From assembly GCA_040285855.1 (NCBI GenBank), contig JAUFOQ010000013.1, positions 806,001 through 870,000 of the forward strand: a stretch of 64,000 bases of DNA, in the 5' to 3' direction. Position 1 is the stretch's first letter; the number at the start of each line of letters is the position of its first letter. Under the pieces are notes generated by a model. The model ran no database searches. It was not told the origin of the DNA and saw only the letters and a program-made list of their open reading frames with translations. The DNA is from Eukaryota sp. GEM-RC1. Lineage: Eukaryota. Shown here one piece after another: positions 1 through 64,000 of the stretch. Position numbers and translations under genes: made by a program.

Positions 1-845
1 TTTTTTAACAAACATGAGATCATTTAAAGTACTTGCTTGTTCAATAAATCCTACATCAAAGTTAACTTCTATAAAGTCATTTCCAGCAATAACTACTGAC
101 TCTACTTGAAAATAGGATCCTAAATAGGTCAACTCAAAAGCATTTTCAGTAGTCAATTTGATTTTACTTCCACTCAAAAACTCAAAAAAGCTTTGAAAAC
201 TTTCTCTTGGCACCTTCAGCATATCATCAAAGCTAAGTTCTTGTTCATTTGAATCAGCCCATTGACTAGTCCAAAGGTTAGCAAAGTACTTAGAATAACA
301 ACATAAGTGAAGCCTATTTGTTTTAGCAATATAGTCTTTATACTTCAGTTGCACTTCATGAGGAGTTTCCCTCTTCAACTTTTCTAGAATAGTTGATCCT
401 TGGAGAGAGAAGACTTTGTTACTAGACTGTAGTCCCTTTAGTTGAAGGTTTGTGCAGTGGGTGATCAAAGGAGTGTACTTCAAGAGTTTTGCGATCACAT
501 GAATGTCAAAGAGATTGGTTTCGTTGATGTCTAAAGGAAAGCCGTACATGGACAACATAATGGCTTCAAAGATCGAGGGATCTTCAACCATTCCTGAAGA
601 GTTGATTTCAACGTGATCATGGCGATCTAGTTTCTCAAGGTATTTGGAAAAGAGAACGACAATGGAGAAGTGACAGTGGAACTCTAAGTCCTCGAACTCA
701 ATAACACAGTCAGTGAGATGATTGTTGGATCGGAGATATTGTAGCTGTTCGATGGCTTCCTTGGCAAAGTCAGATATGGAGAGCATTTGGGGGAGATTTC
801 ATACAACTTTGACTTTGTAATTATGCTCTCTCGAAGACATATCAT
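1..845 (-). CDS. BTB-BTB protein, copy 1 (runs off the left edge; paralog of the BTB-BTB-CC-LRR gene at 5623-8439); one frameshift near 768
   Basis: Translates to MICLRESIITKSKLYEISPK..LRSNNHLTDCVIEFEDLEFHCHFSIV (BTB1) and HEVQLKYKDYIAKTNRLHLCCYSKYFANLWTSQWADS (BTB2). It has GGCAAAGT where the paralog has GGCAAAAGT. The start codon is uncertain. Confidence 0.75.
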
Positions 846-2102
846 ACGTTTTCTTGTTTCTTTTAAAAACTTCACAGCATTACATCTCTGTTTTGTGATA
901 TGAGATATCAAATCACAATCATCACGATAACAAAAGTGAACTGATATGAAAAATTATGCTGTTGTGGCCGTGTAATGCAAATGTTCCGTACTGATGTGAT
1001 TTTAGTCGTATCGTACCGTCTGTACTTTTAACTTACTAAGATATATTATTACTATTTTGAACATGATGATCCAATGTGAGATTTTACAAGTTACCATCGA
1101 CATAAATTCTACCGTTAAACATTGGTCAGGATGTGAATATAGTGATTGACACTCTGAGTCATATTTAGGGTACGTCATTTGCTGACCACAACTTCAAAAT
1201 GACATTTCTACGTACGAAGCTCAGCAATCGTTCGACATCAACAATAACAGTACCGTCTTCGAATCACAATGTGTTTATTGACTGCACACGACGTAATACA
1301 ACAATGATAAAGGGCCCAAAAACCCACAGATTGGATTTCTAAACGTTCAGAAGATGCAGAAGCAATTTGCACTAGTACTGTGTTTGAATAGTTAATGAAT
1401 CTCCACTTAAAAACCAGTCTTTGTAAATCCATTTAGATTATTCATAAATAGACTCTATATAAACTCAAATGACATCGGTACGGATAAAATTTGTAAGTAC
1501 GTGCCGATCCGTACCGATCCGTACTGTACTTACCAAAGATTTGCGTGCATATCTCCCTGCAATTTGATCTCAAACAACATTATAGCAATTGATATTTTAT
1601 AATGAAATTTAATAAATGTATGAAAAATGTTCAAGACTGAGCTCATTAACACTCTATTTTCCATATTCATATAAAGGAACGATTCAACAATTTCAGGTTG
1701 GGTCTTCAGCTGCAGACGAGTACTCATCAAGAAGTTGGAGAAGCAGGAGCATTAGTCATCAAGGATTAGCATAGGTTCAATGTTTACATCAGGTTCACTA
1801 GTTGAAGTCATTGGTTGTGGAAATTGACGAAGAAATTGTTGTGAAGGCATAATAACATACTTTGGTGATCTAATGCTATCATATAATGCAACTAGAACTA
1901 TGATACAAATACAATGTAACAGTGTGCCATAAATTTGTCAGCGGCACATGTTCTGTTCCAAAAGGTTAGCCTTCGATAATGGAAATTGTTCTGAGTCAGA
2001 CTAATTACGATTGGTACTGTAGAATGCTGGACAATAATATCAGTTTCTAATAACGATATGAATTTCAATTTAAACTTCCAACATATTACTTTTGCTGTGA
2101 TT

Positions 2103-2351
2103 TTATATCGCAGCTGTAACAAAACAAATATAATCGAATTCAATGACAAAAAGGTCTCCATCGCGAGAGGCTTTGACCAGGTCCTGCAGAGCATAGTTTT
2201 CTGTCCTCTCTTCAAGACAATCGATACGGCAAAGGGGACATTGATTCAAGGACTCTAAACATACAGAGCAACAAGTATGTCCTTCGCAGCAGATTAGGAG
2301 GGGAACACGGTTAGAGAGATTGAACGATTCACAACAAACGAAGCAGTCCAT
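2103..2351 (-). CDS. Stand-alone RING-HC mini-ORF (82 aa), a truncated derivative of the RING-kinase family; may be a pseudogene
   Basis: MDCFVCCESFNLSNRVPLLICCEGHTCCSVCLESLNQCPLCR..ALQDLVKASRDGDL matches the N-terminus of 45873-47807. Homology stops at about 2152, just before the kinase. Confidence 0.6.
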   Translation of the reverse strand: MDCFVCCESFNLSNRVPLLICCEGHTCCSVCLESLNQCPLCRIDCLEERTENYALQDLVKASRDGDLFVIEFDYICFVTAAI

Positions 2352-2980
2352 GTTGAGAAGTGATTTAGCTTCAATTTTGGACAACTCTGTCAACGAGTTC
2401 TTTGTCTAAAAAGAAGGTCTTATACAACAATAGTTGTGGTCTTGGTAAGAAGATTAGAGTTGTATATACAATCTCGTTTGATCTAAAAACTACAAATTTC
2501 TCGAAACAATTGGTTTCTGGAATGTGCGTATTGACGGTCCTGAGTTTTATGAATGTAGTTTTCTTCAACTATCACTTACACACCCATCCATCCTATCTAA
2601 TGATTGTCTCATTATGTCAATTCTTCTCTATCATTTTCAAGGGCGTGCTGGCTGACTTTTTTATATCACATCATTCATTTTTTGAAAAAAAGAGCATGTT
2701 TAAGAAGAAACAGTTAGTAACAAGTGTTGGAAAGATTACAAATCTGGCACAGTGTTTGTTTTCGTTAGATGTTTCTGTTGTATGTGCTTTCATCCATGTC
2801 CATTTGCTCAAAAAAGACAAACGTGCTTCCCTTAAGTTCCAATTGATTCGTAGAACCTTTCAAATTTGGTCTAATCTTCATACTCTCATTATTGATGTCT
2901 CTGCTGTTTTCATTCTTATGACTTTTATTTAGAAGAAGTATTTTATTACAAAAAAAGCACACTGAGAATTTGCCACACAA

Positions 2981-3715
2981 CAGGGCTGTCTAAAAATTAA
3001 TTTAGAGCCAAATTAATTTTTAATTTTGGTTCCATAAAGTACCCTAAAATAAGAATTACGGAATTAATTGACGGCATATGGAATATGTTTCCATCATCAA
3101 TAAACGTCAGTAAATCGCAAACAATCAAATATGTAGATATCTGTGTTGTTATTTCATTGGGTATGCAAACATAACAAAATACATACAATTGTCGAGTCCA
3201 TCAGAACAGGTGTTAATTGCGAATTTGTATAGTCCTTCTTCATGATTAGAGTATCCAAACACCACGCTACTATAGCTCACTTCTTCACCCAACATGATAG
3301 TTCTGATATCATTATTTCAGGAAATCATACACGTGACGGATCTCTTTCTACACATGCAAGATATGTGACCCTGTATATGATCTGTGGATTTAAAAAGATA
3401 AGCGTTATTCCAATCTGACCTAGCACTTGAAAGCTAAACATTCTAAATTGTGTCGATTTAAACATCGTGTAGATTGCCTTTGTCTACGTGTGGAACTTGA
3501 AAGAATTGAGCTTTTCCACAGGTTTTGTACAACAGCTATTGTCATACCTAAGTGCTGATTCATCTATAGTAATGTAGTTGATGGATTCTACTTTGGCCTT
3601 AGAAGATCACTCATTACTTTTGTGGACAGGACGATGACATTTGACGCAAGTGTTACGTTTTCTATCGTTAGAAAGTAGTCTTCTAGATCCTCGAAAACCA
3701 AGGCTTCTTGTAACA
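2981..3715 (+). mobile_element. hAT transposon left end with decayed BED zinc-finger
   Basis: Starts CAGGGCTGTCTAAAAATTAATTT, the same end as the MITE at 60011, with TTACGG subterminal motifs. It is a decayed equivalent of the BED-finger ORF at 10849. Confidence 0.7.
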
Positions 3716-4152
3716 GATGAAAGGAACAGCGTTGCACTACGTTTACTTATGTATTTTTTTAATTATTCATGCGATTATTATACCAAACAAATTTCGTTTG
3801 CTCCGGTTGGGTAAAGTTCACATCAATTGTAAATTAATGTAGTATATGGATATTTTACTTCAGCTATGAAGTCACTTAAACATCAAGAAATTAAAGTCTG
3901 ATCTTTTCTAAAGTTTCTATCATACATTTCCGTATTAACTTGCTTTTACCTTTGTCAATGTAGTACCAACATTATTCGGTACCCAAAAAGGTGACCTTAC
4001 TTCAAGAATGTGATATTTCAAAAACACATCAATGCTGATAAGAGACTTTTATATTTCAATTCTATTTTAAGTTTAGATACTTTAACTGGGGGACTGTCAA
4101 CAATATGTTGCACTTTTGCAATAATAAAGCTATAAAATCATTTCTTTCCCCT

Positions 4153-4434
4153 ATGAGTAATATTTATGCACCTGACGTAGAACCTGTTCACGTCGACTCT
4201 TCTCCTTTGCATCCTCCTCCTCAAAATCAACCAAGACAATCACCATCACAATCAAACTGGGGTTGGAAATGTTGCATTGGCAATACATTGGATTGTTCTT
4301 TTGGAAAGTCAATACGATTGTATTGCTTGTTTGGGAAGCCCATACAATATTATTGTTCATATTGTATTGGAAACTATTGGAAGTCATTTGATCGTTTTCA
4401 AAAAGTTCTACTGTATTTAGATGTAAAACTTTAA
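4153..4434 (+). CDS. Small hypothetical Pro/Gln- and Cys-rich protein
   Basis: ATG ORF MSNIYAPDVEPVHVDSSPLHPPPQNQPRQSPSQSNWGWKCC; no recognisable family. Confidence 0.3.
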   Translation: MSNIYAPDVEPVHVDSSPLHPPPQNQPRQSPSQSNWGWKCCIGNTLDCSFGKSIRLYCLFGKPIQYYCSYCIGNYWKSFDRFQKVLLYLDVKL

Positions 4435-4539
4435 AATCTAAATGAACAATACAATTCAACTTGCTCGTCACTATTCGCTTCTTCATCTTCTGGACACTAA
4501 CGTTGACACAAATACAAACTAATTCACTGTATCTCATGA

Positions 4540-4648
4540 AAGTCAGGTTCTATAAAGTTCCTGGGTTCTAACCAACAGGTTCGGGTTCCAGTCAGGTTTA
4601 TGATAAGAGGTTCGGGTTAAAACCAAAACCCGAACCTGGACAGTCCTA
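4540..4648 (+). mobile_element. hAT-like right terminus
   Basis: GGTTC/GAACC subterminal motifs ending GGACAGTCCTA, the same terminus as at 11871-11881. Confidence 0.5.
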
Positions 4649-4679
4649 CTTCATTGGATCACCATCAAATGTTGTATAA

Positions 4680-5013
4680 CGATTTGTCAATATTTGATGT
4701 TGATGGAATGTAAACCTCGAATGTCACAAGAGTGGTGAAGACGCAACTTATCTGATCGAAGACTTGCCAATCAACTATTTCTTTCTGTAAACAGAGAGTT
4801 TTGGGACATAACTTTGGTTCGCAAGATGGTTAATCAGAAACTAGTCAACTTGGATGATGTTTAATGAGTTATTGATGGAATTAAAACAATAATTAACCGA
4901 CTAAACAATTTTTATATTGCTTCCCATTATTGCAATATATTGCAGTATTGCAATACTGTATTGCAAATCTTTTGACCCTGCAATATATTACAATATATTT
5001 TTAACAGTCCCTG
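4680..5013 (+). mobile_element. hAT 3' relic (dimerisation-domain tail plus right TIR)
   Basis: RRNLSDRRLANQLFLSVNREFWD resembles the hAT C-terminal motif. ATTGCAATA subterminal repeats follow, and the segment ends AACAGTCCCTG. Confidence 0.6.
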
Positions 5014-5019
5014 ATTTAA

Positions 5020-5215
5020 CTAGATCAACCAAAATTTGAATGATCAATTTTCACCTTTGGATAATGCTGAAGATAAGAAATGTCTTCGTTATTGTGATTC
5101 TATTTCTAAATTGAATTCACATAGACACAATGCTTTGGTGTTTCAACCATTCAGTATTTCAATTTACTAGTATGGGAATTTGGGTTCTGCAATTCAAATG
5201 TTTTTGTCATCTTCT
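5020..5215 (+). mobile_element. RLE-type non-LTR retrotransposon 3' relic
   Basis: FSPLDNAEDKKCLRYCDSISKLN..LVFQPFSISIY*YGNLG parallels FNPLTAAEKLKHTKY..FVFQPFAVSLFGSIS at 44810-44950. Confidence 0.65.
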
Positions 5216-5622
5216 GTTGTTTTTACTGCTGATGTACAGTCTAAACAAAATGGTTTTAACTGTGATTATACGGACATACGCTATAAAGAGATAACATCAT
5301 ATTGGATATCAAACAGGGGTTTGCATACTTTGCTAAACACAGTATCTGAAAAGAAGTGACAACATCGGCAAACTGGAAGAATTTTGCAAATACAAATATC
5401 AATAACTTTAGTGTGAAGTGAAGACTACAAGTGACTTGAGTTGGAGTGAAGTTACACACCACCAGAAACGACTAAATAGGTTTAGGAAATGGCGGTAAGT
5501 TGAAACATCATTATAAAACTTGGTAATAGGACAAACATAACCAAACATTTCCAGAGGTTTATTGTATGTAAATGAACTTTCTAAATTTTATACAATATTT
5601 CAAAAAGAAGAAGAAAACGTCA

Positions 5623-8439
5623 TCAATCAAAACATAAGAAGTTAACAATAGAGAATTCGCATGAGATCCGATTATTTGAGATTCTTTTGATGAGTTGTTC
5701 AGTCTCAGAGTCAATAGAGTTACTCCAAAGAATAATCTGAGTAACAGTGGAATTGACCTTCAAAGCATCAGCCAATGCAATGGCACCCTCATTACCAATA
5801 GAGTTATTCATAAGATATATCTCAGTAACAGTGGAATTCACCTTCAAAGCTTCAGCCAGTGCAATGGCACCCTCATTACCAATAGAGTAATACTTAAGAT
5901 CAATTTTAGTAACTGAACCATTCCTCATTTCTTCCAAAACCTGGCTCAATACTACAGTACTATTGTCCCTTTTTTTAGCTAATAATTGTGAAAATTTGTT
6001 CTTTGGCTTTGGAATTAAACCTTGAGAACTTCTAGAAAGAGGTGTTGCAATAGAGTTTTCACAAATTTCATTATTAGCAGGGTTGGATTTAAGACGTTCA
6101 ATTTCTTCTCTTAAAGAACGATTGTCAGTTTCCAAATTTAAAATTTGTTGACTAGAAGACTTTTCCTTGACGTGAAGCTCATTGTTTAGAGTAGTAATAC
6201 TTTGAATTTTTTGGAAAAGTTTAGAATTTTCATTTTTCAAGTTTAAAACTTCATCAGTGAGGTTCTTCTTTGCTCCCACCAGTTCGGTCCTCAACTTTGC
6301 CACGTCAGCAGTGAGTGTGGCAGTCGATGATTGGATTTGAAGAGGGACCATTAGGAGTAAGAATCTGCTCAGTAAAGGTTCAATATCGACGTCATCAAGT
6401 AAATCAGACAAAGTCTCAGAAATAACGTTTACAGTCTTTAAAGTACACGTTATGGATTTCAAACAACTATCGAACTGTGACATTGTCCAATCAGATTTTA
6501 AATTCTGCCAGGAATTACACAAACATTTGGCAAGAAAAACAGAATCAACATTAAAAGAAGAAAGAATTTCAAATATTTCTGGAGTTACTTTGATACCATT
6601 ATTATCAGTAGATTTGATTGATCTGAGACGTTGTTCATGTTTTTTAACAAACATGAGATCATTTAAAGAACTTGCTTGTTCAATAAATCCTGTATCAAAA
6701 TTAACTTCTATAAAGTTATTTCCAGCAGTAACTACTGACTTTACTTGAAAATAGGATCCTAAATAGGTCAATTCATAAGCATTTTCAGTAGTCAATTTGA
6801 TTCCACTTCCACTCAAGAACCCAAAAACTTTTGAAAACTTTCTACTGACACCTTCAGTATATCATCAAAGCTAAGTTCTTGTTCATTTGAATCAGCCCAT
6901 TGACTAGTCCAAAGGTTAGCAAAGTACTTAGAATAACAACATAAGTGAAGCCTATTTGTTTTAGCAATATAGTCTTTATACTTCAGTTGCACTTCATGAG
7001 GAGTTTCCCTCTTCAACTTTTCTAGAATAGTTGATCCTTGGAGAAAGAAGACTTTGTTACTAGACTGTAGTCCCTTTAGTTGAAGGTTGGTGCAGTGGGA
7101 GATCAAAGGAGTGTACTTTAAGAGTTTTGCGATCACATGAATGTCAAAGAGATTGGTTTCGTTGATGTCTAAAGGGGAGCCGTACATGGACAACATAATG
7201 GCTTCAAAGATCGAGGGATCTTCAACCATTCCCGAAGAGTTGATTTCAACGTGATCATGGTGATCTAGTTTTTCAAGGTATTTGGAAAAGAGAATGACAA
7301 TGGAGAAGTGACAGTGGAACTCTAAGTCCTCGAACTCAATAACACAGTCAGTGAGATGATTGTTGGATCGGAGATATTGTAGCTGTTCGATGGCTTCCTT
7401 GGCAAAAGTCAGATATGGAGAGCATTTGGGGGAGATTTCATACAACTTTGACTTTGTAATTATTAGACCTTGGAATCGGATCAACTTCGGATCGGATAAT
7501 CCGATCGGATTTCTCGGATCGGAGCGATTTTGTTGCTTTTGCTCGGATTCCGATTCGGATCGGATTTATCCTACCAGATCCGAAATATCCGATCGGATTT
7601 CTAATGATTTTGATACTGTTGTAGACCCAAAATACATTTGATTACTTTACTAATACTAATATAGATACATTAGTTGGTATCATTTAGTTATTATTTTTAC
7701 AAAAGTAATTACTGAATTTCACTGTATTGATCGTAAACCCCGTTTCTGTACTAATATTACTAGTTATATAAAACGATTGATTTGAAAATCTGACTGTTGA
7801 ACATGATTACGACTACGTCTGTCTCAAATGTCCTACTATTCCGCTGTAGATGTTCTCTCGGATTCTGCCGCCAGCAACATCGAAGTCCATTAATTTGGTG
7901 GAAGAGAAATGAAAGCACTTATACCAAACTTGCTCGAATCTTCTTTTATTGTTCAATACATGCATCATCTGTACCATGTGAAAGACTCTTTTCCCGTGTT
8001 GGGTTAATTGTGTCCAAAAAATGAACATCTCTCAAATGTGACACAGTTCAAGTATTGGTTTTACTCAATTCATGAACAAAACTTGGATTTATGGCTGATG
8101 ATAGACTTTTCCCAGGAGATGCCAATTAATGTTACTTTTTGACTAATAAAACTTTGTAGAATTTTGTTATCCTTCCTTTTACAAAAATGAAGTTCATAGC
8201 ACGTCGTTTCTTTATGGAACTAAAACAGTAATCTTACTGCAAAAACTAAAACAGAATTAATGAAATGTATTAGATAAAAAGGTCAATCCGATCGGATCTT
8301 TCGGATCGGATTCGGATATTGAACACCAGGATCCGGATCGGATTCAGATTTCGATCAGTCAGATCCGGATCGGATCGGATTTGAGATAAAAAATCCGATT
8401 CCAAGGTCTAGTAATTATGCTCTCTCGAAGACATATCAT
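5623..8439 (-). CDS. BTB-BTB-coiled coil-LRR protein, interrupted near its start by a hAT insertion (7464-8410) and a frameshift at ~6825
   Basis: Joins ORFs 6813-7484 and 5623-6816. Two BTB domains, coiled coil LTDEVLNLKNENSKL.., and three 28-aa LRRs (SIGNEGAIALAEALKVNSTVTEIYL). The ATG at 8439 corresponds to 845 in copy 1. Confidence 0.8.
7464..8410 (+). mobile_element. Non-autonomous hAT DNA transposon, 947 bp
   Basis: 17-bp TIRs TAGACCTTGGAATCGGA / TCCGATTCCAAGGTCTA and a perfect 8-bp TSD GTAATTAT (7456-7463, 8411-8418). The empty site is at 817-824. TCGGA subterminal repeats and a hAT dimerisation relic PLIWWK..LAR..ASSVPCERLFSRVG are present. Confidence 0.97.
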
Positions 8440-9706
8440 ACGTTTTCTTGTTTCTTTTAAAAACTTCACAGCATTACATCTCTGTTTTGTGATATGAGAT
8501 ATCAAATCACAATCATCACGATAACAAAAGTGAACTGATATGAAAAATTATGCTGTTGTGGCCGTGTAATGCAAATGTTCCGTACTGATGTGATTTTAGT
8601 CGTATCGTACCGTCTGTACTTTTAACTTACTAAGATATATTATTACTATTTTGAACATGATGATCCAATGTGAGATTTTACAAGTTACCATCGACATAAA
8701 TTCTACCGTTAAACATTGGTCAGGATGTGAATATAGTGATTGACACTCTGAGTCATATTTAGGGTACGTCATTTGCTGACCACAACTTCAAAATGACATT
8801 TCTACGTACGAAGCTCAGCAATCGTTCGACATCAACAATAACAGTACCGTCTTCGAATCACAATGTGTTTATTGACTGCACACGACGTAATACAACAATG
8901 ATAAAGGGCCCAAAAACCCACAGATTGGATTTCTAAACGTTCAGAAGATGCAGAAGCAATTTGCACTAGTACTGTGTTTGAATAGTTAATGAACCTCCAC
9001 TTAAAAACCAGTCTTTGTAAATCCATTTAGATTATTCATAAACTATATAAACTCAAATGACATCGGTACGGATAAAATATGTAAGTACGTGCCGATCCGC
9101 ACTGTACGTACCAAAGACTTGCGCACATTGGTTGTGACTTATCGCCCTGCAATTTGATCTCAAACAACATTATACCAATTGATATTTTATAATGAAATTT
9201 AATAAATGTATGAAAAATGTTCAAGACTGAGCTCATTTACACTCTATTTTCCATATTCATTAAAGGAACGATTCAAAAATTTCAGGTTGGTCTTCAGCAG
9301 ACGAGTAATCATCAAGAAGTTGGAGAAGCAGGAGCATTAGCTGCATCAAGGATCAGAAGAGGTTCAATGATTACATCAGGTTCACTAGTTGAAGTCATTG
9401 GTTGTGGAAATTGACGAAGAAATAGTTGTGAAGGCATGATAACATAATTTGGCGATCTAATGCTATCATATAATGCAACTAGAACTATGATACAAATACA
9501 ATGTAACAGTATGCTATAATTTTCTCAGCAACACATGTACTGTTCCAAAAGGTTAGCCTTCGATAATGGAAATTAGTCTGAGTCACACTATTTCTCCACT
9601 CAGACTAATTACGACCGGCACTGTAGTATGCTGGACAATAATATCAGTTTCTAATAACGATATGAATTTCAATTTATACTTCCAACATAGTACTTTTGCT
9701 GTGATT

Positions 9707-9955
9707 TTATATCGCAGCTGTAACAAAACAAATATAATCGAATTCAATGACAAAAAGGTCTCCATCACGAGAGGCTTTGACCAGGTACTGCAGAGCATTG
9801 TTTTCTGTCCTCTTTTCAAGACAATCGATACGGCAAAGGGGACATTGATTCAAGGACTCTGAACATTCGGAACAACAAGTATGTCCTTCGCAGCACATTA
9901 GGAGGGGAACGCGGTCAGAGAGATTGAACGATTTACAACAAACGAAGCAGTCCAT
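9707..9955 (-). CDS. Stand-alone RING-HC mini-ORF, copy 2
   Basis: MDCFVCCKSFNLSDRVPLLMCCEGHTCCSECSESLNQCPLCR, with the same truncation point and tail as 2103-2351. Confidence 0.6.
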   Translation of the reverse strand: MDCFVCCKSFNLSDRVPLLMCCEGHTCCSECSESLNQCPLCRIDCLEKRTENNALQYLVKASRDGDLFVIEFDYICFVTAAI

Positions 9956-10591
9956 GTTGAGAAGTGATTCAATTTCAATTTTGGATAACTCTGTCAACGA
10001 GTTCTTTGTCAAAAAGAAGGTCTTATACAACAATAGCTGTGGTCTTGGTAAGAAGATTAGAATTGTTTAAATCGTATACACAATCTCTTTTGATCTAAGA
10101 ACTACAAAGTTCTCGAAATAATTGGTTTCTGGAATGTGCGTATTGACCGTCCTGAGTTTTACGAATGTAGTTTTCTTCAACTATCACTTACACACCCATC
10201 CATCCTATCTAATGATTGTCTCATTATGTCAATTCTTCTCTATCATTTTTAAGGCGTACTGACTGACTTTTTTTATATCACGTGTCATTTTTTCAAAAAC
10301 AGAGCATGTTTAAGAAGAAACAGTTAGTAACAAGTGTTACAAAGATTACAAATCTGGCACAATGTTTGTTTTCGAAAAATGTTTCTGTTGTATGCGCTTT
10401 CATCCATGTCTTTTAACTCAAAAAAGACAAAAGTTCTTCTCTAAATTTCCAATGAATTTGTAGAACCTTTCAAATTTGGTCTAATCTTCATACTCGCATT
10501 ATTCATGTCTCTGCTGTTATCATTCTTATGACTTTTATTTAGAAGAAGTATTTTATTACAAAAAATAGCACACTGAGAATTTGCCACGCAG

Positions 10592-11881
10592 TAGGGCTGT
10601 CTAAAAATTAATTTACAGCCAAATTACTTTTTAGTTTTGGTTCCATAAAGTACCCTAAAATGAGAATTACGGAATGAATTTACGGAACATGTTTCCATCA
10701 AAATCAATACATATCAGTTCATCGTAAACAATCAAAAATGTAGATAAAGGTGTTGTCATTTCATTGGTTATACAATTGGAACAAAATACATACAATTGTC
10801 CAATCCATGAGAGCAGGCAGTAATTGCGAATTTGTATAGTCCTTCTTCATGACGAGAGTACCAAAACACCACGCTACTATAGCTCACTTCTTCACCCAAC
10901 ATGATAGTTCTGATATCATTCCTTCAGGAAATCATACACGTGACGGATCTCTTTTCTACACATGCAAGATATGTGACCCTGTCTATGGTCTGTGGATTTT
11001 AAAAGATAAGCGTTATTCCAATCTGACCTATCACTTGAAAGGTAAACATGCTAAATTGTGTCGATCTAAACATTGTGTAGACTGCCTTTGTCTACGTGTG
11101 AAACTAAAAGAATTGAGCTTTTCTATAGGTTTTGTACAACAGCTATTGTCATACCTAAGTGCTGATTAATCTATAGTAATGTAGTTGATGGATTCCACTT
11201 TGGCCTTAGAAGATCACTCATTACCTTTGTGGACAGGACGACGACATTTCAAGCAAGTGTTACGTTTTCTATCGTTAGAACGTAGTCTTCTAGATTCCCG
11301 AAAACCAAGGCTTCTTGTAACAAGTGAAGTTGCTTTTTTTACATCGACATGTTTGAGTTGATGCTTGATAATATGGGAGGTCGTTCAACTACTTTTAAAA
11401 GAAGATATTTTATTCGAGCCACCAGCTGTTAAACGTTCAAGTTCCAGTTTAAGTGCTGCTGAAGAATTCAAAGGTTATCCTTTGCTGAGCCTGTATTGCC
11501 TCAAAACTCAAAAGCTCTTGACTGGTGGCAATATCAAGGACGTAATCGTTACCCTCAACTGGCTTTAATTGCTAGTAATTTCATTGTACTTCAAGCCACA
11601 TCTGTTCCATCTGAGAAATTGATTTATTCTGCAGGCAGGACAGCCACTGAATTTCAAGCTCCGTTGTCTGATGAAAGTGTTACTTCGTTGGTTAGTTTGA
11701 AGTCTTTGCTGAAATTGTTTGTTGATGAGAGTGTTTAAATTTTTTATATAACTTTTAAGAATAAACCATAAATTCCGTTTTGAACTAGTCCTGAACCTGT
11801 TGATACTAATGCGAGATTAAATGCATATTATTAAAAATTGGGTCAGATTCACGGAGCTTGAACCGAATTTGGACAGTCCTA
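10592..11881 (+). mobile_element. Internally deleted or composite hAT element (BED finger plus dimerisation-domain relics)
   Basis: Ends TAGGGCTGTC..GACAGTCCTA (9/10 inverted match). BED-like YTCKIC..SNLTYHLKGKH at 10849-11169 and ALDWW..YPQLALIA..LQATSVPSEKLIYSAG at 11496-11738. No matching TSD. Confidence 0.8.
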
Positions 11882-12658
11882 AGCTCATATGAAAAACAGC
11901 TATATTTGTCTTGGTACGATTAGTTTTTTTCTAATTCATATTTTTGTAGAAATGTTACCTTTTTGGGGACGACATACATGCTCTCAAAGATAACAAAGAC
12001 AACATAGAATAGTTTTTGATAAATAACAATTGGTATAAAACCCAATTTTTGTAATAATTCAGAGTGATGGAAATTGCTTCCACCACTGGTCACAACTATC
12101 AAATGAATGATGATAACTAAGACATCACAATAACTCTAGACCTTTTGAGGTGGACATAATGATTGAAATCAGTTGTGGTTCGTAACACGTGTCACGTCAG
12201 CATTGCTTATGTTACAAAACGATCACAACAGATCATCGAACTCCATCAAGATTGAGTAAAAATTAGAATAATGAGTCAATTTAACAAAGAAATCAAAGAT
12301 CAATAATATTGGAGAGGTCAATTGATGCCGTTAATTAGCTCAATTCCAATTCAATAAAGGCAAAGGTTCTTGAGGATGGCAGGTGTAGATAACAGAAAAA
12401 CATCAATGTTTTAAAACAGTGATGCTTTTGCATTTGATACTTGATTTGTTGAACGAGGATGTGAAAATTCTGGGTAAATTGTTTTTGTTTTGGAACAAAT
12501 GAAACAGTTTGGTAATTGAAGAAAAGAAAAGGTGAATTGAAAAGTTACAAGACAACTCAATCATTCTGGAACTTTGGCGAAATCTTTGATTTTTTAATCA
12601 GAAACGACACTCTAAACAGAATTAGAATCAGAACCATGTAGAATTATTATAAACATGA

Positions 12659-13130
12659 TTAACAGTCAGCAAAGTAGATGTTTTCTTTTGAAGAGACTGA
12701 ATGGGAGAGGAAAATAGAGAGCTCAGCTAGAGAAGAATCAGACACGTCAGCACTAAAAGCGTCCTTAGTTGACGAACTGAAGAGAGGAAGCAAGGAGAAG
12801 GGAATGAAATAGAGATAGCGATGTCTTTGGTGGAGAGAGAAGTGTATACAGTGGAAACACGGAGAAATGAAGATCTCCGCTAACAAAAGAAGGGTTTTTG
12901 AAAGGAAAGAACAGAGTGTTGAGCCAAACGACATCAATTGACCAAATTTGGAGTCAGAACTGAAATCTTTGCCAGTAAAACACGGGTTGATGAATGGAAG
13001 TAAGTAAGAATTTCAGAAGGATGTTAAGAGAAAGGATGTGTGAACAAGAACATGAAAGATGTATTATAAGGATTCACGAGATTTCATCCAAGCTTCCAGA
13101 TTGAAACCCTGGGAAGAGATGATACTCTAG
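12659..13130 (-). pseudogene. Possible decayed N-terminal fragment of the LRR gene family represented at 30559-32020
   Basis: LLLLAEIF..CFHCIHFSL..LLPLFSS..FSADV weakly resembles LLELAQSF..FFQCTFLAV..LLTSAASLFEAEI; it contains stops and shifts. Confidence 0.3.
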
Positions 13131-13649
13131 ATTCACTCATACGTTATGTTATACTACAACCATTTTAGATATTGAAGTCTATTGCATTGTCAAAAGTTGA
13201 CTATTCGCAAACAACACCGATACACAAGCTAAAACTAAAATTAACCAATCGTAACAAACACGGAACGACCTCTTCTAGAGATTTCAGCTAGAATTACAAT
13301 GTTTTACTTCTGAATTAAACCGTTTTTACAAAAGCACGTTATTAACACAATAGCCGACAGCTGATGCAAAACTGCAGAAGTTACACTGAAAACGACTCTT
13401 CAGCATTTCCGGTGGACCTTAGTTCAGTCGACCAATTCATCTTACCAGTGCCAGCATGAATTCCTTCCTTTGGCTTTTATCAACATCAGTGAGGATTGTA
13501 TTTCAAATGATCCTCACTTCAATAGTAGTATCAAATCTCCAATAAACATGGAACACAATGACAGTGTTGTATAGTTGGTCCGACGCTCTGGTGGTCTGTT
13601 AAATAGTGCAAAGATTTTTAAAAATTAAATTTCAAAAATCTTTTCCTTC

Positions 13650-16107
13650 ATGGTATGATCGTTGTCCGACTGACTCCAGCTTATATTCGACTCATCTGAC
13701 TCTGAAAAGGACCTTGGTGAATACTCCTCTCTGAGTATAGCTCCCCAAACAGAAGTGAAAGCTCACAGTCATGTTCAATTCGTCCAAGAGCTTGAACCCA
13801 TCCCTGTTTATCTGTTTTCAATGCGTGATAATGTCTCACTCATCCCCAATTACATTTCCCTTCTCAAACAAAGCATTCCTTCTGATCATCCCTTCATTTC
13901 TGTAGATTCAGAATGGAGACACAATACATTGGATGTACTCCAACTTGGAACTCCATCAATTTGCATGGTCATTCAGATCCACGGCGTTGTTACGTTGCAT
14001 CAAGATATCAGAGATATAATTGTCGATTCCAACATCATCAAGGTGTTCAAAAAGCAGGATCAAGACATTAAACGAATCAAGGAACTCTGGGGTGTTGATG
14101 TTGTGTCACCGTATGATGTGGAACCGTATTTCCTCACCATTGGAAGGATTTATGCCATCAAGGTTGGGAAAGGAAGAACCGAGTTAGGATCTCCATCCCA
14201 TCCACTCTCAACGTTTACTGCCCATGGATACACTCTGTTATCCACGAAGAGCAAGGACATTACGATGAGTAATTGGAGTGCGGAAATCCTGAACGAGATA
14301 CAGATTGAATACGCTGCTCTTGACGCTTTCTGGATCGCCTTCAACTACTATCTAAAGATATCAAACAGGATAACTGGTGATCCAACGAAACATTCCTGTG
14401 TTTTCTTCTCCGATTCATCACATGCTCAAGTTTTAGAACATCCTTTCGAGACCATTCAACTTTTGTCTGCTCAATCTACAACATGGCTGAACACGTTAAA
14501 ACCGTTTTGTTGTGATATTCACTCAGATGAACTTCTCATGAAACAATATAATAAAACAAGTAAACAGAAACAAAAGAAAATCGGTCCTCAAGCTGTACGT
14601 TCTCTTGCTTCTGTTCTTTTCAATATTCTCTCTGATCCTTTAAACTCTAGTCAAGTTCAAACTCTACAACCTTCACAAGATTTTTTCTTTCTTCTTTGAA
14701 GACCGAGAAGTCACGCCTGCTTCAATCGTAAACTTGTGCGTTAGGCTTCTTCTTCCATTGTTGTCTAATTCAACCGTGTCTAAAAGGTTACTTGCAATTA
14801 CTACTCCACTGAAGTATCCTGTTTATGTTCTTTCAGTTGCCTATAATCTTCTGGCTCTTGCTCTTGACTCTTCATCATTAGTTAGTGTTGAACAACTTAC
14901 AGTAACCAAGGAAATGTTGTCTGGTGAGGTTATTTCTGGTGTTATAGATAAGAAATTAGACAAAAAGTTGACTCATCTTTGGACAACAAGTGCTAAATGC
15001 TGTTCTGTCTGTTCAGATCTTCCAAATGCCAGTTTCTTTAGTATTACTGATACTAACACAGAAGCTGAGGTTGCAATTCAAACTCTATTAAAATCTATTT
15101 CTCCAACAAATCCTAGAGTTACAGTCTTTGCAAGGTCTGCAGTTAAAGTAATTGATCAAATTATTTTGGCTTCTGACACTGTTATTTTAAATTTTGAAGT
15201 TGGAACTGACCATGTAATTCTCCCTCTTTTACTTGATTTATTTTCCAATGACGTCATTTCTAAAGACTTCGTAGGACTTTCTTGTACTCCTCAAGATGTG
15301 GCTGATTTTTTCTTTTTACAGAACTTTACCAATGTTGTTGATCGATCTTCTTTAGTTCCAAGATCGGTGCTAGATTTAATCGAGGCCAATCCCCACAACA
15401 CTTCAAAACACTTGCCCAAACTTTCACTTCTATTTGTGTCTGAATTCCAGCAGTTCATAGTGATTTCCTGTGTATTGGAACTTTTTGCTAGTCTGACGTT
15501 TACTTTACAATACTTTTTCAAAAACAATGGCATTAACCTACCAGCACAATCATTTGTTAAAAATCTTAATGAACCTTCTTCTTGGATACAGAATCTAGCA
15601 TGTCAAGAATCCAATCTTAAGGCTAATAGAAATATTACAGTTTTTCCCTCTGATGCGGTGAGTAATCTTAATGACGTCATCTATCAAAGCGATGTTCTCG
15701 GACTTGCGGTGGTTCCTATTACTAAGTCCAGAAAGAAAAATCCAGTGTTTTGGTATGTTGAAGAGAAGTTTGTCACTCCTTCGTTATTGCACGCTTTGAA
15801 ATTATTTAAAAAATTGAAAATGTGTGATAAGCTAAATGTACGTCACCTCGAAGGCCATCCCATTCAAATTAAGATTTGTTTTAAAAAATTGTCTGAATTG
15901 TTGGCTGTTGAACTTTTATTTGTTAAGGATGATACTTTTAGACAAGATCTATTATCAGTAGAGTTTCACCAGAGTGGTGAATCTGCCTTTGCTGAACTTA
16001 AAACCTTAATTCAAGAAAAGAAATGGGCTCTGCGGCAGAATTCATCTGAAAGTAATGAACAAAATGTTCCTTGTAATGATTCTGACAGTGAAGTGGATGA
16101 TGATTGA
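13650..16107 (+). CDS. DEDDy 3'-5' exonuclease (WRN/EXD2-like) with long C-terminal extension; 27-nt intron 13653-13679; +1 frameshift in 14644-14697
   Basis: ExoI ISVDSEW, LQLGT, ExoII QDQDIKRI and ExoIII MSNWSAEILNEIQIEYAALDA. The start reads ATG|GTATG..CTGAC..CAG|CTT, which restores MLIFDSSDSEK in frame. Confidence 0.85.
13653..13679 (+). other. 27-nt spliceosomal intron
   Basis: GTATGATCGTTGTCCGACTGACTCCAG has a GTATG donor, CTGAC branch point and CAG acceptor. It contains in-frame TGA stops and sits directly after the ATG. Confidence 0.85.
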
Positions 16108-17286
16108 TTAAATGTATAATCTGCAGTCCTTCTTTAAAATGTATTCTACTTCATATACTTAATGTAATTAGTGTCTTTTTAATCTTCTTTTGTGTGTTGA
16201 AATGACCACACCTTTGTTTTCGCAAAAACTACAAACACAAGCAATATTTTGGACTGTCAGATGTAAGACCTCCCAGTCTTGACACTAGAAGGTCAGCTCT
16301 CAACTGTGTAATTAAGTGAGACATACTCCGTATTATGGTTTAACTCGGTCAACATCCAGCTTGTTAGAGAATAACACATAAATAAACTTAATTACTTGCT
16401 CCTATTGTAACTTTACTTCTATTCTCAAGTTCATTTAATCTATAGTGTTTTGAGAATGAAGAAACCTCAATACATTTTCGTAACATTGTTTCTTACATCT
16501 TTTGCTTTTTTGTAAACAACTCTTAATTTATTTACTCACATTTGTGTTTATCTAGGAACGACACACATATACATGTAAAAGCTAACCAAACAAATATCAA
16601 TATACTCAATGTGCAACTTTCCCATTTGGACATTCTCACCTACCTTATCTTCATAATGTCTGTCGAGATACAATAAGACGTTAGACACAGAAGTCACAAT
16701 TCTTTAAAATCACCAAATACAAATCCATTGTTTCCAAAATCTAAGATCAAAAGTCCTGGATGTTCTTTCTTTTCAATTTTTACACAGCTCTCTAGTAATG
16801 ATGTAAATGATTCGCACACCATGATGTATCCATACACCATCCAAAAGATTATCTTTAAAGAGACGATGCGATGCGTGAACACTAGGATCAGTACAGGACT
16901 GATCTGATTGAAAAGCAAATTCGAAACAATTTGTTGAACAAAATGTGGAAATTGAATACGAAAACCAAGCTCATGAAACACAAAGCAGCTCAATGGCTGA
17001 CTTGACTCAAAGCCACGGAAAAGAGTTCATTTGCTTTGGTTGGGATAAAATTCACAGAAATATAGATGAATCGGTTGCTTTGAGCAATCGAGTAGGTCTT
17101 TTCAACAATTATTCTTTTAGATTTACATGTTTAATAAAGTAAATATTTATTTGGATCTGAAAAAGTTGGGATTTAATTACATTGGGACCTTTTCAAAAAA
17201 GCCCCAACTATCCCAACTGTCTTCAGCCCAACATTTTTACAAATACGGTAAAGATATTACTTGTATTTTGATTAGCAAACTGTACA

Positions 17287-18220
17287 ATGGACATCGTAGA
17301 TAATCCATTTATCTTAACAAATTTCTGTACCCTTTCTACTCATTTTCCCTTCATCCATATGATCAAATGTACCGATTCAAATGGATATACTTGTATATTA
17401 GGACATTCTGACGGTTCTGTCACTGTTCATCATCTTAAAGATGACAAATTCATATCTTCCCCTTCAGAATCATTTGCACTAAGGAATGCCATGAATTTAG
17501 ATGGATCTTCTTCTCCCAGCAGCAACGAGATCAAATCTGTAGCAATATCCTCACCAGACTATGGCCAGTTTTTTGCCATAGCATCGCAAACCCCTGAACT
17601 TCTCATATTCAAACAAACCGAACAAATAGCCAGCCTAGAGATACCTCATCCAGCAACAAAAGTCCAGTTCTCTCCCGATTCATTCAGATTATACGCAGCA
17701 GTCCATAACTACGTTTATGTCTTTTGGAATAGATGTTCAATGGACTCTCTTAGATCAGATAGAGTTCGATTCCCCAATTGTTGACATCTTCGTGTCTCAT
17801 CAAGATTATCTAGCCGTTGCTACTTCCACAGAATATGATTCAACCCTCATCCTCCTAGGTAAGTCCCCTTCTGGAGCCATGTCAATCTACCACTCAGTTG
17901 ATATCTCTTCCCAGGTATCAAAAGTATCTATATCTCCCTTGGTTTTCGATGATACAGACGCCAAAACCAGTACTGTATGTGTGGGGCTTCTTGATGGTTC
18001 TGTTTACTTCTACCCCTTCAATCTGGTAACTAATCGTCTTCAGACTCCTGGTAATCTGCAGGGATCTCATGCAGGGGAAATTGTAGATATTAAATGGTCG
18101 TTCTTGGGTGATTACGTGATGACGTCAGCAAGTGACAAGTCAGTGTTGAAGTTTGGTGTTACTGCTGAACATGGTTATGAACTGGGATTTAAGATTGATG
18201 TTTCTGATACACTGTCGTAA
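17287..18220 (+). CDS. WD40 protein, Seh1/Sec13-like; +1 frameshift near 17722
   Basis: Joins ORFs 17287-17784 and 17717-18220. Motifs SPDYGQFFAIAS (cf. HPEFGQxLASCS), VQFSP, and HAGEIVDIKWSFLGDYVMTSASDKSV. Confidence 0.7.
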
Positions 18221-19680
18221 CAACGACTTGTAGTTTATTGATAAAATTAAATTATTACGAGAACATACAATTTTGAAACGATTCTTTTGCATTTAGTAAA
18301 GATAGATATACCACCGTGTTATTTTTTTGATTAGATACCATCGCTCATTTATCAACAATATCAGTCTCAACAATCAAACTTCTAATTGGCTACAAGCGGA
18401 AACAATCATTTTCTGCAGATAGTCAGTAGAATCAAGACTTTCTGTTTGAATTGAGAAGTTCACTTTTTCTTTAGATAATTTGATACCTACAGTACAAAGG
18501 GAAAGGAAAAGATGTTAGTAAATGAATTATACTGACTACGTAACTACTAGCAGATTGCATTTCGTTATATCAGGTGATCTTGATGGAAGGCAATCAAATA
18601 CATTACAAATTTTGAAGTACACATACATTGAAGTCGGAACTACATTCTACATAATGAATTTACTACTGGCAATCTTCCATGCAGAATCACTAAATTTGGC
18701 ATTCAAGAACTGATAAACTGTTAATAAGAATCGTGATATGAAATGAGTCACTTAATTAATTCACTTTAAACGAGAAATTATTTAGACTATTTATCAAATC
18801 AAAATAGATGTAATGCTTTGAATTCATATCCATGCGAGTATCGATTTCTTCCCTTATACGCTTACCATGGAGCTCAAGGTGAAAGCACAATAGGCTGTGC
18901 TCAGAATCGGGAAATAGATGACAATCTCCAAAGAGAGCATGTAAGGAAGGAGGTAGGAGCCAAGAGTTTTTGTTTGAGATTATTATTATTTAACCTGAGC
19001 TGGAACTGAAGCAAAAATCTTGCAATGTTCTCTTGGATTTGTTTGTCTTTAACTAACTCAGACGGGGTCCCATGATCTAATAATTAATCGATGCTCCTTC
19101 ATCACAACTCTTCCCCCCGTTAACAAGAAATATGGAAAACGAAGAGCTGTTCATAAACACTGTATTTTAAGGTTTCAGTACTTCTAATGACATCAATTTA
19201 GTTTTTAGGTTGTAAATTTTCCTTAAAGAACATTCTGACCCAAAACAAATAAGAATAAACATCCAAATAATTGATGAATTTCATCATGATTGCCAGATTC
19301 TCTGGCTTTAACAAAGTTTCCCAACAGATCAGTAATGTCATCTCAGTCGCTTTGCGAAAACGTTATTGTGAGCCAATGGAAATACTTTCTTGGCCCGCTG
19401 CAGTTTACAAAACTTCTTCCAAAAAGACTTGACATACATGTATAGTTGTAAAAAAATGAAGAACATCCTGACGATCCAGTTAAAAATTTGCACGTGAAAG
19501 AACCCATTAACTAACCAGAAACACTAAGAAAGTTAAAATCCGTGATAGATCCGGGCATTTAAAACAAGTACTCCATCAGATTCTAACTGGAGGTTCTAAA
19601 GAGCATCGGTACATGTCAAGAGATCCGTTCCGGTGTGTAGTTGTAGTTTAGGGACAATAATTGAAATGTGGGTTAATTGA

Positions 19681-22600
19681 CTAATAAGGATAATAATGAT
19701 GTTCATCATCAATGGAGTACGCTGCAAAAATGTGATCCCAGATCTTACTGTCATTCGAGTCTACTTTACTGACAATGGCGAGAGGAGTCTTACCTTTGAG
19801 ATACTCGTACATTGGATCAAAGTGACGACCATTCTTGAGAGGGCAAATAAGCAGTGCAATACCAAGTTCCGTAGCCTTGAGTGCAATATCATCAAATCTA
19901 GATTCCCAAGTACGACCATTAGGATCTTGAGGATGATTGTCTTCACAACCACAGTTAAATCTCTTACCATGATTAGGTGCATCCCCAATAACAAAGATAA
20001 TTCGATGACCATTAGGCCATTTGGCTTTTAACATTTCATCTAATCCAGTACAGATATCTTCTGCAACGTCATCACCTCCATCAGCAACAACTCCTCCAAT
20101 GGCATTCGAGAGAGCTGTCGCATTACCAAAAGGAATAAGTTCAACAGGAACTGAATCTCCAATATCACGATAGGCACAAACTAAGATTAATTAAAAAAAG
20201 AATAAACATACATGAAAAGAAACTGTTAATTTCTTGGCATCATACCCCATTGCACCAACAGACCGGGAGATATACTCCTCCAAGCCTTTCGCCATTTCTC
20301 TGATTTGATTTGCAGTTTGTTGAATATTCATGGAACTAGTGGCATCGAAAACAAAAGCTGCATATAAAGATAGATCGAGACGATGTTTGACATAATCAGC
20401 ATCAGAAATTCTGACAGCCAAGGAAAAAGGACCATCACTTGATTTACTTGGAAGTAGAAGAAGTTGGATTACTAGGAGGTTTGTCAATACTAACTTTCTT
20501 CCCCTTAGGATGAATCACGTCAGTAGACTTCTTATCAACAGGACCAGCCCAAACCTTTCTTGGAGTAATTCTTTCCTTAGAGGTGTTAAGCTCAATGTGA
20601 GTGAAACTTGCGTAGGAATAGCTACTACCACTTTCGAGTTGAACTTTGATTTGAGAAGTAATGTTGCTAGAGTTTCGGAGGTTCTTGGAAATAATAAAAA
20701 TTTTGTCAAATTTAAATTCTAACCCATCATCAATTCTTTCAATACAAATATCACCTGTCACCTTATTGATCTTAATTCCAAAACGAATATACTTATCGGC
20801 CATTCTCTTTACAAAGTACATTCGAAGTGTTGCTAGAGTTGGAGTATCAGGATTTGGATTAGCAGATTCGTAAACAGATACATATCCATTGTTAAAACTA
20901 AAAGTGATGGGACATTCACCATTAACTAAACTAAGGATGAAGCTACCTGTAGCATTGACATCGAATCTAATGCACAATTCACGTTCAAAGGAGCACGATG
21001 CCATTAAGTAAGCCCATCGATGATGACTCTGAGGTGTAAGAAGTATGTTGAAACCATACTCTAGTTCCTCTTCGTTGTTATAGCTAGCTTCAATCATTTT
21101 GTTTAGATAATCAGGAGAATCAAAAGAATCTGTTAGAATCAAGAAGTTTGCTTTTCCTCCAGATAGTAGTTCAAGGTCGTGTTTGGCTCGAAGACTTAGT
21201 GTGGCATAGACATTTCTCGGTATGACAACATGTTCGACATCACTAAAGGAAATCTTACTCGGAAGATGGCACTCAATAGTGAAATGATTATCTGGTTTCA
21301 GAATTGATTGAACAAATATCTCCTTTGTAACTGAAGAGATATTAAACGCTGACAGGTCCACCTTCGAATGTTCTTTCATGTTCTTAAGAGAGTGGCACAT
21401 ATCAAGAGCAACAGTTTCAGCAGCACCGTTGACTCCAAAATTCTGAACTAATTTGTAATAATTGTTCTTTTTTTCAGTTTCATCAGTGGGAATTCTAATG
21501 TAAGGTCTAAATGGAACTGCTCCATCATGAGTATAATACTTAGTAGCAGCAGTGACATGAAGATAAGTAGAAGGATGCTTCGTAACAGAAGACTTAAAGA
21601 TAACAGCAATCGGTCCATAGTGAACGTTAGTATTAGGTCCTAGAATTGAAAAGACTGTACGATCAGTACGAAGATCTTTATCAACATGGAATCCGATTCC
21701 TACCTTAGCTCCAGATTCGTCAGGAGCACCAACTAAGTGATTCAAATCAAGAGCTGCTTGAGCAATGTTCTTAGCTAAACGACCGAGTTCAGAGCGTTCT
21801 TCCTTTGAGACATCAGTACATTCCATTAGAACACGCATACCATCTGGACAAGTCATTGTCTTATTCAACAAACCATTCATTTCTATCTCAGTAGAGACAG
21901 CTAAGAAATCAGCAGCTTGTTCTTGGTTGGAGTAGTTTACTAATTGATAATGAGAGGCGGCAACAATCTGACGGACTTTAGCAGGGTCTGCAAGCTTGGT
22001 CTTCATCATATTAAGCGAGTAGAAAGCTCCATGAGTTAGACAAGATTCAAAGGTTTCTGGTTTAATTCGATGAACTGGACGGAGTCGCATTAACAATTCC
22101 CCAAGAGCTTTAATGTTTCTAGGTGTAGGAGATTTGGGAAGGAGTGACTGTAAACGGCGCTGATTGCTGACGTAATCTAACTTGCTTTCACCAGAAAACG
22201 TTCCAATATCAGGCATTAAGTTTCCCAGTATTTCAAATAATCTGATATTTCGATGAGAATATCTACGAACATGATCCAAGTCTCCTCTGTTTCTACAAGA
22301 AGCTCCATGACTACAAGGAGGACGGAATTCCAAAACACCTGGATGACTAAAGGTGTTCAAATGAATCTCGTCAACTGACTTACAACTGGTACCATCAGGA
22401 CATGGCTTCCGTTCTAAATGAGCGAACTTCTCCATGTGACTTTTAGTTGTCATCTCCGTACATTGGAAACCTCGAGGACAGACAATCTTTTCAGATGCAG
22501 AAGAACTGAAAGGATCATCAGCCAAATGGATTGGATGGGTGACGTCAGCTTGATGAAGGACAGTGAGGTCAACACAGTTAGGATTAGGGCAAGTCAAATG

Positions 22601-25600
22601 GTCATGATGTTTGAATTTAAGACAGTCTGCATCACGGCAATTATGACCTTTTTCACAGATCGGACGATGCCAGAAGCTTTCTCGATGATCAGGAGTTTGG
22701 TCCTTGCAGAGACTTCCGTGATGACAGGCTAGTGCATGAGTAAAGCTCAAATCATGACTGGAATCACGTTGATGTAGTCGGCAAGTGGAGAACTGTCGAC
22801 AAACAGATGGATGACGACACAACCACGAGTGAGTGTTGATCTGTTTTCTCTTACACTTATCAGACAACTCACATCGGTCAAGATGAAAGTAAATTTGTTT
22901 ATGCTCTTCATCATTAAGCTGAGTACATCTTCCAAAGAGGTCAGGACATGGAATGAAGGAGGTTGGAGTCATTAGAGGAGAACAAGACCGATCCATTCCT
23001 CGTCTGAATCTGGTAAAACTTTCTACATCACCTACTACACTGAAGATAACTCGTTGGAAGAACCTACCATAGATTTGTTCCATGAAACCCAGAATAGCCA
23101 TGACTGACTCAATGGGGTTTCTAAAAGCACCACAACCCAAAGGGGATATGATTAAATGAGTAACATTGTGACGAATAGCAGCAAGGAAGATTGAAACCCA
23201 ACGATTAAAGGTAAATTCGAATTGTTCCTTATTCAGGAAATCATCAAAACGAATTTCTGACATGGGTTTAATATCAGGACGTTCAATAGCAGCTGAAGAG
23301 ACAACATCAATAGTATAAGGTCGAGAAAGAGTCACAAGACCATGTGATTCAGAACTTTTGAAAATTTGAATATTTTCAGAAACAATTACATCAATGTCAC
23401 TACTTGACCAAGGATATTTGACAGGAGGAATTCTACTTCCTTCAACATTAGAAGAATCAAGAGCATAAGCCAAAGTACTCCTGCTAAACAGACTTTCTTC
23501 TTGAGCACTAGCTCCAGTTCTATACCCTCCTCCAGGAGAAACTTCAGTAGCCATGTTAAGACAAGCAATCTTTACTCCAGGATCAGTACCATATTCGTTG
23601 ATGAAATCAATGGCGACTTCAAAGCAATCCTTATTTAAAAAATCAAATGGACCAGGACCAGGGTCTGGAGCGGGGGGTCTTTTGAAAGCCCTACGAATAG
23701 AGGAGTTTGAGTACACGTGATTAGTGATTTGATTAGTCCTTAAAGCAATCGTTTGGGAACTGTTTTCACCTTCTCTAACGTAAGAATATTGACCTCTTGA
23801 ACAGCAGTACAAGGTATTCAGTTGAGCAATGACCAACAAGAATCTGTAGGGGTGATTGTTACGTAAGTCACGATTACATTCTTTGAGAGCAGAAAGATAA
23901 GGTGCAAAAGAATGATCATTAAGCTGAATCCAAGATCGGTAATTAGAAATGGCTATTTGCTCGTAGCCACCAGTTCTGCTTCTCATTTCAGATGCAAAGA
24001 CCTTAGGGAAAGGTGAATTAGGAGAAAACATCTGTACTACTACCTTAGTTAAAGGATGGCCCTTGATAACGATTTCGTTAGGCCAAGTAGGAGTAGTACT
24101 AGTCCAGAGCAACACGTGTCTTTTAGTAGGATCAGTAGTCAAATAAGAGTTCTTTCTAACACAAGGATTAGCGGCAGATAGAGCAGCTAGATAATCATCT
24201 GTGGGTTCTTCAAAAGGATAGTAAACAACTTCGAGGCAACTAGAGTGGTGAGCGTAGTGTTGGAAGGGAAGGACAGTGAAATGAAACTTGTCTATTTTAC
24301 CAGCGTAAAGACAATCAGCAGTAGATCTTCCTTTAAAAATAGACTCAGGAGAAAAGACAGTAGATGATAAGAACAAAAGTTCAAGATTGTAAAATCTGTT
24401 GTTGACGTGATGTTTGACAATATCAACATTAATGGTTTCCTTATCAATGTTGTTTCTAATATCTCTAGAAACCCTATCAACTATATTTGAAGGAACAAAC
24501 ATGACAGTAGCCCGATAACATCCTTTGAAGGTTGTAATGGTCCTGGATTTCGTATTAATTGTAGCTTCAGCTCCATTAACTATTAATTCTTGTAGAAGTT
24601 CAAGACCTATAGCACAAGACACAGTGACACGAACGTGGACAATGGAATCCAAAGACTCAAGAACCTCTACTGCATGGTCAGCACAATCACTTAAGGTTTT
24701 GGTTAAGTAAACGTCAACTTTAGAAGTAAGAGCAGCACCCTTAAAGTCCTCTATTCGCATGAAGAACTCAAACGAAATGGAATAGAACTCTTCAGATCTT
24801 TCAGTTGGCACGTGATCATCAAACACTTTGACTCTCAGAGACTTGAATTGTTCAGACAGAGAGGGATTTAGAGGGCGAATTGTAGAGACGATTGGAGAGT
24901 CTCTCTGGGCAGCTAATCGTTCGATATCATTGGTATGTACGAACATTAGAGGGTGTGAGGGAGAAGTAGCTGGGACAGTATTAGTATTTAACAACTTTGA
25001 TTGGTTATGATGGAGCTGCTGCAGATTAATCTTTCTCAAATCACCACTTCCACTAGTCAAAGCCATTTTGTTATTCTTAAGTTGTTCAGACGGTCGGAGA
25101 TTAAAAGATTCTAAAATTTCAATTATTTGTACAATTTTGGGTCGTAGAATTGGGTCGGGGTTTAGACACCTGTTAATTATACTACACAATACATCCGGAA
25201 TTGACCTATTAAAGGACAAAGCTTTGTCACGATATTTAGCTCCCATTACAGCATATTGGCTCATTCCTTCAAATGCTTCCTTGTTTTGGAAACAATTCAT
25301 ATAACATGATTCCAATAGAGTAAATGTCACTTTGCGGGGTCATTTGGTTGTCAAACTGCTCAGGAGCAGCATAGCGTACAGTCATTGCATTGTTTCTTGG
25401 AACTGTTGTGGTTGATTCAATGTTCCGAGAAGTTCCGAAATCAGCAATTCTTACTCTATTATCCACCAATAAAACATTTCCAGGTTTGAGATCGCCATGC
25501 ACAACTGCTTTACTGTGGAGAAAGCTAACACCTTGACAGAGTTGTTTCGCATAATCGACAGTGAGAAAGGAGAATGAGTTGGGGGAGGGAAGAGAAGAAG

Positions 25601-26052
25601 TAGCTCTTTCCATGACAATTCCGATCCTATCCTCCCAAAAGCAGAGACCATAGACACGGAGAACAGCAGGGTGATTTAGTTGAATAAGAAGGCTCATCTC
25701 CTTCTGGAGCTTTAGTCTTCCTTTTTCAGTAAGTGATATCATTTTAACAGCAACAGGAAGTTGGAACCACTCTGCAGCATAGACAACTGCAAAACCTCCT
25801 TCATCGATCTTGTTAAAAAGCTTGATTTGATTCGATGGGATTTCAGGACAGAGATCGCCATTACGAGCAGCTTCGATGAGCTCTCTAAGAGAATAATTAG
25901 GTTTTTTTAACAAGGGGGGAATCTGTGCGGCATATTGGACATTGTTTCAAAGAGGATGCACATTGAGCACAAGCGGTATGTCCGGAGTCACATAAAAGTA
26001 ACGGTAAGCGCTGAGAAAGATTGAATGGCTTACAGCAGGAGAAGCAATCCAT
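19681..26052 (-). CDS. Giant multidomain protein (~2,100 aa): RING-HC, TKL-type kinase, unknown region, bacterial-type PARG (DUF2263/TIGR02452), PBZ-like CCHH array, putative ART-fold domain, beta-rich domain, VWA
   Basis: ATG at 26052 gives MDCFSCCKPF..CDSGHTACAQC..CPICR. After +1 at the A7 run (~25902) come kinase motifs EGGFAVVY, VAVK, HGDLKPGN, DFG, APE. A +1 at ~25290 leads into the 1628-aa ORF with LNMA..PGGGYRTGASAQEE and LGCGAFRNP. A +1 at ~20450 leads into VWA (FDATSSM, YRDIGD, GGDDVAED, IGDAPNHG), with an intron at ~20181-20211. Confidence 0.8.
20181..20211 (-). other. Short intron (27 or 31 nt) in the VWA region
   Basis: Minus strand reads GTATGTTTATTCTTTTTTTAATTAATCTTAG. The GTTTAT donor (27 nt) restores SFHVFCAYRD directly. 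The GTATGT donor (31 nt) needs one more base upstream. Confidence 0.7.
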
Positions 26053-27200
26053 TGGAAAGTCAACTCTCGATAAATCGAATCTCTCATAATTTGAGACAAC
26101 ATTTCAACCATTCCCCTGCTTTTGCCGTCCAAATTTATGAACATGCATCATTACTTAGCTGGCTCAACGATCATGATAATTGTAAGGAAGTTCATCTACA
26201 TCCTGATTCAATTCAACAGGGTCGAATCACATTTCATCCATTTTGTCACGTCATCAGTGAATCATTCAATAACACGAATCCTTCTATAACTCGAACAAAA
26301 GTTTCAGTCACATGTCCTACGAGTTATCGAGAGTTGACTATACTGTATTGGTATTAACAGCAATTCAAATCTCTCAATTCAAATCATGACCGCAGAATTT
26401 GAAAAACTGGATATAATAACCAACTGTACGATATATATAACTAATATATGTACTTTTGAGCACTTCTTCAATTTTTTATTGTATGATTTCCAGAAGTTGG
26501 TGTATCAGACTTTTATCACGGGCCTAAAATTTAGTACAAGACAGTCATAACTCATAAGTAAAGATTTCCAAAAAAGATAAACCATCCTTATTTCTCAAGC
26601 TTCAACAATAAATGTAATTTCTCCTGTTAACACTAGAAACAGTGGAGCAAATTCAAGCAGTTTATCAATATCTTTCCCCAAGTCTTTGTCTAAAAGTGAC
26701 AATCGATTTGATTGGCTATTACTTGTCTAAGTCATTGATTCCACATTTGGTATTTTGAGAATGTTCGAATCTGGTTTGTTTTTCGAAGATTGATAAAGTT
26801 AGAAAATTTATTCATTCATCAGCTTCTAGTTTATGTTAAAAGAGAAAGTTGCATTCACGTTGGAACATCCACACTATTAATAAGCATAATCAACTTTTGG
26901 GTCACGCAAAAACCCAAATCAAGTCAGTGAATTTAAGATCTACAAGGGTTCTGAAAACTTACTCTTTTCAATATGTTCAAATTCTATGTCTTTCGGAAGA
27001 AATCGTTCAATGATTGTTTCAACAGGTTTAAAAATTATGAAATATATTTTACCCATATAAAATTTTAAATATTTCGTGACGAGTATTAAGGAATACGGTC
27101 ACAAACAAATGCTATTACAACTAGTCCAACTATTGTGAAATACACATATCCCAGACAGCTCGTGTGGGAGGTTCCAAACACTTAAATTATTCCAAATATT

Positions 27201-28076
27201 TTAAATTGTCAATATCGGAGCACACCCCTGATCAATATCCAAAACAATAACATTATTAATTGTAGCAGATGTTTTAGTAAAGAACTTCACAGCTTCTTGC
27301 GCTGCAAACCCTCCAATAGTCATTGCACAAGGATAAAGAGTGGGAGAATCGAAATCAGCAACAGCTCTCGAACAAGACTCTTCAATACCATTAGACAGTT
27401 TCGAGGACAGTCGTGGAAGAACATTCGCAGTCACCTCAGTAACAGAAGGTAGGGGTTTACCAAGAAAATAGTTACTAAGAAGGAGGAGAGAACAGCCAAT
27501 GTAAGGGGAGATTCTACGGGGGAAAGTTAGAGAGTTGAGCTTACTAAGAACTGTGTTAAGATTAGTGTAGGTTACAGAAGAGCGTTGATCCTCGTAAACA
27601 AAGGAAAAATCCAGAAAGTTGAGAGCTACTATACCTAATCTACAATGTGACCAACACCAAAGATGAGCGATTTTCTTGGAGTTCAATGAATCGAAAAGAG
27701 AAGTGTCAACATGCTTATCACAGAATATGACTAAATCTTCTTGATTTGGGTCAAGATCAGATTGGACAGAAACTTTACAATTTGGGTTAAGTTCTTGCAG
27801 AGGTCCAAGAGCTGATGAAGATCTGGGAGAACCAATAGATTTGGGGGAGAGGAAGTAGGAGGAAGTAAGGTCATCCTCAGTAACCACATGATTATCTACA
27901 AGAAAAATGGATCCAACACCAGTAAGGATAAGGTTTTTGGCTACTTCTAGTCCTGTTGGTGTTAAGGAAAGGATCCAAACACGTCCTTGTTTTAAACGAC
28001 TTTGAGCTTCTAAACCCCATACTCGAATTTGTCTATCATAAAGCTCTGCTTCAGTTTGTGATACAGATGTTGTCAT
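27201..28076 (-). CDS. SAE1: SUMO-activating enzyme E1 subunit 1 (Aos1/SAE1, ThiF family)
   Basis: EAELYDRQIRVWGLEAQSRL, GLEVAKNLILTGVGSI, LQELNP and IGGFAAQEAVK; 291 aa. Confidence 0.85.
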   Translation of the reverse strand: MTTSVSQTEAELYDRQIRVWGLEAQSRLKQGRVWILSLTPTGLEVAKNLILTGVGSIFLVDNHVVTEDDLTSSYFLSPKSIGSPRSSSALGPLQELNPNCKVSVQSDLDPNQEDLVIFCDKHVDTSLFDSLNSKKIAHLWCWSHCRLGIVALNFLDFSFVYEDQRSSVTYTNLNTVLSKLNSLTFPRRISPYIGCSLLLLSNYFLGKPLPSVTEVTANVLPRLSSKLSNGIEESCSRAVADFDSPTLYPCAMTIGGFAAQEAVKFFTKTSATINNVIVLDIDQGCAPILTI

Positions 28077-28152
28077 GAGAATAGATTCAATGTTTGATTG
28101 AATGAGTTAGTTTTGGGTTCCAAATTTTCGAACTTTTTCTTCCTTCACATAA

Positions 28153-29454
28153 ATGCAAAGATTTTTCGAACCCAAACAGTCAAGGTTTTCTGAACCTAGA
28201 CAGAAGAAAGCCAACACTGGTCTGTCATTGAACAGCGTCCCTACTTGGAAGGACTACTCTCACAACATTCCATGTCCCAAGAATCCTCATTTCCCCGTAA
28301 ACGACGATATCAACTCCAAAGTGTCTCTGTGGAAAGGCGATTCCACTGCTCTCAAAATCGATTCCATTGTCAACGCTGCTAATCAATCTCTTCTTGGAGG
28401 AGGTGGTATCGATGGCATTATCCACACCAAAGCAGGTCCTAAACTGCGTAGATTTTGCCAGACTCTTAATGGCTGCAGAACTGGTTATACTAAGAAATCT
28501 CCTGGCTTTAACCTTCCTTGCCAATACATTCTTCACACCGTTGGTCCCATTGGTGAACGTCCTGCAGAGCTACATTCCTGTTACCAAACCATTCTTGAAC
28601 ATATTGATGGGGATACAATCCGATCTACCGCCTTTTGTGGAATTTCTACTGGTATCTATGGGTATCCTATTAACAGTGCTGTTCACATTGCTCTTAAAAC
28701 TGTTAGGGAATGGTTGGAGATCCCCGAGAATTTGGAGAAAGTTGATCGTTTGGTCTTTGTAGTGTTTGATCACGCATCTGTTGAGGCTTATCATCGGTTT
28801 TTCCCAATCTACTTCCCTCATTGCATTGATACTAATCCTGTAGAAGACTCTGATAGTCAAAGTGATGAAGAAATTGAAGAAATTGTTGCTAGTTGCTCGT
28901 CATCTGATGACCTGATCACACAGTCAAGTGAAGAATCAGCAGAGGAAGTAATAGAAGAAGGTGTTGAAGACAGACATGAAGAAGAAGCAGATTGTGAACA
29001 ATTTGTAGTTGAAGAGAAAATGGAATCAGCTGAAGTTGATCTTGTTGAAGACAAAACTGAACAAGAAGCAGATTGTGTACAACCTGTAGTTGAAGAGAAA
29101 ATGGAATCAGCTGAAGTTGATCTTGTTGAAGACAAAACTGAACAAGAAGCAGATTGTGTACAACCTGTAGTTGAAGAGAAAATGGAATCAGCTGAAGTTG
29201 ATCTTGTTGAAGACAAAACTGAACAAGAAGCAGATTGTGTACAACCTGTAGTTGAAGAGAAAATGGAATCAGCTGAAGTTGATCTTGTTGAAGACAAAAC
29301 TGAACAAGAAGCAGATTGTGTACAACCTGTAGTTGAAGAGAAAATGGAATCAGCTGAAGTTGATCTTGTTGAAGACAAAACTGAACAAGAAGCAGATTGT
29401 GTACAACCTGTAGTTGAAGATCAAGAAGAACCAACAATGATGTCCGATGAATAA
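28153..29454 (+). CDS. MacroD1/2-type ADP-ribose glycohydrolase macrodomain with acidic tandem-repeat tail
   Basis: VSLWKGDST, IVNAANQSLLGGGGIDGIIH, ILHTVGP and ISTGIYGYP. Confidence 0.92.
   Translation: MQRFFEPKQSRFSEPRQKKANTGLSLNSVPTWKDYSHNIPCPKNPHFPVNDDINSKVSLWKGDSTALKIDSIVNAANQSLLGGGGIDGIIHTKAGPKLRRFCQTLNGCRTGYTKKSPGFNLPCQYILHTVGPIGERPAELHSCYQTILEHIDGDTIRSTAFCGISTGIYGYPINSAVHIALKTVREWLEIPENLEKVDRLVFVVFDHASVEAYHRFFPIYFPHCIDTNPVEDSDSQSDEEIEEIVASCSSSDDLITQSSEESAEEVIEEGVEDRHEEEADCEQFVVEEKMESAEVDLVEDKTEQEADCVQPVVEEKMESAEVDLVEDKTEQEADCVQPVVEEKMESAEVDLVEDKTEQEADCVQPVVEEKMESAEVDLVEDKTEQEADCVQPVVEEKMESAEVDLVEDKTEQEADCVQPVVEDQEEPTMMSDE
28978..29419 (+). repeat. 81-bp coding tandem repeat (27 aa, ~5.4 units)
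   Basis: Unit EQEADCVQPVVEEKMESAEVDLVEDKT starting at 28978 (diverged), 29059, 29140, 29221, 29302 and 29383 (partial). Confidence 0.97.
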
Positions 29455-29991
29455 TTTAAAGCTTTTAACACATTTGAAGATTTTTTGGAAATTGAATGCA
29501 ACGAAAAAGTCTTAGTATAAATACAGATTCAACTTTATTTCATGAGTTCAATAGTCATCAGTTCTCGGAAACGGAAGTAAAACTAATCGTTTTTATTGGT
29601 ACCATTCAAAAACACAATTTCCCATCAATTCCGAACTTTACACATCCACTATTTTTTAAAATTCCGAACATTTTTAAAATAGTACACCAAGTCCTCTGAT
29701 CAGACTAGGCTCCCCAATTCACCTCACCCCAGGGTGATGTCACCCGGGTCAAAGAGTTCTGCCTTGGGATGACCCGGGTGATTTCACATAGAACTAAGAT
29801 GAACTGTAAAATCTAAACTTTTATAATATCTTAAGAACTGATTTACTCAACAAATATTGATGATTAAAACATACATATGTTGTTCCATCTACTCCAAGTG
29901 GTATAGAAACAGTTCCTGTGTTAATGTGGAGAATTCACCTTCTTATATTTTCTTAATTATATGTATTAGTCTTCATGTTGTATATAAATAG

Positions 29992-30341
29992 GAGAATGTC
30001 TAAATCCACAACTTATTACACAACTTCACTTATTACACAGAACTCTAACACGACAATTTGGACCATCGAAATGTCTCATCCTGGTTAGAACTCAAAGTCC
30101 AAATTGTTATTTGCAAGTTTTCACCAACATGATGTTCATAACATCAACCGAGAAATAAATCAGTAGAAACAGAAGTAACCATACTTTTACGAACACAATT
30201 TCATTTTTCCAAAATCCAAGACGCTTTTCTTTTACAAACTTCACAACGTTCTCAAGTAAAGCAACACGACAATTTGGACCATCGAAATGTCTCACCCCAA
30301 TAAGTGAAGTTGTGTAATAAGTTGTGGATTTAGACATTCTC
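29992..30341. repeat. Paired 43-bp inverted repeat and 32-bp direct repeat
   Basis: 29992-30034 is the reverse complement of 30299-30341. AACACGACAATTTGGACCATCGAAATGTCTCA occurs at 30047 and 30263. Confidence 0.9.
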
Positions 30342-30558
30342 ATAAATAGAGAGTATCTAAAAATTGAGTTCTCAAGGAGTTGGAAACAAAGAAAGCTTAA
30401 GAGGTAAAGTTCTAAAAAGATGACTGATTTTTCATTTAAAACAAACAGAAAGTCAAGTAGAAGAGGCCTCAAGGAACGTAAGATCTTGTTTTACCAACAA
30501 TTGAATTTTAATTATCTCCAGATAATTAGTGTACAGATTTGAAATTTAGCAAACAAAG

Positions 30559-32020
30559 TTACACATATATTAAACACAATATTCGACCTTTTGAAATATT
30601 TGTAAGAAAAAGTCTGGTTTTTGACTCAATGACATTCTCCAAAAGATTGATGACAGAAACAGTAGAATTAAATCGTACTGATTCAGCTATAATCAATGCA
30701 CCTTCGGTATAAATTGAATTATTTTGAAGATGAACTTCAATTAAAGTAGAGTTTACCTTCAATACTTCAGATACAACCATCGCTCCTTCCACTCCAACAG
30801 AATTCCCACTAAGATCAATCAAAGTAATTGAAGTATTTACCTTTAAAGCTTCTGCAATCGCTTTGGTTCCTGTAACACCAATAGAGTTACACTGAAGATT
30901 AAGTGCAGAAATGGTGGAGTTAACGAATAAGGCTTGGGCTAAAACTGACGCAGCTTCAGGGCCAATGGAGTTTTGAGCGAGATTAATATTAGTAATTGAG
31001 GTGTTTACTTTCAACATTTGTGCCAATGCAATTGCTCCTTCACTACCAATTGAGTTAGACTGTAAGTATATCTCAGTAACTTTGGAATTTTCTGTCAGAA
31101 CTTCAGCTATTGCAGTAATACCTTCGCTACCAATAGAATTATTTCCTAAATAGATGGAAGTAATTGTGGAATTGACTTTCAACGCTTTTGACAACGCTCT
31201 CGCACCTTCAGGTCCAATAGAGTTATTTCCTAAATTTAACGTAGTAATTGACTTATTTTCTTTAACCATTTCAGCCAATGCTATGGCACCTTCAGTACCA
31301 ATATAATTTCGAAAAGATTGACCGAACAAATGTTGGAATTGACCATCAACGCTTCAGCAAAATCAACAATACCTTCAACTCCAATTAAATTCCGTGATAC
31401 ATTGATTGATGAAATACTAGAATTAACCTTTAGCGACTCAGCCAGTATAAAAAACCCCAAACGTCATCAAGATGAACATCCAACCTCTTGAGATGAGGGA
31501 AATACAATGGAGAAGCTTTGTTAAGGAATATTAGGTCACTATTGTACTTTAAAATGATCTTTAGGCCAATAATGATGCGATTCCAGGTGAAGAAGTGTTG
31601 AACATCAAACGAGGTGGAAACGTTTAGGAAAACAGATCTGATCTCAGCTTCGAAAAGAGAAGCAGCTGATGTCAGAAGGAGTATTTGAGAAGAAGCTATA
31701 GGTAAAGTGTTTGCTTGGAAGAACAACTTGACAGCTAGAAAAGTACATTGGAAGAACGCAAGGCTAACAAAGCCAATTTGTTTAAAAGACTGAGCTAGTT
31801 CCAGTAACAGATATTGTAAAGAACGAGGATGCCAGCAGTCTAAATCAAGATATGAGTTCAAACGGTGCCTAAGAAGATGAGTGTTAATTGATAAAAGAAG
31901 GGACTGTTGCAAAGTAATAGTCCTGGGAGAGACATCGTGGAATGTTTTAGACCCCAATAGAGTACATGGTGGTAGCATTGAAATGTAGACCAATGACAGT
32001 TCCGCCAGTTCATAAACACG
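30559..32020 (-). CDS. RI-type LRR protein (~10 diverged 28-aa repeats) with uncharacterised N-terminal domain; frameshifted at ~31450 and ~31313, start unresolved, possible pseudogene
   Basis: Repeats such as LNLGNNSIGPEGARALSKALKVNSTIT. The bridge frame LAESLKVNSSISSINVSRNLIGVEG links ORFs 31430-31993 and 30559-31329. Confidence 0.75.
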
Positions 32021-32913
32021 ATCTCAAAATTCTTGTGTGGGATCTTGTACTGGCTTTTCCACGTCTTTTACAAACTGTTGTGCTAGGTTCGTGCTTCCAG
32101 TCAGTTGCTAGAGTTTCGTAGGACAACTCTATACAACGAGCTTCTTATTAAACATCCCAACTTTATCTGTCTACATCCTCTCATCGCTCTTCTTCAATAA
32201 TATACAACCTTTCAACTCATGTCGTTACTGGTTTGCTCTGTGGTTTTCCTCTCCGATTTACCAAGATACCCTGCTAGGGACTTAGGTAGACTGTTTGTTT
32301 TTCTAACTTTCCCTGTAATGGTTCAAAAGAGCTCCCACCTGGTGGTACTTCTTGTCTTCATTTAACTGGACCTAGTTTTGTTAGGATAATTGAGAAGTTT
32401 GTTACTGAGTACTGTACTTTAGAATTGTTAGTGATGAAAGTAATTTTCATCACAACTGCGTGGGAGATAATAAGCAAGAAAACCCCAACTACTTAGACGA
32501 TGAAGAGCCACGTCATCAGTCGTCATCGTCATCAATAATGAGGAAAAGGAAAATGAAGCTATTTGACAAGCCATTGCCAAACAAGTTACTTTAGCATAAA
32601 ACTGTGCTGTCAAAATCCTACATGTAGAAGTTCAGTGTGAGAACGTGCTATCGATGATGCCAAGTCTTATTCGAACATCAGGAAAACGTGTGTCCTCAGT
32701 TGCCAGATTAGCTGACGTTGTAAACGTCAGCAACTGAAAAGGGCTGACAATGCACCCAATAGTCATTGATAGTCTTTATATGTACTGTACATCCACATGA
32801 GATATGATTGATCTAGATTCTTTTCCTACTCTGGACGGAACCAGTATGAGATCTACAAGTCTCCCCTATCTAATCAAAGAAAAACTACTAAGAATTTTAT
32901 TTTAAAGAACTAT

Positions 32914-33160
32914 TTAAGTAAATTGAAGGGAAATTCCATTTGAGGAATTTGAATTACCAATGAAGTTTCCAAGAAACTTGATACAATCAGAAGAATAATT
33001 AACAAAAGGAATAGCAACTCCATCGTACAGAACAATATCATCCATACGACTAATAACAACACTCTTGTTCAAGTTGATTGTCAAACCAATTTCACCAGAA
33101 AGAGCGACGAATCGTGCAAAACGTGGTTTCAATGTATGCATTTTGCCAATTAAAAAAGAA
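32914..33160 (-). mobile_element. Non-LTR reverse transcriptase relic (end of RT domain)
   Basis: EIGLTINLNKSVVI..IPFVNYSSDCIKFLGNFIG parallels SIGLTINFDKCFLV..IPIIDYSTQCFRFLGTFLG at 43601. Confidence 0.7.
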
Positions 33161-33169
33161 AGCTGATCA

Positions 33170-33761
33170 AGTTGTTGATAACTGAGAGCAAATCTTTGGA
33201 CTGTTTTCTTGAAAGATTCAAAGAAAAATTCTATTGGGTTTTGCTCTGGGCAGTATGGAGGTAGTTTAAAGTAAAGCTTCAGAGATATTTAAGTGGATGT
33301 GGATTCGGCAACCATCTAAGACGATGCAACTTCTCAGTCCACCTCTAATTTATTGAAACCTTAGACAGAGAAGGGATTGCAAAAAGCAAATTAACGGTTG
33401 TCTATCAAAATAGTCTTCCTGTATATGCGAATGAACTTAACCCTTTGCATACAAGCTAAAATCTGACTATATCTCATGGGGAAACTTTGAACATGTATAG
33501 AACTACCCTTGGGAGACCAACCTTTGTTCTGATGACGTCATCACTCTGGAACGATATTTCATCGATAAAGAGCAGATGTTTCTGAACAACTGGTCCTATA
33601 TAAAAGAAGATTGTTCTTTCAAACTGTTCAATAAGCTCACGTTTTGCTCTATGAACAATGGCCTGGCATTTTTTATAAGTGAAACCAGCTCGTACAAATG
33701 CGCAATGAACGGCAGCTACACATACTTCCACACCACTATTTCTTCTTAGAAGTATAACCAT
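33170..33761 (-). mobile_element. Tc1/IS630-family DDE transposase relic
   Basis: GFTYKK..LLFIDEISF and, further downstream, KLPPYCPEQNPIEFFFESFK (cf. LPPYSPDLNPIE). Confidence 0.8.
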
Positions 33762-34693
33762 TTCTAAATATAATTATAATTTTATATTATAATTTTTTAA
33801 ATAAAGAACTGTGTTATTATTCAGAACACCTTTTATATACATTTTCAAATGCTGATAGCTTACCTCTTTTATGAACATCGGAATTATGTTTTGGAGTAAA
33901 TTTAATCAAACTCTTTGACGTACTCGCATTGTATTTGCACTGTACAGAAGTTTCCCAAAGGGTTTGAATTGTATACTGGACAAATTGTATCGTGGTTTTA
34001 AGAGGAGATGTAGATCATTTAATATCTTTAAAGTACTAATATGCATTTCGTTAATTGTGGTTGCCTATAAATAGTCTTTATTTATTTTAGAAATTATTAT
34101 CGGTATTACAACACACAGACTGGAAAGAGCTCTGATTTCTTGAGGTGACTATAACGGGGAGACGAAGTAGGCTTCCTGTATGTATGTAGATCTAATATTT
34201 GTAATTATAATATTTTACAACAAAGTAATATGGAAAAATCGTATAATTCAAGCAATGGTTGGAACATAACGATCGGTTTCTTATCACTGTTCGGTTATCA
34301 TAGAGGTTTAAGAGGATAGGGTAAGAATCAGCGTTGGCAAATAACTTGATACGTCACAACGCGCTGTGAAGTCAATATTTCGGGCGACTTTACATACTTA
34401 ATTTTCTCATGACATTGTGTTGCGTTGTTACGCACAAGGGCCATTTTGTATGTATTACTAATGACCGCAATAACTCTATTTCTACTTATAGAACTAAATA
34501 CTGTTATTCAACCAGCCGCTGAGACGTAAAGCGGCATGGATCAATGAATTTCTTCCAAGGATGTTACGTTTTTGTTACTACAAAAAAATCCTATAAAATA
34601 TGAATGATTTTTTGATGGTGAAACCACATCTCGGTAGAATTATGTGGATATAAAAAAACACTCTAGATTTTAGTCTTTAGATCTACCCCAGTA

Positions 34694-34768
34694 CAGTCTA
34701 CCCTCCCATTAAGGTAAAACTCCCATTAAGGTCTGCCCAAAGCCTTGCACTAATGGGAGGGTAGACTG
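34694..34768. mobile_element. 75-bp Tc1/mariner-type MITE
   Basis: 18-bp TIRs CAGTCTACCCTCCCATTA / TAATGGGAGGGTAGACTG flanked by TA on both sides, plus an internal copy of CTCCCATTAAGGT. Confidence 0.8.
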
Positions 34769-35487
34769 TACAATTTAGTTACTCAAAACAATTTTTGATT
34801 TAATAGTCTTTTTTAAACAAATTTAGTTTGTATAAACAACAACACAACAGTGTACATACATTTGGTACGGATGCTCGTTGTGTTCTCTCTGACTGTGAGA
34901 AAGTTGTTAAAAAAGAAATAAGAAAAACTTTGACCATAACTTAGACTGTCTTTACAATCTTTAAAACAATTCCTATGATAGTCTCGAAAGCTCTTTCAGC
35001 TCCTAGTGTTTTTTATGAAGAGAAAGAATCTGTGAGTATGAATGTAAATGAATGTTGCTATAATGATTTCGAGTTCTAGTTTTTGTTCACCGTTTCTGTT
35101 CTCTAAAAGTCAAACTAATTTAACAAACCATACGTCTTTTAACCAATATCTTCAACATCCAAATTGACTAATTCAAAATATCCACCTAACAAACAGTGTG
35201 ATTTTAGTGGTTTTGCACACGCATGTCTAAACATTTCCGAATAAAAAAAGAATTTCATTTCATAGTAGTCAGTGAGTATGTGACGCAACGTGACGCAACT
35301 TGTGTCATTAGATCTGCCAATACTAGTAAGACCCTTTCAGTGAAACGTGGAGAGAATAACCAATTCTATAATTGATAGAGTAACTGTAATCAAGACACGT
35401 CAACCCTGACAAAGATGTCTCATAGTCTTGAAGTGACAGAGAAGCCACAGAATTACCTATACTTTTAAAAATTGACTCTTCCTCGTC

Positions 35488-37249
35488 ATGTCTCCCAAGC
35501 CAGAATCCACAACATCAAAATTTAGACATTTAGTCTCGATTGCTCCACAATTCCAAGGCTCTCCCACAGTATCCCCTGTAGAAATTGGTACCGAATCGGT
35601 AGTCGTTCATCCAGCCCCCTCTATTTCAGCAAAGGAATCTGATTCTACAACCAGAGTGTGTAGGCCATCCAAGTTCAAAAGATCGATTTGAAAGATGTCC
35701 GTCAATATGTTCCGAAATCTCGTCTACTCAAAGAACGTGAATCCGCCAAATCTGAATCCAGAATTGACCAGATGTCTCCTAAATTGCATCGTACACAGCA
35801 CACCTCTACCACTGCTAGTAATCTTCCTCATCGTGGTATTAACCGAGTCAGAGATTGTCCTCGCCAAGATCTTTATCAACATCCATACTCTAAGAACAAT
35901 ACTAATCAACGTCCTCTTTTCCGTACACTAAAAGTGGCCACGGGTTTGTTGAACAAACTCTCAGAGTCTAACAAAGATAAGATCTTCGATATGGTTGTCG
36001 AAATCTTTAAGAAACAACATGTTTGTACAAAGACTCTTTCAAACAATGACTTCGAACAGTTTAAGTCAGAGTTTGTAACTCTTCTATTTGAAAAGGCTGT
36101 TCTTGAACCTCCTTATGTCAACTTATACTCTCAACTTTGTTTGACGTTATCAAAACAATACCCTATCTTGACAGGTTGTTTAATTGATCAATGTCAGGAT
36201 AACTTTGAGAAATTCTTCATTCAAGATAGTGGAATCTCTGATGAGATCACTGGTTTCCTTGATCAAATCAGGAAAGATGTTTTTTCAACCACATGGAAGT
36301 CACCGAAGCTCAACTTGATGATGAACGGTGTTATAGAAAAGCCCAGTTCAAGGCAAAAGTTTTGGGCAATCTTCGCTTTGTTGCTTCCTTAATTCTTCAC
36401 TCAGTTTTTCCTCCAGGAGTAGCTTCAACAATTACTAAACAATTAGTTCAAAACTTCCAAAAACCACTGGCAATTGAAGGTCTTCTTACTCTATGGACTA
36501 AACTACTTGAATCCGCTGGAATCAATGATTATATTGAGAAAGTCGTGGCTGAACATATTCAAGGATTCTCAACTTGTAAAGACATTCCCGCTAGCGTCCG
36601 TTGTCTATGTGCTAATTGGATGGAAAATTACTATAAGAAAAAAGCTCACCAGCAAGCAGTGATAACTTCTACTCACCATAAGAAGTCTGATGATGGTTTT
36701 GTTGCAGTGGCAGCTATTAGGAGAAGAAAAGCTAGACATGTACCATATACTAAAGAACAAGTCAACAAGTTTGTTAGTAATATTGACTGTATGTCTGTTT
36801 TTGATATTCTTCCAGAGTTTTACAAACTTCAACTGTCAGAACATGAGAAGACTGCTTTTGTCGCTGATCTTCTATTCTACTTTACTAATCAGAACAGATC
36901 TTTGCTTCGAGACAAGTTTCAAGCGATTACTGAAGAACTACTCAAAGATAAGGAAGGATTGACAAAGAATCAATGTGTTACTGGATTGTGTAAGTTCTGT
37001 AAAGAAGGGCAGTATGATGAAGTTTTGGAAGATCTTCCAAACGCTGGCGAGTTTTTGGCACCTGTATTGTCAAATTGGATTGAATCGGGAATTGTAAACA
37101 GGGCACAATTGATTGATTGTTTTGTGAGTGTTGACCCTTATAATCTTTCTGGCTTAGTCACGTCATTTGTTGATTATCGTAGAGAGAGTTATCTTGATTT
37201 TGAGTGGCTGGAAAAGAACGAAAAAGTTTGTAGTATATTATCATCCTAA
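35488..37249 (+). CDS. eIF4G-like protein (MIF4G plus MA3-like C-terminus); -1 frameshifts at ~35665 and ~36280
   Basis: LLNKLSESN, LLFEKAVLEPPYVNLYSQLC, LIDQCQDNFE and KVLGNLRFVASL. The 5' join with ORF 35488 is less certain. Confidence 0.8.
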
Positions 37250-38493
37250 TGATTTTTTAAATTGTAAATATCTATGTCTCACTTATGGACTTACAACAGT
37301 TATTGTGCAAATTATTGTTGATAAATGCTGGGATGTGTGCATTAAACAATCTTTAAGGAAAAGTGGTGAGAATGACACGGGATACGGTATACAAGTTTTC
37401 AATGCTTAAACTCTTGTCTGTTTGAATGCATGGTTAGAATCCGGTTTTGAATTGAAAGCTTTGTAAAGTAAATATTTTGCTAATTTTGTTAAAAGTATTT
37501 ATTGTAAATGTTAATTTAATAGACTAAACAACTAAAACAACCACCGTCGCTATCAAATCATACAACAGCTTTGTCCTCATAAAAGGAACTCACAGCTAAT
37601 GAAGAAAAATACAATTTTGTTGTTGTTGTTTGTTTATTGTGTAAAAACTGATGGAGATGTGGTTTATAGAAACTTTGTTGGCGAATTCAATGTTATTTGG
37701 AACCTACATTTCTTTCATAAGAAAAAGGAAGTGAAACACAACCTTGTAGTGATTTCTAGATTCGCCTTCAACTTATTGTACCAACTAACAATTCAGAGTA
37801 CATTGACCTTTCAATCATACACCCACCCTCTAATAAAGTGGAGCGGCTTTCCAGACGCACAAATATCACCTTTGATTGTCATGGACATGCTTTGGATCCT
37901 TATACCTTAGAAAAACAATTGTTATTGCTCTACAATCATGTTTTCTCAAATGAGAAAACAATTCGCAGGGTTTTCATTAGATGGTTGCAAGTAAACTACG
38001 TTATGTTTGTCATTTCCAATATTGCATTCTATTGTTCATCCATATATATTTATTGTTCCAGATCTCTTAATGTCATTAAACATTGTTGGTGAGCAATAAC
38101 TATATGTATTTTTTCCAATCACTGTGTTAAATGGGTGTCACGTACAGTTTATATTCGGAAAATACTACCAAGTAGTTTATTTCTTTGGTTTTTACTCATA
38201 AGTCTATCAAGTTACGAGGCCGACATAATGAGAGGGTTGACTGTATTTGACAAATAGTCTCAATTTCTCATTAAACCCTCGCCAATTGCATAACTTATAC
38301 GTGTACAAATTGATTGATCAATTTTAGAAGGTTATGTAACAAGTTTTACAATTTAAATTTATTGTGAATACAAAAATACAAATCAAATGTAAATATAGTG
38401 AATAAAAAAGCAACACTAAATTAAAATCCTAATTCGTATGACAACCTTGTCATTAAAAAAACTAATAAAAAAACATATAACAATTACTAAAAA

Positions 38494-39362
38494 CTACATC
38501 GGCCTAAACAAAGATCGAAACAAAGCAGGTGCAGTGGTGGGGAATACCTGTGGCTGAGCAGCCATGAAGTTCTCCAACTTAGGAATCACGGTATACCTCA
38601 ACCTTTTATCCTTCGAGTTCCTCTCTGCTTCACTCTTCTTCAGTTTCTCTCTCTTCGATTGACGCAGAAGAGCCTTCTTCCTCTCCACTTTAGACCCTTG
38701 GTCAGCAATGGATTCAGATAGATCTTTTAATAGTAAATGATAAAAGTCACCATCATCGTAAATATCCTCCCTCTTCTTGACAACTCCTTTTCACCAAGAC
38801 GACGTACCCCAGCGCGATTGATATTGGATTTAGATTCATACTTGGGAAGAGAGTGGGAGATCAGAGAAGTTACGATAGATTCAGGATGTTGGTCTAGAGC
38901 CTTGAGGTTGGAATCAAGACTAGATATCTTTCCCTTGTTGTAGTATTTGGTTAAAGCGGAAGTTCTAATGTCTTGGTAAGAGTCTATAACAGTACTGAGT
39001 TCGTTCCAAAGAGTTTGAGACGAGGAGGAGGGTGTGATGGAGATTCTAGGTGAGTCAATGTCAGAAACTGATGATAGTTCAGTATTGAGCTGACATAGAT
39101 CATTTAATAGAGATAGACATTCATGTTCAGCATCTGTATATTCAGATTGAGCGTCTGTTAGGGAATTAAGGAAGGATTCAGACTCTGGAAGTTTGGAAAC
39201 GTCGTCCATAGATTTCTGAAGCTGAATGCGAAGCTCAACAAGAGAGGAAGATATGGCTTGTTGATATTTAGCAACTTTGGACTGTTGTACTGAGCGCTCT
39301 TTGACATTTTGAAGGTTTGTAGAGGGTTTGGCTATAAGATTTAGAGGACTTTCTTCATCCAT
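38494..39362 (-). CDS. BFR2: AATF/Bfr2 ribosome-biogenesis protein; -1 frameshift at ~38790
   Basis: LVELRIQLQK, DIYDDGDFYHLLLKDL (in the -1 frame) and SKDKRLRYTVIPKLENFMA (TRAUB-like). Confidence 0.85.
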
Positions 39363-39926
39363 GATAATTATTTTGTGAAGAGGAATTTGTCAAACAAAAT
39401 GCAGATTTGTTCGAATTCTTGATTTGTTACTTGGAATAAAGCCCTGCAGAAAGTAACAACAAAGAAATTGTCTGAAGTGATCCTACATCGTCGGCGGACT
39501 AAATCTTGGTTAAAAAAGCCACTTTACTGCAATGAGATCCGATCAGTGTTGAGTTAACACTGTTGAAGGCATAGGCAGAAATGACAACAACAGACCCAAA
39601 AAGGAGTGTTAAATTGATTAACGAATTTTAATGCAATTTCGTTGACTTTGAAACAATAGTTAATGACAGGGAAAATGTTTATTTAATGATTAAAGAAAGG
39701 ACTAGGAGAATTGTCCAGATTCAAAACAGTCAAGAATACTACTAGTAGGACAATGTATCAGGAAAAACATCATAACTACAAATGAGTTTCAAACTAAAGA
39801 CAATTTACTTTAAGTAATCGTAACGGTCATATTCAACATGACCAATAATTTTACTCATACAACCAATTTAGACAAAAAGTAGACAATAACATGATCATGT
39901 ACATACAGAAGGCAAGGAGACACATC

Positions 39927-40292
39927 TTACCCTGAGAAAGCAACGTTTCCACTACTACACTGCATAAACCTGCTTCGTGGAGTACATGTAGTCTCATGAT
40001 CAGAAGTGCGGGTAACAGAAATTTCCCCGTCTCCAACATTATATCGAACAGTGGCTGATCTGCTCTGAAAAGCAGAATATGCATAAGATCCTGGAGAAAC
40101 CCTTGAATACGCACTTGGATGTATTTCCCAATAACCTGTAATGAATGGAGAATAACGCAGCAAACCTCCAGATAGAGAAGCTGAACTAAAACTCATTACG
40201 CGATTGCTTCCATTGCGAATTGATAGATAAGTAATACAGAAGCTACACTGAAAGACCAGCAGTAAAATAATGGCAGATTTGTTTAGGGACAT
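39927..40292 (-). CDS. Small putative secreted protein
   Basis: MSLNKSAIILLLVFQCSFC is signal-peptide-like; 121 aa; no family recognised. Confidence 0.55.
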   Translation of the reverse strand: MSLNKSAIILLLVFQCSFCITYLSIRNGSNRVMSFSSASLSGGLLRYSPFITGYWEIHPSAYSRVSPGSYAYSAFQSRSATVRYNVGDGEISVTRTSDHETTCTPRSRFMQCSSGNVAFSG

Positions 40293-41667
40293 TGACACAA
40301 AAGAATCTCATTTTATTCACAGGGTTTGGCTACAGCAGATAGTCACTCTTCCGCTTCTCCTCTTTCATTCTTTCTGATGAACATGTTTCAGTTATTTGTC
40401 AGACATTCGCTTCCACCCAAACGTCGCTTATCTTCTTCAGCAATTCTATACGGGTGTTTGTAATATGGTCTACTGGTGCTTGTGTCTTTTCTGATACCAT
40501 TTGTGTCGTTCTTAAGTGAAACCCTTATATTCTCAAAAAGAAATATAGGTTTCTTATTCCAAGCTTCCACGTGACAGTCCAATGCATAATGTTTTCTTGT
40601 TTTTGATTAAGCCGATCTTTTTCTGTTCATTCTGTTTCGGACACTTTTTGATTGGTTCTTTCACGTGATGTCAGACTCTTCATCAGTTCAAAGCATTTGT
40701 CCTTGTTTTATTATCATTTATTCTGTTTTTTCTGCTACACTCTACATTCAACTTTTTACTTCAAGTTTTTTCAAACTTTCACAAGTAACGATAGAGTTTG
40801 ATCCATGTCTCTTCTTGAAAAAAGTTCTTCCTTATAAGCTGTTTTTATACTTGTAACATATTATCCGTGTGGATCTTTCTGGTGGAGAAAGAAATTTTCT
40901 CTACTATGTATCTATGGTTTTCATTCATGTCGGATGAAATTCACTTAACACCAATCATTTATCAAAATATCCCCTGTCCAAACTCCTAAAGCTGTGTCTT
41001 TCAGGGTGGACAAAAGAAGAAGGGAATAAGAGTTTATTAATAAACTGAAACCCATCGAATGACCATCACGTCATCGGGTCAATCGATAGTAAACCTGTCA
41101 ACTATACTCAAGGACTATCAACATTGTGCCTCCTCACTTCTTTAAAATAATTTAGAAGTTTTAAAAGTTGTTTAAATGACTCAAGAAGTCATGATCCACT
41201 TTGCTCATATTAATTGCATGCTTCCTATGACGGTTCTTTTCCAATAGTCAGGGAATAAACTCATTTAGTCAGAAGGGGCTAAGAGAGATCACTTAGTGAT
41301 GGTTTTAAAGAAGACGCCAAGTAAGAAGAATATGAAATAGTTCACATACTGTGAAAGCTTCTGCCAAATTCAATTCTTCGATTTAAAGCTGCTTTGTTAG
41401 TACTTGAAAAGTTTCGTATCTGTCGTGCAGATCTTCAGTCATTCTTATTTCGGATCTTGATGGTCGTTTTCTTCATCATTTCAGTATAGTAGAAAACATT
41501 CTCTCCTTTTGGTAGAACACAGAAAAATAGTGTAATTGATTTCTATGGGTGGAAAACCATATTTCAATATGAGATCACCAAAAATAAATATATTTATGCA
41601 AAAATATATAAATTTTTAAGAGGCTGTGTAAATCCTCCATTTGATGGAAAAGTTCATAATAAATTGA

Positions 41668-41995
41668 TTAAATCTTCAGCCAATAGGCTCGCCCAGCTTG
41701 CCCATGTGGTCTCGGAAGCATTACATCCCTAGCTTCTTCCTTGTCTGTTGTTTTTAGAAATTGATTGTATTCTTTGGAAGTCACATTGTCTGCAACAACT
41801 TTGATAGAAAACGTAGAAACTTTTCTGTTTGTAGGACCAGATGATGTCCAGGTGTTTACCCACTGTTTGATAGTAATCTTGTCAACCCTTTCAAAGTTCC
41901 ACCCTCCGCCATATGAAAAGATCAACTGGTAATCTGCTGGAGGGTAGGATTAGTCTTGATAGTTTTCTCTCCACATCGGATCAACTCGGGGGTTG
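41668..41995 (-). pseudogene. Hypothetical protein fragment, start unresolved
   Basis: Coding-like ORF YQLIFSYGGGWNFERVDKITIKQWVNTW..AYWLKI without an in-frame ATG. Confidence 0.3.
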
Positions 41996-43559
41996 TCTAT
42001 ACAACTTAGAATAAATGGAATTTAGACTAAATATTTAAATTCTTGTCGATACGTGATGCCATGCTTCTATACAACGGAAAAATACCAGTTTATAGTTATT
42101 TTAAATGAGAACCAGCTGCAAATTTGACAATTTGATCACCGCTCTATGTGCCTTACAACACATATTAGACACAGCAAACAGGCTTTACTGTATCAAGTTT
42201 TGATAACGACCATTCAGTCTCACTCTTTATATTATTGATTGATTGCTTAGGATACTGAACCATCATTTTTGATAACTGAAGACCATGTTTGAAGAGATTC
42301 ATGATATACAGACAATAGAAGTTCATGTTTACTATCATACACACTATTTAAAGCAGGAGACAGGAAGATGCTCTTCCCAGTTTATAAGCATTACTGGTAT
42401 TTCTGTAATAATCCGTAGATTTTATCATGTCATATATTTTGTAATTTCCACTTATTAATTGGATGTTTCTTGAGTTATACATTGCAATTCTGTCAAAAAA
42501 TTGGTTGGAGGCATAACGGAATCGAACAGCAACATCTTTGGGAAGGGATTTGACTAGTTGTAAGAATACATTTCTTACATTTTATATGTTGGTGGAAGAG
42601 TTTTTCGGTACTTCCTCATGATCTTCCATGTTAGAGATTACCGGTACAATCATTGTCAATTACAGTGGAAAATACAAACCTAGAACAACACGACGGTGAT
42701 TGGACTCATCTGCTGTTGGTTTTGGTACATCTACAAAGAAAAAGTAAAAAAAATTTATGAGATATAACTCACTTAAGATCACAGATTCTAATACTGTTTC
42801 AGTGTTGGTTATCAGACCAAAGCTTCGCTAACTGTGAAAAATGATGTACAAGATGTTTTGTCTTTGTCATTGCTGCTTTAAAGGATTAATTAATAATCAC
42901 ACTTGAGCAAGCTTATACTACTACTATTTGAGCTAATCGCCCAAATTTAACCAGCTTTCACATCTATTTATCAACTTTGTTGAGCAAAACTGGTACAGAA
43001 CTCAAAACCATTTCTTTATGTGACATTGAAAAGCTTATCAATCTACACATTCTTAAAATCTTGTTTCTCTCAAAAGATTTATTTTTTATGATCTATTTAT
43101 CACTGATCATTTACTTAATTTCTATGAATTGTTGTAGATTTTTATTGAATTTAGAATTGATTTTTTGCATCACTACTGGAGTCTGATTCAACGTTGCTTA
43201 GAAGTCATTGGTCTTGGTTTTTATAACTGTGTCAATCTAAATCTTCTCTTTTAGTGGGCAAACTGGTACTTTTTGGACCTTTTAAACGATTTGCTAATGA
43301 TACTGCACTCGTTGATCCAATTTCTGGGAGGTATTTATTTGATTTAAATATGAATTGTTTATAGACAGAACATTATGTGTAAGTTGATTAAACACGCACA
43401 TTACTATATCAACGGTGTCATTATATCAACGAGATACAGATACGAATTTCGTATGCTCCTAGCGCTCCTCAGCTCTTGAATTTAATTTTACATTGTTTAA
43501 TTTGGTCTGTGACAAAGTCTTAAAAGAAAAAGGATTTGAATATTAATTCAACATATCAA

Positions 43560-45250
43560 TTCTAATTTAAAAGTGTTTTTCACGTTTCATCGAACTTTCT
43601 TTGAGTATTGGTTTAACAATCAATTTTGATAAGTGTTTTCTTGTTGTTAAGTCTTCGAATGTTTCTAATCTTGGTTTTTGTAATATTCCTATCATCGATT
43701 ATTCTACTCAATGTTTTCGTTTCCTTGGCACGTTTTTGGGAAATTATGAGAAAATTCATTCAGAATTGGAGAGTTCATTAACTACAATTGAAGAAAAACT
43801 AAATCAAATATTATCTTTAGATGTGAGCAAACATGTTTCCTTTGCTATGCTTCAGGTCTGTTTTTCCGGGAAAATTAATCATTTTTTACGTTCATTAGAC
43901 TATTCCCTTACTGAAACATTTGCCAAGAAATTTAATTCTATTAGAACAAATTTTCTCTCTAACTTGGCTGAAATTGATGAGTCTAAGATTCCATTTCATG
44001 CTTTTTATTCTTCTGAATTCGCAGGAGTAGGTTTCACCCATGCAAAAATCATTAGAAAATCTGCTCTTTTAGGAGGTGTTAAGAATTTTATGTTTGAATT
44101 TTTGAAACGGTTTCCCTTGGATGGAATCAATCTGTTGAATTCCAGTAATTGCCGTTGGATTCAATCTGCTAAAGATTTGTTATCATCTTTGTCTCCTGAA
44201 ATGTGGGAATCTTTGTTCCCTGCTCATTTGAAGGAGACTCCTTTAAAAATATTTCATCTCTACCATCTGCTGTATGTAAGCTGCAAAATAAATTGACAAG
44301 GAGTTTGAACTCTTGGACTTTAATAATCGTATTAGCTTGGCTAAAACTAATAGTCCCGAGTTCGCTGCTTTTTTAATCGATCTTTGTAATAGTGGACCTT
44401 CTGGATTTATTTCTCAAATTCCAAAGGTGTATGGATTACATCTATCTGATGAAGCTTGGATGATCAATATGCGTCTTCGTTTGGCTATTTGGCCTGCAAA
44501 TTTATTAAACTATTCAACGTGCTCTTGTGGAGCTAATGGTGTTTTTCGTCATTTAATTAATTGTCGTTATTTTATTCATCTCCGTGCAGTAATTCATGAT
44601 GGTGTACGTGATTCTTGTTATTCCATGTTTAAAGCACATGGTTTTCACTCTAAAGTTGAACCAGTTTTGAATCATCTTTCAGAAAATGAATTTACTGATC
44701 AAAAACGAGGGGATCTACATACTCCGTGGCTTAAATCGAGTCAAGCATTAATGGATTTTACTACAGTAGATGTATGTAACAAATCTTGTGTTAGTAGGAT
44801 ATTAGATTCTTCTTTTAATCCATTAACAGCAGCTGAAAAGCTCAAACACACCAAGTATGACTCTCAAGTAGAAGAATTAAATAGAAACTAATATTCCAAA
44901 TTTGTGTTTCAACCTTTTGCTGTTTCTCTTTTTGGATCTATTAGTCCTGCTGGTGATCAATTTTTCAAGGATTTCGAAGAATTGTGTAAAGAAAAGAAGC
45001 GTAAGTTTAGAATGGCTGAATGGAAAAACCGTATAGTGTTTTCCATATATCGGAATATGCCTTTCTATTTCTCTAGATTAATTGAGAAATTGTACAAGTT
45101 TGGTGTGAAGGTTCATGTAGATAAACGTAATCTTTTACCGGGTGGTGATGAAGTCGTTTGGATTTAATCTTAGTATTATTTGTTTGTTTTTACAATTTCA
45201 TAGTTTGTAGAAAGGTTACCTTATTGGGTGCCGGATAAACATCTCTCTCA
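43560..45250 (+). mobile_element. 5'-truncated RLE-encoding non-LTR retrotransposon (CRE-like), decayed
   Basis: RT end IGLTINFDKC..FRFLGTFLG, then MRLRL, zinc knuckle CSC..HLINC, IHDGVRD, KRGDL, MDFTTVD, AAEKLKHTKY and FQPFAVSLFG. There is a frameshift at ~44250 and an in-frame TAA at 44889. Confidence 0.88.
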
Positions 45251-45872
45251 ATTCTTGTTGATTAGAGTAATTTTTCCTATGGTTAGTTATTATGCTATTC
45301 AAACAAACAGCATGTTCCTAATTTCAACGATCAAACAACTACTAGTAAATCAAAATGCGGTAAACTTATCTAAATAATGTTAACCTTCTTGCCAAATTCT
45401 GAACACAATTTTTAAAACGAGTGAAGAAACACTTTAGTGTAACTATTATAGATGCCATTCAAAGCTAAAAAAAAAATCTTTGAAAAGATAACATCATAGC
45501 GGACATCAAACAGGGGCTTGTTTACTTTATTTACACAGTATCCGAAAAGAAGTGACAACATCGTCAAACGGAAAGAATCTTACAAAGAGAAAAATCATAA
45601 AGTTTAGTGTGAAGTAAAGTTTACCAGTGACTTGAGTTGGAGTGAAGTTACACATCACCAGAAATGACTAAATAGGTTTAGGATAGGGTGGTAAGTTGAA
45701 ACATCACTATAAAAATTGGCAATAGGAAAAACATGGCCAAAGATTTCCAGAGGTTTATTGTAGGTAAATGAACTTTCTAAATTTTATACAATATTCAAAT
45801 AAGACTACATACTGATGATTATGGAAGAAGAAAACGTCATCAATTGACACGTAGTGAGTTAACAAAAGAGAA

Positions 45873-47807
45873 TTAGCTCCTGATCCCATTAGTTGAGATT
45901 CTTCTGATGAGTTGTTTAGTCTTAGAGTCAATAGAGTTACTCTGAAGATCAATCTGAGTAACAGTGGAATTGACCTTCAAAGCATCAGCCAATGCAATGG
46001 CACCTTCATTACCAATAGAGTTGAACCTAAGATCAATCTGAGTAACAGTGGAATTGACCTTCAAAGCATCAGCCAATGCAATGGCACCTTCATTACCAAT
46101 AGAGTTTACCCTAAGATCAATCTGAGTAACAGTGGAATTGACCTTCAAAGCATCAGCCAATGCAATGGCACCTTCAGTACCAATAGAGTTATACCCAAGA
46201 TTAATCTGAGTAACAGTAGAATTGACCTTCAAAGCATCAGCCAATGCAATGGCACCTTCATTACCAATAGAGTTACCCCAAAGATCAATCTTAGTAACAG
46301 TGGAATTGACCTTCAAAGCACCGGCCAATGCAATGGCACCTTCAGTACCAATAGAGTTATTCCCAAGACTAACCTCACTAACAGACCCATTCCTAATTTC
46401 TTCCAAAACCTCCCTCAATCTAGGTTTCAACTTACTCAAATCAATCTCATAATTACTATTAACTTCCCTTTTTACAGGTATTTCTTGTTGTAATTTCTTC
46501 TTTGTCTTTGGAATTAAACCTTGAGAACTTCCAAAAGAAGGTGGTGCAATAGCTTTGTGAGGAATTTCATTATTAGGAGAGTTGAATTTTAAAATTTCGG
46601 ATTTAAGACGTTCAATTTCTTCTCTTAAGAAGTGATTGTCGGTTTCCAAATTTAAAATTTGTTGGTTAAAAGACTTTTCCTTGTCATGAAGCTCATTGTT
46701 GAGAGAAGACAAACTTTGAATATGATTGACAAGTTCAGAATTCTCACTTTTCAAGTTCAAAACTTCATCACTGAGTTCATCAATTTTAGTTTTCAATGAT
46801 TCATTTTCATCAATCAAAAATAATTGGTCATTAATAACACCACCAGCTTCCAAAACATCTAAAGTATTTAAAATATCAGTGATTTCATTAATTCGAGGTC
46901 GTAGTGATGGATCTGGATTTAAACACTTCATTATTATCTCTTTCAAACATTCTGGTGTTGAATCATCAAAAGGTAATGGTTTACCTTGAACTTTTGCTCC
47001 AACAATCTGCATCATTGAAAAACCAGCAAAAGCTTCTCGCCCAGTTAAAAGTTCATATAGTATTAATCCAAGTGAATAAATATCACTAAAAGGACTAGCA
47101 TTTGATTCAAACTGCTCAGGGGCAGCATACTTAGGACTCATGGCATTTGTTCTAGTCACGAGAGTTGTGGCGGCGAGGTTCTTGGAAGTGCCGAAATCCG
47201 CAACTCTGACATGGTCATCGACCAAAAGGACATTGGCTGGTTTTAAATCTCCATGTACAACAGACTTGAGATGGAGGAACTTCACTGCCTGGCAAAGTTC
47301 TTTAGTGTATCTGACAGTAGTTGGAGAGAGAAGACTTGGGGAGGGGGAGGGAGAAGAAGCTAATTCCATGACGATACCAATGGAATTATCAAAGAAGGTG
47401 GTACCGAACACACGTATGACAGCAGGATGGTTGAGATTGAAGAGAAGATTCATTTCTCTCTGGAGTTCTATGCGTCCTTTCTCTGTGAGGGAGACCATCT
47501 TGATGGCGACGGAGAGATCAAACCATTGGGCAGAATAAACGTCAGCAAATCCTCCTTCCGCGATCTTATCTCCGAGGACGATTTGATCTGAGGGAATTTG
47601 TGGGCAGAGTTCTCCATCGCGAGATGCTTTGACCAGGTCCTGCAGAGCATAGTTTACTTTCATCTCTTCAAGACAATCGCAACGGCAAAGGGGACATTGA
47701 TTCAAGGACTCTGAACATTCGGAACAACAAGTATGTCCTTCGCAGCAGATTAGGAGGGGAACACGGTTAGAGAGATTGAACGATTCACAACAAACGAAGC
47801 AGTCCAT
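45873..47807 (-). CDS. RING-HC - TKL-type kinase - coiled coil - RI-type LRR protein, copy A (644 aa)
   Basis: Intact ORF with a C3HC4 RING, EGGFADVY, VAIK, HGDLKPAN, DFG, APE and six LRR units. Confidence 0.93.
   Translation of the reverse strand: MDCFVCCESFNLSNRVPLLICCEGHTCCSECSESLNQCPLCRCDCLEEMKVNYALQDLVKASRDGELCPQIPSDQIVLGDKIAEGGFADVYSAQWFDLSVAIKMVSLTEKGRIELQREMNLLFNLNHPAVIRVFGTTFFDNSIGIVMELASSPSPSPSLLSPTTVRYTKELCQAVKFLHLKSVVHGDLKPANVLLVDDHVRVADFGTSKNLAATTLVTRTNAMSPKYAAPEQFESNASPFSDIYSLGLILYELLTGREAFAGFSMMQIVGAKVQGKPLPFDDSTPECLKEIIMKCLNPDPSLRPRINEITDILNTLDVLEAGGVINDQLFLIDENESLKTKIDELSDEVLNLKSENSELVNHIQSLSSLNNELHDKEKSFNQQILNLETDNHFLREEIERLKSEILKFNSPNNEIPHKAIAPPSFGSSQGLIPKTKKKLQQEIPVKREVNSNYEIDLSKLKPRLREVLEEIRNGSVSEVSLGNNSIGTEGAIALAGALKVNSTVTKIDLWGNSIGNEGAIALADALKVNSTVTQINLGYNSIGTEGAIALADALKVNSTVTQIDLRVNSIGNEGAIALADALKVNSTVTQIDLRFNSIGNEGAIALADALKVNSTVTQIDLQSNSIDSKTKQLIRRISTNGIRS
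45930..46380 (-). repeat. 84-bp LRR-coding tandem repeat
   Basis: Near-identical units encoding NSIG(N/T)EGAIALADALKVNSTVTxIxLxx. Confidence 0.95.
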
Positions 47808-49509
47808 GTTAGAAGTGATTTAATTTCAATTTTGGACAACTCGTTCAATCCAGTTCTTTGTCAAAAAGAAGGTCTCATACAATCATAGCTCTGATCTTTG
47901 TTAAGAAGGCTTTGGTTATTTGAATCGAACTACATGTTTTATAACTCCAATCATAATCTACAAACATTTAAAAACAAGTGCTCTCTAAAATGTGGTCTTC
48001 ATCGTCTTTCTACCTACTGAGTTACACTGTATCCATCCCACTCCACTAGTGACTAATTATCCAGTCTCATCACTTTCTATCATTGAGTGTGATGTCAAAC
48101 TGGCATTAGAAAAATAGTTTTATCTTCTTCTCCCTACCTCTAACTACTTCTCCAATTCATATATTTACGTCAGTAGATAATCTGACATCAACTTCTTCTA
48201 AGTAAACGTCTTTTATTGGATGCCTCGTCGTGGTGGCGTTACGGTTTGACCAATCGTCCTCTAACCTCTCCTTCATCACGTGACCGATCCCGTGATCATT
48301 TCACTTAGGGTTTAGGCTGGAGAGTAAATGACATTTACATTTTGTATTTGGTATCTTTTCAGTCCGTTTCAGGTGTCTAAACTGACAGTTGCTACTTTTG
48401 TTAAATGGATCAATCTTTGCTGAAATTCCTAACCATGTTGAGTTGTGCCTCCTCGTTATGAAGATTCACAAACTCAGATGTAAGGAGCACTTTGTGTACT
48501 CATATACTAATTTGAAGGTTTTTGTGCAGTCTTGTGTGATAATGATTATGATTCGAGTTTAAAGCAGTATTTTAGAACAAGTCTTAATGGGTTTGGAGAA
48601 CGAATATTTTTTGATACATTAAGTGTCCAAAGATGTATTATGCAAGCTCCATTCAGTTCCCCCGGGGTAAAACACAAGAAGTATTTGGACTGATAGTGCA
48701 CATCTGAACGTTTAGGATCATTGAATTGATTAAGATAGTGCTGAGCCACGAATTCCAGTCACAACTATAGTAGTGGGATTCTATACACAGAGTTTTAACG
48801 TTCGAAATTGGAAGAACAAAGCATACACTTAGTATTCTGTATTGTACTTGTATTCTATTTCTATTCTATTATTGCATTGTCCTCGGTTTTTTACATCAAA
48901 TTTTTTGATTAACACACAACTCCATTATATTTTTGTTGGACAGTTCAGTTGGTTGAACATTTTTGATGTATTGCTCTACATCGAAATCCGAAAATAATTA
49001 CGGAGAGATGATCAGAGTTTCAATCTACTATAAGTTTTAAATTACCAGTTCTAAAGCTGTCCTGGTCTTAATTAAAAGAATGTCTATGTTATCTCCAGAA
49101 AACGGTCAAGTAGTACTTTGTTTGCATACAGACGTAAAAGAAAAGACATGACTATTTTATAGAGTTTGCCAACTGTTCCAGCAGATCAAAACGAAAATGA
49201 CTCGAAAAGCTTAAATTGAAGACAAATACAGTCGTACTAGTATTTCAAACATTTGCTTTATGTTTTTACGAATTTAAACCCTACTATTTTCTGTGTCACG
49301 TCAACTTCCATGTATTGACGTAACACATCTTGACACAGAACTTAAGTCAGTCAATTGTTGGATATCGTCATTTAACTAAGAGTTCTCTTTTGATAATTGA
49401 TGTATTTTGTTAGCCAAAGGTAATTGTATAGTATCAAGTAGGATTATTTCACTTTATAAACACCTTTATCTTACCTCTTTCACCAACAGGTATCAATAAT
49501 TATTGTCTT

Positions 49510-50232
49510 ATGGTGAAAAGACGACAAGACATTAACTCTAGGCCTCAAGTTGAGGAAGTCAGCTCATCAGAATATGCTTCTGATAGCTCTTCATCATCAT
49601 CTTCGTCATCCGGTGTAAGCCGTGATCCATCAGGCAACCGAAGTCCCCCATCTTCGGAAGGCGGAGATAGGACTGGTGTAAGACCCCCATCCTTTACGGA
49701 AGGCGGCAACCCGGAGGACCTAAGACCCCCATCCAATACGGAAGGCGGCAGTCAAGGAGGTTCTACTTTCTCAGCCTTAGACATTGAGTCTTTGCTGAAC
49801 AAGTTTAGACCTCCTGGAGGTTACCAGCAACGTTACGCTGCCACTTCCTCAGCCGTAACCAACCAAGAAATGGTTTCCACTCCTCAGGTATCCTCACAAG
49901 GTACTCCTCTTAGTACCTCTTTTCAAAATAGTGTAGTTTTAGATAATAAAGATAATGTATCGGACAGTATTCCAGCTTCTCCTGTGAGATCAGCTGAAGT
50001 AGCAAAGGCAATTCGTCTTCTAGAAGAATCCTTAGCTAAGAGTAAGACCATGAGTGCAGAAGTTAGCAACAAACTTCTTGCTAAACAGGAACATAACCTT
50101 CAAAGAATGCAAATGTCTAATTTCCACTCTCAACCTATGTGGAACGACAAATTTCTTGTTCAAAAGAAGTTTCGACTCATACATGATCTTAAGGATGAGG
50201 ATGACGTGACGGTCACATCATTTAAAATTTGA
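49510..50232 (+). CDS. Low-complexity Ser/Pro/Gly-rich hypothetical protein, possibly a truncated retroelement ORF1/gag
   Basis: 240-aa ATG ORF with three PPS..EGG repeats and a helical C-terminal part; no diagnostic motif. Confidence 0.45.
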   Translation: MVKRRQDINSRPQVEEVSSSEYASDSSSSSSSSSGVSRDPSGNRSPPSSEGGDRTGVRPPSFTEGGNPEDLRPPSNTEGGSQGGSTFSALDIESLLNKFRPPGGYQQRYAATSSAVTNQEMVSTPQVSSQGTPLSTSFQNSVVLDNKDNVSDSIPASPVRSAEVAKAIRLLEESLAKSKTMSAEVSNKLLAKQEHNLQRMQMSNFHSQPMWNDKFLVQKKFRLIHDLKDEDDVTVTSFKI

Positions 50233-50339
50233 ATAATTTTATCAATTTTGGCCTTTGCTCTGATTCTGAGCTAAAACATCGAGTTACAACAATTCTAACC
50301 TCTATTGAATAGTTGTTGGAAATCGAGGTATCGTGTCAT

Positions 50340-50740
50340 GCATTTTAATTTTAAACAAAGCTGGAGCTGAATATTTCCCAAAGAATTCAGATCCAGACAG
50401 TAGCTCATACAAGACAACTCCAAGCGCGTAAATGTCAATAAGGGGGTGGTAACGGTATCGTACTGCTCAAGATTTTTTATGAGGAATAACCATGGCAGTG
50501 GAGAAGGTTACTACCACTTTTCGAGAAGTACCAAAACCATCAAAATGAACAAGGCCATCGACTAGAAGAATGTTCTTGGGTTTGAGATCACCATGAATAT
50601 TAGAGTGAGAGTGAATGAACTTGATAGCATAACAGAGACCTTAGTGTGTTTAAGAGAAGTCTCAGTTAGGATGTAGTGACAAGAGAAGAGGAGGCTACGA
50701 AGAGTCAGGATCATGATACGGAAACATCAGATTTGATCAT
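50340..50740 (-). pseudogene. Kinase pseudogene of the same TKL-like family
   Basis: LCYAIKFIHSHSNIHGDLKPKNILLVDGLVHFDGFGTSR..DIYALGVVLYELLSG with stops and shifts and a mutated DFG. Confidence 0.8.
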
Positions 50741-50781
50741 TCTTCTAACCTGTTTGCCGTTCTACACGAAGTTTCCTTTCA

Positions 50782-51240
50782 ATGCGAATTGCTATACTGA
50801 TCTTCCTTCTCTGTGTTTATTTCGCTTCTGCTACGTCACCTTCTTATGTACTCACAATCGAGAACAAGAATTCCTGGTATAAGTTACATCACACTGGAAA
50901 CAAAGGAATGGGGCGGAAGTATGCGATCCACTCATTGACTTTAGTCGAGTTTGTCCACGCTCCAAAAGATGTTTCTTCGTCATCATCCATCGCCGTCGAG
51001 TTAAGATTGCCACCTAACGCTCCTTACCGTAGCACTCATAGAGTAGTGATGCTTTGGGCTACTCACACTATGTCCGGAGCTGAGAAAGAAACATTGATGC
51101 TCACCTTCAATCTCAACGCTAGGGGTTGGTTTACTGGTAGTTCTTGTCAGATCACATTCCAGGATGGCAAATGGCGTCAATGCAGGTGGTGGCAAGATGA
51201 CACGAATTTTACCTATCAAATAGATACCACTCAAACTTGA
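50782..51240 (+). CDS. Small putative secreted protein (152 aa)
   Basis: MRIAILIFLLCVYFASA is signal-peptide-like; clean ORF, followed by AATAAA. Confidence 0.7.
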   Translation: MRIAILIFLLCVYFASATSPSYVLTIENKNSWYKLHHTGNKGMGRKYAIHSLTLVEFVHAPKDVSSSSSIAVELRLPPNAPYRSTHRVVMLWATHTMSGAEKETLMLTFNLNARGWFTGSSCQITFQDGKWRQCRWWQDDTNFTYQIDTTQT

Positions 51241-51344
51241 CTGGGCTAATAAACTTGTATACTGTACCGATATGGCTATCATCACTTTAAGATCCGATCA
51301 ATTGTTCCGGAAAAAGTAACTTCATAGCAGAAGTAAAGTAAAAA

Positions 51345-51900
51345 GTCTACTTGTGTGTGAGGCTGTTTCTGTCATACAATCAACTGTCAGAAGTTGATTC
51401 ATTTAAGATCAATCAGTCACAACTGTTTATGTGATCGTTGCTTAGAATTGTTTAAGAGCAGTGTTTTTCATGGGAAAATCGCACCAGTTTTAAATACCTT
51501 GTCTGAGTCAATTACAAGAGATAACAGCAGAGGAGTTTTGATTGGTCAATGGTTGTTCTCTCAAGAAATAATTATGGACTTTACTACGGGTGATCTTTGT
51601 AACTCAACTTCTGTTAACAAAATTTCAGACGAAAATTATACAGCTCTTAAAACTGCTGAAAGGAAAAAAATAGCTCGTGATGGTGAGAACTAATTACTGA
51701 GATAAATTCTCGTCGACAAAATCTCTTTGTTTTCCATCCTTTTGCTATTTCTCTTTACAAAACTGTTTGGCTTTTTCTGACAAAAACTTTTTCAATCTTT
51801 TGGCAAATTGTGTAAGCAGTATGGAAAGAATATTAACGAGAGTAATTGGAGAGGAATGTTGTCATTTTGCTCTTTAAAGCATTTTTTAGGTGTTTTGATT
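51345..51900 (+). mobile_element. RLE non-LTR retrotransposon 3' relic
   Basis: HTINCQKLIHLRSISHN..FHGKIAPVLNTLSE..IMDFTTGDLCN..LKTAERKK aligns with 44550-44860. Confidence 0.8.
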
Positions 51901-52470
51901 TAATTTTTAACCAAGTATTTGAATTGAGACATGAATTTAAGATGATGTAGAGGTATTTGTACTTCTTGTGTTAATATTGATTATATTCTTTTCTTTATTT
52001 GTAATAGTAAATAACATGCATTTAAATTTGTAAAATTTCCCTCCACCCGGTAAAAGGTCCTACACCAACCCTACATTTGACTAATCAAAAATACGTAAGT
52101 ATACTAGTAAGTAGTGCAACGGTGTTATCTTAAAGTACTAGAATTAGACTTGCAAGTTTCGTTACTTATCATCTTGATTCTCTGTGTCAATTTCCTTCAA
52201 AGGGAAACACTTTGACGCATGACAAAGAATACATCTGGATCCAAATTGAAAATTTAAGAAAATAAAACAATGACTTTCTAGTGGAGGTGCAACACGATAT
52301 CCAAAATGCTCCATCACACAACTTCTATTACAATAAAAAACTTCTGCAGTACATGTATACCTTTGACAGTCTTTGATGATTAAATTGTACTACGTGTAAT
52401 GCAAATTTCTGCAAACTATCATTATTGCTCACTGTGGTTTTAAATCCAAATATCACCGATCGGAGCTGAT

Positions 52471-53135
52471 CAGAGAACGCTAATAAATATTTATATTGCA
52501 ATATTTAAATAAGTATTGGGAAAAATATCTATTTTGGACTATTTCAGAAGACCGATATTTATTGACCTGACAATGTAATATTTATATAAATGTGATTGAA
52601 GTCAAACACTTAGAGTTGACCACAACACACACATGTGACCTGAAATGTTGTTCCTCATCGATTCGAGTTGTTCTTTCTTTATCAATTGTTTCGATATTAC
52701 ATTGCTTTCAGCCAAACACCATAAGAAGTAAGGTAAAATAACAAGTATTTGGACTTCATTTCCATAAATCTTACCATGAAACTGTGACAGCGACATGGCT
52801 GTTTGCTAAAGCTGAACTAAATTTAGAAATACATCTTCGTTCTTTTGTTGACCCAGACAGTCTTGATAAACATCTGTGTCTCCATGAACACCGTGGGTAT
52901 TCGGATTTTACATTCAGTTGAATACATTACTCACACAAGAAGAGATAAAATAGATGGAAATGAAGTCTTGGATATCGGTGTTGATGAGTATGATTGTTTC
53001 AATTAGTGTTTTTGTCTTACTAAATGGCATCACAACTAATGTCCATATTTATTGCAAAATATGGATTCCGAGTAAATATTAATTTTTATCCAATCGCAAA
53101 ATCATATTTGTTTAAATATTTATTAGTCCTCCCTG
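52471..53135. mobile_element. Degenerate TIR element, probably hAT
   Basis: Ends CAGAGAACGCTAATAAATATTT and the reverse complement CAGGGAGGACTAATAAATATTT; no TSD match. Confidence 0.4.
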
Positions 53136-53459
53136 GAACGCAGAAAAAAAGACCGTTGTGCCAAATTGATAACTTGAATCTCGTATTCTGAGACTTCCGC
53201 ATAGAAACAAAATCAATTGAACACTGAGAATCCGTTTATCCAACACTTCCAAACAATAGAAACAGCCTGTGAAACGAATCTAAATTTTGGTTGAGGTTAG
53301 GCATTAACACAACTTGGTGTATGTGGTCGGTCCTAATTCTTTAAACATTTATGATGCAAAGATCTATGAATACATTATCAGAGTGTCAGTAACTGATTTG
53401 ACAACTCTTCAAAATTCTTTGCTACCTAATCTACCGATCACAAAACAAGCAACCAGCTA

Positions 53460-53759
53460 ATGTCTGTTGAAGCTACTCTTGCTAGAATTGCCAACCATCC
53501 TGGTGTTATAGGCTATTTCGTTCTCAATGAAGACGGAGCTGCCATCAAATATCACGGATTAGACCAAACCCAAATCTCTTCATACGCTCACATTGTCCAC
53601 CAGTTCACTATTCAAGCATGTACTGGAATCAGAGATCTCGATCCTTCCAACAAGCTTAACTTTATCCGTGTCAGATCTGAAGATAACCGTGAAATCATCA
53701 TATGTCCTGAAAAGGATCTTGTCTTCGTTGTTATACAGAAAATCTCTGGTGAATCGTAG
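53460..53759 (+). CDS. DYNLRB: Dynein light chain Roadblock/LC7
   Basis: MSVEATLARIANHPGVIGYFVLNEDG..IRDLDPSNKLNFIRVRS..EIII.P..FVVIQ; 99 aa. Confidence 0.92.
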   Translation: MSVEATLARIANHPGVIGYFVLNEDGAAIKYHGLDQTQISSYAHIVHQFTIQACTGIRDLDPSNKLNFIRVRSEDNREIIICPEKDLVFVVIQKISGES

Positions 53760-54244
53760 AGGTGTACGTACTTTTTGAAAGTGTCTGCTAGTTCGGCTTC
53801 CCATATCTCTCTCTTTGCAGATCTGATAGCTCTTGTTTACGCTGAACTCCTTTACAATGTCTTCTTTCCCTCTTGTTTTCTTCATTACATCCAATAAATA
53901 TTGTATTCTACTGTTTTCATCAATCGAAAGACCTTTAAAGAAATGATTTCCTTGCTCTAACTAAGAATACAGTTTGCCCTCGATTTAGTGTTATCTCTGT
54001 CAGACCTTAAATCCAGGGCACAATGTCTCTAAACAAGAAAATCCCATGTTCTCGTTGTCATAAGAATGTTCAGTAGAATCACAAACTCAAATTCAACAAA
54101 AATACAAGAGTATATATTACAATTGAAAATACAGACAATAAATAAAAAGACTACACTTAAACCGAGTGACAAAAGACAGTATATACAAAAAAATCAAAAA
54201 CAATCAATCAAATTCGACTAAAAGATGAGCTCATCCAGTTCCAA

Positions 54245-55801
54245 TCAACAGAAACTCACATTATAACTCTGCTTAATAAACGGTTTCTCAACAGCATATG
54301 CTCCGGGTGGAGGAGTCACAAACTGCGTGCTCTCTCTAAACCGTTCATTAGCATAGAGAGAAGATTTCTTAGAAAACGACTTCTTAGTCGGACTATTGGG
54401 ATCATACAGCCCAACATCAGGACCAGAAGAGGCAGTTTCCATTTTGAAACGGTCAGAAGTTGTCGTGAATGGAGCTTTGACAGATGGGTTTCTAACCGGT
54501 TTAAAAGAGGGAATCTTGGAATCATATTTAGTTGGAGGTGGTCCCTCTGAATTAGAAATAAAGAATTCGAGAATCGATCACGTGATGAAGCAAACACTGC
54601 TGATCTCTTCTTAGGTTTAGGTTTAACTTGAGTAGTTCTTGCATTGTAATTAGTACTAGGCGGTGGTGGAGCTTCTACAGGATACATATCTCTTCCCCTT
54701 GCACCAAAGGCTGGGGACTTCTTGGATGCGAGCTTAAGTCGACGTTGAAGCTGGTTAGTGAGAGAGAGGTAGTCGTCGTTGTATTGACCAGGACCTAGAC
54801 CTTGTTCTTTTTCCTCTTTGAATCTCACTTGGGCTTGGTTAAATGCAGGTTGGGGGGTTTTTCTAGAGGCTCGTCTGCTTTTACCCCCAGTTCTACCAGG
54901 GATCGTGATTAGATTGGGAGCGTTGTTGATTGATTGTCTGGGGGTCGTGAAACGTTTACACCTTCCCCCCTAATGGAGGTTGAGCTAGAGCATTGTTTGG
55001 CTCTTCGAACTTCCACCTTGGTCTAGTTTCATACAATCCCACGGGTGGAGGATCATCAAACTCAGTAGAAGACGGTGTTAGTCCAGCTGTACGTTGGGCA
55101 GAGGAAGAGAAAGGTGCAGATGAAGGTTTAGAAGATTTTTCAAAGATTCTGGAAACGTCATAAGATCCAGGTGGAGGAGCAGTTGCCTTTGGTTCAGAAA
55201 ATCTCTCTTTCTTAGAAGAACTCCAGTTGGAAGTAGTAAAGGAGACCTGTCTGGGAGGAGGTTTAGGGTTGTAGTCTGTAGGGCCAACAGCGTCAGCAGA
55301 GGTAGTACCAGAGAAGCCCATGTTAGGAGGGGGCTGGATCATGACTAGGGTACCAGTGGTTTCGTCAACGTAGTAGCCGAAGAAACGTCGATGGTTAGGG
55401 ATTGATGGAGCTGTGGAGACGTGGTTCCACTCAGGATCAGGTGGTGGGGAGGAAGTGGTTGGTGGGGGAATTCTGTGGGTTGGTTTGATCCAGTCTTGAT
55501 TTAGGTTGTATGAACCAGGAGAGGGAGCGTCGGATTGGAGGTTGGAGAATCTTGGTTTAGATGATTTGAATGCTGATGATGTTGATGAGAAAGATGATTG
55601 CTGAAAAGAAGAAGGAATTTCATAGGAAGAAGGACTGGGTGTAACAAAGGATGAGTCGGTAGAAGTTAAGTTTCTGGAAGATGTAGAACCAAAAGGAACT
55701 CGTGCATGAATCTTACGACTTGAAGTGGGAATATTATAGGATCCCGGTGGAGGAACATCGCTTTTGACTTCCTTAAACCGAGAGCTTCGATGTAGAAGCA
55801 T
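54245..55801 (-). CDS. SHIPPO/PG-rich repeat (ODF3/STPG-like) axonemal protein; +1 shift at ~54965 and -1 shift at ~54570
   Basis: Recurrent RF..P(P/S)PGSY motifs (VPPPGSYN, APSPGSYN, APPPGSYD, GLGPGQYN, TPPPGAYA) across three joined ORFs. Confidence 0.85.
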
Positions 55802-56227
55802 CAGCGGTTTTTGTTATGTTGAGTAGTCAACAACTGAATGAATTAAATTCCAAAAAAACTTTCATGAAGTCACGACCGTACACTAGAATTTGTGATTAAG
55901 TCAAAACTATGTCAAAGTGTTGGTTTTGAAATGATTTACTTAGTATGTATGGAAGCAGTCACTAGCATCAGTAACACAAACAATCAGATTCCGCAATATT
56001 CTTAATCGTTCTTTTATTATCTGGTTCACAAAAACTGACGTCAAAACACAATGAGACCAAATGTTTAACAACATTGAAACAATTCTTACTATAAAAAACT
56101 TAAATATATATCTGAAATTTTAACGTTACAATTCAACAAGACCTAAAAGTTCCCCAGGGGATTCTTCCAAGTTCTATACAAGGAATATAGTACAACAAAA
56201 TAATAAACTCAAAGTAATTGAACTAAT

Positions 56228-56990
56228 CTACGTTGTAATCGAAGCAAAATAGTTCTCTAAATCACTCGAATCAACAGAATCACTTTCCACTCCAGCTTCT
56301 GCCAACTCAACTGCAACACCTTCCTCCACGTCACTAAGAAGTGTCACGTCATCAGAAGAGCTCGACAGAGGAGCTTCAAACTCCTCATCTTTCTCAATCA
56401 TTGTAGCTAGACGACTGATGTGGTCAGAAGTAGAACTGTTGGGAGAGGTCTTTAGGAGATGAGGTATGTATCGTTCTATTGACAGGAGATTGGTTTCGAT
56501 TTTAATAAAGGAGGAGATGGTGTCAAGGTGAGAGGAAAGTTGGGTACATTGTTTAAGAGCAGATTTGACGAGACTCTTGCGATCTTTCTGTGACAGTGGA
56601 AGAACAATTAGTTCTTTTCGTAGGTACCTGAGATGTTTCGAGATGAGTTGACGACAGTCTTCGACATATGCAAGGAATTCAGAGGGAGGAAGGGCAGGGA
56701 GAACTGGGTAGACACTGTGAGAAAAGGATGATGGAGATGTTGCAGATGAAGATAAAGAACTTGTACCGCTACGATATCCTTTTGGTGGAGATTTGACACG
56801 GCTGAATCTTGTGCCTGTGAGGGCTGAAGGAGAAGCAGGGATGGTTGGCGAGCTAAGCAGTGAAGGTTTACACTTAGTTTGAAGGTATAATATGATTTCG
56901 ACTAACTCTTCTTTGGAAAGTGAATAAAGAGTTTGACTCAAACATCGGAGTTCCAGCCGATGTTAGGTTTTGACGAAGTCTGGACATGAG
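56228..56990 (-). CDS. Hypothetical protein (Ser-rich, helical, acidic tail); 5' end frameshifted or unresolved
   Basis: 237-aa open frame with coding-like composition; no family recognised. Confidence 0.6.
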
Positions 56991-58616
56991 GAAGTTATCC
57001 TGATTCTAGTAGAAGGAAAATTGTTTGGAAGTTTGTGGATCAATGAATGTAATCCATTTTGAGTTGAGGTCTCATCATAAGTGTTTCTCCTGATTAATTC
57101 GTCCGTTGCAGACTCCTTCCTTTTTTGGGTATGAATTAAAACAGTCGACTTAAATTTGATACATGATGGGAATACATACCGATCTTACTTTAGGTATATT
57201 CTTGAATAACTCTGGGTAATGATGTCTGTTCAGCGCTTCATATTGTATAAAGTAATTCTCAGTACAAGAATACGAACAATCTCCCTGAGAATTGACACGA
57301 CTAATTTTTGGCTGAGTAACATACATAACAAGAACAGAATTAGTTTCTTATCAGGTCAAGATACATCAATAGGTTCGTCTTCGCTGTCAAAGGCACCGCA
57401 TGATACATTGGTTGGGTACACAATTCGTTGACCTGTCACCCATCCATTACACGAAAGCTCAAAATCATTCTAGAAAAAATGATGATCAATACAAGAAAGA
57501 ACACTGTATAAATTGAAGCAAAATCAACTGTTGAAATATATTGCAATATCATTGCATAATGCTGATTGAGCCAACAAGTATTTTAGTGGTCGAGCTTCTG
57601 ATGATTAATAAATTAAAGAAATATTTTTTTAACATTTTAGGTGAAATACTCAAATATGTAAATATTCAAATATTCAAATAGAGGGAATGATAACCGTAGC
57701 TGTCCATGACACCAACTACCTCATTGTCATGACGTAATGGTGTCATGACATTCATTACATCATTAAACCCATAATTGAAGAATAGATGTGGCCGAAACAA
57801 AATTCAGATACAACTTAATACAGTTTTATGCTAACTCAATTGGCTATCTACTTCTCTATGTTGATTAGCATGCTTTATTATTGATTGTATATCAAAAATG
57901 TCAAGAAACTACACTGAACGATTTAACAATGTTACGTTTGTCATGACGTAAAGTGTTAATTTGTCATGACTTAATGGACGTAATGGTGATAACACTTCTA
58001 TTAAAAACATCCCAAGATATGAGTTACAGTTGCTAACGTTCTTGATTAAATTGGAAATTAGAATCGAGATCTCAATCATAGTTTCTATCAAAACTGTCAT
58101 ATAATTCGTACTCATAGTAGTAGAAATATTGCTTGCAGCAAAAAATGTAAAATTTCATTTTATAAAAACCGGAGTTCAACTCCAAACGATGTGACGGATT
58201 AGCTAAAGATCATCGACAACTAATGTAACAACATTGAAACAACTTGTTTTCCTTTTTTTTTCTGTCTATTGCATATCTTTTAGGTTTGATATTTATCCTA
58301 AATGATGGTATAACATACCAATCAATAATGCTGGCTATACTGTGACCTTTGTTGCAATAAAAGTTTGGTAATTACTGTCGTATTGAGTTGGTGGTCATAC
58401 TGGGTTGCCATTAGGCCACAGTTGACAGAAAGAAGACGAAGAGAATAATATTGCAGTTAATAGCAGAACATACCAGAAAAGTACAACCACTTTGATCGAA
58501 CACAATACGAAAAATACAATACAACAAAAATTAATAACAAATACATATACAATGACGCGGCAATTTCGAATCAAAATGACGCCGACAATGATACTGGTAA
58601 GTATAGTAGTGTACAC

Positions 58617-59386
58617 CAGGCTTCACTAAAGTGTTAAAGTAGTTTAGACACTTTACTTTACTTGAAACGTACAATATGAGTAAAGTAACCATACTTCAAT
58701 GTTTGATGATCACAGATGTCCAAAAAAGCGATCATTACCCAATCTTTATTGTAGAAACTCACCAAAAACAACAGAGTAATAAACACCAAACAAGTGAGTG
58801 CTTGTCTTTTACTATTAACATGGAATGCCTCTTTCGAGATATGAAATGGCTTATTAAGCAGGAAGTTAAGGCAGATACGTTGGCTAAACTTTCAGGGTTC
58901 TTGATGGCAGAGCAAAGCTGGACTGATCTTCAGGTTCAAGGTCTGGAACATAGTGTCCCTACATCGCCCATCTATTCACCGAGTGAGTTGTCCCACAGAG
59001 CTTGCCCCACAGAACTTGTAGTAAAACCGAACACAAGTTCTAGACAACACTTCAAGAATTTCACAAACTGGCTTCCATTCTTCTAATGGAGTCAAGACGA
59101 TGATACCGAAAGGTATGGATAAAATGGGGGAAGGTAAAGGTGTGACTTATACTGACTACGTAACTATACTAATACCTTTGGATAACAACGAGGAAGCAAT
59201 AAAATATTTGTGTAACAAAAATGTATAACAAATGAGATTGAGATCAGGTCGTTTTTTACTGATCTTAAAGTAACGTTATAGCGCAGGTAAAGTAGCGCTT
59301 AAAGTAAAGTAAACTACAATGTACTTTAATTTACTTTACTTTAATTTTCATTTTTTTAATTTTTCAGGCTACGTTAGTGAGTCCTG
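58617..59386. mobile_element. Non-autonomous hAT-like element, 770 bp
   Basis: Ends CAGGCTTCACTAA / TTAGTGAGTCCTG; 8-bp TSD GTGTACAC/ATGTACAC (7/8); AAAGT/ACTTT subterminal repeats. Confidence 0.75.
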
Positions 59387-60010
59387 ATGTACACCATTCT
59401 TGTTGATAACAACCAACTTCTATTTGTCATCACACGTTAACACACAATCACAATAACACAATGTGATAACCTACTATCACGTGTTATAACAAAGGGCATT
59501 TGTGATAACCTTTTATGAAATACCAACTGCTATTAAGCAGAACTATAATGTAGAAACCCACCAAGAACAAAACTACTATTAGCAATTCATCGGTGGTGAT
59601 CACTGGTGCATCTACAGTACTTTGTTTTCCTCATATGTTTTACACACGCTCTATATGTGATCAATTGTGATCAATTGTCCATTCAACATCAATTTCTTCA
59701 ACCAATCCCATAGAATCCTGAACAACAACAACAGCTTCATCAGAGTCTCCCGTGGTTTCTGTACACTGTCCGGTTTTGAGGAATATCCGTCAAAACTGAT
59801 GTCAAATGACTGTTTGTTACATTCAGTATTACTTTTGGTGTTGTTTGGAGGTCAACAGTCTCGTTCTGTCGTGGAAGATGATTTAACTGAGAACTACAGC
59901 TTCTGTTCGATAGTAAACAATTAATCTTACACAACACACAAACACGAATGTACTAATTTATTCCTGATGTTGACTGTACTAGTATACAAAGACCCAATGT
60001 TATCACAAAC

Positions 60011-60305
60011 CAGGGCTGTCTAAAAATTAATTTCCCCGTAAATTAATTTTTAATTTTGGATCCATAAAATACCGTAAATTGAGAATTACGGAAATTAATT
60101 TACGGAACTCCAACATTACGGAAATTAATTTACGGTTTCAGATTAATACGGAAATTAATTTACGGAACTTGAACGATACGGAAATTAATTTACGGTTTTA
60201 AATTGTTATGGAAATTAATTTACGATTTGGATTGGTTACGGAAATTAATTTATGGTTTAGTCTCATCGCAAAATTAATTTACGGTTCAATTTTTAGACAG
60301 CCCTG
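60011..60305. mobile_element. hAT MITE, 295 bp
   Basis: TIRs CAGGGCTGTCTAAAA / TTTTAGACAGCCCTG and perfect TSD TCACAAAC (60003-60010, 60306-60313). The interior has a 30-bp-period array of TACGGAAATTAATTTACGG. Confidence 0.96.
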
Positions 60306-60627
60306 TCACAAACACATATTATTGTTATCAACAAGTATGGTATACAGTGTACACACAACAGTTTTCTGTTTCTTTTACGCAACAGTTGATACCACTCTCT
60401 CCGCTTCTTGATAATGCCAACGTCCGTACCCCTGCAGACGAAAGTCCTGGAAAAAAAAGTACGTTCTAAAAGTAAGAAATCAAGAGTTCATATAGATAAT
60501 AACGTAGTTTGATTCGGACAATGCAAGCCTTTTTACCAAGACCAGAGCTGGGATTGTATGAGACCTTCTTTTGACAAAGAACTGGTTGAGAGAGTTGTCC
60601 AAAATTGAAATTCAATCACTTCTGAAC

Positions 60628-62562
60628 ATGGACTGCTTCGTTTGTTGTGAATCGTTCAATCTTTCTAACCGTGTTCCCCTCCTAATCTGCTGCGAAGGAC
60701 ATACTTGTTGTTCCGAATGTTCAGAGTCCTTGAATCAATGTCCCCTTTGTCGTAGCGATTGTCTTGAAGATAGGAAAGTAAACTTTGCTCTGCAGGACCT
60801 GGTCAAAGCATCTCGCGATGGAGAACTCTGCCCCCAAATCCCCTCAGATCAAATCGTCCTCGGAGATAAGATCGCGGAAGGAGGTTTTGCTGAAGTTTAC
60901 TCCGCCCATTGGTTCGATCTCTCCGTCGCCATCAAGATGGTCTCCCTCACAGAGAAAGGACGCATAGAACTCCAGAGAGAAATGAATCTTCTCTTCAATC
61001 TCAACCATCCTGCTGTCATTCGTGTATTTGGTACCACCTGCTTTGCTAATTCCATTGGTATCGTCATGGAATTAGCTTCTTCTCCCTCCCCCTCCCCAAG
61101 TCTTCTCTCTCCAACTACTGTCAGGTACGCTAAAGAACTTTGCCAGGCAGTGAAGTTCCTTCATCTCAAGTCTGTTGTACATGGAGACTTAAAACCAGCC
61201 AATGTCCTTTTGGTTGACGACCATGTCAGAGTTGCGGATTTTGGCACTTCCAAGAACCTCGCCGCCACAACTCTCGTGACTAGAGCAAATGCAATGAGTC
61301 CTAAGTATGCTGCCCCTGAGCAGTTTGATTCGAGACCTGGTCCTTTTAGTGATATTTATTCTCTTGGATTAATACTATATGAACTTTTAACGGGACGAGA
61401 AGCTTTTGCTGGTTATTCAATGATGCAGATTGTTGGAGCAAAAGTTCAAGGCAAACCATTACCTTTTGATGATTCAATACCAGATTGTTTGAAAGAGATA
61501 ATAATGAAGTGTTTAAATCCAGATCCATCACTACGACCTCGAATTAATGAAATCACTGATATTTTAAATACTTTAGATGTTTTGGAAGCTGGTGGTGTTA
61601 TTAATGACCAATTATTTTTGATTGATGAAAATGAATCATTGAAAACTAAAATTGATGAACTCAGTGATGAAGTTTTGAACTTGAAAAGTGAGAATTCTGA
61701 ACTTGTCAATCATATTCAAAGTTTGTCTTCTCTCAACAATGAGCTTCATGACAAGGAAAAGTCTTTTAACCAACAAATTTTAAATTTGGAAACCGACAAT
61801 CACTTCTTAAGAGAAGAAATTGAACGTCTTAAATCCGAAATTTTAAAATTCAACTCTCCTAATAATGAAATTCCTCACAAAGCTATTGCACCACCTTCTT
61901 TTGGAAGTTCTCAAGGTTTAATTCCAAAGACAAAGAAGAAATTACAACAAGAAATACCTGTAAAAAGGGAAGTTAATAGTAATTATGAGATTGATTTGAG
62001 TAAGTTGAAACCTAGATTGAGGGAGGTTTTGGAAGAAATTAGGAATGGGTCTGTTAGTGAGGTTAGTCTTGGGAATAACTCTATTGGTACTGAAGGTGCC
62101 ATTGCATTGGCCGGTGCTTTGAAGGTCAATTCCACTGTTACTAAGATTGATCTTTGGGGTAACTCTATTGGTAATGAAGGTGCCATTGCATTGGCTGATG
62201 CTTTGAAGGTCAATTCTACTGTTACTCAGATTAATCTTGGGTATAACTCTATTGGTACTGAAGGTGCCATTGCATTGGCTGATGCTTTGAAGGTCAATTC
62301 CACTGTTACTCAGATTGATCTTAGGGTAAACTCTATTGGTAATGAAGGTGCCATTGCATTGGCTGATGCTTTGAAGGTCAATTCCACTGTTACTAAGATT
62401 GATCTTGGGGGTAACTCTATTGGTAATGAAGGTGCCATTGCATTGGCTTATGCTTTGAATGTGAATTCCACTGTTACTAAGATTTATCTTGGGGGTAACT
62501 CTATTGGCTCCAAGACTAAACAACACATCAAAAGAATGTCAAATAATCGGATCACGTGCTAA
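60628..62562 (+). CDS. RING-HC - TKL-type kinase - coiled coil - RI-type LRR protein, copy B (644 aa)
   Basis: Intact inverted paralog of 45873-47807; ATG at 60628. Confidence 0.93.
   Translation: MDCFVCCESFNLSNRVPLLICCEGHTCCSECSESLNQCPLCRSDCLEDRKVNFALQDLVKASRDGELCPQIPSDQIVLGDKIAEGGFAEVYSAHWFDLSVAIKMVSLTEKGRIELQREMNLLFNLNHPAVIRVFGTTCFANSIGIVMELASSPSPSPSLLSPTTVRYAKELCQAVKFLHLKSVVHGDLKPANVLLVDDHVRVADFGTSKNLAATTLVTRANAMSPKYAAPEQFDSRPGPFSDIYSLGLILYELLTGREAFAGYSMMQIVGAKVQGKPLPFDDSIPDCLKEIIMKCLNPDPSLRPRINEITDILNTLDVLEAGGVINDQLFLIDENESLKTKIDELSDEVLNLKSENSELVNHIQSLSSLNNELHDKEKSFNQQILNLETDNHFLREEIERLKSEILKFNSPNNEIPHKAIAPPSFGSSQGLIPKTKKKLQQEIPVKREVNSNYEIDLSKLKPRLREVLEEIRNGSVSEVSLGNNSIGTEGAIALAGALKVNSTVTKIDLWGNSIGNEGAIALADALKVNSTVTQINLGYNSIGTEGAIALADALKVNSTVTQIDLRVNSIGNEGAIALADALKVNSTVTKIDLGGNSIGNEGAIALAYALNVNSTVTKIYLGGNSIGSKTKQHIKRMSNNRITC
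62055..62510 (+). repeat. 84-bp LRR-coding tandem repeat
   Basis: As in copy A, except that the last two units differ. Confidence 0.95.
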
Positions 62563-64000
62563 TTCCCTTTTGTTTACGTACTTGTCAATTGATGACGTTT
62601 ACTTCTTCAATCATCCTCTTCAGTATGTAGTCTTCTTGTATTATCTGTATTTACGATAAACCTCTTGGAAATTTGCTTCACATGTTTTCGATTCTTTAAC
62701 ACATCTGACAATTATCAATATTGCCAATGTATTCCTAAAACCAATCGACTCTTTACCAGTCAATCACTTGGAATCTTTTCCCTGCGGCGTAGTATCAAAG
62801 TTCTATCACGTGATTCTCATGACTGATTAACACCCAGAAAGAACCGGAAAAGAAGAATATTTCGATCTGAAATTCTCCTACCACAGTCAGAAGTTCTGAC
62901 TGAGAACTGTTTATAGTGGGAATATGGACGTACGAAGTATAGAGTTTCTCTATAGAAACGTTTGTGACTGTAATATCAACGATTATTCTATTGGTTTTTT
63001 ATAGTACCAGTGTTTTTTGTTAGTAAGTACCCATCAATCAAGATAGAAGAACATTTGTTCATCAATAACCTCTACTCTAGTTAATGGAAATGATTTGAAT
63101 CTTGCTACATCTTCTTTTAAATTCTTTTGCTTGAACAACACAGTTTTGCGCCATTGTTTGTCATACACGTATGGAATTTTTGTATCTGTAGTTGAACCTT
63201 CTTCGACGCAGACACTCTATGACATGTTATATATAGTATGTACATGTAGATTAATATACTTTATTCCTCAACTTCATTGGAAATAGAATCGCCTCCATGA
63301 TACCTTCTGAAGGTGTCTGAATCTGTTGCCATTGCTGAACGTGTTTGACCTGGGTTATATACAAACCAGTTTTCTAGCGCGTTCCATTTTAAGTCTGTTT
63401 CTGTTCTTTCGTCTTTTAAAAATAAACAAACTACAAAACAGACTGTTGTCTTGTTTCTTGTGAGTAAATAAGTACGTACTACAAACTGTTTTACACGATT
63501 CTACATAGCATAATTGTGATACAAAATTGATGGAAAATTGTGTAAGCACGAAGTTTGCCTGGCTGAAGAACAACAAAATGAGAGTGTAGGAGATAGTAGT
63601 TAGACATTATGACGGAAAGAGAAGTTGGAAAGATTCTGTCAGATATGGTTTGGTGGTCATTGTCAGCCATTCTGCCATACGCCCAAACGCGTATGACAAA
63701 TTTATTTTTGGTTATGGTGCAACACTGAAACAGCATCTATTTCTAGTACTAGTTTGCCTTTCAATGTTCGTTCGTGAACAAGGGGAAGTGAAAAGTATGT
63801 GAAAATCGAAAACGTTTATCGATGAAGGGCGTAAAAATACATATCATAATCAATGAGTATAATATAAAAATAGGTGTCTTTAAAATTTACACCTTACTTG
63901 AAAAATACAAGGCGTTGAAAAAATAAAAATTCAAAGATGCAGACTAAGGTTTTCAATCAGTTCAGACCAGTTTAAACCCCCATTAAATGCACTGAACTGA

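Follow-up and report, generated by a model that had tools for sequence, protein, structure and literature searches.

The question raised by this locus is how two genes with unrelated 5' ends come to share one 3' half, and what proteins composed in this way might do. The window (the whole stretch of 64,000 nucleotides analysed here) comes from GEM-RC1, a Skoliomonas sp. described as a free-living, anaerobic, bacterivorous metamonad (PMC11316075). It holds RING-kinase A (45873..47807, minus strand), an intact gene with no intron whose 644 aa comprise a RING, a non-RD kinase with the motif HGD, a coiled coil and LRRs. The tail of this protein, coiled coil included, is 100% common to RING-kinase B (60628..62562, plus strand; 644 aa, intact), which shares far less of the 3' flank. 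For a BTB gene in the same window, in which Pfam finds two BTB stretches and LRR_6, the initial annotation had claimed homology to RING-kinase A at the DNA level from L(T/S)DEVLNLK onward, some 340 bp of shared non-coding 3' flank, unrelated N-termini and the lack of an intron at the junction. All of these observations hold. When the window was compared with itself using blastn, the BTB gene from 6261 down to 5286 matched RING-kinase A from 46775 down to 45483 at 78-84% identity. The onset is abrupt, at 6261/46775 in the motif L(T/S)DEV, and in a pairwise alignment 19 of 90 bases match upstream of this junction as against 27 of 30 downstream. The first 58 codons past it, which belong to the coiled coil, are 85.6% identical; the shared stretch then runs through a shortened linker and the LRRs into the 3' flank, where 293 of 335 aligned bases (87.5%) match over the 337 bp past the BTB stop codon. 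The homology stops at 5286/45483, beyond which the best local alignment score was below the shuffled maximum. The reading frame is open across 6261 and no intron is present there.

The BTB gene is an in-frame head-tail chimera on a RING-kinase coiled-coil/LRR tail. Its head (6262..7425, minus strand) contains two BTB domains and a helical block that resembles BACK, along with the beginning of the coiled coil, and its tail (5623..6261, minus strand), of RING-kinase family origin, consists of coiled coil, linker and RI-type LRRs with 2 full 84-bp repeats plus a cap. The non-coding 3' flank that follows (5286..5622, minus strand) corresponds in pairwise alignment to the flank of RING-kinase A at 45483..45872 on the minus strand. 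That such a junction was made by assembly or polishing between repeats is conceivable in a sequence where 1-bp indels affect even AATF, a gene that appears to be single-copy and whose AATF N-terminal and TRAUB Pfam domains lie in different frames. We consider this origin highly improbable, since the same junction site is found in four diverged BTB-LRR gene models (P0001, P0002, P0003 and P0122), whose tails are 62-68% identical to that of the present gene and are joined in frame, and since its own tail, at 78-86% identity to RING-kinase A, is no copy of the latter. The objections foreseen beforehand, namely a misassembly or a one-off fusion, thus fail at the DNA level.

The chimera is the second of two tandem copies. 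Positions 1-824 are 96% identical to 6640-7463, and the upstream part of unit 1 (817..3721) is 92% identical to 8411-11328 of unit 2. The 5' part of copy 1 (1..786, minus strand) has an intact frame and extends past the window edge; its whole protein is P0122, with 699 aa and the order BTB-BTB-coiled coil-LRR. The range given earlier for copy 2, with its 5' edge at 7463, has to be corrected: the motif MLSIS-D/T-FAKE in the paralogues places the start at ATG 7425, and 7463 is merely the edge of a TIR element. This element (7464..8410; 947 bp, non-coding), which we take to be hAT-like, has 18-bp perfect inverted ends and an 8-bp target duplication, lies 39 bp upstream of the copy-2 BTB ATG and is absent in copy 1. 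Its placement inside the coding sequence was considered and dropped, as the paralogues put the start at 7425. As assembled, copy 2 has two indels in runs of T, one of +1 near 7402 (an extra T) and one of -1 near 6824; the converse idea, that copy 1 is missing a T, was dropped because copy 1 is the in-frame one. We rejected the indels as proof of a pseudogene, since the paralogue P0123 ends at the same place as copy 2 and the AATF gene is also split. The two indels may be sequencing errors, the published assembly of the isolate named on the paralogues being a Nanopore assembly polished with Illumina reads (PMC11316075). Given the two indels and the TIR element near its start, copy 2 may also be dead.

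The exchange of heads and tails extends well beyond this gene. One BTB head, 85-92% identical over its helical part, is joined to LRR tails in the four models named above, to a USP domain (a deubiquitinase) in P0013 and to a short tail in P0004, ending within a few codons in each case; these paralogues are known here as predicted proteins, and P0013 and P0017 could be gene-model joins. More distant BTB heads have Sel1, Gly-rich, MIF4G, kinase+ubiquitin and TLDc tails, and the tandem-BTB head family was present in three isolates (20 of 20 matches looked up, among 97). The RING-kinase head gave 104 matches, 32 labelled GEM-RC1 and 10 TZLM1-RC, with tails that include LRR, Sel1, ubiquitin and a weak TLDc. 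A RING-B-box head on LRRs occurs in P0007. A 155-aa tail is common to the BTB protein P0314 and 7 kinases, with 63-70% identity between P0314 and the kinases P0159, P0134 and P0146; P0159 and P0134 are 43% identical in their kinases and 70% in their tails. ESM features assign this tail to SPRY (0.96; 20 of 30 matches in the SPRY set), and Pfam and PDB profiles were blank.

A given tail occurs with several heads and a given head with several tails, which amounts to the combinatorial repertoire that had been proposed. One proposed member was misjudged: the gene at 19681-26052 was said to have the same RING-kinase head, and we found a distant paralogue instead, with about 65% DNA identity, 129/204 aa and a kinase of a different clade. 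This gene, RING-kinase C (19681..26052, minus strand), ends in a long tail in which a microbial PARG-like domain and Cys/His repeats were identified, together with a weak match to vWA; its frame is broken in three places, and one short stretch resembles a GT-AG intron.

Heads and tails also disagree in their relationships. The coiled coil of copy 2 has its best match in the RING-kinase paralogue P0125 (51/59 aa), as against 45/59 for RING-kinase A, 32/59 for the BTB fusion P0003 and 19/31 for its tandem sister P0122, with which it shares a head that is 95% identical. In a quick kinase tree (40 rows), the LRR and the SPRY-like labels each need at least three changes at starred branches, the label 'other' taking in truncated models. 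The coiled-coil tree has no starred branch, and P0001 and P0003 are weakly grouped in it (82/84). The reading frames run on uninterrupted through the LRR arrays and across the junction, and do not show a layout of one repeat per exon with introns at module borders. The sharp, intron-free junction and the disagreement between heads and tails support the earlier proposal of recombinational rather than exon shuffling, and from these sequence comparisons we conclude that this is very probably a real recombinant family of swapped heads and tails. It would have arisen by ectopic recombination and gene conversion, and the coiled coil would have been a joint that tolerates such exchange.

Probable traces of conversion are seen between RING-kinases A and B. 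A tract of 909 bp without a mismatch (46041..46949, minus strand), covering the coiled coil, the linker and the first LRRs, lies between diverged flanks: the two genes differ at 60 sites in ~980 bp, at none in the 909 bp and at ~13% in the last repeat and cap. The tract looks like the product of gene conversion; it could also have arisen from polishing across near-identical copies.

The direction of the swap is suggested by what lies upstream. In each tandem unit, a RING-kinase 5' half precedes the BTB gene on the same strand. The one before copy 2 (9707..10066, minus strand) has an 82-aa ORF from ATG 9955, and the one before copy 1 (2103..2635, minus strand) has its ATG at 2351 and resembles RING-kinase A upstream of it over ~280 bp. 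Both consist of upstream DNA and the RING, are 92-94% identical to RING-kinase A in their DNA over 66 codons, and lose all homology to it at codon 67. The order in unit 2 is the RING half (to 9756), a stretch of ~2.5 kb made up of upstream DNA and the BTB head (minus the TIR element), and then the RING-kinase 3' half from codon 345. This arrangement argues that the BTB segment probably replaced the kinase of a RING-kinase-coiled-coil-LRR gene. In the simplest reading the inserted segment would have displaced codons 68-344, that is the kinase and the first heptads; in the RING-kinases the coiled coil extends upstream of the junction site. BTB-LRR looks like the derived state, because the nearest BTB relative from another isolate, P0230, has a DUF4116 tail and none of the 64 scanned tandem-BTB relatives carries an LRR. 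The identity to RING-kinase A is unequal in the two halves (92-94% for the orphan RING, 86-88% for the tail), which speaks against one event from RING-kinase A itself; the recipient would have been another paralogue, or later conversion intervened. An inspection by eye past the break found no GTATGT-like donor, as in RING-kinase C, for splicing the orphan RING to the BTB gene.

The sequences of the LRR tails indicate where variation accumulates. The window contains 8 distinct 84-bp units (28-residue repeats), which are related to one another. Four exposed strand codons of the 28 carry 13 of the 21 extra residue states, a number that 3 of 20475 four-codon sets reach, the four positions having been picked after the protein sequences were seen. 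In these repeats pN is 0.42 at exposed strand codons and 0.04 elsewhere; tested against synonymous change, the difference is of borderline significance (Fisher p 0.05-0.08, from 7-8 related repeats). In a set of 26 distinct units taken from 9 close paralogues, 11 and 10 residue types occur at the two positions that follow the strand leucine, while most helix positions have one or two.

These data bear on whether the chimeras are under selection at all. A repeat-rich genome could yield them by ectopic recombination, in-frame ones lingering and most of them unselected. The published assembly of the isolate named on the paralogues is 48% repetitive (PMC11316075), and besides the TIR element and the orphan RINGs, whose dN/dS is 0.4-1.05, the window itself has numerous broken frames and, near 50.3-50.6 kb, a piece of a kinase. 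Conservation in the non-coding flank (87.5%) matches that in the coiled coil (85.6%). However, dN/dS is 0.19 between kinases A and B, and 0.45 for both the BTB head and the coiled coil, all of these values resting on few changes. Most kinases among 45 proteins retain their catalytic motifs, the change in the LRRs is confined to exposed positions, and the tandem-BTB head is found with varied tails in three isolates. On this balance we regard near-neutral turnover as a rather unlikely explanation.

The heads themselves suggest a link to ubiquitin. An AlphaFold2 model of the head paralogue P0004 (52 sequences, pLDDT 92.9) has two BTB domains packed like those of engineered tethered BTB heterodimers (4u2m; TM 0.79 on target, Z 21.4, rmsd 3.0, 230 aligned), followed by a helical block at residues 245-340. 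KEAP1 119-273 aligns to the same model with Z 12.6. The helical block matches KLHL11-Cul3 (E 3e-5) and A55-Cul3 (E 2e-4) weakly, with a TM of ~0.3-0.35 on the query, and Pfam found no BACK in the tandem-BTB head; in a model of P0122 made from 3 sequences, the BTB part has a pLDDT under 50. The chimera resembles the BTB-BACK Cullin-3 adaptors KLHL11, KBTBD2 and vaccinia A55 in its succession of BTB, helical block and repeat domain, and differs from them in having two BTB domains in one chain with the tethered-heterodimer fold, LRRs for Kelch repeats, and no Pfam BACK. Many BTB domains are not cullin adaptors. The tandem BTB would act as a self-contained pseudo-dimer whose BACK-like block would bind cullin, and the LRR tail would bind a target while the BTB platform recruits the cullin.

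In the RING, eight Zn ligands in RING-HC spacing (C3, C6, C22, H25, C28, C31, C38 and C41) can be read from the sequence; the Sina_RING profile gave E values of 1e-6 to 5e-3, under the Pfam cut-off. It would act as an E3. We think an adaptor or ligase role in ubiquitination probable for the family, and one binding tail can apparently be coupled to either of two predicted enzymes, a cullin ligase or a RING ligase that also has a kinase. The kinases are non-RD: HGD is found in 40 of 45, HAD, HGV and HEY in one each, 2 have no motif match, and HRD was found in none. Non-RD kinases are a class associated with innate immune signalling (PMC8463890).

The initial annotation had called these proteins NLR-like, of which one part stands. 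The LRR fold is there, with 28-residue repeats and LRR_6, and the NTPase hub is not: Pfam matched neither NACHT nor NB-ARC in the genes of the window, P0122 or the scanned RING-kinases, and the segment between head and LRRs is a coiled coil. Judged from these domain searches, the BTB and RING-kinase chimeras are not NLRs, as they have no NTPase domain. They resemble fungal NLR repertoires (PMC4986451, Dyrka et al. 2014) in the combinatorial architecture of effectors and repeats, in modules 80-99% similar on unrelated N-termini, and in conserved repeats under diversification. In contrast to the fungal proteins, which have a NACHT/NB-ARC hub with WD, ANK or TPR repeats, those described here have no NTPase and a coiled-coil joint, and their heads are RING-kinase, tandem BTB or RING-B-box. 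The structures that match the LRR fold range from NOD2, NLRP3 and ribonuclease inhibitor to axonemal proteins and RanGAP, so that the sensor role assigned earlier to RI-type LRRs does not follow from the fold alone.

TRIM E3 ligases have the architecture RING-B-box-coiled coil-SPRY. In this lineage P0007, as RING-B-box-LRR, and the SPRY-like tails are TRIM-like; by Pfam, RING, B-box and coiled coil do not occur in that order in the BTB and RING-kinase genes of the window. A ligase-type head, a coiled coil and a variable C-terminal binding module are shared with TRIM proteins and with zebrafish NLR-B30.2, in which gene conversion likewise acts on modules separately (PMC4852459). The present family differs from both in its kinase and tandem BTB heads and in the swapping of tails between unrelated heads. 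The Tetrahymena LRR genes (PMC6564038) and the Ectocarpus ROCO-LRR genes (PMC3341825), both from eukaryotes that are neither animals nor plants, are alike in their species-specific LRR expansions, ectopic recombination and proposed role in defence; there, exons of one repeat are shuffled, whereas here the unit passed from head to head is an entire tail, 3' flank included.

Plant KEG also has a RING, then a kinase, then protein-binding repeats, in its case ankyrin and HERC2-like ones; it is unique in Arabidopsis (PMC3697954), and we liken it to the RING-kinases by architecture. As KEG works in hormone signalling (PMC3697954), it illustrates another possibility, that the proteins act as substrate receptors and kinases on targets of the cell itself, in the cell cycle, the cytoskeleton or soda-lake stress, rather than on foreign ones. 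The matches of RI-type LRRs to axonemal and RanGAP structures agree with this. We find such self-directed targets improbable, as the lineage-specific expansion, the change in repeat number and the hypervariable exposed residues would fit an arms race better.

Taken together, the reading that we prefer, at a rough probability of 55%, is that the locus contains a kinase-replacement chimera within a lineage-wide set of swapped heads and tails, in which the tail would bind a target and the head would ubiquitinate or phosphorylate it, most likely in defence against microbes or viruses. The putative role in defence, taken singly, is held tentatively and at somewhat less than even odds; we favour it because of the expansion, the turnover and the surface-focused variation. 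A pattern of expansion with repeat and surface variation has been read as defence elsewhere (PMC3341825, PMC4986451). Doubtful, in our opinion, is the further idea of an NTPase-free, intron-free combinatorial immune system in skoliomonads, in which heads of the ligase or kinase type (RING-non-RD kinase, tandem BTB, RING-B-box) would trade sensor tails (RI-LRR, SPRY, Sel1, TLDc) at the coiled-coil joint, with conversion spreading tails and exposed LRR residues diversifying. If this were true, a free-living eukaryote of deep-branching ancestry would possess receptors that 'bind and destroy' in the manner of TRIM proteins.

The main text of the genome paper (PMC11316075) does not mention BTB, leucine-rich, kinase or ubiquitin, and BTB/LRR are absent from five of its supplements, a large supplementary PDF and one scanned file standing outside this count. 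A literature search, with the large supplement of the genome paper again set apart, found no published report of head/tail shuffling for this lineage. Comparable shuffling is already published for fungi, fish, ciliates and brown algae, as the sources cited above describe. What is new here is the RING-kinase 5' half upstream, from which it follows that the BTB segment likely replaced a kinase. New as well are the joining of this BTB head to a deubiquitinase or a short tail in close paralogues, the SPRY-like tail common to a BTB protein and distant kinases, the placing of LRR variation on the exposed strand, and the identical tract in RING-kinases A and B.

At this locus a head swap is preserved together with the two halves of the gene that was likely its recipient. 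Little is established about the means by which free-living protists perceive bacteria and viruses, and the locus supplies candidate receptors from a metamonad that can be cultured. It suggests that a modular design of ligase, coiled coil and sensor could diversify without introns or an NTPase hub. If near-neutral turnover should prove the right explanation, it would still be a clear case of new domain architectures arising from ectopic recombination.

Alignment of BTB copy 2, the double-BTB head joined to an RK-family tail, to the RING-kinase gene RK-A revealed a lost stop codon (5623-5658, reverse strand). The codon is kept by both RK-A and its paralogue RK-B and is gone from BTB copy 2, whose frame extends 11 codons into what was 3' flank. 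Another RING-kinase family member was observed as a broken kinase fragment (50228-50637, reverse strand), which is 62% to P0145, a paralogous predicted protein. Upstream of RK-B lies a tandem array of a 30-bp palindromic unit (60004-60284), and about 100 bp of its flank recurs upstream of both orphan RINGs, the cut-off RING-kinase 5' halves (2974-3074 and 10593-10688).

Two ORFs lie on the forward strand about 600 bp past the RK-A 3' flank (43571-44891). By eye we take them to resemble the terminal part of a non-LTR retrotransposon, comprising the last portion of the reverse transcriptase together with a restriction-like endonuclease; Pfam and NCBIfam searches of both gave no match. Since the MIF4G (35664-37249), WD40-like (17272-18220) and AATF (38497-39389) genes are each split across two frames with no visible intron at the split, this suggests that 1-bp assembly errors are frequent within the window.

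In a third type of LRR gene (30559-32023, reverse strand), the N-terminal domain is unnamed and spans about 150 aa; it found no match in a Pfam search and is common to many GEM-RC1-labelled LRR proteins.

RING-kinase C (19681-26052, reverse strand), a distant RING-kinase head on a long unrelated tail, contains a PARG/TIGR02452 domain of microbial type along with Cys/His repeats, and also matches vWA weakly; part of this tail is also found in the predicted protein P0161, there on a different kinase. About 2 kb away is a Macro-domain gene (28153-29454), the acidic tail of whose product is encoded by an 81-bp tandem repeat (28962-29420, forward strand, 5.7 copies, 98%). An ADP-ribose theme around these two neighbours is possible. 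In P0013, known from its gene model alone, a full USP/UCH deubiquitinase domain is fused to the BTB head, pairing a predicted ligase adaptor with the opposite activity.

What the first reader, a model, noticed from the sequence alone, without database searches (positions are those of the whole stretch)
19681..26052. Single-chain ADP-ribose writer/reader/eraser fused to a RING E3, kinase and VWA
Seen: four consecutive minus-strand frames (the short RING frame is missing from the ORF track) plus a last exon join into one ~2,100-aa gene. The order is RING, kinase with intact VAVK/HGDLK/DFG/APE, ~400 aa unknown, PARG-type macrodomain with intact GGG-x6-QEE and GCGAF, ~9 CCHH fingers, a domain with H..S..E spacing like ART folds, a beta-rich domain, and VWA with DxTxS. 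Established: DUF2263/TIGR02452 enzymes hydrolyse poly(ADP-ribose), and PBZ fingers bind it. Inference: a self-contained reversible ADP-ribosylation switch coupled to ubiquitination and phosphorylation, built on the same head as the LRR receptors, and so possibly a defence effector or integrated decoy. I do not know of a described protein with this architecture.
Basis: partly seen in the sequence, partly recalled or inferred. Interest (0 to 1): 0.9.

Follow-up and report, generated by a model that had tools for sequence, protein, structure and literature searches.

The report
Overlooked eukaryotic ADP-ribose write-read-erase module
This protist gene, split by four frame breaks in the sequence as given, joins a likely eraser of ADP-ribose chains, zinc fingers that likely bind them, and an unlabelled domain predicted to attach ADP-ribose the way some bacterial effector and anti-phage enzymes do; the same trio recurs in rotifers and unrelated protists, so it likely marks an overlooked reversible signalling or defence switch.

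Summary
The domains are real and in the stated order: RING, non-RD kinase, ferredoxin-like units, bacterial-type PARG (intact GGG-x7-QEE), nine PBZ-like fingers, an ART-fold domain, a lectin-like beta-sandwich, VWA. Kinase end through lectin domain is one 1,631-codon frame. There are four single-base breaks plus one intron. Three breaks sit in short homopolymers and are bridged in register by intact paralogs, so they are likely assembly errors. The break before VWA may be genuine. No reads were listed to settle this.

The main result is the 'ART-like' domain. It has no Pfam, NCBIfam, PHROG or PADLOC hit but 179 homologous clusters. Its confident AlphaFold model matches SopF, OspC3/CopC (Z about 12) and DarT (Z about 10). 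It conserves H...D...F...ExHxP like OspC but has Ala where OspC3 has its arginine-activating Asp231. PARG-fingers-ART is the old core: 39 of 56 homologs of 1,000 aa or more carry PARG, from fornicates, Diphylleia and rotifers; phage proteins also carry the ART domain. The RING-kinase head is a recent graft, repeated several times. The full eight-part chain was found intact nowhere. Activity, substrate and defence role are inferred, not shown.

The parts
25900..26052 (-). Start codon and C3HC4 RING finger (likely E3 ligase), same head as the window's RING-kinase-LRR genes
25902..25919 (-). Frame break 1: one base too many relative to intact paralogs, in a C6/A7 homopolymer stretch
   Evidence: P0002 bridges it in register
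25100..25946 (-). TKL-like non-RD (HGDLK) protein kinase, split by break 2; its last subdomains open the long frame
25284..25292 (-). Frame break 2: one base too many in TTT-CC-AAAA
23996..24784 (-). Two (perhaps three) ferredoxin-like alpha/beta units, RRM/ACT-like by fold only; sequence homolog found only in the gene's own cluster
   Evidence: (Z 7.2-7.9, below the trustworthy range)
22970..23992 (-). Bacterial-type PARG macrodomain (DUF2263/TIGR02452), GGG-x7-QEE (Q at 23501-23503) and GCGAF intact
22250..22954 (-). Nine zinc fingers (8 CCHH, 1 CCCH), PBZ-like; 2 match a strict PBZ-type pattern
21080..22174 (-). Unannotated ADP-ribosyltransferase-fold domain of SopF/OspC/DarT type; conserved H1090, S1108, D1220, F1230, Y1241-G, A1264, H1352, E1356, H1358, P1360 (long-frame numbering; E1356 at 21272-21274)
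20567..21061 (-). Concanavalin-A-like (legume lectin/galectin/SPRY-type) beta-sandwich; ligand unknown
   Evidence: Z 12-13.5, rmsd about 3 A, about 150 aligned
20444..20460 (-). Frame break 3 and TAA stop in the S/T/P linker before VWA; not in a run of 4 or more, shared with paralog P0009, possibly genuine
20212..20450 (-). VWA exon 1 with MIDAS D-A-T-S-S, followed by a 2-residue deletion relative to paralogs; break 4 (one base short, T4 run at 20215-20218) at its end
20181..20211 (-). 31-nt intron-like segment GTATGT...TTAG containing the in-frame TAA
19681..20180 (-). VWA exon 2 (AYRD, GGDDxxED, GDAPNH intact); C-terminus shorter and divergent relative to P0010

Best explanation
This locus is a recently re-headed copy of an old eukaryotic gene whose core is a likely self-contained ADP-ribosylation switch: a SopF/OspC/DarT-fold domain predicted to transfer ADP-ribose from NAD+, PBZ-like fingers that likely bind the mark, and a bacterial-type PARG that likely removes it. 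Shown: domain order, one open frame from the kinase end to the lectin domain, intact catalytic motifs, the recurrence of PARG-fingers-ART in distant eukaryotes, and several independent kinase grafts. Inferred mechanism: the ART uses E1356 (ExHxP) for NAD+ chemistry. It lacks the Asp that activates arginine in OspC3, so it likely does not ADP-riboxanate arginine. Because its fixed partners cleave and read O-linked ribose-ADP-ribose, it likely writes an O-linked mark (acidic residue, adenosine 2'-OH of RNA, or oligo-ADP-ribose). PARG in the same chain would keep the mark low until a trigger, sensed through the lectin-like, ferredoxin-like or VWA parts, tips the balance. The grafted RING/non-RD-kinase head, taken from the expanded RING-kinase-LRR receptor family, would convert that state into ubiquitination and phosphorylation. 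The likely setting is cell-autonomous defence or conflict. Breaks 1, 2 and 4 are likely assembly errors; whether VWA is still translated in this copy is about even.
For: Fold: AF2 model pLDDT 87, pTM 0.88; VIA Z 12.2/rmsd 3.8/215 aligned to SopF, 12.0/4.5/224 OspC3, 11.9/5.2/237 CopC, 10.3/3.5/175 Thermus DarT, 10.1/3.6/184 DarT1; Foldseek SopF E 4.5e-5. Motifs conserved in 76-82 of 82 full-length domains and collinear with the invariant OspC-family H, S, D, F, ExHxP; E325/H327 are catalytic in CopC (PMC9239266, section 12 and passages). PARG with ART in 40 of 157 homologs, 39 of 56 of 1,000 aa or more; Pfam PF10021 in 30 of 83 scanned. Intact paralogs bridge the junctions: P0002 RING-kinase-fingers-ART-lectin; P0005 and P0010 PARG-to-VWA; Carpediemonas P0006. 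Partner domains elsewhere are immunity-like: GBP, LRR-Roc-COR, RING, WWE, a second ART. Phage contigs carry the ART domain. Housekeeping genes in the window are also frame-broken (MIF4G, WD40).
Against: No activity data. Sequence profiles do not link the domain to OspC (hhalign probability 0.9%, score 20.6 against 11.5-19.3 for 20 controls) or to any PDB ART; residue equivalences other than ExHxP were read by hand from motif order. Z 10-12 came from a two-domain model and ties SopF, OspC and DarT, so protein and nucleic-acid substrates cannot be told apart. 116 of 157 homologs show no PARG (many are short fragments), and close paralogs P0002/P0003 lost it, so the eraser is dispensable. 11 of 40 PARG+ART proteins miss the GGG-QEE pattern. 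The window's fingers fail Pfam PBZ. No intact protein with all eight parts. One conserved PARG Arg is Ser here (R619).
Confidence: 0.6

Rival explanations
1. The copy in this window is a young chimeric pseudogene or partly decayed duplicate: the breaks are real, and only the 1,600-aa frame or nothing is made. The family itself would still be real.
For: Four breaks in 6.4 kb. Break 3 is shared with P0009 on another contig and is not in a long homopolymer. VWA has an in-frame 2-residue deletion next to MIDAS, a divergent C-terminus and lower identity to paralogs (76-87% against 90-94% for ART/PARG; P0007 vs P0010 VWA 86%). The family is expanding and reshuffling.
Against: 4.9 kb of unbroken frame; 0 of 29 and 1 of 35 conserved positions changed; breaks 1, 2, 4 keep exact length against paralogs and lie in short homopolymers; unrelated genes such as an eIF4G-like MIF4G gene are broken the same way.
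Confidence: 0.2
2. The module serves DNA or RNA damage and anti-toxin housekeeping: PARG and fingers clear or follow poly(ADP-ribose) made by ordinary PARPs or by ART toxins of prey bacteria, and the ART-fold domain is an NAD+/ADP-ribose-binding or DarT-like DNA-marking unit, not an immune output.
For: PBZ occurs mainly in DNA-damage proteins (PMC4245714 passage); bacterial PARGs protect against RNA-targeting ART toxins (PMC11833690 passages); DarT matches cover about 83% of DarT; a MacroD hydrolase gene lies 2.1 kb away.
Against: No BRCT, PARP or helicase partner was seen at E<=1e-4 in the 83 homologs scanned, while GBP, ROCO, RING and kinase heads were; repeated head swapping and copy expansion fit conflict better than housekeeping.
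Confidence: 0.25
3. Integrated decoy: the ADP-ribose domains are bait for a pathogen's effector and the RING-kinase head signals when the bait is touched.
For: Same head as the LRR sensors, with the body in the sensor position; non-RD kinases mark pattern-recognition receptors in plants (PMC3411088 passages); at least three different graft points or bodies for this kinase family (window, P0002/P0003, P0018).
Against: Catalytic residues of both enzymes are intact and under constraint; the whole multi-enzyme body, not one domain, was captured.
Confidence: 0.12
4. The head-to-body join is an assembly chimera between a RING-kinase gene and a P0007-like gene.
For: Multi-copy, 85-93% identical families are prone to mis-joins; no reads could be laid.
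Against: A unique, stop-free linker of about 45 codons joins kinase and body in frame; the head is only 63-82% identical to the other kinase copies seen; similar grafts exist at other points (P0002, P0003, P0018, P0026).
Confidence: 0.05

Closest known systems
OspC3/CopC arginine ADP-riboxanases (PF06128) and SopF
   Same: ART fold (Z about 12, 215-237 aligned); collinear H, S, D, F, (F/Y)G and identical ExHxP motif; Asp at the D177/D172 position.
   Different: No significant sequence-profile match; Ala instead of D231/D230; extra conserved His four residues before the Glu; no ankyrin domain; eukaryote-encoded and fused to an eraser, whereas riboxanation resisted the host hydrolases tested (PMC8883491 passage).
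DarT/DarG and DarT1/NADAR toxin-antitoxin pairs
   Same: ART fold (Z about 10, 175-184 aligned); writer genetically tied to a macrodomain eraser; phage-linked relatives.
   Different: One chain instead of two genes; eraser is PARG-type, not DarG/NADAR; helical insertions; no Pfam or PADLOC DarT hit; DNA substrate untested.
PARP14/PARP9-DTX3L (recalled, not checked by a call)
   Same: Writer, reader and macrodomain eraser in one chain with N-terminal RRM-like units and a link to a RING E3; innate-immunity context.
   Different: Every part is from another family: non-PARP ART, PARG instead of MacroD-type eraser, PBZ instead of macrodomain/WWE readers, own RING and kinase. Convergent, not homologous.
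Adineta vaga bactPARG with PBZ repeats
   Same: PARG plus PBZ array in a bdelloid rotifer, noted in PMC4245714 (passages); rotifer homologs here have PARG-fingers-ART (P0051), so probably the same family.
   Different: The passages seen mention no transferase domain; the ART, lectin-like, VWA and kinase parts are not described there.
RING-kinase-coiled coil-LRR genes of this window (45873-47819, 60562-62562)
   Same: Same RING and non-RD kinase head (about 63% identity).
   Different: LRR sensor replaced by the 1,700-aa ADP-ribose body.

Membership tests
Bacterial-type PARG (DUF2263/TIGR02452) | Profile match above curated cut-off | tested here: met
   PF10021 53.5 bits (cut-off 23.5), TIGR02452 63.7 (50)
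Bacterial-type PARG (DUF2263/TIGR02452) | GGG-x6-8-QEE catalytic loop and GCGxF loop on a macrodomain fold | tested here: met
   GGG-x7-QEE, GCGAF; Foldseek E 1.6e-13 to T. curvata PARG, VIA Z 21.6/rmsd 3.1/222 aligned to D. radiodurans PARG
Bacterial-type PARG (DUF2263/TIGR02452) | Hydrolyses poly(ADP-ribose) | not testable with these tools
   Needs assay
PBZ finger (PF10283) | Pfam match of the window's fingers | tested here: not met
   0 families at E<=0.05
PBZ finger (PF10283) | CCHH spacing and family-level homology to APLF PBZ | tested here: met
   8 CCHH fingers; profile A1 vs APLF tandem PBZ E 2e-7; PF10283 in homologs such as P0014, P0028, P0052
ADP-ribosyltransferase superfamily | ART fold with His on strand 1 and catalytic Glu | tested here: met
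   Predicted model only; all non-lectin rows among the 50 best VIA matches are ARTs (SopF, OspC3, CopC, DarT); H 81 of 82, E 78 of 82
ADP-ribosyltransferase superfamily | NAD+-dependent transfer | not testable with these tools
   Needs assay
OspC/CopC ADP-riboxanases | ExH catalytic motif (E326/H328) | tested here: met
   E1356-C-H1358-L-P; hhalign places it in register though not significantly
OspC/CopC ADP-riboxanases | Two catalytic aspartates D177 and D231 | tested here: inconclusive
   By motif spacing D1220 matches D177 (81 of 82) and Ala1264 (76 of 82) sits at D231; equivalence by hand, no residue-level superposition
OspC/CopC ADP-riboxanases | PF06128 match and C-terminal ankyrin domain | tested here: not met
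   No PF06128 or ankyrin hit; hhalign not significant
DarT (DUF4433) DNA ARTs | DarT profile match | tested here: not met
   0 Pfam families for the window's domain at E<=2 and 0 PADLOC families for 10 of 10 proteins; fold similar (Z 10.1-10.3)
PARP (PF00644) family | PARP catalytic profile with H-Y-E triad | tested here: not met
   No Pfam PARP hit at E<=1 on the long frame; family has F, not Y, at the second triad site
C3HC4 RING E3 | Eight zinc ligands | tested here: met
   C3, C6, C21, H25, C28, C31, C38, C41; Pfam E 2e-6, just under cut-off
VWA domain with MIDAS | DxS/TxS...T...D | tested here: met
   DATSS, EDICT, GDAPNH; whether it is translated with the rest is open

The most novel reading that the evidence does not exclude
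Eukaryotes hold a second, non-PARP poly- or oligo-(ADP-ribose) system: an unrecognised SopF/OspC/DarT-fold transferase builds 2'-O-linked ADP-ribose chains (on itself, a target protein or RNA) that its own PBZ fingers read and its own PARG erases. It has been kept since early eukaryotes, is shared with phages, and is repeatedly plugged into immune-type heads (RING-kinase, GBP, LRR-ROCO); this locus is one such plug-in, convergent on PARP14/DTX3L.
Probability: 0.2. Interest if true: 0.92.

Novelty: new variant of a known kind. Interest (0 to 1): 0.76.

Why it matters
Intracellular ADP-ribose writers in eukaryotes are taken to be mainly PARPs, sirtuins and Tpt1-type enzymes (recalled). This locus points to another family, invisible to four profile libraries, whose nearest solved structures are bacterial effectors and anti-phage toxins, and which is fused to its own reader and eraser across distant eukaryotes. 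It gives a testable candidate source of ADP-ribose marks for the bacterial-type PARGs and PBZ arrays of protists and rotifers, a natural comparison for the chemistry of the SopF/OspC/DarT group, and a case of protist immune-type receptors capturing an enzymatic module several times.

Tried and rejected
No genome held; no sequencing run listed, so no reads were laid; no relative in metagenome contigs for the ART domain; genome contigs could not be scanned with alignment A1 and was not scanned otherwise, so cellular prokaryotic members are untested. Short introns were considered for breaks 1-3: none gives the paralog frame at 1 or 2; a 37-nt GT-AG candidate at break 3 would remove residues that are coding in paralogs and is not supported. 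Programmed frameshifting has no support: breaks differ in sign and context. Profile links to OspC: not significant; the OspC profile likewise lists neither SopF nor DarT among the 60 of 180 PDB rows shown, so this failure is weak evidence. A1 against PDB sequences found only APLF PBZ. ESM Atlas: best hit 0.83, an unnamed rotifer cluster with PBZ in 31% of members, a lead only; the second Atlas search did not complete. BFVD matches were mostly lectin-like, none decisive. Botulinum/tetanus rows reflect the shared lectin-like fold only (TM 0.2). The region between kinase and PARG has no homolog outside its cluster and was not folded alone. Viral scan with P0108 found nothing. The careful tree did not finish; the quick tree is quoted, with no root or one-clade test, so no direction of transfer is claimed. 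Literature: searches returned no paper describing this ART family or architecture; the library lacks most subscription papers, two papers I sought by recalled id were not obtained, and no supplements were read, so a mention in an ART survey or its supplement cannot be excluded. Earlier scan notes: none. No complex prediction was run.
Full report
Observation. The long frame begins with the last kinase subdomains, so the kinase-to-PARG-to-ART-to-lectin link needs no correction. By arithmetic on the coordinates a fully read-through product would be about 2,110 aa; I did not build it.

The junctions. No genome and no run were available, so the junctions were judged against relatives. A search with residues 1030-1631 gave 6 proteins among 7,208 candidates, and the window protein's cluster has 4 further members; the named ones are labelled Eukaryota sp. 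GEM-RC1 or Carpediemonas membranifera. P0002 is an unbroken RING-kinase-fingers-ART-lectin-fingers protein and crosses breaks 1 and 2 with exactly the window's length if one base is surplus; both sites are short homopolymers. P0010 and P0005 run unbroken from PARG to VWA. Against P0010 the last junction is a 31-nt GTATGT...TTAG intron with one base missing in the T run before it. Unrelated genes in the window are also split between frames: a MIF4G gene at about 36.3 kb, a WD40 gene at 17.7 kb, an exonuclease gene at 14.7 kb, a SHIPPO-repeat gene at 55 kb and a BTB-LRR gene at 6.8 kb. Each overlap holds a run of 4-6 bases, but only the BTB case is pinned by a paralog. Several paralog models also end abruptly (P0003, P0007, P0008). 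Breaks 1, 2 and 4 are therefore likely consensus errors (my estimate 75%). Break 3 differs: it is not in a run of four, and P0009, from another contig, lacks the same C-terminal finger cluster and stops three codons later in the same frame. The window's VWA has a 2-residue deletion beside MIDAS and a shorter end, yet keeps its MIDAS residues and intron signals. VWA belongs to the ancestral gene (7 of 157 homologs, including Carpediemonas and Kipferlia), but may be detached here.

Eraser and reader. PARG passes PF10021 and TIGR02452, matches T. curvata and D. radiodurans PARG by sequence (E 1e-8) and fold, and keeps GGG-x7-QEE and GCGAF. There are 8 CCHH fingers and 1 CCCH finger. They fail Pfam PBZ on their own, but the family profile hits APLF's tandem PBZ at E 2e-7, and homologs pass PF10283.

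Writer. The domain at long-frame residues 1056-1420 has no hit in Pfam, NCBIfam, PHROGs or PADLOC. HMMER over 1.84 billion representatives found 179 clusters at E<=0.001, 150 listed. In 82 of 157 proteins with a full-length domain, H1090 (81), S1108 (78), D1220 (81), F1230 (80), Y1241 (76), G1242 (78), A1264 (76), H1352 (81), E1356 (78), H1358 (78) and P1360 (80) are conserved. AlphaFold2 with 57 sequences gave pLDDT 87, pTM 0.88. Among 48,161 PDB representatives the matches to this part were SopF (Z 12.2, rmsd 3.8, 215 aligned), OspC3 (12.0, 4.5, 224), CopC (11.9, 5.2, 237) and DarT/DarT1 (10.1-10.3, 3.5-3.7, 175-184); the other rows of the top 50 match the following beta-sandwich to legume lectins, galectins and SPRY. 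In 73 of 82 OspC-family proteins with a full domain the invariant residues run H, S, D, F, (F)G, P-x7-D, ExHxP in the same order and similar spacing. CopC's triad is H137-F183-E325 with essential D172 and D230 (PMC9239266, section 12); in OspC3 D231 activates the arginine and D177 drives deamination (PMC11598138, passage). The eukaryotic family keeps H, F, ExHxP and the D177-like Asp but has Ala at the D231 position. That mapping is by hand: hhalign aligns only the ExHxP segment, at probability 0.9%, barely above 20 shuffled or reversed controls. The domain is thus a likely ART of the SopF/OspC/DarT group, not a member of any one of these families.

Family. PARG precedes the fingers and ART in 40 of 157 proteins and in 39 of 56 of 1,000 aa or more (HMMs iterated on the same set); Pfam independently finds PARG in 30 of 83 scanned. 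Of 20 hits looked up, named sources were TZLM1-RC, Kipferlia, Diphylleia (transcript-derived, 1,510-2,156 aa), Rotaria, Didymodactylos, Naegleria and marine protist transcripts; Naegleria's copy has fingers and ART without PARG. In a quick tree of 82 domains, a 17-row clade (SH-aLRT 100) holds the window, GEM-RC1, TZLM1-RC, Carpediemonas and Kipferlia rows, which fits inheritance in that group. P0135 lies in an IMG/VR contig, in a protein with an InPase domain whose PHROG hits include DarB-like and virion proteins, and two further contigs have relatives with HxxxEGHLP.

Heads. The window's RING-kinase is 63% identical to the RING-kinase-LRR genes at 45.9 and 60.6 kb and is non-RD (HGD), a mark of pattern-recognition receptor kinases in plants (PMC3411088, passages). 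The same kinase family is joined at a different point in P0002/P0003 (PARG lost) and to another ART subclade in P0018; unrelated kinases head P0016, P0020 and P0026. Elsewhere the core carries GBP, LRR-Roc-COR, RING-RanBP, WWE or an R-S-E-type ART. The paralog P0007 has the window's body with a low-complexity N-terminus instead. The stretch between kinase and PARG folds as two ferredoxin-like units with modest confidence.

Mechanism (inferred). A writer tied for so long to a PARG and PBZ-like fingers most simply writes what they cleave and read: an O-linked ADP-ribose. PARGs also reverse 2'-OH RNA ADP-ribosylation (PMC11833690, passages), while riboxanated arginine resisted the hydrolases tested (PMC8883491, passage), in line with the missing D231. 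The eraser would hold the mark down until a trigger, and the grafted head would relay the state as ubiquitin and phosphate. The partner domains, copy expansion and phage relatives favour defence or conflict over repair, but neither is tested. Both enzymes look intact in this copy, which argues against a dead decoy.

What is known. PARG with PBZ repeats in Adineta vaga was noted before (PMC4245714, passages); the passages do not mention a transferase. Eight searches found no description of this ART family; PMC11696984 was checked by passages and is not relevant. A single chain that writes, reads and erases is known from PARP14 (recalled), so the logic is not new; the enzyme family, its combination with PARG and PBZ, and its repeated capture by receptor heads appear undescribed. 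Verdict: real, a new variant of a known kind, interest 0.76; the eight-part chain itself is a local and partly unproven arrangement, and the family is the larger finding.

Noticed in passing
window 28153-29454 (+): MacroD-type macrodomain gene (PF01661, 1e-32) with a C-terminal acidic tandem repeat (81-nt unit, 5.7 copies, 98% matches), 2.1 kb from the start of the studied gene and divergently oriented; a second ADP-ribose eraser nearby, perhaps by chance.
   Followed up: partly
window 27201-28106 (-): Intact ThiF-family E1 subunit (Aos1/SAE1-like by recalled similarity) between the MacroD gene and the studied gene.
   Followed up: partly
window 45873-47819 (-) and 60562-62562 (+): Two intact RING-non-RD kinase-coiled coil-LRR genes, 95% identical, in inverted orientation.
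   Followed up: partly
window 2151-2354, 9755-9958 (-); 1-798, 5623-7565 (-): The same RING head without the kinase, lying upstream of BTB(-LRR) genes in what looks like a tandem duplication; the head may be grafted on a third body.
   Followed up: no
window 35664-37249, 17272-18220, 13674-16107, 54316-55813: MIF4G (eIF4G-like), WD40, 3'-5' exonuclease and SHIPPO-repeat genes each split between two frames without an intron, suggesting frequent single-base errors in this sequence.
   Followed up: partly
window 43571-44891 (+): Two frames that look like the end of a non-LTR retrotransposon ORF (recalled motifs; no Pfam hit at E<=0.05).
   Followed up: no
window 50326-50637 (-): Decayed fragment of the same kinase family with an in-frame stop.
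   Followed up: no
L002 6001-9189; L003 and L004 5992-9378: Phage-type contigs (28% GC) encode 1,060-1,130-aa proteins with an InPase domain and this ART domain at the C-terminus, next to a second InPase gene and a sigma-factor-like gene; possibly an injected host-takeover enzyme.
   Followed up: partly
proteins P0028, P0056, P0101, P0075, P0118/P0120/P0152: Other fusions of the ART domain: with an R-S-E-type ART (Rotaria), a guanylate-binding GTPase, LRR-Roc-COR, two WWE domains, and a PF12248 beta-domain.
   Followed up: no

Follow-up and report, generated by a model that had tools for sequence, protein, structure and literature searches.

Does the window, a stretch of 64,000 nucleotides from Eukaryota sp. 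GEM-RC1, encode an ADP-ribosyltransferase (ART) of an unannotated type, and what would such a domain do in a protein that also carries a PARG macrodomain? An earlier note had quoted a series of short motifs from this locus as resembling the layout of ART-fold proteins. All motif blocks were located, in the order quoted, in a single minus-strand ORF of 1,628 codons (20444..25330). We deduced the extent of the whole gene (~6.4 kb, 19684-26052, minus strand) from paralogues. The resulting domain order is RING, kinase, unassigned region, microbial PARG, PBZ-like fingers, ART-fold domain, beta-rich domain and vWA. From the start of the gene to its end, the features are:

25903..26052, minus strand: RING finger at the probable gene start (RING families at E 2e-6 to 3e-4, under the cut-off; 66% identity to the start of the paralogue P0002)
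25097..25946, minus strand: protein kinase domain (Pkinase, E 2e-35), with a frameshift near 25290; collinear with P0002 over two frames
23741..25093, minus strand: unassigned region of ~450 residues between kinase and PARG (no match in Pfam; ~60 residues common to P0005 only)
23021..23734, minus strand: microbial-type PARG macrodomain
23533-23495, minus strand: GGG-x7-QEE motif of the PARG domain
23140-23123, minus strand: LGCGAF loop motif of the PARG domain
22253..22948, minus strand: eight PBZ-type Cys/His repeats, four matching a strict pattern and all eight a loose one
21140..22198, minus strand: ART-fold domain, ORF residues 1045-1397 (AlphaFold2 model, Foldseek and VIA-align matches, 192 relatives)
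22078-22061, minus strand: PVHRIK motif
22070..22072, minus strand: His1087 on strand 1 (model strand E41-45), first residue of the predicted H-F-E triad
22030-22016, minus strand: GAFYS motif
~22010-21720, minus strand: helical insertion between strands 1 and 2 of the ART domain (AlphaFold2 model)
21614..21682, minus strand: Asp1217, Phe1227 and Tyr1238-Gly1239
21682-21662, minus strand: DKDLRTD motif
21655-21638, minus strand: VFSILG motif
21622-21602, minus strand: HYGPIAV motif
21266..21292, minus strand: D-x-H-x3-E-x-H motif with His1349, the predicted catalytic Glu1353 and His1355
21286-21260, minus strand: HFTIECHLP motif
21238-21218, minus strand: VEHVVIP motif, extending 2 bases beyond the start (21220) given in the earlier note
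20546..21133, minus strand: apparently beta-rich domain after the ART domain (common to 6 of 151 relatives; no match in Pfam)
19684..20451, minus strand: vWA domain (47% identity to the in-frame C-terminal vWA of P0004; VWA_4 weak, E 0.013)

The PARG domain, which the earlier note had placed in the same protein, was recognised by PF10021 (E 4e-14) and TIGR02452 (E 2e-17), both above cut-off, and its GGG-x7-QEE motif is intact. We assign the vWA domain to the window gene because P0004 carries PARG, fingers, ART domain and vWA in one frame. The ~450-residue region between kinase and PARG gave a single-sequence structure model of low confidence (pLDDT 31), and a profile built from the pre-PARG regions of relatives did not reach it. 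P0002, an 89%-identical paralogue, carries RING, kinase, fingers and an ART domain with every catalytic residue kept, and has no PARG. Measured against P0002, the window gene is a mosaic, with 51-76% identity in the RING-kinase part and 88% from the third finger onward, the PARG block being missing in P0002. The neighbours in the window are eukaryotic genes (MIF4G, AATF, BTB, Roadblock, RING-kinase-LRR).

The window copy shifts frame near 25905, 25290, 20445 and 20215, that is, four times in ~6.4 kb. Three of the four breaks lie in or beside single-base runs. The RING-to-kinase frameshift falls at an A7 run near 25905, and the vWA is set off by the frameshift near 20445. Within the vWA there is a probable 31-nt intron (20181-20211, GTATGT..TTAG) with a further frame break alongside. 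Introns as the cause of the RING/kinase and kinase breaks were rejected, since the paralogues leave no room for them and splice signals are absent. Neighbouring genes also shift frame at T or G runs without intron signal, namely the MIF4G domain at a T6 run near 36285 and a WD40 gene near 17720. Similar frame shifts are apparent near 14680 and 54960. The named relatives stem from nanopore-based assemblies (PMC11316075, partial text). If the family is real and the window copy is a decaying pseudogene, a state compatible with any functional reading, this density of frame breaks would be expected, and the surrounding region does contain gene fragments and duplicates. However, a frame of 4.9 kb runs without a stop and the catalytic residues are all intact. 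Because three of the breaks sit in or beside homopolymer runs and the neighbours shift frame in the same way, they are probably assembly errors rather than decay, and we consider a pseudogene very unlikely.

Relatives of the ART domain were collected with phmmer among 1.84 billion representatives, which yielded 192 proteins at E<=0.001. The best 150 of these and P0002 formed the analysed set of 151 proteins. Residue counts refer to the 89 nearly full domains plus the window's own (90 rows), the 62 partial domains being excluded. Median pairwise identity among the 90 rows was 24%. The columns conserved by the relatives coincide with the motifs quoted in the earlier note, which are thus real features of the family. 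Conservation scored 0.52-0.55 in the three motif blocks compared to 0.24-0.30 in the helical parts, a difference of about twofold. His1087 was kept in 89, Asp1217 in 89, Phe1227 in 88, Tyr1238 in 84, Gly1239 in 86, His1349 in 89, Glu1353 in 85 and His1355 in 86 of the 90 rows; the Glu was missing in 5. The proposed His and Glu are therefore conserved among the full domains. The description of the domain as unannotated also held: at E<=1 nothing in Pfam, NCBIfam or PADLOC matched 21140-22198, PHROGs gave nothing at E<=0.001, and PDB sequences came no closer than E 0.11. PDB sequence matches to Csy3 and a nanobody (E>=0.11) were dismissed as chance.

Fifteen of the 30 relatives looked up belong to named eukaryotes (GEM-RC1, TZLM1-RC, Kipferlia, Diphylleia, Gefionella, Rotaria and Adineta). 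The family is spread over metamonads, Diphylleia, Gefionella, bdelloid rotifers and a clade among phage head genes. P0127 is encoded on a viral contig with a portal gene upstream, and a related contig shows a portal gene upstream and, downstream, a major head gene. A eukaryote-only family was rejected on account of the viral contig of P0127. This protein clusters with four more finger-less proteins (SH-like support 100), and one member of the phage clade has an InPase domain. P0088 and P0118 have hydrophobic, signal-like N-terminal ends and look bacterial. The window domain falls into a 13-row clade with proteins from GEM-RC1, TZLM1-RC and Kipferlia (support 99). Note that the family tree (FastTree, midpoint root) has long branches and gives no direction of transfer.

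Further searches added little to this distribution. In a word-index protein search, proteins of 895-2,849 residues yielded only 3 paralogues and those of 194-618 residues none. Zero matches were returned by tblastn of the ART domain against phages and against plasmids at E<=1. Viral contigs scanned for patterns derived from the window domain, from a rotifer protein or from a rotifer-type alignment gave no confirmed member; these scans have low sensitivity, and a P0127 query did find the phage clade there. Exact-pattern scans of GTDB genomes with alignment A3 or P0088 likewise gave no confirmed member and leave room for bacterial ones.

An AlphaFold2 model of the ART domain (36 alignment rows) reached a pLDDT of 91.2 and a pTM of 0.89. 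In the model the His, the Phe and the Glu all fall on strands, and strand 1 is followed by ~100 residues of helical insert. Of 48,161 chains compared by VIA-align, 9 had Z>=8, and all 9 belong to the ART superfamily: SopF (Z 11.3, rmsd 3.8, 207 aligned), OspC3 (Z 11.3 and 10.7), CopC (Z 10.5), Tpt1 (Z 9.7), DarT (Z 9.4, 9.1 and 8.7) and DarT1 (Z 8.6). The top four chains are protein-modifying effectors. The best non-ART row (Z 5.8) spans the helical insert alone. With Foldseek, SopF took ranks 1 and 2 in the PDB (E ~1e-3, probability 1.00), followed by CopC, with none at E<=0.001, and a DUF3626 protein ranked 2 among viral models. Structural likeness was modest (TM 0.35 by query, 10-13% identity). 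As strong structural matches were to ART proteins only, the domain is predicted to have the split beta-sheet ART fold that the earlier note had proposed. The DarT layout also suggested there was borne out in part: DarT is a structural relative, but a more distant one (Z 8.6-9.4) than SopF, OspC3 and CopC (Z 10.5-11.3). On the evidence of the model, the domain is closer to SopF/OspC/DUF3626 than to DarT. We regard the observation as confirmed: the family is real and unannotated, with a predicted ART fold.

The H-F-E triad was present in 84 and E-x-H in 83 of the 90 rows. The arrangement is H-Y-E-like, with the His on strand 1, an aromatic residue on strand 2 and the Glu on a later strand, the strands being those of the predicted model rather than of a residue-level superposition. 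In CopC the triad is reported to be H137-F183-E325, and E325/H327 correspond to OspC3 E326/H328; activity is abolished by E325A but not by H137A or F183A/F207A, and two aspartates, D172 and D230, are required (PMC9239266, partial text). When the family profile was aligned by hhalign, its IECHLP was set on LEYHIP of OspC3 (E326/H328), within a whole match that is weak (probability 2.5%, score 22.6 compared to a maximum of 16.0 in 20 shuffles). Strands 2-4 aligned to one phage DUF3626 protein with a probability of 41% and a score of 33, compared to a maximum of 18.4 in 30 shuffles. SopF itself carries DUF3626 (PMC6682159, partial text), and the DUF3626 lead of the earlier note was thus a good one.

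By likeness to CopC E325, Glu1353 would be the catalytic residue. Mapped by eye from motif order and spacing, Asp1217, Phe1227 and Tyr1238-Gly1239 may match OspC3 D177, F188 and F211-G212. His1349, in the loop preceding the Glu strand, is family-specific. The second OspC aspartate (OspC3 D231, CopC D230) seems, again mapped by eye, to be aligned with a Thr conserved in 76 of the 90 rows, which makes arginine riboxanation by the family unlikely. The OspC aspartates and the target of SopF are given in PMC11598138 (partial text). PF12294 (DUF3626) matched neither the domain at E<=1 nor 28 short relatives at E<=10; note that HMMER filters discard weak matches. PF06128 and ankyrin repeats were found neither in the whole ORF nor in the scanned relatives. 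The domain is SopF/OspC/DUF3626-like by fold and catalytic signature, yet fails the family models of DUF3626, OspC and DarT.

We next consider the partners of the ART domain. In 28 long relatives chosen from the best matches, PF10021 was detected in 19 and PBZ (PF10283) in 7. A local profile identified PARG in 36 of the 151 relatives, never downstream of the ART domain. Where at least 600 residues lie upstream (35 relatives), PARG was present there in 30. The GG..QEE motif was kept by 30 of the 36 carriers. Thirty-two carriers have a full ART domain; both sites were intact in 24 of them, the ART site only in 6 and the PARG site only in 2; of the 6, 4 have a substituted PARG loop with QEE lost and 2 lack the loop in the sequence. 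Fifteen full ART domains with at least 300 residues upstream had no PARG by profile, though some may be truncated, and all keep the His and Glu. P0088 and P0118, among the PARG-less by profile, seem by eye to contain a divergent macrodomain. Further partners in the relatives are kinase, RING, Roco, GBP, WWE, vWA and a classical arginine ART.

The Cys/His repeats of the window had no match in Pfam, and a profile of whole relatives matched the PBZ of APLF at E 4e-5. In APLF an aromatic residue after the first PBZ Cys stacks the adenine. This position was aromatic in 0 of the 4 strict window fingers, while more distant relatives had an aromatic residue there in 79 of 219 repeats, so that PAR binding by the window's fingers is uncertain. 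A simple PARP motif pattern was found in 0 of the 151 relatives; no PARP domain therefore seems to share the chain. An Adineta vaga PARG with PBZ repeats was described by Perina et al. 2014, with no transferase named alongside in the part of the paper available to us (PMC4245714). P0047, an Adineta protein with PF10021, PBZ and the ART domain, is among the relatives; its identity with the published A. vaga protein is not assumed.

What might such a protein do? The reading that we favour, at a chance somewhat short of even, is a mono-ADP-ribosyltransferase that acts on a protein target, is reversed by the fused PARG and is triggered via interchangeable N-terminal modules. The ART domain, predicted to use NAD+ and of the SopF/OspC/DUF3626 type, would likely add single ADP-ribose units to a protein. 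PARG fused upstream would strip these units, and the one protein would likely serve as a reversible signalling switch in defence or stress. His1349, placed before the Glu strand, may help to select the acceptor, the fingers may hold the protein on ADP-ribosylated sites, and the trigger may come from the swappable N-terminal parts, which are RING-kinase in the window gene and Roco, GBP or a second ART in relatives. We favour modification of protein because the nearest structures modify proteins. Modules appear to be shuffled as in immune proteins, given the fusions to kinase, Roco and GBP and the mosaic window gene compared to P0002, and this is also counted in favour. On the other side, two proteins that act on nucleic acids, DarT and Tpt1, lie within 2-3 Z units. 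The best-documented substrates of PARGs are the ribose-ribose bond and adducts on nucleic acids (PMC11833690 and PMC7050489, both in part), and hence a protein-linked single unit may not be a PARG substrate. Also to be set against this reading are the PARG-less ART domains that keep H and E, the weak OspC profile match, the fingers without the aromatic residue and the four frame breaks.

Alternatively, the ART domain may write a ribose 2'-OH linkage, either non-PARP poly(ADP-ribose) or RNA 2'-OH, for which PARG and the PBZ fingers would be the matched eraser and readers. Of the hydrolases, only those of PARG type removed ADP-ribose attached to RNA through the 2'-OH, a bond that PAR shares (PMC11833690, partial text), and PBZ is described as a PAR-binding module (PMC4245714, partial text). 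The partner macrodomain is of PARG type in every profile-detected carrier, and the relatives lack the PARP motif pattern. However, the closest solved structures modify proteins, PARG-less members exist, and PARG and PBZ may serve PAR from an ordinary PARP elsewhere in the cell; we consider a 2'-OH writer rather unlikely, yet a serious alternative. A division of labour is suggested by relatives in which PARG is lost, inactivated or replaced while the ART domain remains intact. Fingers and PARG would then detect and trim ADP-ribose from PARPs or a pathogen toxin, and the ART domain, once switched on, would modify another target or destroy NAD+. SopF and CopC require a host cofactor for activation (SopF/CopC PDB titles; PMC9239266, partial text), and the four relatives that keep the PARG fold without QEE are as expected of a binding-only sensor. 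Yet most PARG partners (30 of 36) keep the full catalytic motif, and the reading presumes that the upstream domains regulate the ART domain. We give such a split between sensor and effector a small chance, equal to that of the 2'-OH writer, and likewise count it as a serious alternative.

The earlier note had seen toxin-like and antitoxin-like halves in one chain, in the manner of DarTG, with nucleic acid or protein as the possible target; in the DarTG-like reading weighed here they would act on DNA bases. The pairing as such was found: a macrodomain is fused with the ART domain in most long members, DarT and DarT1 are true structural relatives, and one clade of the family is encoded by phages, among their head genes. 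The kinship with DarTG did not hold up as well. DarT ranks under SopF, OspC and CopC, and no DarT family of Pfam, NCBIfam or PADLOC matched the domain or, at E<=10, 28 short relatives. DarG is ALC1-like, not PARG-like (PMC7050489, partial text). Near-identical paralogues have no macrodomain, P0002 being intact without PARG, and four relatives combine an intact-looking ART domain with a PARG lacking QEE. Because DarG is ALC1-like and PARG can be lost, this is the least favoured functional reading and in our view a highly doubtful one. A protein-directed mono-ADP-ribosyltransferase with PARG as its eraser remains our preferred reading. In the boldest reading, the locus would represent a new ART family of phages and microbial eukaryotes, akin to SopF/OspC. 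It would be a non-PARP maker of PARG-cleavable ADP-ribose (polymer or RNA 2'-OH) with its own readers and eraser, forming a one-protein immune switch in metamonads, malawimonads, CRuMs and bdelloid rotifers. This proposal is speculative, and we think it unlikely.

The transferase type with H-F-E and E-x-H has been characterised in effectors delivered into animal cells by bacteria such as Salmonella and Shigella. In the present family it appears as a resident domain, often present in several copies, of distant eukaryotes and of head regions in phages, and none of the scanned family libraries covers it. Its repeated fusion to intact PARG and PBZ-type fingers places a predicted writer, a reader and an eraser on one chain. 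This offers a testable reason for the bacterial-type PARGs with PBZ repeats in rotifers and protists, namely a candidate writer within the same protein. The family may hint, too, at the source pool of SopF and OspC. Literature on DUF3626, bdelloid ADP-ribosyltransferases and related topics contained no description of this ART family that we could find, and earlier ART surveys outside that search may name it. Iyer et al. 2022 reported ARTs encoded among phage head genes, including the N4-like, ORF28, p0068 and Alt/VIP2 families (section 27; PMC9503650, partial text). SopF, OspC and DUF3626 are absent from its main text and from the available parts of PMC12522546.

How does the window protein compare to known systems? 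It shares with DarT/DarG an ART fold (Z 8.6-9.4) paired with a macrodomain. In contrast to DarG, which is ALC1-like and encoded in a two-gene operon, the macrodomain here is of PARG type (PF10021/TIGR02452), lies on the same chain and is dispensable in paralogues. SopF (PF12294; PDB 7dn8/7dn9) comes out best in structure (Z 11.3 and first place in Foldseek), and a phage DUF3626 protein could be aligned with the family profile over strands 2-4. The window domain nevertheless has 10% identity to SopF, no PF12294 match and a helical insert of ~100 residues. Moreover, SopF is an injected effector, whereas the window domain shares a eukaryotic multidomain chain with PARG and fingers of PBZ type.

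The arginine ADP-riboxanases OspC3 and CopC (PF06128) resemble the domain in structure (Z 10.5-11.3), in the H-F-E triad, in E-x-H, in the [FY]G motif and in an Asp ahead of the Phe, at a spacing of 10 residues here and 11 in CopC and OspC3. The window family differs from them in having neither a PF06128 match nor ankyrin repeats. The head-packaged or polyvalent ARTs of phages (Iyer et al. 2022, PMC9503650) recall the family clade that viral contigs carry downstream of a portal gene, including the member with an InPase domain, whereas section 27 of that paper, in the text available, names other ART families. With the PARG of Adineta vaga the window protein shares the fusion of PARG to PBZ; the published description, as far as its text is available, names PARG and PBZ only, and in the family studied here an ART domain follows them.

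A separate macrodomain gene lies close to the gene that encodes the RING, kinase, PARG and ART-fold domains:

28153-29454, plus strand, macrodomain gene with an acidic repeat tail (PF01661, E 1e-32)

A ThiF gene is located between this macrodomain gene and the RING start of the main gene, a distance of ~2 kb. The macrodomain gene is probably a chance neighbour. Within the main gene, the ~450 residues preceding PARG (23741-25093, minus strand) match no family and have hardly any relatives, and the structure model obtained for them was not usable.

The front end of the main gene belongs to an expanded family, to which two long genes and two fragments elsewhere in the window also belong:

2151-2351, minus strand, RING-only fragment
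9755-9955, minus strand, RING-only fragment
45876-47819, minus strand, long RING-kinase gene, with LRRs
60562-62559, plus strand, long RING-kinase gene

Two BTB genes (1-798 and 5626-7565) form a near-duplicate pair. Broken pieces at 32917-33288, 43571-44888 and 51361-51690 resemble retroelement open frames; for the two pieces at 43571-44888, no Pfam match was found at E ≤ 0.01. Apparent frame changes coincide with runs of T or G near 14680, 17720, 36285 and 54960, one of them within a MIF4G domain, and none shows an intron signal. Split genes in the window are best regarded as possible assembly errors.

Rotifer-type members of the ART-fold family are encoded at 44 metagenome loci (L003-L046), with some contigs holding several copies. 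In the Rotaria relative P0022, a classical arginine ART (PF01129) stands in the position that PARG has in others. In a small clade (P0073, P0078, P0119 and P0142), His or Gln occupies the position of the predicted catalytic Glu, with the other motifs kept. P0088 and P0118 combine signal-peptide-like N-terminal starts and a divergent macrodomain-like region with a C-terminal ART-fold domain; they may be secreted bacterial proteins.

Phages also encode members of the family:

L052:8001-11189, phage member, downstream of a portal gene
L053:7992-11378, phage member, downstream of a portal gene

One of the two is fused to InPase (PF18823). Both are likely packaged in the phage head.

What the first reader, a model, noticed from the sequence alone, without database searches (positions are those of the whole stretch)
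45930..46380. LRR units with frozen scaffold and hypervariable ligand-face codons
Seen: the 84-bp units are almost identical in DNA over NSIGxEGAIALADALKVNSTVT but vary at the x positions of xIxLxxN. Copy A has KIDLWG, QINLGY, QIDLRV, QIDLRF and QIDLQS; copy B adds KIDLGG and KIYLGG; the BTB gene has KIDLKY, EIYLMN and QIILWS. Established: these positions form the concave binding face of LRR solenoids and are the diversified sites in VLRs and NLRs. Inference: concerted evolution of the scaffold plus strong diversifying selection, or a targeted diversification/cassette-exchange mechanism generating a receptor repertoire.
Basis: partly seen in the sequence, partly recalled or inferred. Interest (0 to 1): 0.75.

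Follow-up and report, generated by a model that had tools for sequence, protein, structure and literature searches.

The report
Protist LRR receptors with hypervariable faces
This DNA, likely from a single-celled anaerobic flagellate, encodes proteins built from near-identical 28-residue repeats in which four residues per repeat vary far more than the rest; those residues are predicted to form a binding surface and were likely diversified by ordinary repeat copying plus selection, as in fungal immune receptors, probably to recognise changing foreign proteins.

Summary
Variation is concentrated at codons 1, 3, 5 and 6 of each unit (p 0.001); in the model 1-5 lie on the beta-strand. A codon model rejects mere relaxation (omega 4.5, p 3e-4); a divergent array in the same window shows no excess. 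Paralogues exchange DNA: A and B share a 909-nt identical tract between divergent flanks. Named paralogues are from the metamonad Skoliomonas sp. GEM-RC; 14 of 69 sampled arrays are homogenised, 13 of them behind RING-kinase, BTB or TRIM-like N-termini. Best reading: concerted evolution plus diversifying selection, the Podospora HNWD / PRDM9 / Ectocarpus ROCO pattern, here likely on cytosolic ubiquitin-ligase substrate receptors. A targeted mutator or cassette library is not needed: contiguous-window mutators fit worse, point mutation reproduces the codon pattern, and no free cassettes lie in the window. A codon-specific mutator cannot be excluded with 11 units. Not an NLR, VLR or DGR. New variant of a known kind; function untested.

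The parts
45873..47807 (-). Gene A, 644 aa: RING-like zinc finger, protein kinase, coiled coil, six LRR units
45873..46376 (-). LRR array of gene A: units A0-A4 (84 bp each) and C-cap unit A5; variable codons 1, 3, 5, 6 of each unit
47685..47801 (-). RING-like zinc finger of gene A (Sina_RING E 6.5e-5, below the curated cut-off)
46878..47573 (-). Protein kinase domain of gene A; VAIK, HGDLK, DFG and APE motifs present
46566..46820 (-). Coiled-coil linker of gene A, 78-86% alike in DNA to the linker of the BTB gene C
46041..46949 (-). 909-nt tract identical between genes A and B (B 61486-62394), flanked by 41 differences in 858 nt and 22 in 168 nt: likely gene-conversion tract
60628..62562 (+). 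Gene B, inverted paralogue of A; LRR units 62059-62562; last two units and cap differ from A
5623..7425 (-). Gene C, BTB-coiled coil-three LRR units (5907-5656) with the same frozen scaffold; two frame breaks at T runs (about 7405 and 6820)
1..787 (-). 5' part of a second BTB-LRR gene (P0123, 699 aa, nine LRR units), whose array lies left of the window
30559..31978 (-). Gene D, older divergent array of the same LRR type behind an unannotated domain; internal control without homogenisation or excess at exposed codons

Best explanation
The array encodes a ribonuclease-inhibitor-type LRR domain whose units are likely kept alike by unit duplication and gene conversion, while selection likely favours new residues at codons 1, 3, 5 and 6, which are predicted to form the concave binding face of a cytosolic receptor that would bind foreign proteins and tag them or signal through its RING and kinase. 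Shown: the sequence pattern, its excess over the silent rate, the identical tract between paralogues, the domain order. Inferred: (1) unequal crossing-over and conversion copy the 84-bp unit within and between genes, which erases silent divergence and raises the supply of variants; (2) ordinary point mutations at the four exposed codons are retained, so paralogues 88% alike overall match at only 3 of 24 such residues; (3) the LRR-coil module is moved between RING-kinase and BTB N-termini, with a second frozen scaffold on TRIM-like proteins; (4) because these N-termini are ubiquitin-ligase modules, the LRRs are likely variable substrate-recognition domains in a conflict with intracellular bacteria or viruses. 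I put steps 1-3 at about 0.75 and step 4 at about 0.45.
For: Clustering p 0.001 and scaffold pS 0.11 against pN 0.56 at codons 5-6. MG94 site-class fit on 11 units with a-priori sites: omega 4.5, LRT against omega = 1 p 3e-4 on the ML tree, 1e-8 on a star. Control gene D: omega 0.59, p 0.09. Model: strands cover codons 1-5 of each unit, helices the frozen scaffold; TM 0.85 to the NOD2 LRR. A/B identical tract, 0 of 20,000 permutations reach it; 126 of 253 informative site pairs incompatible among 7 kinase paralogues, neighbours compatible p 0.017. A against P0127: 3 of 24 exposed residues match, 115 of 120 scaffold residues. 47 distinct units of this scaffold: entropy 2.5-3.6 bits at 1, 3, 5, 6, 2.0 at 11, at most 1.3 elsewhere. 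14 of 69 GEM arrays homogenised; 8 carry RING-kinase, BTB or RING-B-box N-termini, 5 begin in those families' linkers, 1 is LRR only; 0 of 41 arrays behind the unannotated domain are homogenised. Metagenome array L001 (20 units) also prefers selection (omega 2.9; local rate 0.88 when both are free). Same four-site pattern in Podospora WD repeats (PMC1805685) and same spacing in Ectocarpus LRRs, sites 15, 17, 19, 20 (PMC3341825).
Against: On the ML tree a codon-specific rate increase fits as well as selection (lnL -286.7 against -286.6; -281.5 against -281.9). pN/pS inside codons 5-6 is only 1.0-1.7. Tree-based omega is biased when units recombine (recalled). L054 prefers a rate increase (omega 1.1, rate 5.3). 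The C-cap is also rich in replacements. The RING match is below Pfam's cut-off. The homogenised arrays form two subfamilies, so the link to ligase-type N-termini rests on few independent events. No ligand, expression or activity data. The assembly of the named organism is Nanopore R9.4 polished with Illumina (PMC11316075), and several frame breaks in the window sit at homopolymers, so the identical tract could in part be a polishing product.
Confidence: 0.68

Rival explanations
1. A dedicated mechanism mutates or replaces the exposed codons (adenine-directed, DGR-like, or short cassette conversion), generating variants within a lineage.
For: A codon-specific rate model fits as well as selection on the ML tree. 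Every variable column of codons 1, 3, 5, 6 includes A, and third positions are fixed (codon 3 T and codon 5 G in 11 of 11). A3 and A4 differ only by two bases, both in codon 6. Silent changes are somewhat raised inside exposed codons (pS 0.22 against 0.11). L054 favours a rate increase.
Against: Contiguous windows fit worse by 1.5 and 5.4 lnL (ML tree) and 7.3 and 13.6 (star) (sites chosen after seeing the data); fourfold sites of L4 and S8 are invariant in 11 of 11. Third bases do change (GTA, TTC, AAA), and E and W occur at position 6, Y at position 5. Point mutation with selection reproduces the third-base pattern (P 0.10, 0.75, 0.72). No free cassette or template copy in 64 kb. Of 29 distinct motifs in 10 genes, the 8 shared ones are confined to the pairs A/B and P0030/P0123.
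Confidence: 0.08
2. Recent duplication and conversion with no drive for novelty: exposed sites are merely relaxed, or each unit's residues are held by position-specific purifying selection while conversion homogenises the rest.
For: These positions vary in any LRR: vertebrate NLRC3 arrays show 13-21% identity there. pN/pS within codons 5-6 is near 1 for A1-A4. Cap codons look near neutral. Many family members are truncated.
Against: omega = 1 rejected; gene D shows what relaxation gives (omega 0.59); the exposed residues are not conserved by position between close paralogues (3 of 24; A and B differ at 6 of 8 such residues in the last two units).
Confidence: 0.17
3. The evolutionary pattern is as described, but the target is not a pathogen: self/non-self recognition, a selfish-element conflict, or hybrid incompatibility among endogenous substrates.
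For: The same signature marks allorecognition (PMC1805685) and PRDM9 (PMC2779102); the named genome is 48% repetitive (PMC11316075); a degenerate retroelement-like ORF lies 1 kb from gene A.
Against: No direct evidence either way; a bacterivorous phagotroph meets intracellular microbes constantly, and TRIM-type ligases act against them in other cells (PMC5758549, passages).
Confidence: 0.25
4. Assembly artefact: residual long-read errors create the variable codons and polishing homogenises the scaffold.
For: Frame breaks at homopolymers elsewhere in the window; G and T runs span codons 4-6 in some units.
Against: A and B are open over 644 codons; changes are in-frame replacements at structurally exposed sites; the pattern recurs in 14 proteins, in two subfamilies on several contigs and in unrelated records.
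Confidence: 0.03

Closest known systems
Podospora HNWD / fungal NLRs with high internal conservation (PMC1805685; PMC4986451)
   Same: Near-identical repeats shared within and between loci; four codons per repeat under diversifying selection on the interaction face; different N-terminal domains on one repeat pool.
   Different: LRR instead of WD/ANK/TPR (no LRR was found in the fungal set of PMC4986451); no NACHT or NB-ARC; N-termini are RING-kinase, BTB, RING-B-box; unicellular metamonad; no function known.
Ectocarpus ROCO and LRR-kinase genes (PMC3341825; PMC11378527)
   Same: LRR repeats with four selected sites of identical spacing (15, 17, 19, 20 there; 1, 3, 5, 6 here) on the concave face; candidate immune role; targeted recombination proposed but unproven.
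   Different: There one exon per repeat and exon shuffling; here contiguous intronless 84-bp units, no ROC-COR domain.
PRDM9 zinc-finger array (PMC2779102)
   Same: Concerted evolution plus positive selection at contact residues of a tandem array (84-bp unit length recalled).
   Different: DNA-binding zinc fingers in a single gene; here a multigene LRR family.
Nematode F-box / BTB adaptor families and TRIM ligases (PMC8120010 abstract; PMC5758549 passages; Thomas 2006 recalled)
   Same: Expanded ubiquitin-ligase modules with fast-changing substrate-recognition domains.
   Different: Recognition domain is a homogenised tandem LRR array; a kinase is fused in genes A and B.
RI-like LRR domains of NOD2, NLRC3, NLRP1, RanGAP
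   Same: 28-residue beta-alpha units; model TM 0.85 to NOD2 LRR.
   Different: Those arrays are old and divergent (scaffold identity about 50%) and follow a NACHT domain or stand in housekeeping proteins.
Lamprey VLRs (recalled)
   Same: Variable concave LRR face.
   Different: No incomplete germline gene, no cassettes in the window, cytosolic, 28- not 24-residue units.

Membership tests
RI-like (NLRC3/NOD2-type) LRR domain | 28-29 residue beta-alpha repeats, LxxLxLxxNxL motif | tested here: met
   Pfam LRR_6 E 1e-25; model pLDDT 80, strand-helix per unit; TM 0.85 to 5irm
High-internal-conservation repeat receptors (HNWD type) | Over 85% identity among repeats over at least 100 aa | tested here: met
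   A1-A4 pairwise 82-96%, mean 88% over 112 aa (counted); threshold from PMC4986451
High-internal-conservation repeat receptors (HNWD type) | Concerted evolution within and between loci | tested here: met
   Distinct full units of A, B, C differ by 2-16 nt, from D1-D7 by 22-36; 909-nt tract; patchwork among paralogues. Only 11 units at DNA level.
High-internal-conservation repeat receptors (HNWD type) | Few interface codons under positive selection | tested here: met
   omega 4.5, p 3e-4; not separable from a codon-specific rate increase on the ML tree
NLR / HNWD family proper | Central NACHT or NB-ARC NTPase | tested here: not met
   None in A, B or C; none in the precomputed domain lists of the GEM-RC1 proteins or among the 25 of 35 families shown for 72 proteins
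VLR | Incomplete germline gene assembled from flanking LRR cassettes | tested here: not met
   A and B are complete ORFs; all unit matches in the window lie in genes A-D. Rest of the genome not available.
VLR | Secreted or GPI-anchored, 24-residue modules (recalled) | tested here: not met
   N-terminal RING-like finger and kinase, highest 19-mer hydropathy 1.25; 28-residue units
DGR | Changes only at template adenines | tested here: not met
   Third-base changes GTA, TTC, AAA; E and W at position 6, Y at position 5
DGR | Template repeat and DGR reverse transcriptase | tested here: inconclusive
   No non-coding unit copy in the window; nearby retroelement-like ORFs have no Pfam match; genome not held
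Ectocarpus-type exon-shuffled LRR (ROCO) | One exon per repeat; ROC-COR domain | tested here: not met
   Contiguous 84-bp units in one ORF; no ROC-COR
RING / TRIM / BTB ubiquitin ligases | RING, RING-B-box-coil or BTB module | tested here: inconclusive
   BTB E 2e-18 and RING plus B-box above cut-off in relatives; gene A finger matches Sina_RING at E 6.5e-5, 23.4 bits against cut-off 29.3
RING / TRIM / BTB ubiquitin ligases | Ligase activity, LRR-dependent substrate binding | not testable with these tools
   Needs biochemistry

The most novel reading that the evidence does not exclude
A free-living metamonad runs a dedicated, codon-targeted diversifier (adenine-biased or short-tract conversion) that rewrites four ligand-face codons of LRR modules fused to ubiquitin ligases, producing new cytosolic receptors within a clonal lineage: an anticipatory immune repertoire in a single cell.
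Probability: 0.08. Interest if true: 0.92.

Novelty: new variant of a known kind. Interest (0 to 1): 0.52.

Why it matters
If right, a free-living anaerobic protist on the branch next to Giardia's group has built a variable-receptor family by the route known from fungal NLRs, PRDM9 and brown-algal ROCOs, but on LRRs fused to ubiquitin-ligase modules rather than to an NLR switch. That gives a concrete, culturable entry to the open question of how unicellular eukaryotes recognise intracellular invaders, and a natural four-residue code on a fixed 28-residue scaffold that can be tested by unit swaps. The evolutionary mechanism itself is known, and milder forms of the pattern occur in other eukaryotes.

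Tried and rejected
Sequencing runs: none was listed. Exact DNA pattern of the scaffold in metagenome contigs: 0 matches. An alignment query for related loci had no conserved stretch; a single-protein query gave 80 loci, none above 63% identity; 18 distinct arrays with 4 or more units, none with a scaffold pS as low as here (lowest 0.19). Earlier notes on this genome or sequence: none. F-box reading of the unannotated N-terminal domain (41 of 72 proteins): an Atlas lead at 0.90 with low shared features, no Pfam F-box hit in 14 proteins at E <= 5, no Foldseek match, best VIA Z 6.2: inconclusive, not used. Strict DGR, VLR cassettes, NLR membership and exon shuffling rejected as in the membership table. 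Unit skipping by splicing: P0001 equals B minus one unit through a GT-AG stretch of 84 nt; no reads to test it, and an annotation artefact is as likely. No complex prediction was run: no candidate partner is known.

Full report
1. What is there. The flagged stretch is the 3' end of gene A (47807-45873, minus strand, 644 aa): a RING-like finger, a protein kinase with its catalytic motifs, a coiled coil and six 28-codon LRR units. An inverted paralogue B lies at 60628-62562, a BTB-coil-LRR gene C at 7425-5623, the start of a second BTB-LRR gene at the left edge, and an older divergent array D at 31978-30559. The best named hits are proteins of Eukaryota sp. GEM-RC1 on a contig of the same length as the one holding gene A; that organism is the soda-lake metamonad Skoliomonas sp. 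GEM-RC (PMC11316075, passages and sections 6 and 17). The assignment of the window to it is inference.

2. Observation. All ten motifs quoted are present. The window holds 15 units of this scaffold but only 11 distinct ones, since A0-A3 equal B0-B3. Among the 8 distinct full units, 16 of 29 extra alleles fall in the five a-priori exposed codons (28, 1, 3, 5, 6); 103 of 98,280 five-codon sets reach this.

3. Structure. A single-sequence model of the LRR domain (pLDDT 80) has strands over codons 1-5 of each unit and helices over the frozen scaffold; it matches the NOD2 LRR at TM 0.85. That residues 1, 3, 5, 6 face the concave, ligand-binding side follows from established LRR geometry; I did not measure it on coordinates.

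4. Selection or mutator. I fitted MG94 site-class models to the 11 units (three terminal units cut to codons 1-9). With a-priori sites, omega is 4.5 at exposed codons and 0.28 in the scaffold; omega = 1 is rejected (p 3e-4 ML tree, 1e-8 star). Gene D gives 0.59. A model with neutral exposed codons but a raised rate confined to them fits equally well on the ML tree (-286.7 against -286.6) and worse on the star (p 0.007). A mutator acting on a contiguous window fits worse in all four comparisons (there the four sites were chosen after seeing the data). Third bases of codons 3 and 5 are fixed and every variable column includes A, which resembles DGR output; the protein data show the same memory (position 5: 11 NNR-only against 1 NNY-only residues in this subfamily, 5 against 14 in the second, Fisher p 6e-4), but simulated point mutation with omega 7 reproduces it (P 0.10, 0.75, 0.72) and exceptions exist. 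The memory shows that variants arose by base substitution from a subfamily-specific ancestor, not from an old shared cassette pool. These tests assume a tree although units recombine, which can inflate omega (recalled).

5. Exchange between genes. A and B differ at 41 of the first 858 nt, at none of the next 909 and at 22 of the last 168 (0 of 20,000 permutations); the last 55 codons carry 17 replacements and 2 silent changes. Seven kinase paralogues are patchworks: 126 of 253 informative pairs are incompatible, with neighbouring sites more compatible than shuffled (p 0.017; amino-acid homoplasy can add to this). The coil-LRR module is shared by kinase and BTB genes. Yet of 29 distinct variable motifs in 10 genes, the 8 shared ones are confined to two near-identical gene pairs; in the second subfamily 2 of 29 are shared between genes. 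Every unit match in the window lies inside genes A-D. Polishing of a Nanopore assembly could contribute to the identical tract; frame breaks at homopolymers show residual errors nearby.

6. The family. From three capped searches (120 hits listed each) and one cluster look-up I gathered 94 proteins of this organism or window; leaving out P0001 (B minus one unit), 74 hold 448 units. This is a sample, and the annotations contain predicted introns within arrays. 14 of 69 arrays with three or more units have scaffold identity of at least 0.85, 13 of them with at most 0.5 at the four sites (which counts P0001 for B). Eight of the 14 carry RING-kinase, BTB or RING-B-box N-termini, five begin in the linkers of those families, one is LRR only; none of 41 arrays behind an unannotated domain is homogenised (highest 0.83). 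A and P0127, 88% alike, match at 3 of 24 exposed and 115 of 120 scaffold residues, which argues against position-fixed function. Elsewhere, 7 of 187 other arrays reach 0.85, among them records named Linnemannia and Acropora. Of 80 metagenome loci, 18 distinct arrays had four or more units, all less homogenised; I fitted two: L001 favours selection, L054 (70% G+C, 9 of 12 units used) favours a rate increase.

7. How it most likely works. Unit duplication and conversion keep the scaffold uniform and multiply variants; point mutations at four exposed codons are favoured; modules move between N-termini. Shown: pattern, rate excess, identical tract, architectures. Inferred: the direction of selection, ligand binding, and the role as substrate receptors of ubiquitin ligases aimed at foreign proteins. 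The last rests on domain logic and analogy (PMC8120010 abstract; PMC5758549 passages; TRIM5 and Thomas 2006 recalled).

8. Known systems. The closest is the Podospora HNWD family: concerted evolution within and between loci and four selected codons per repeat (PMC1805685, abstract and section 9), generalised to fungal WD, ANK and TPR repeats, with no LRR found (PMC4986451, passages). Ectocarpus LRRs have selected sites at the same spacing but are exon-encoded (PMC3341825, abstract and section 22; PMC11378527, abstract). PRDM9 shows the same logic (PMC2779102, abstract). The proteins fail the defining tests for NLR, VLR, DGR and ROCO; VLR and DGR features are recalled. An earlier AI note on a phage LRR array (e1-8340774) reached a similar reading; I did not check it and do not count it as support.

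9. Novelty. Ten library searches listed no paper on this family; the genome paper's main text has no occurrence of 'leucine'; its supplements were not read, and subscription journals are mostly outside the library. Verdict: real, statistically supported, a new variant of a known kind; interest 0.52; targeted diversification 0.08.

Noticed in passing
window 62264-62347 or 62293-62376 (+): Each unit holds AAG|GT, so 84-nt GT-AG stretches can be removed in frame; the public protein P0001 equals gene B minus one unit. Annotation artefact or real unit skipping.
   Followed up: partly
window 20444-25946 (-): Kinase of the same group fused, across a frame break near 25300, to a microbial-type PARG domain and Cys/His-rich repeats (about 1850 aa).
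   Followed up: partly
window 28153-29454 (+): Macro-domain gene with an acidic 81-bp repeat (5.7 copies, 98%); with the PARG fusion, two ADP-ribose-handling genes sit in the LRR cluster.
   Followed up: no
window 43571-45167 (+): Broken ORFs that by eye resemble the 3' part of a non-LTR retroelement with a restriction-like endonuclease (recalled motif); no Pfam match; about 0.7 kb from the end of gene A.
   Followed up: partly
window 31457-31978 (-) and 41 of 72 sampled LRR proteins: Unannotated helical N-terminal domain, confidently modelled (pLDDT 87) with no clear PDB match; weak F-box lead only.
   Followed up: yes
P0060, P0126, P0249, P0257, P0248 (outside the window): TRIM-like RING-B-box proteins ending in LRR arrays, most with a second frozen scaffold.
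   Followed up: partly
window 2152-2452 and 9756-10055: Two truncated RING-kinase 5' fragments inside a 7.6-kb segmental duplication.
   Followed up: no
window about 6820, 7405, 14660, 25300, 31350, 36290: Frame breaks at or near homopolymer runs, likely residual long-read errors rather than pseudogenes.
   Followed up: partly
C-cap units 45873-45956, 62479-62562, 5656-5739: Cap codons 10-27 differ almost only by replacements (8:1, 7:0, 6:1).
   Followed up: partly
window 60086-60284: 30-bp tandem repeat with a fixed core about 350 bp upstream of gene B.
   Followed up: no
L001 558-1145 and 2998-4257; L054 1763-3540: Metagenome LRR arrays with a milder form of the same pattern (20 and 12 units).
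   Followed up: partly
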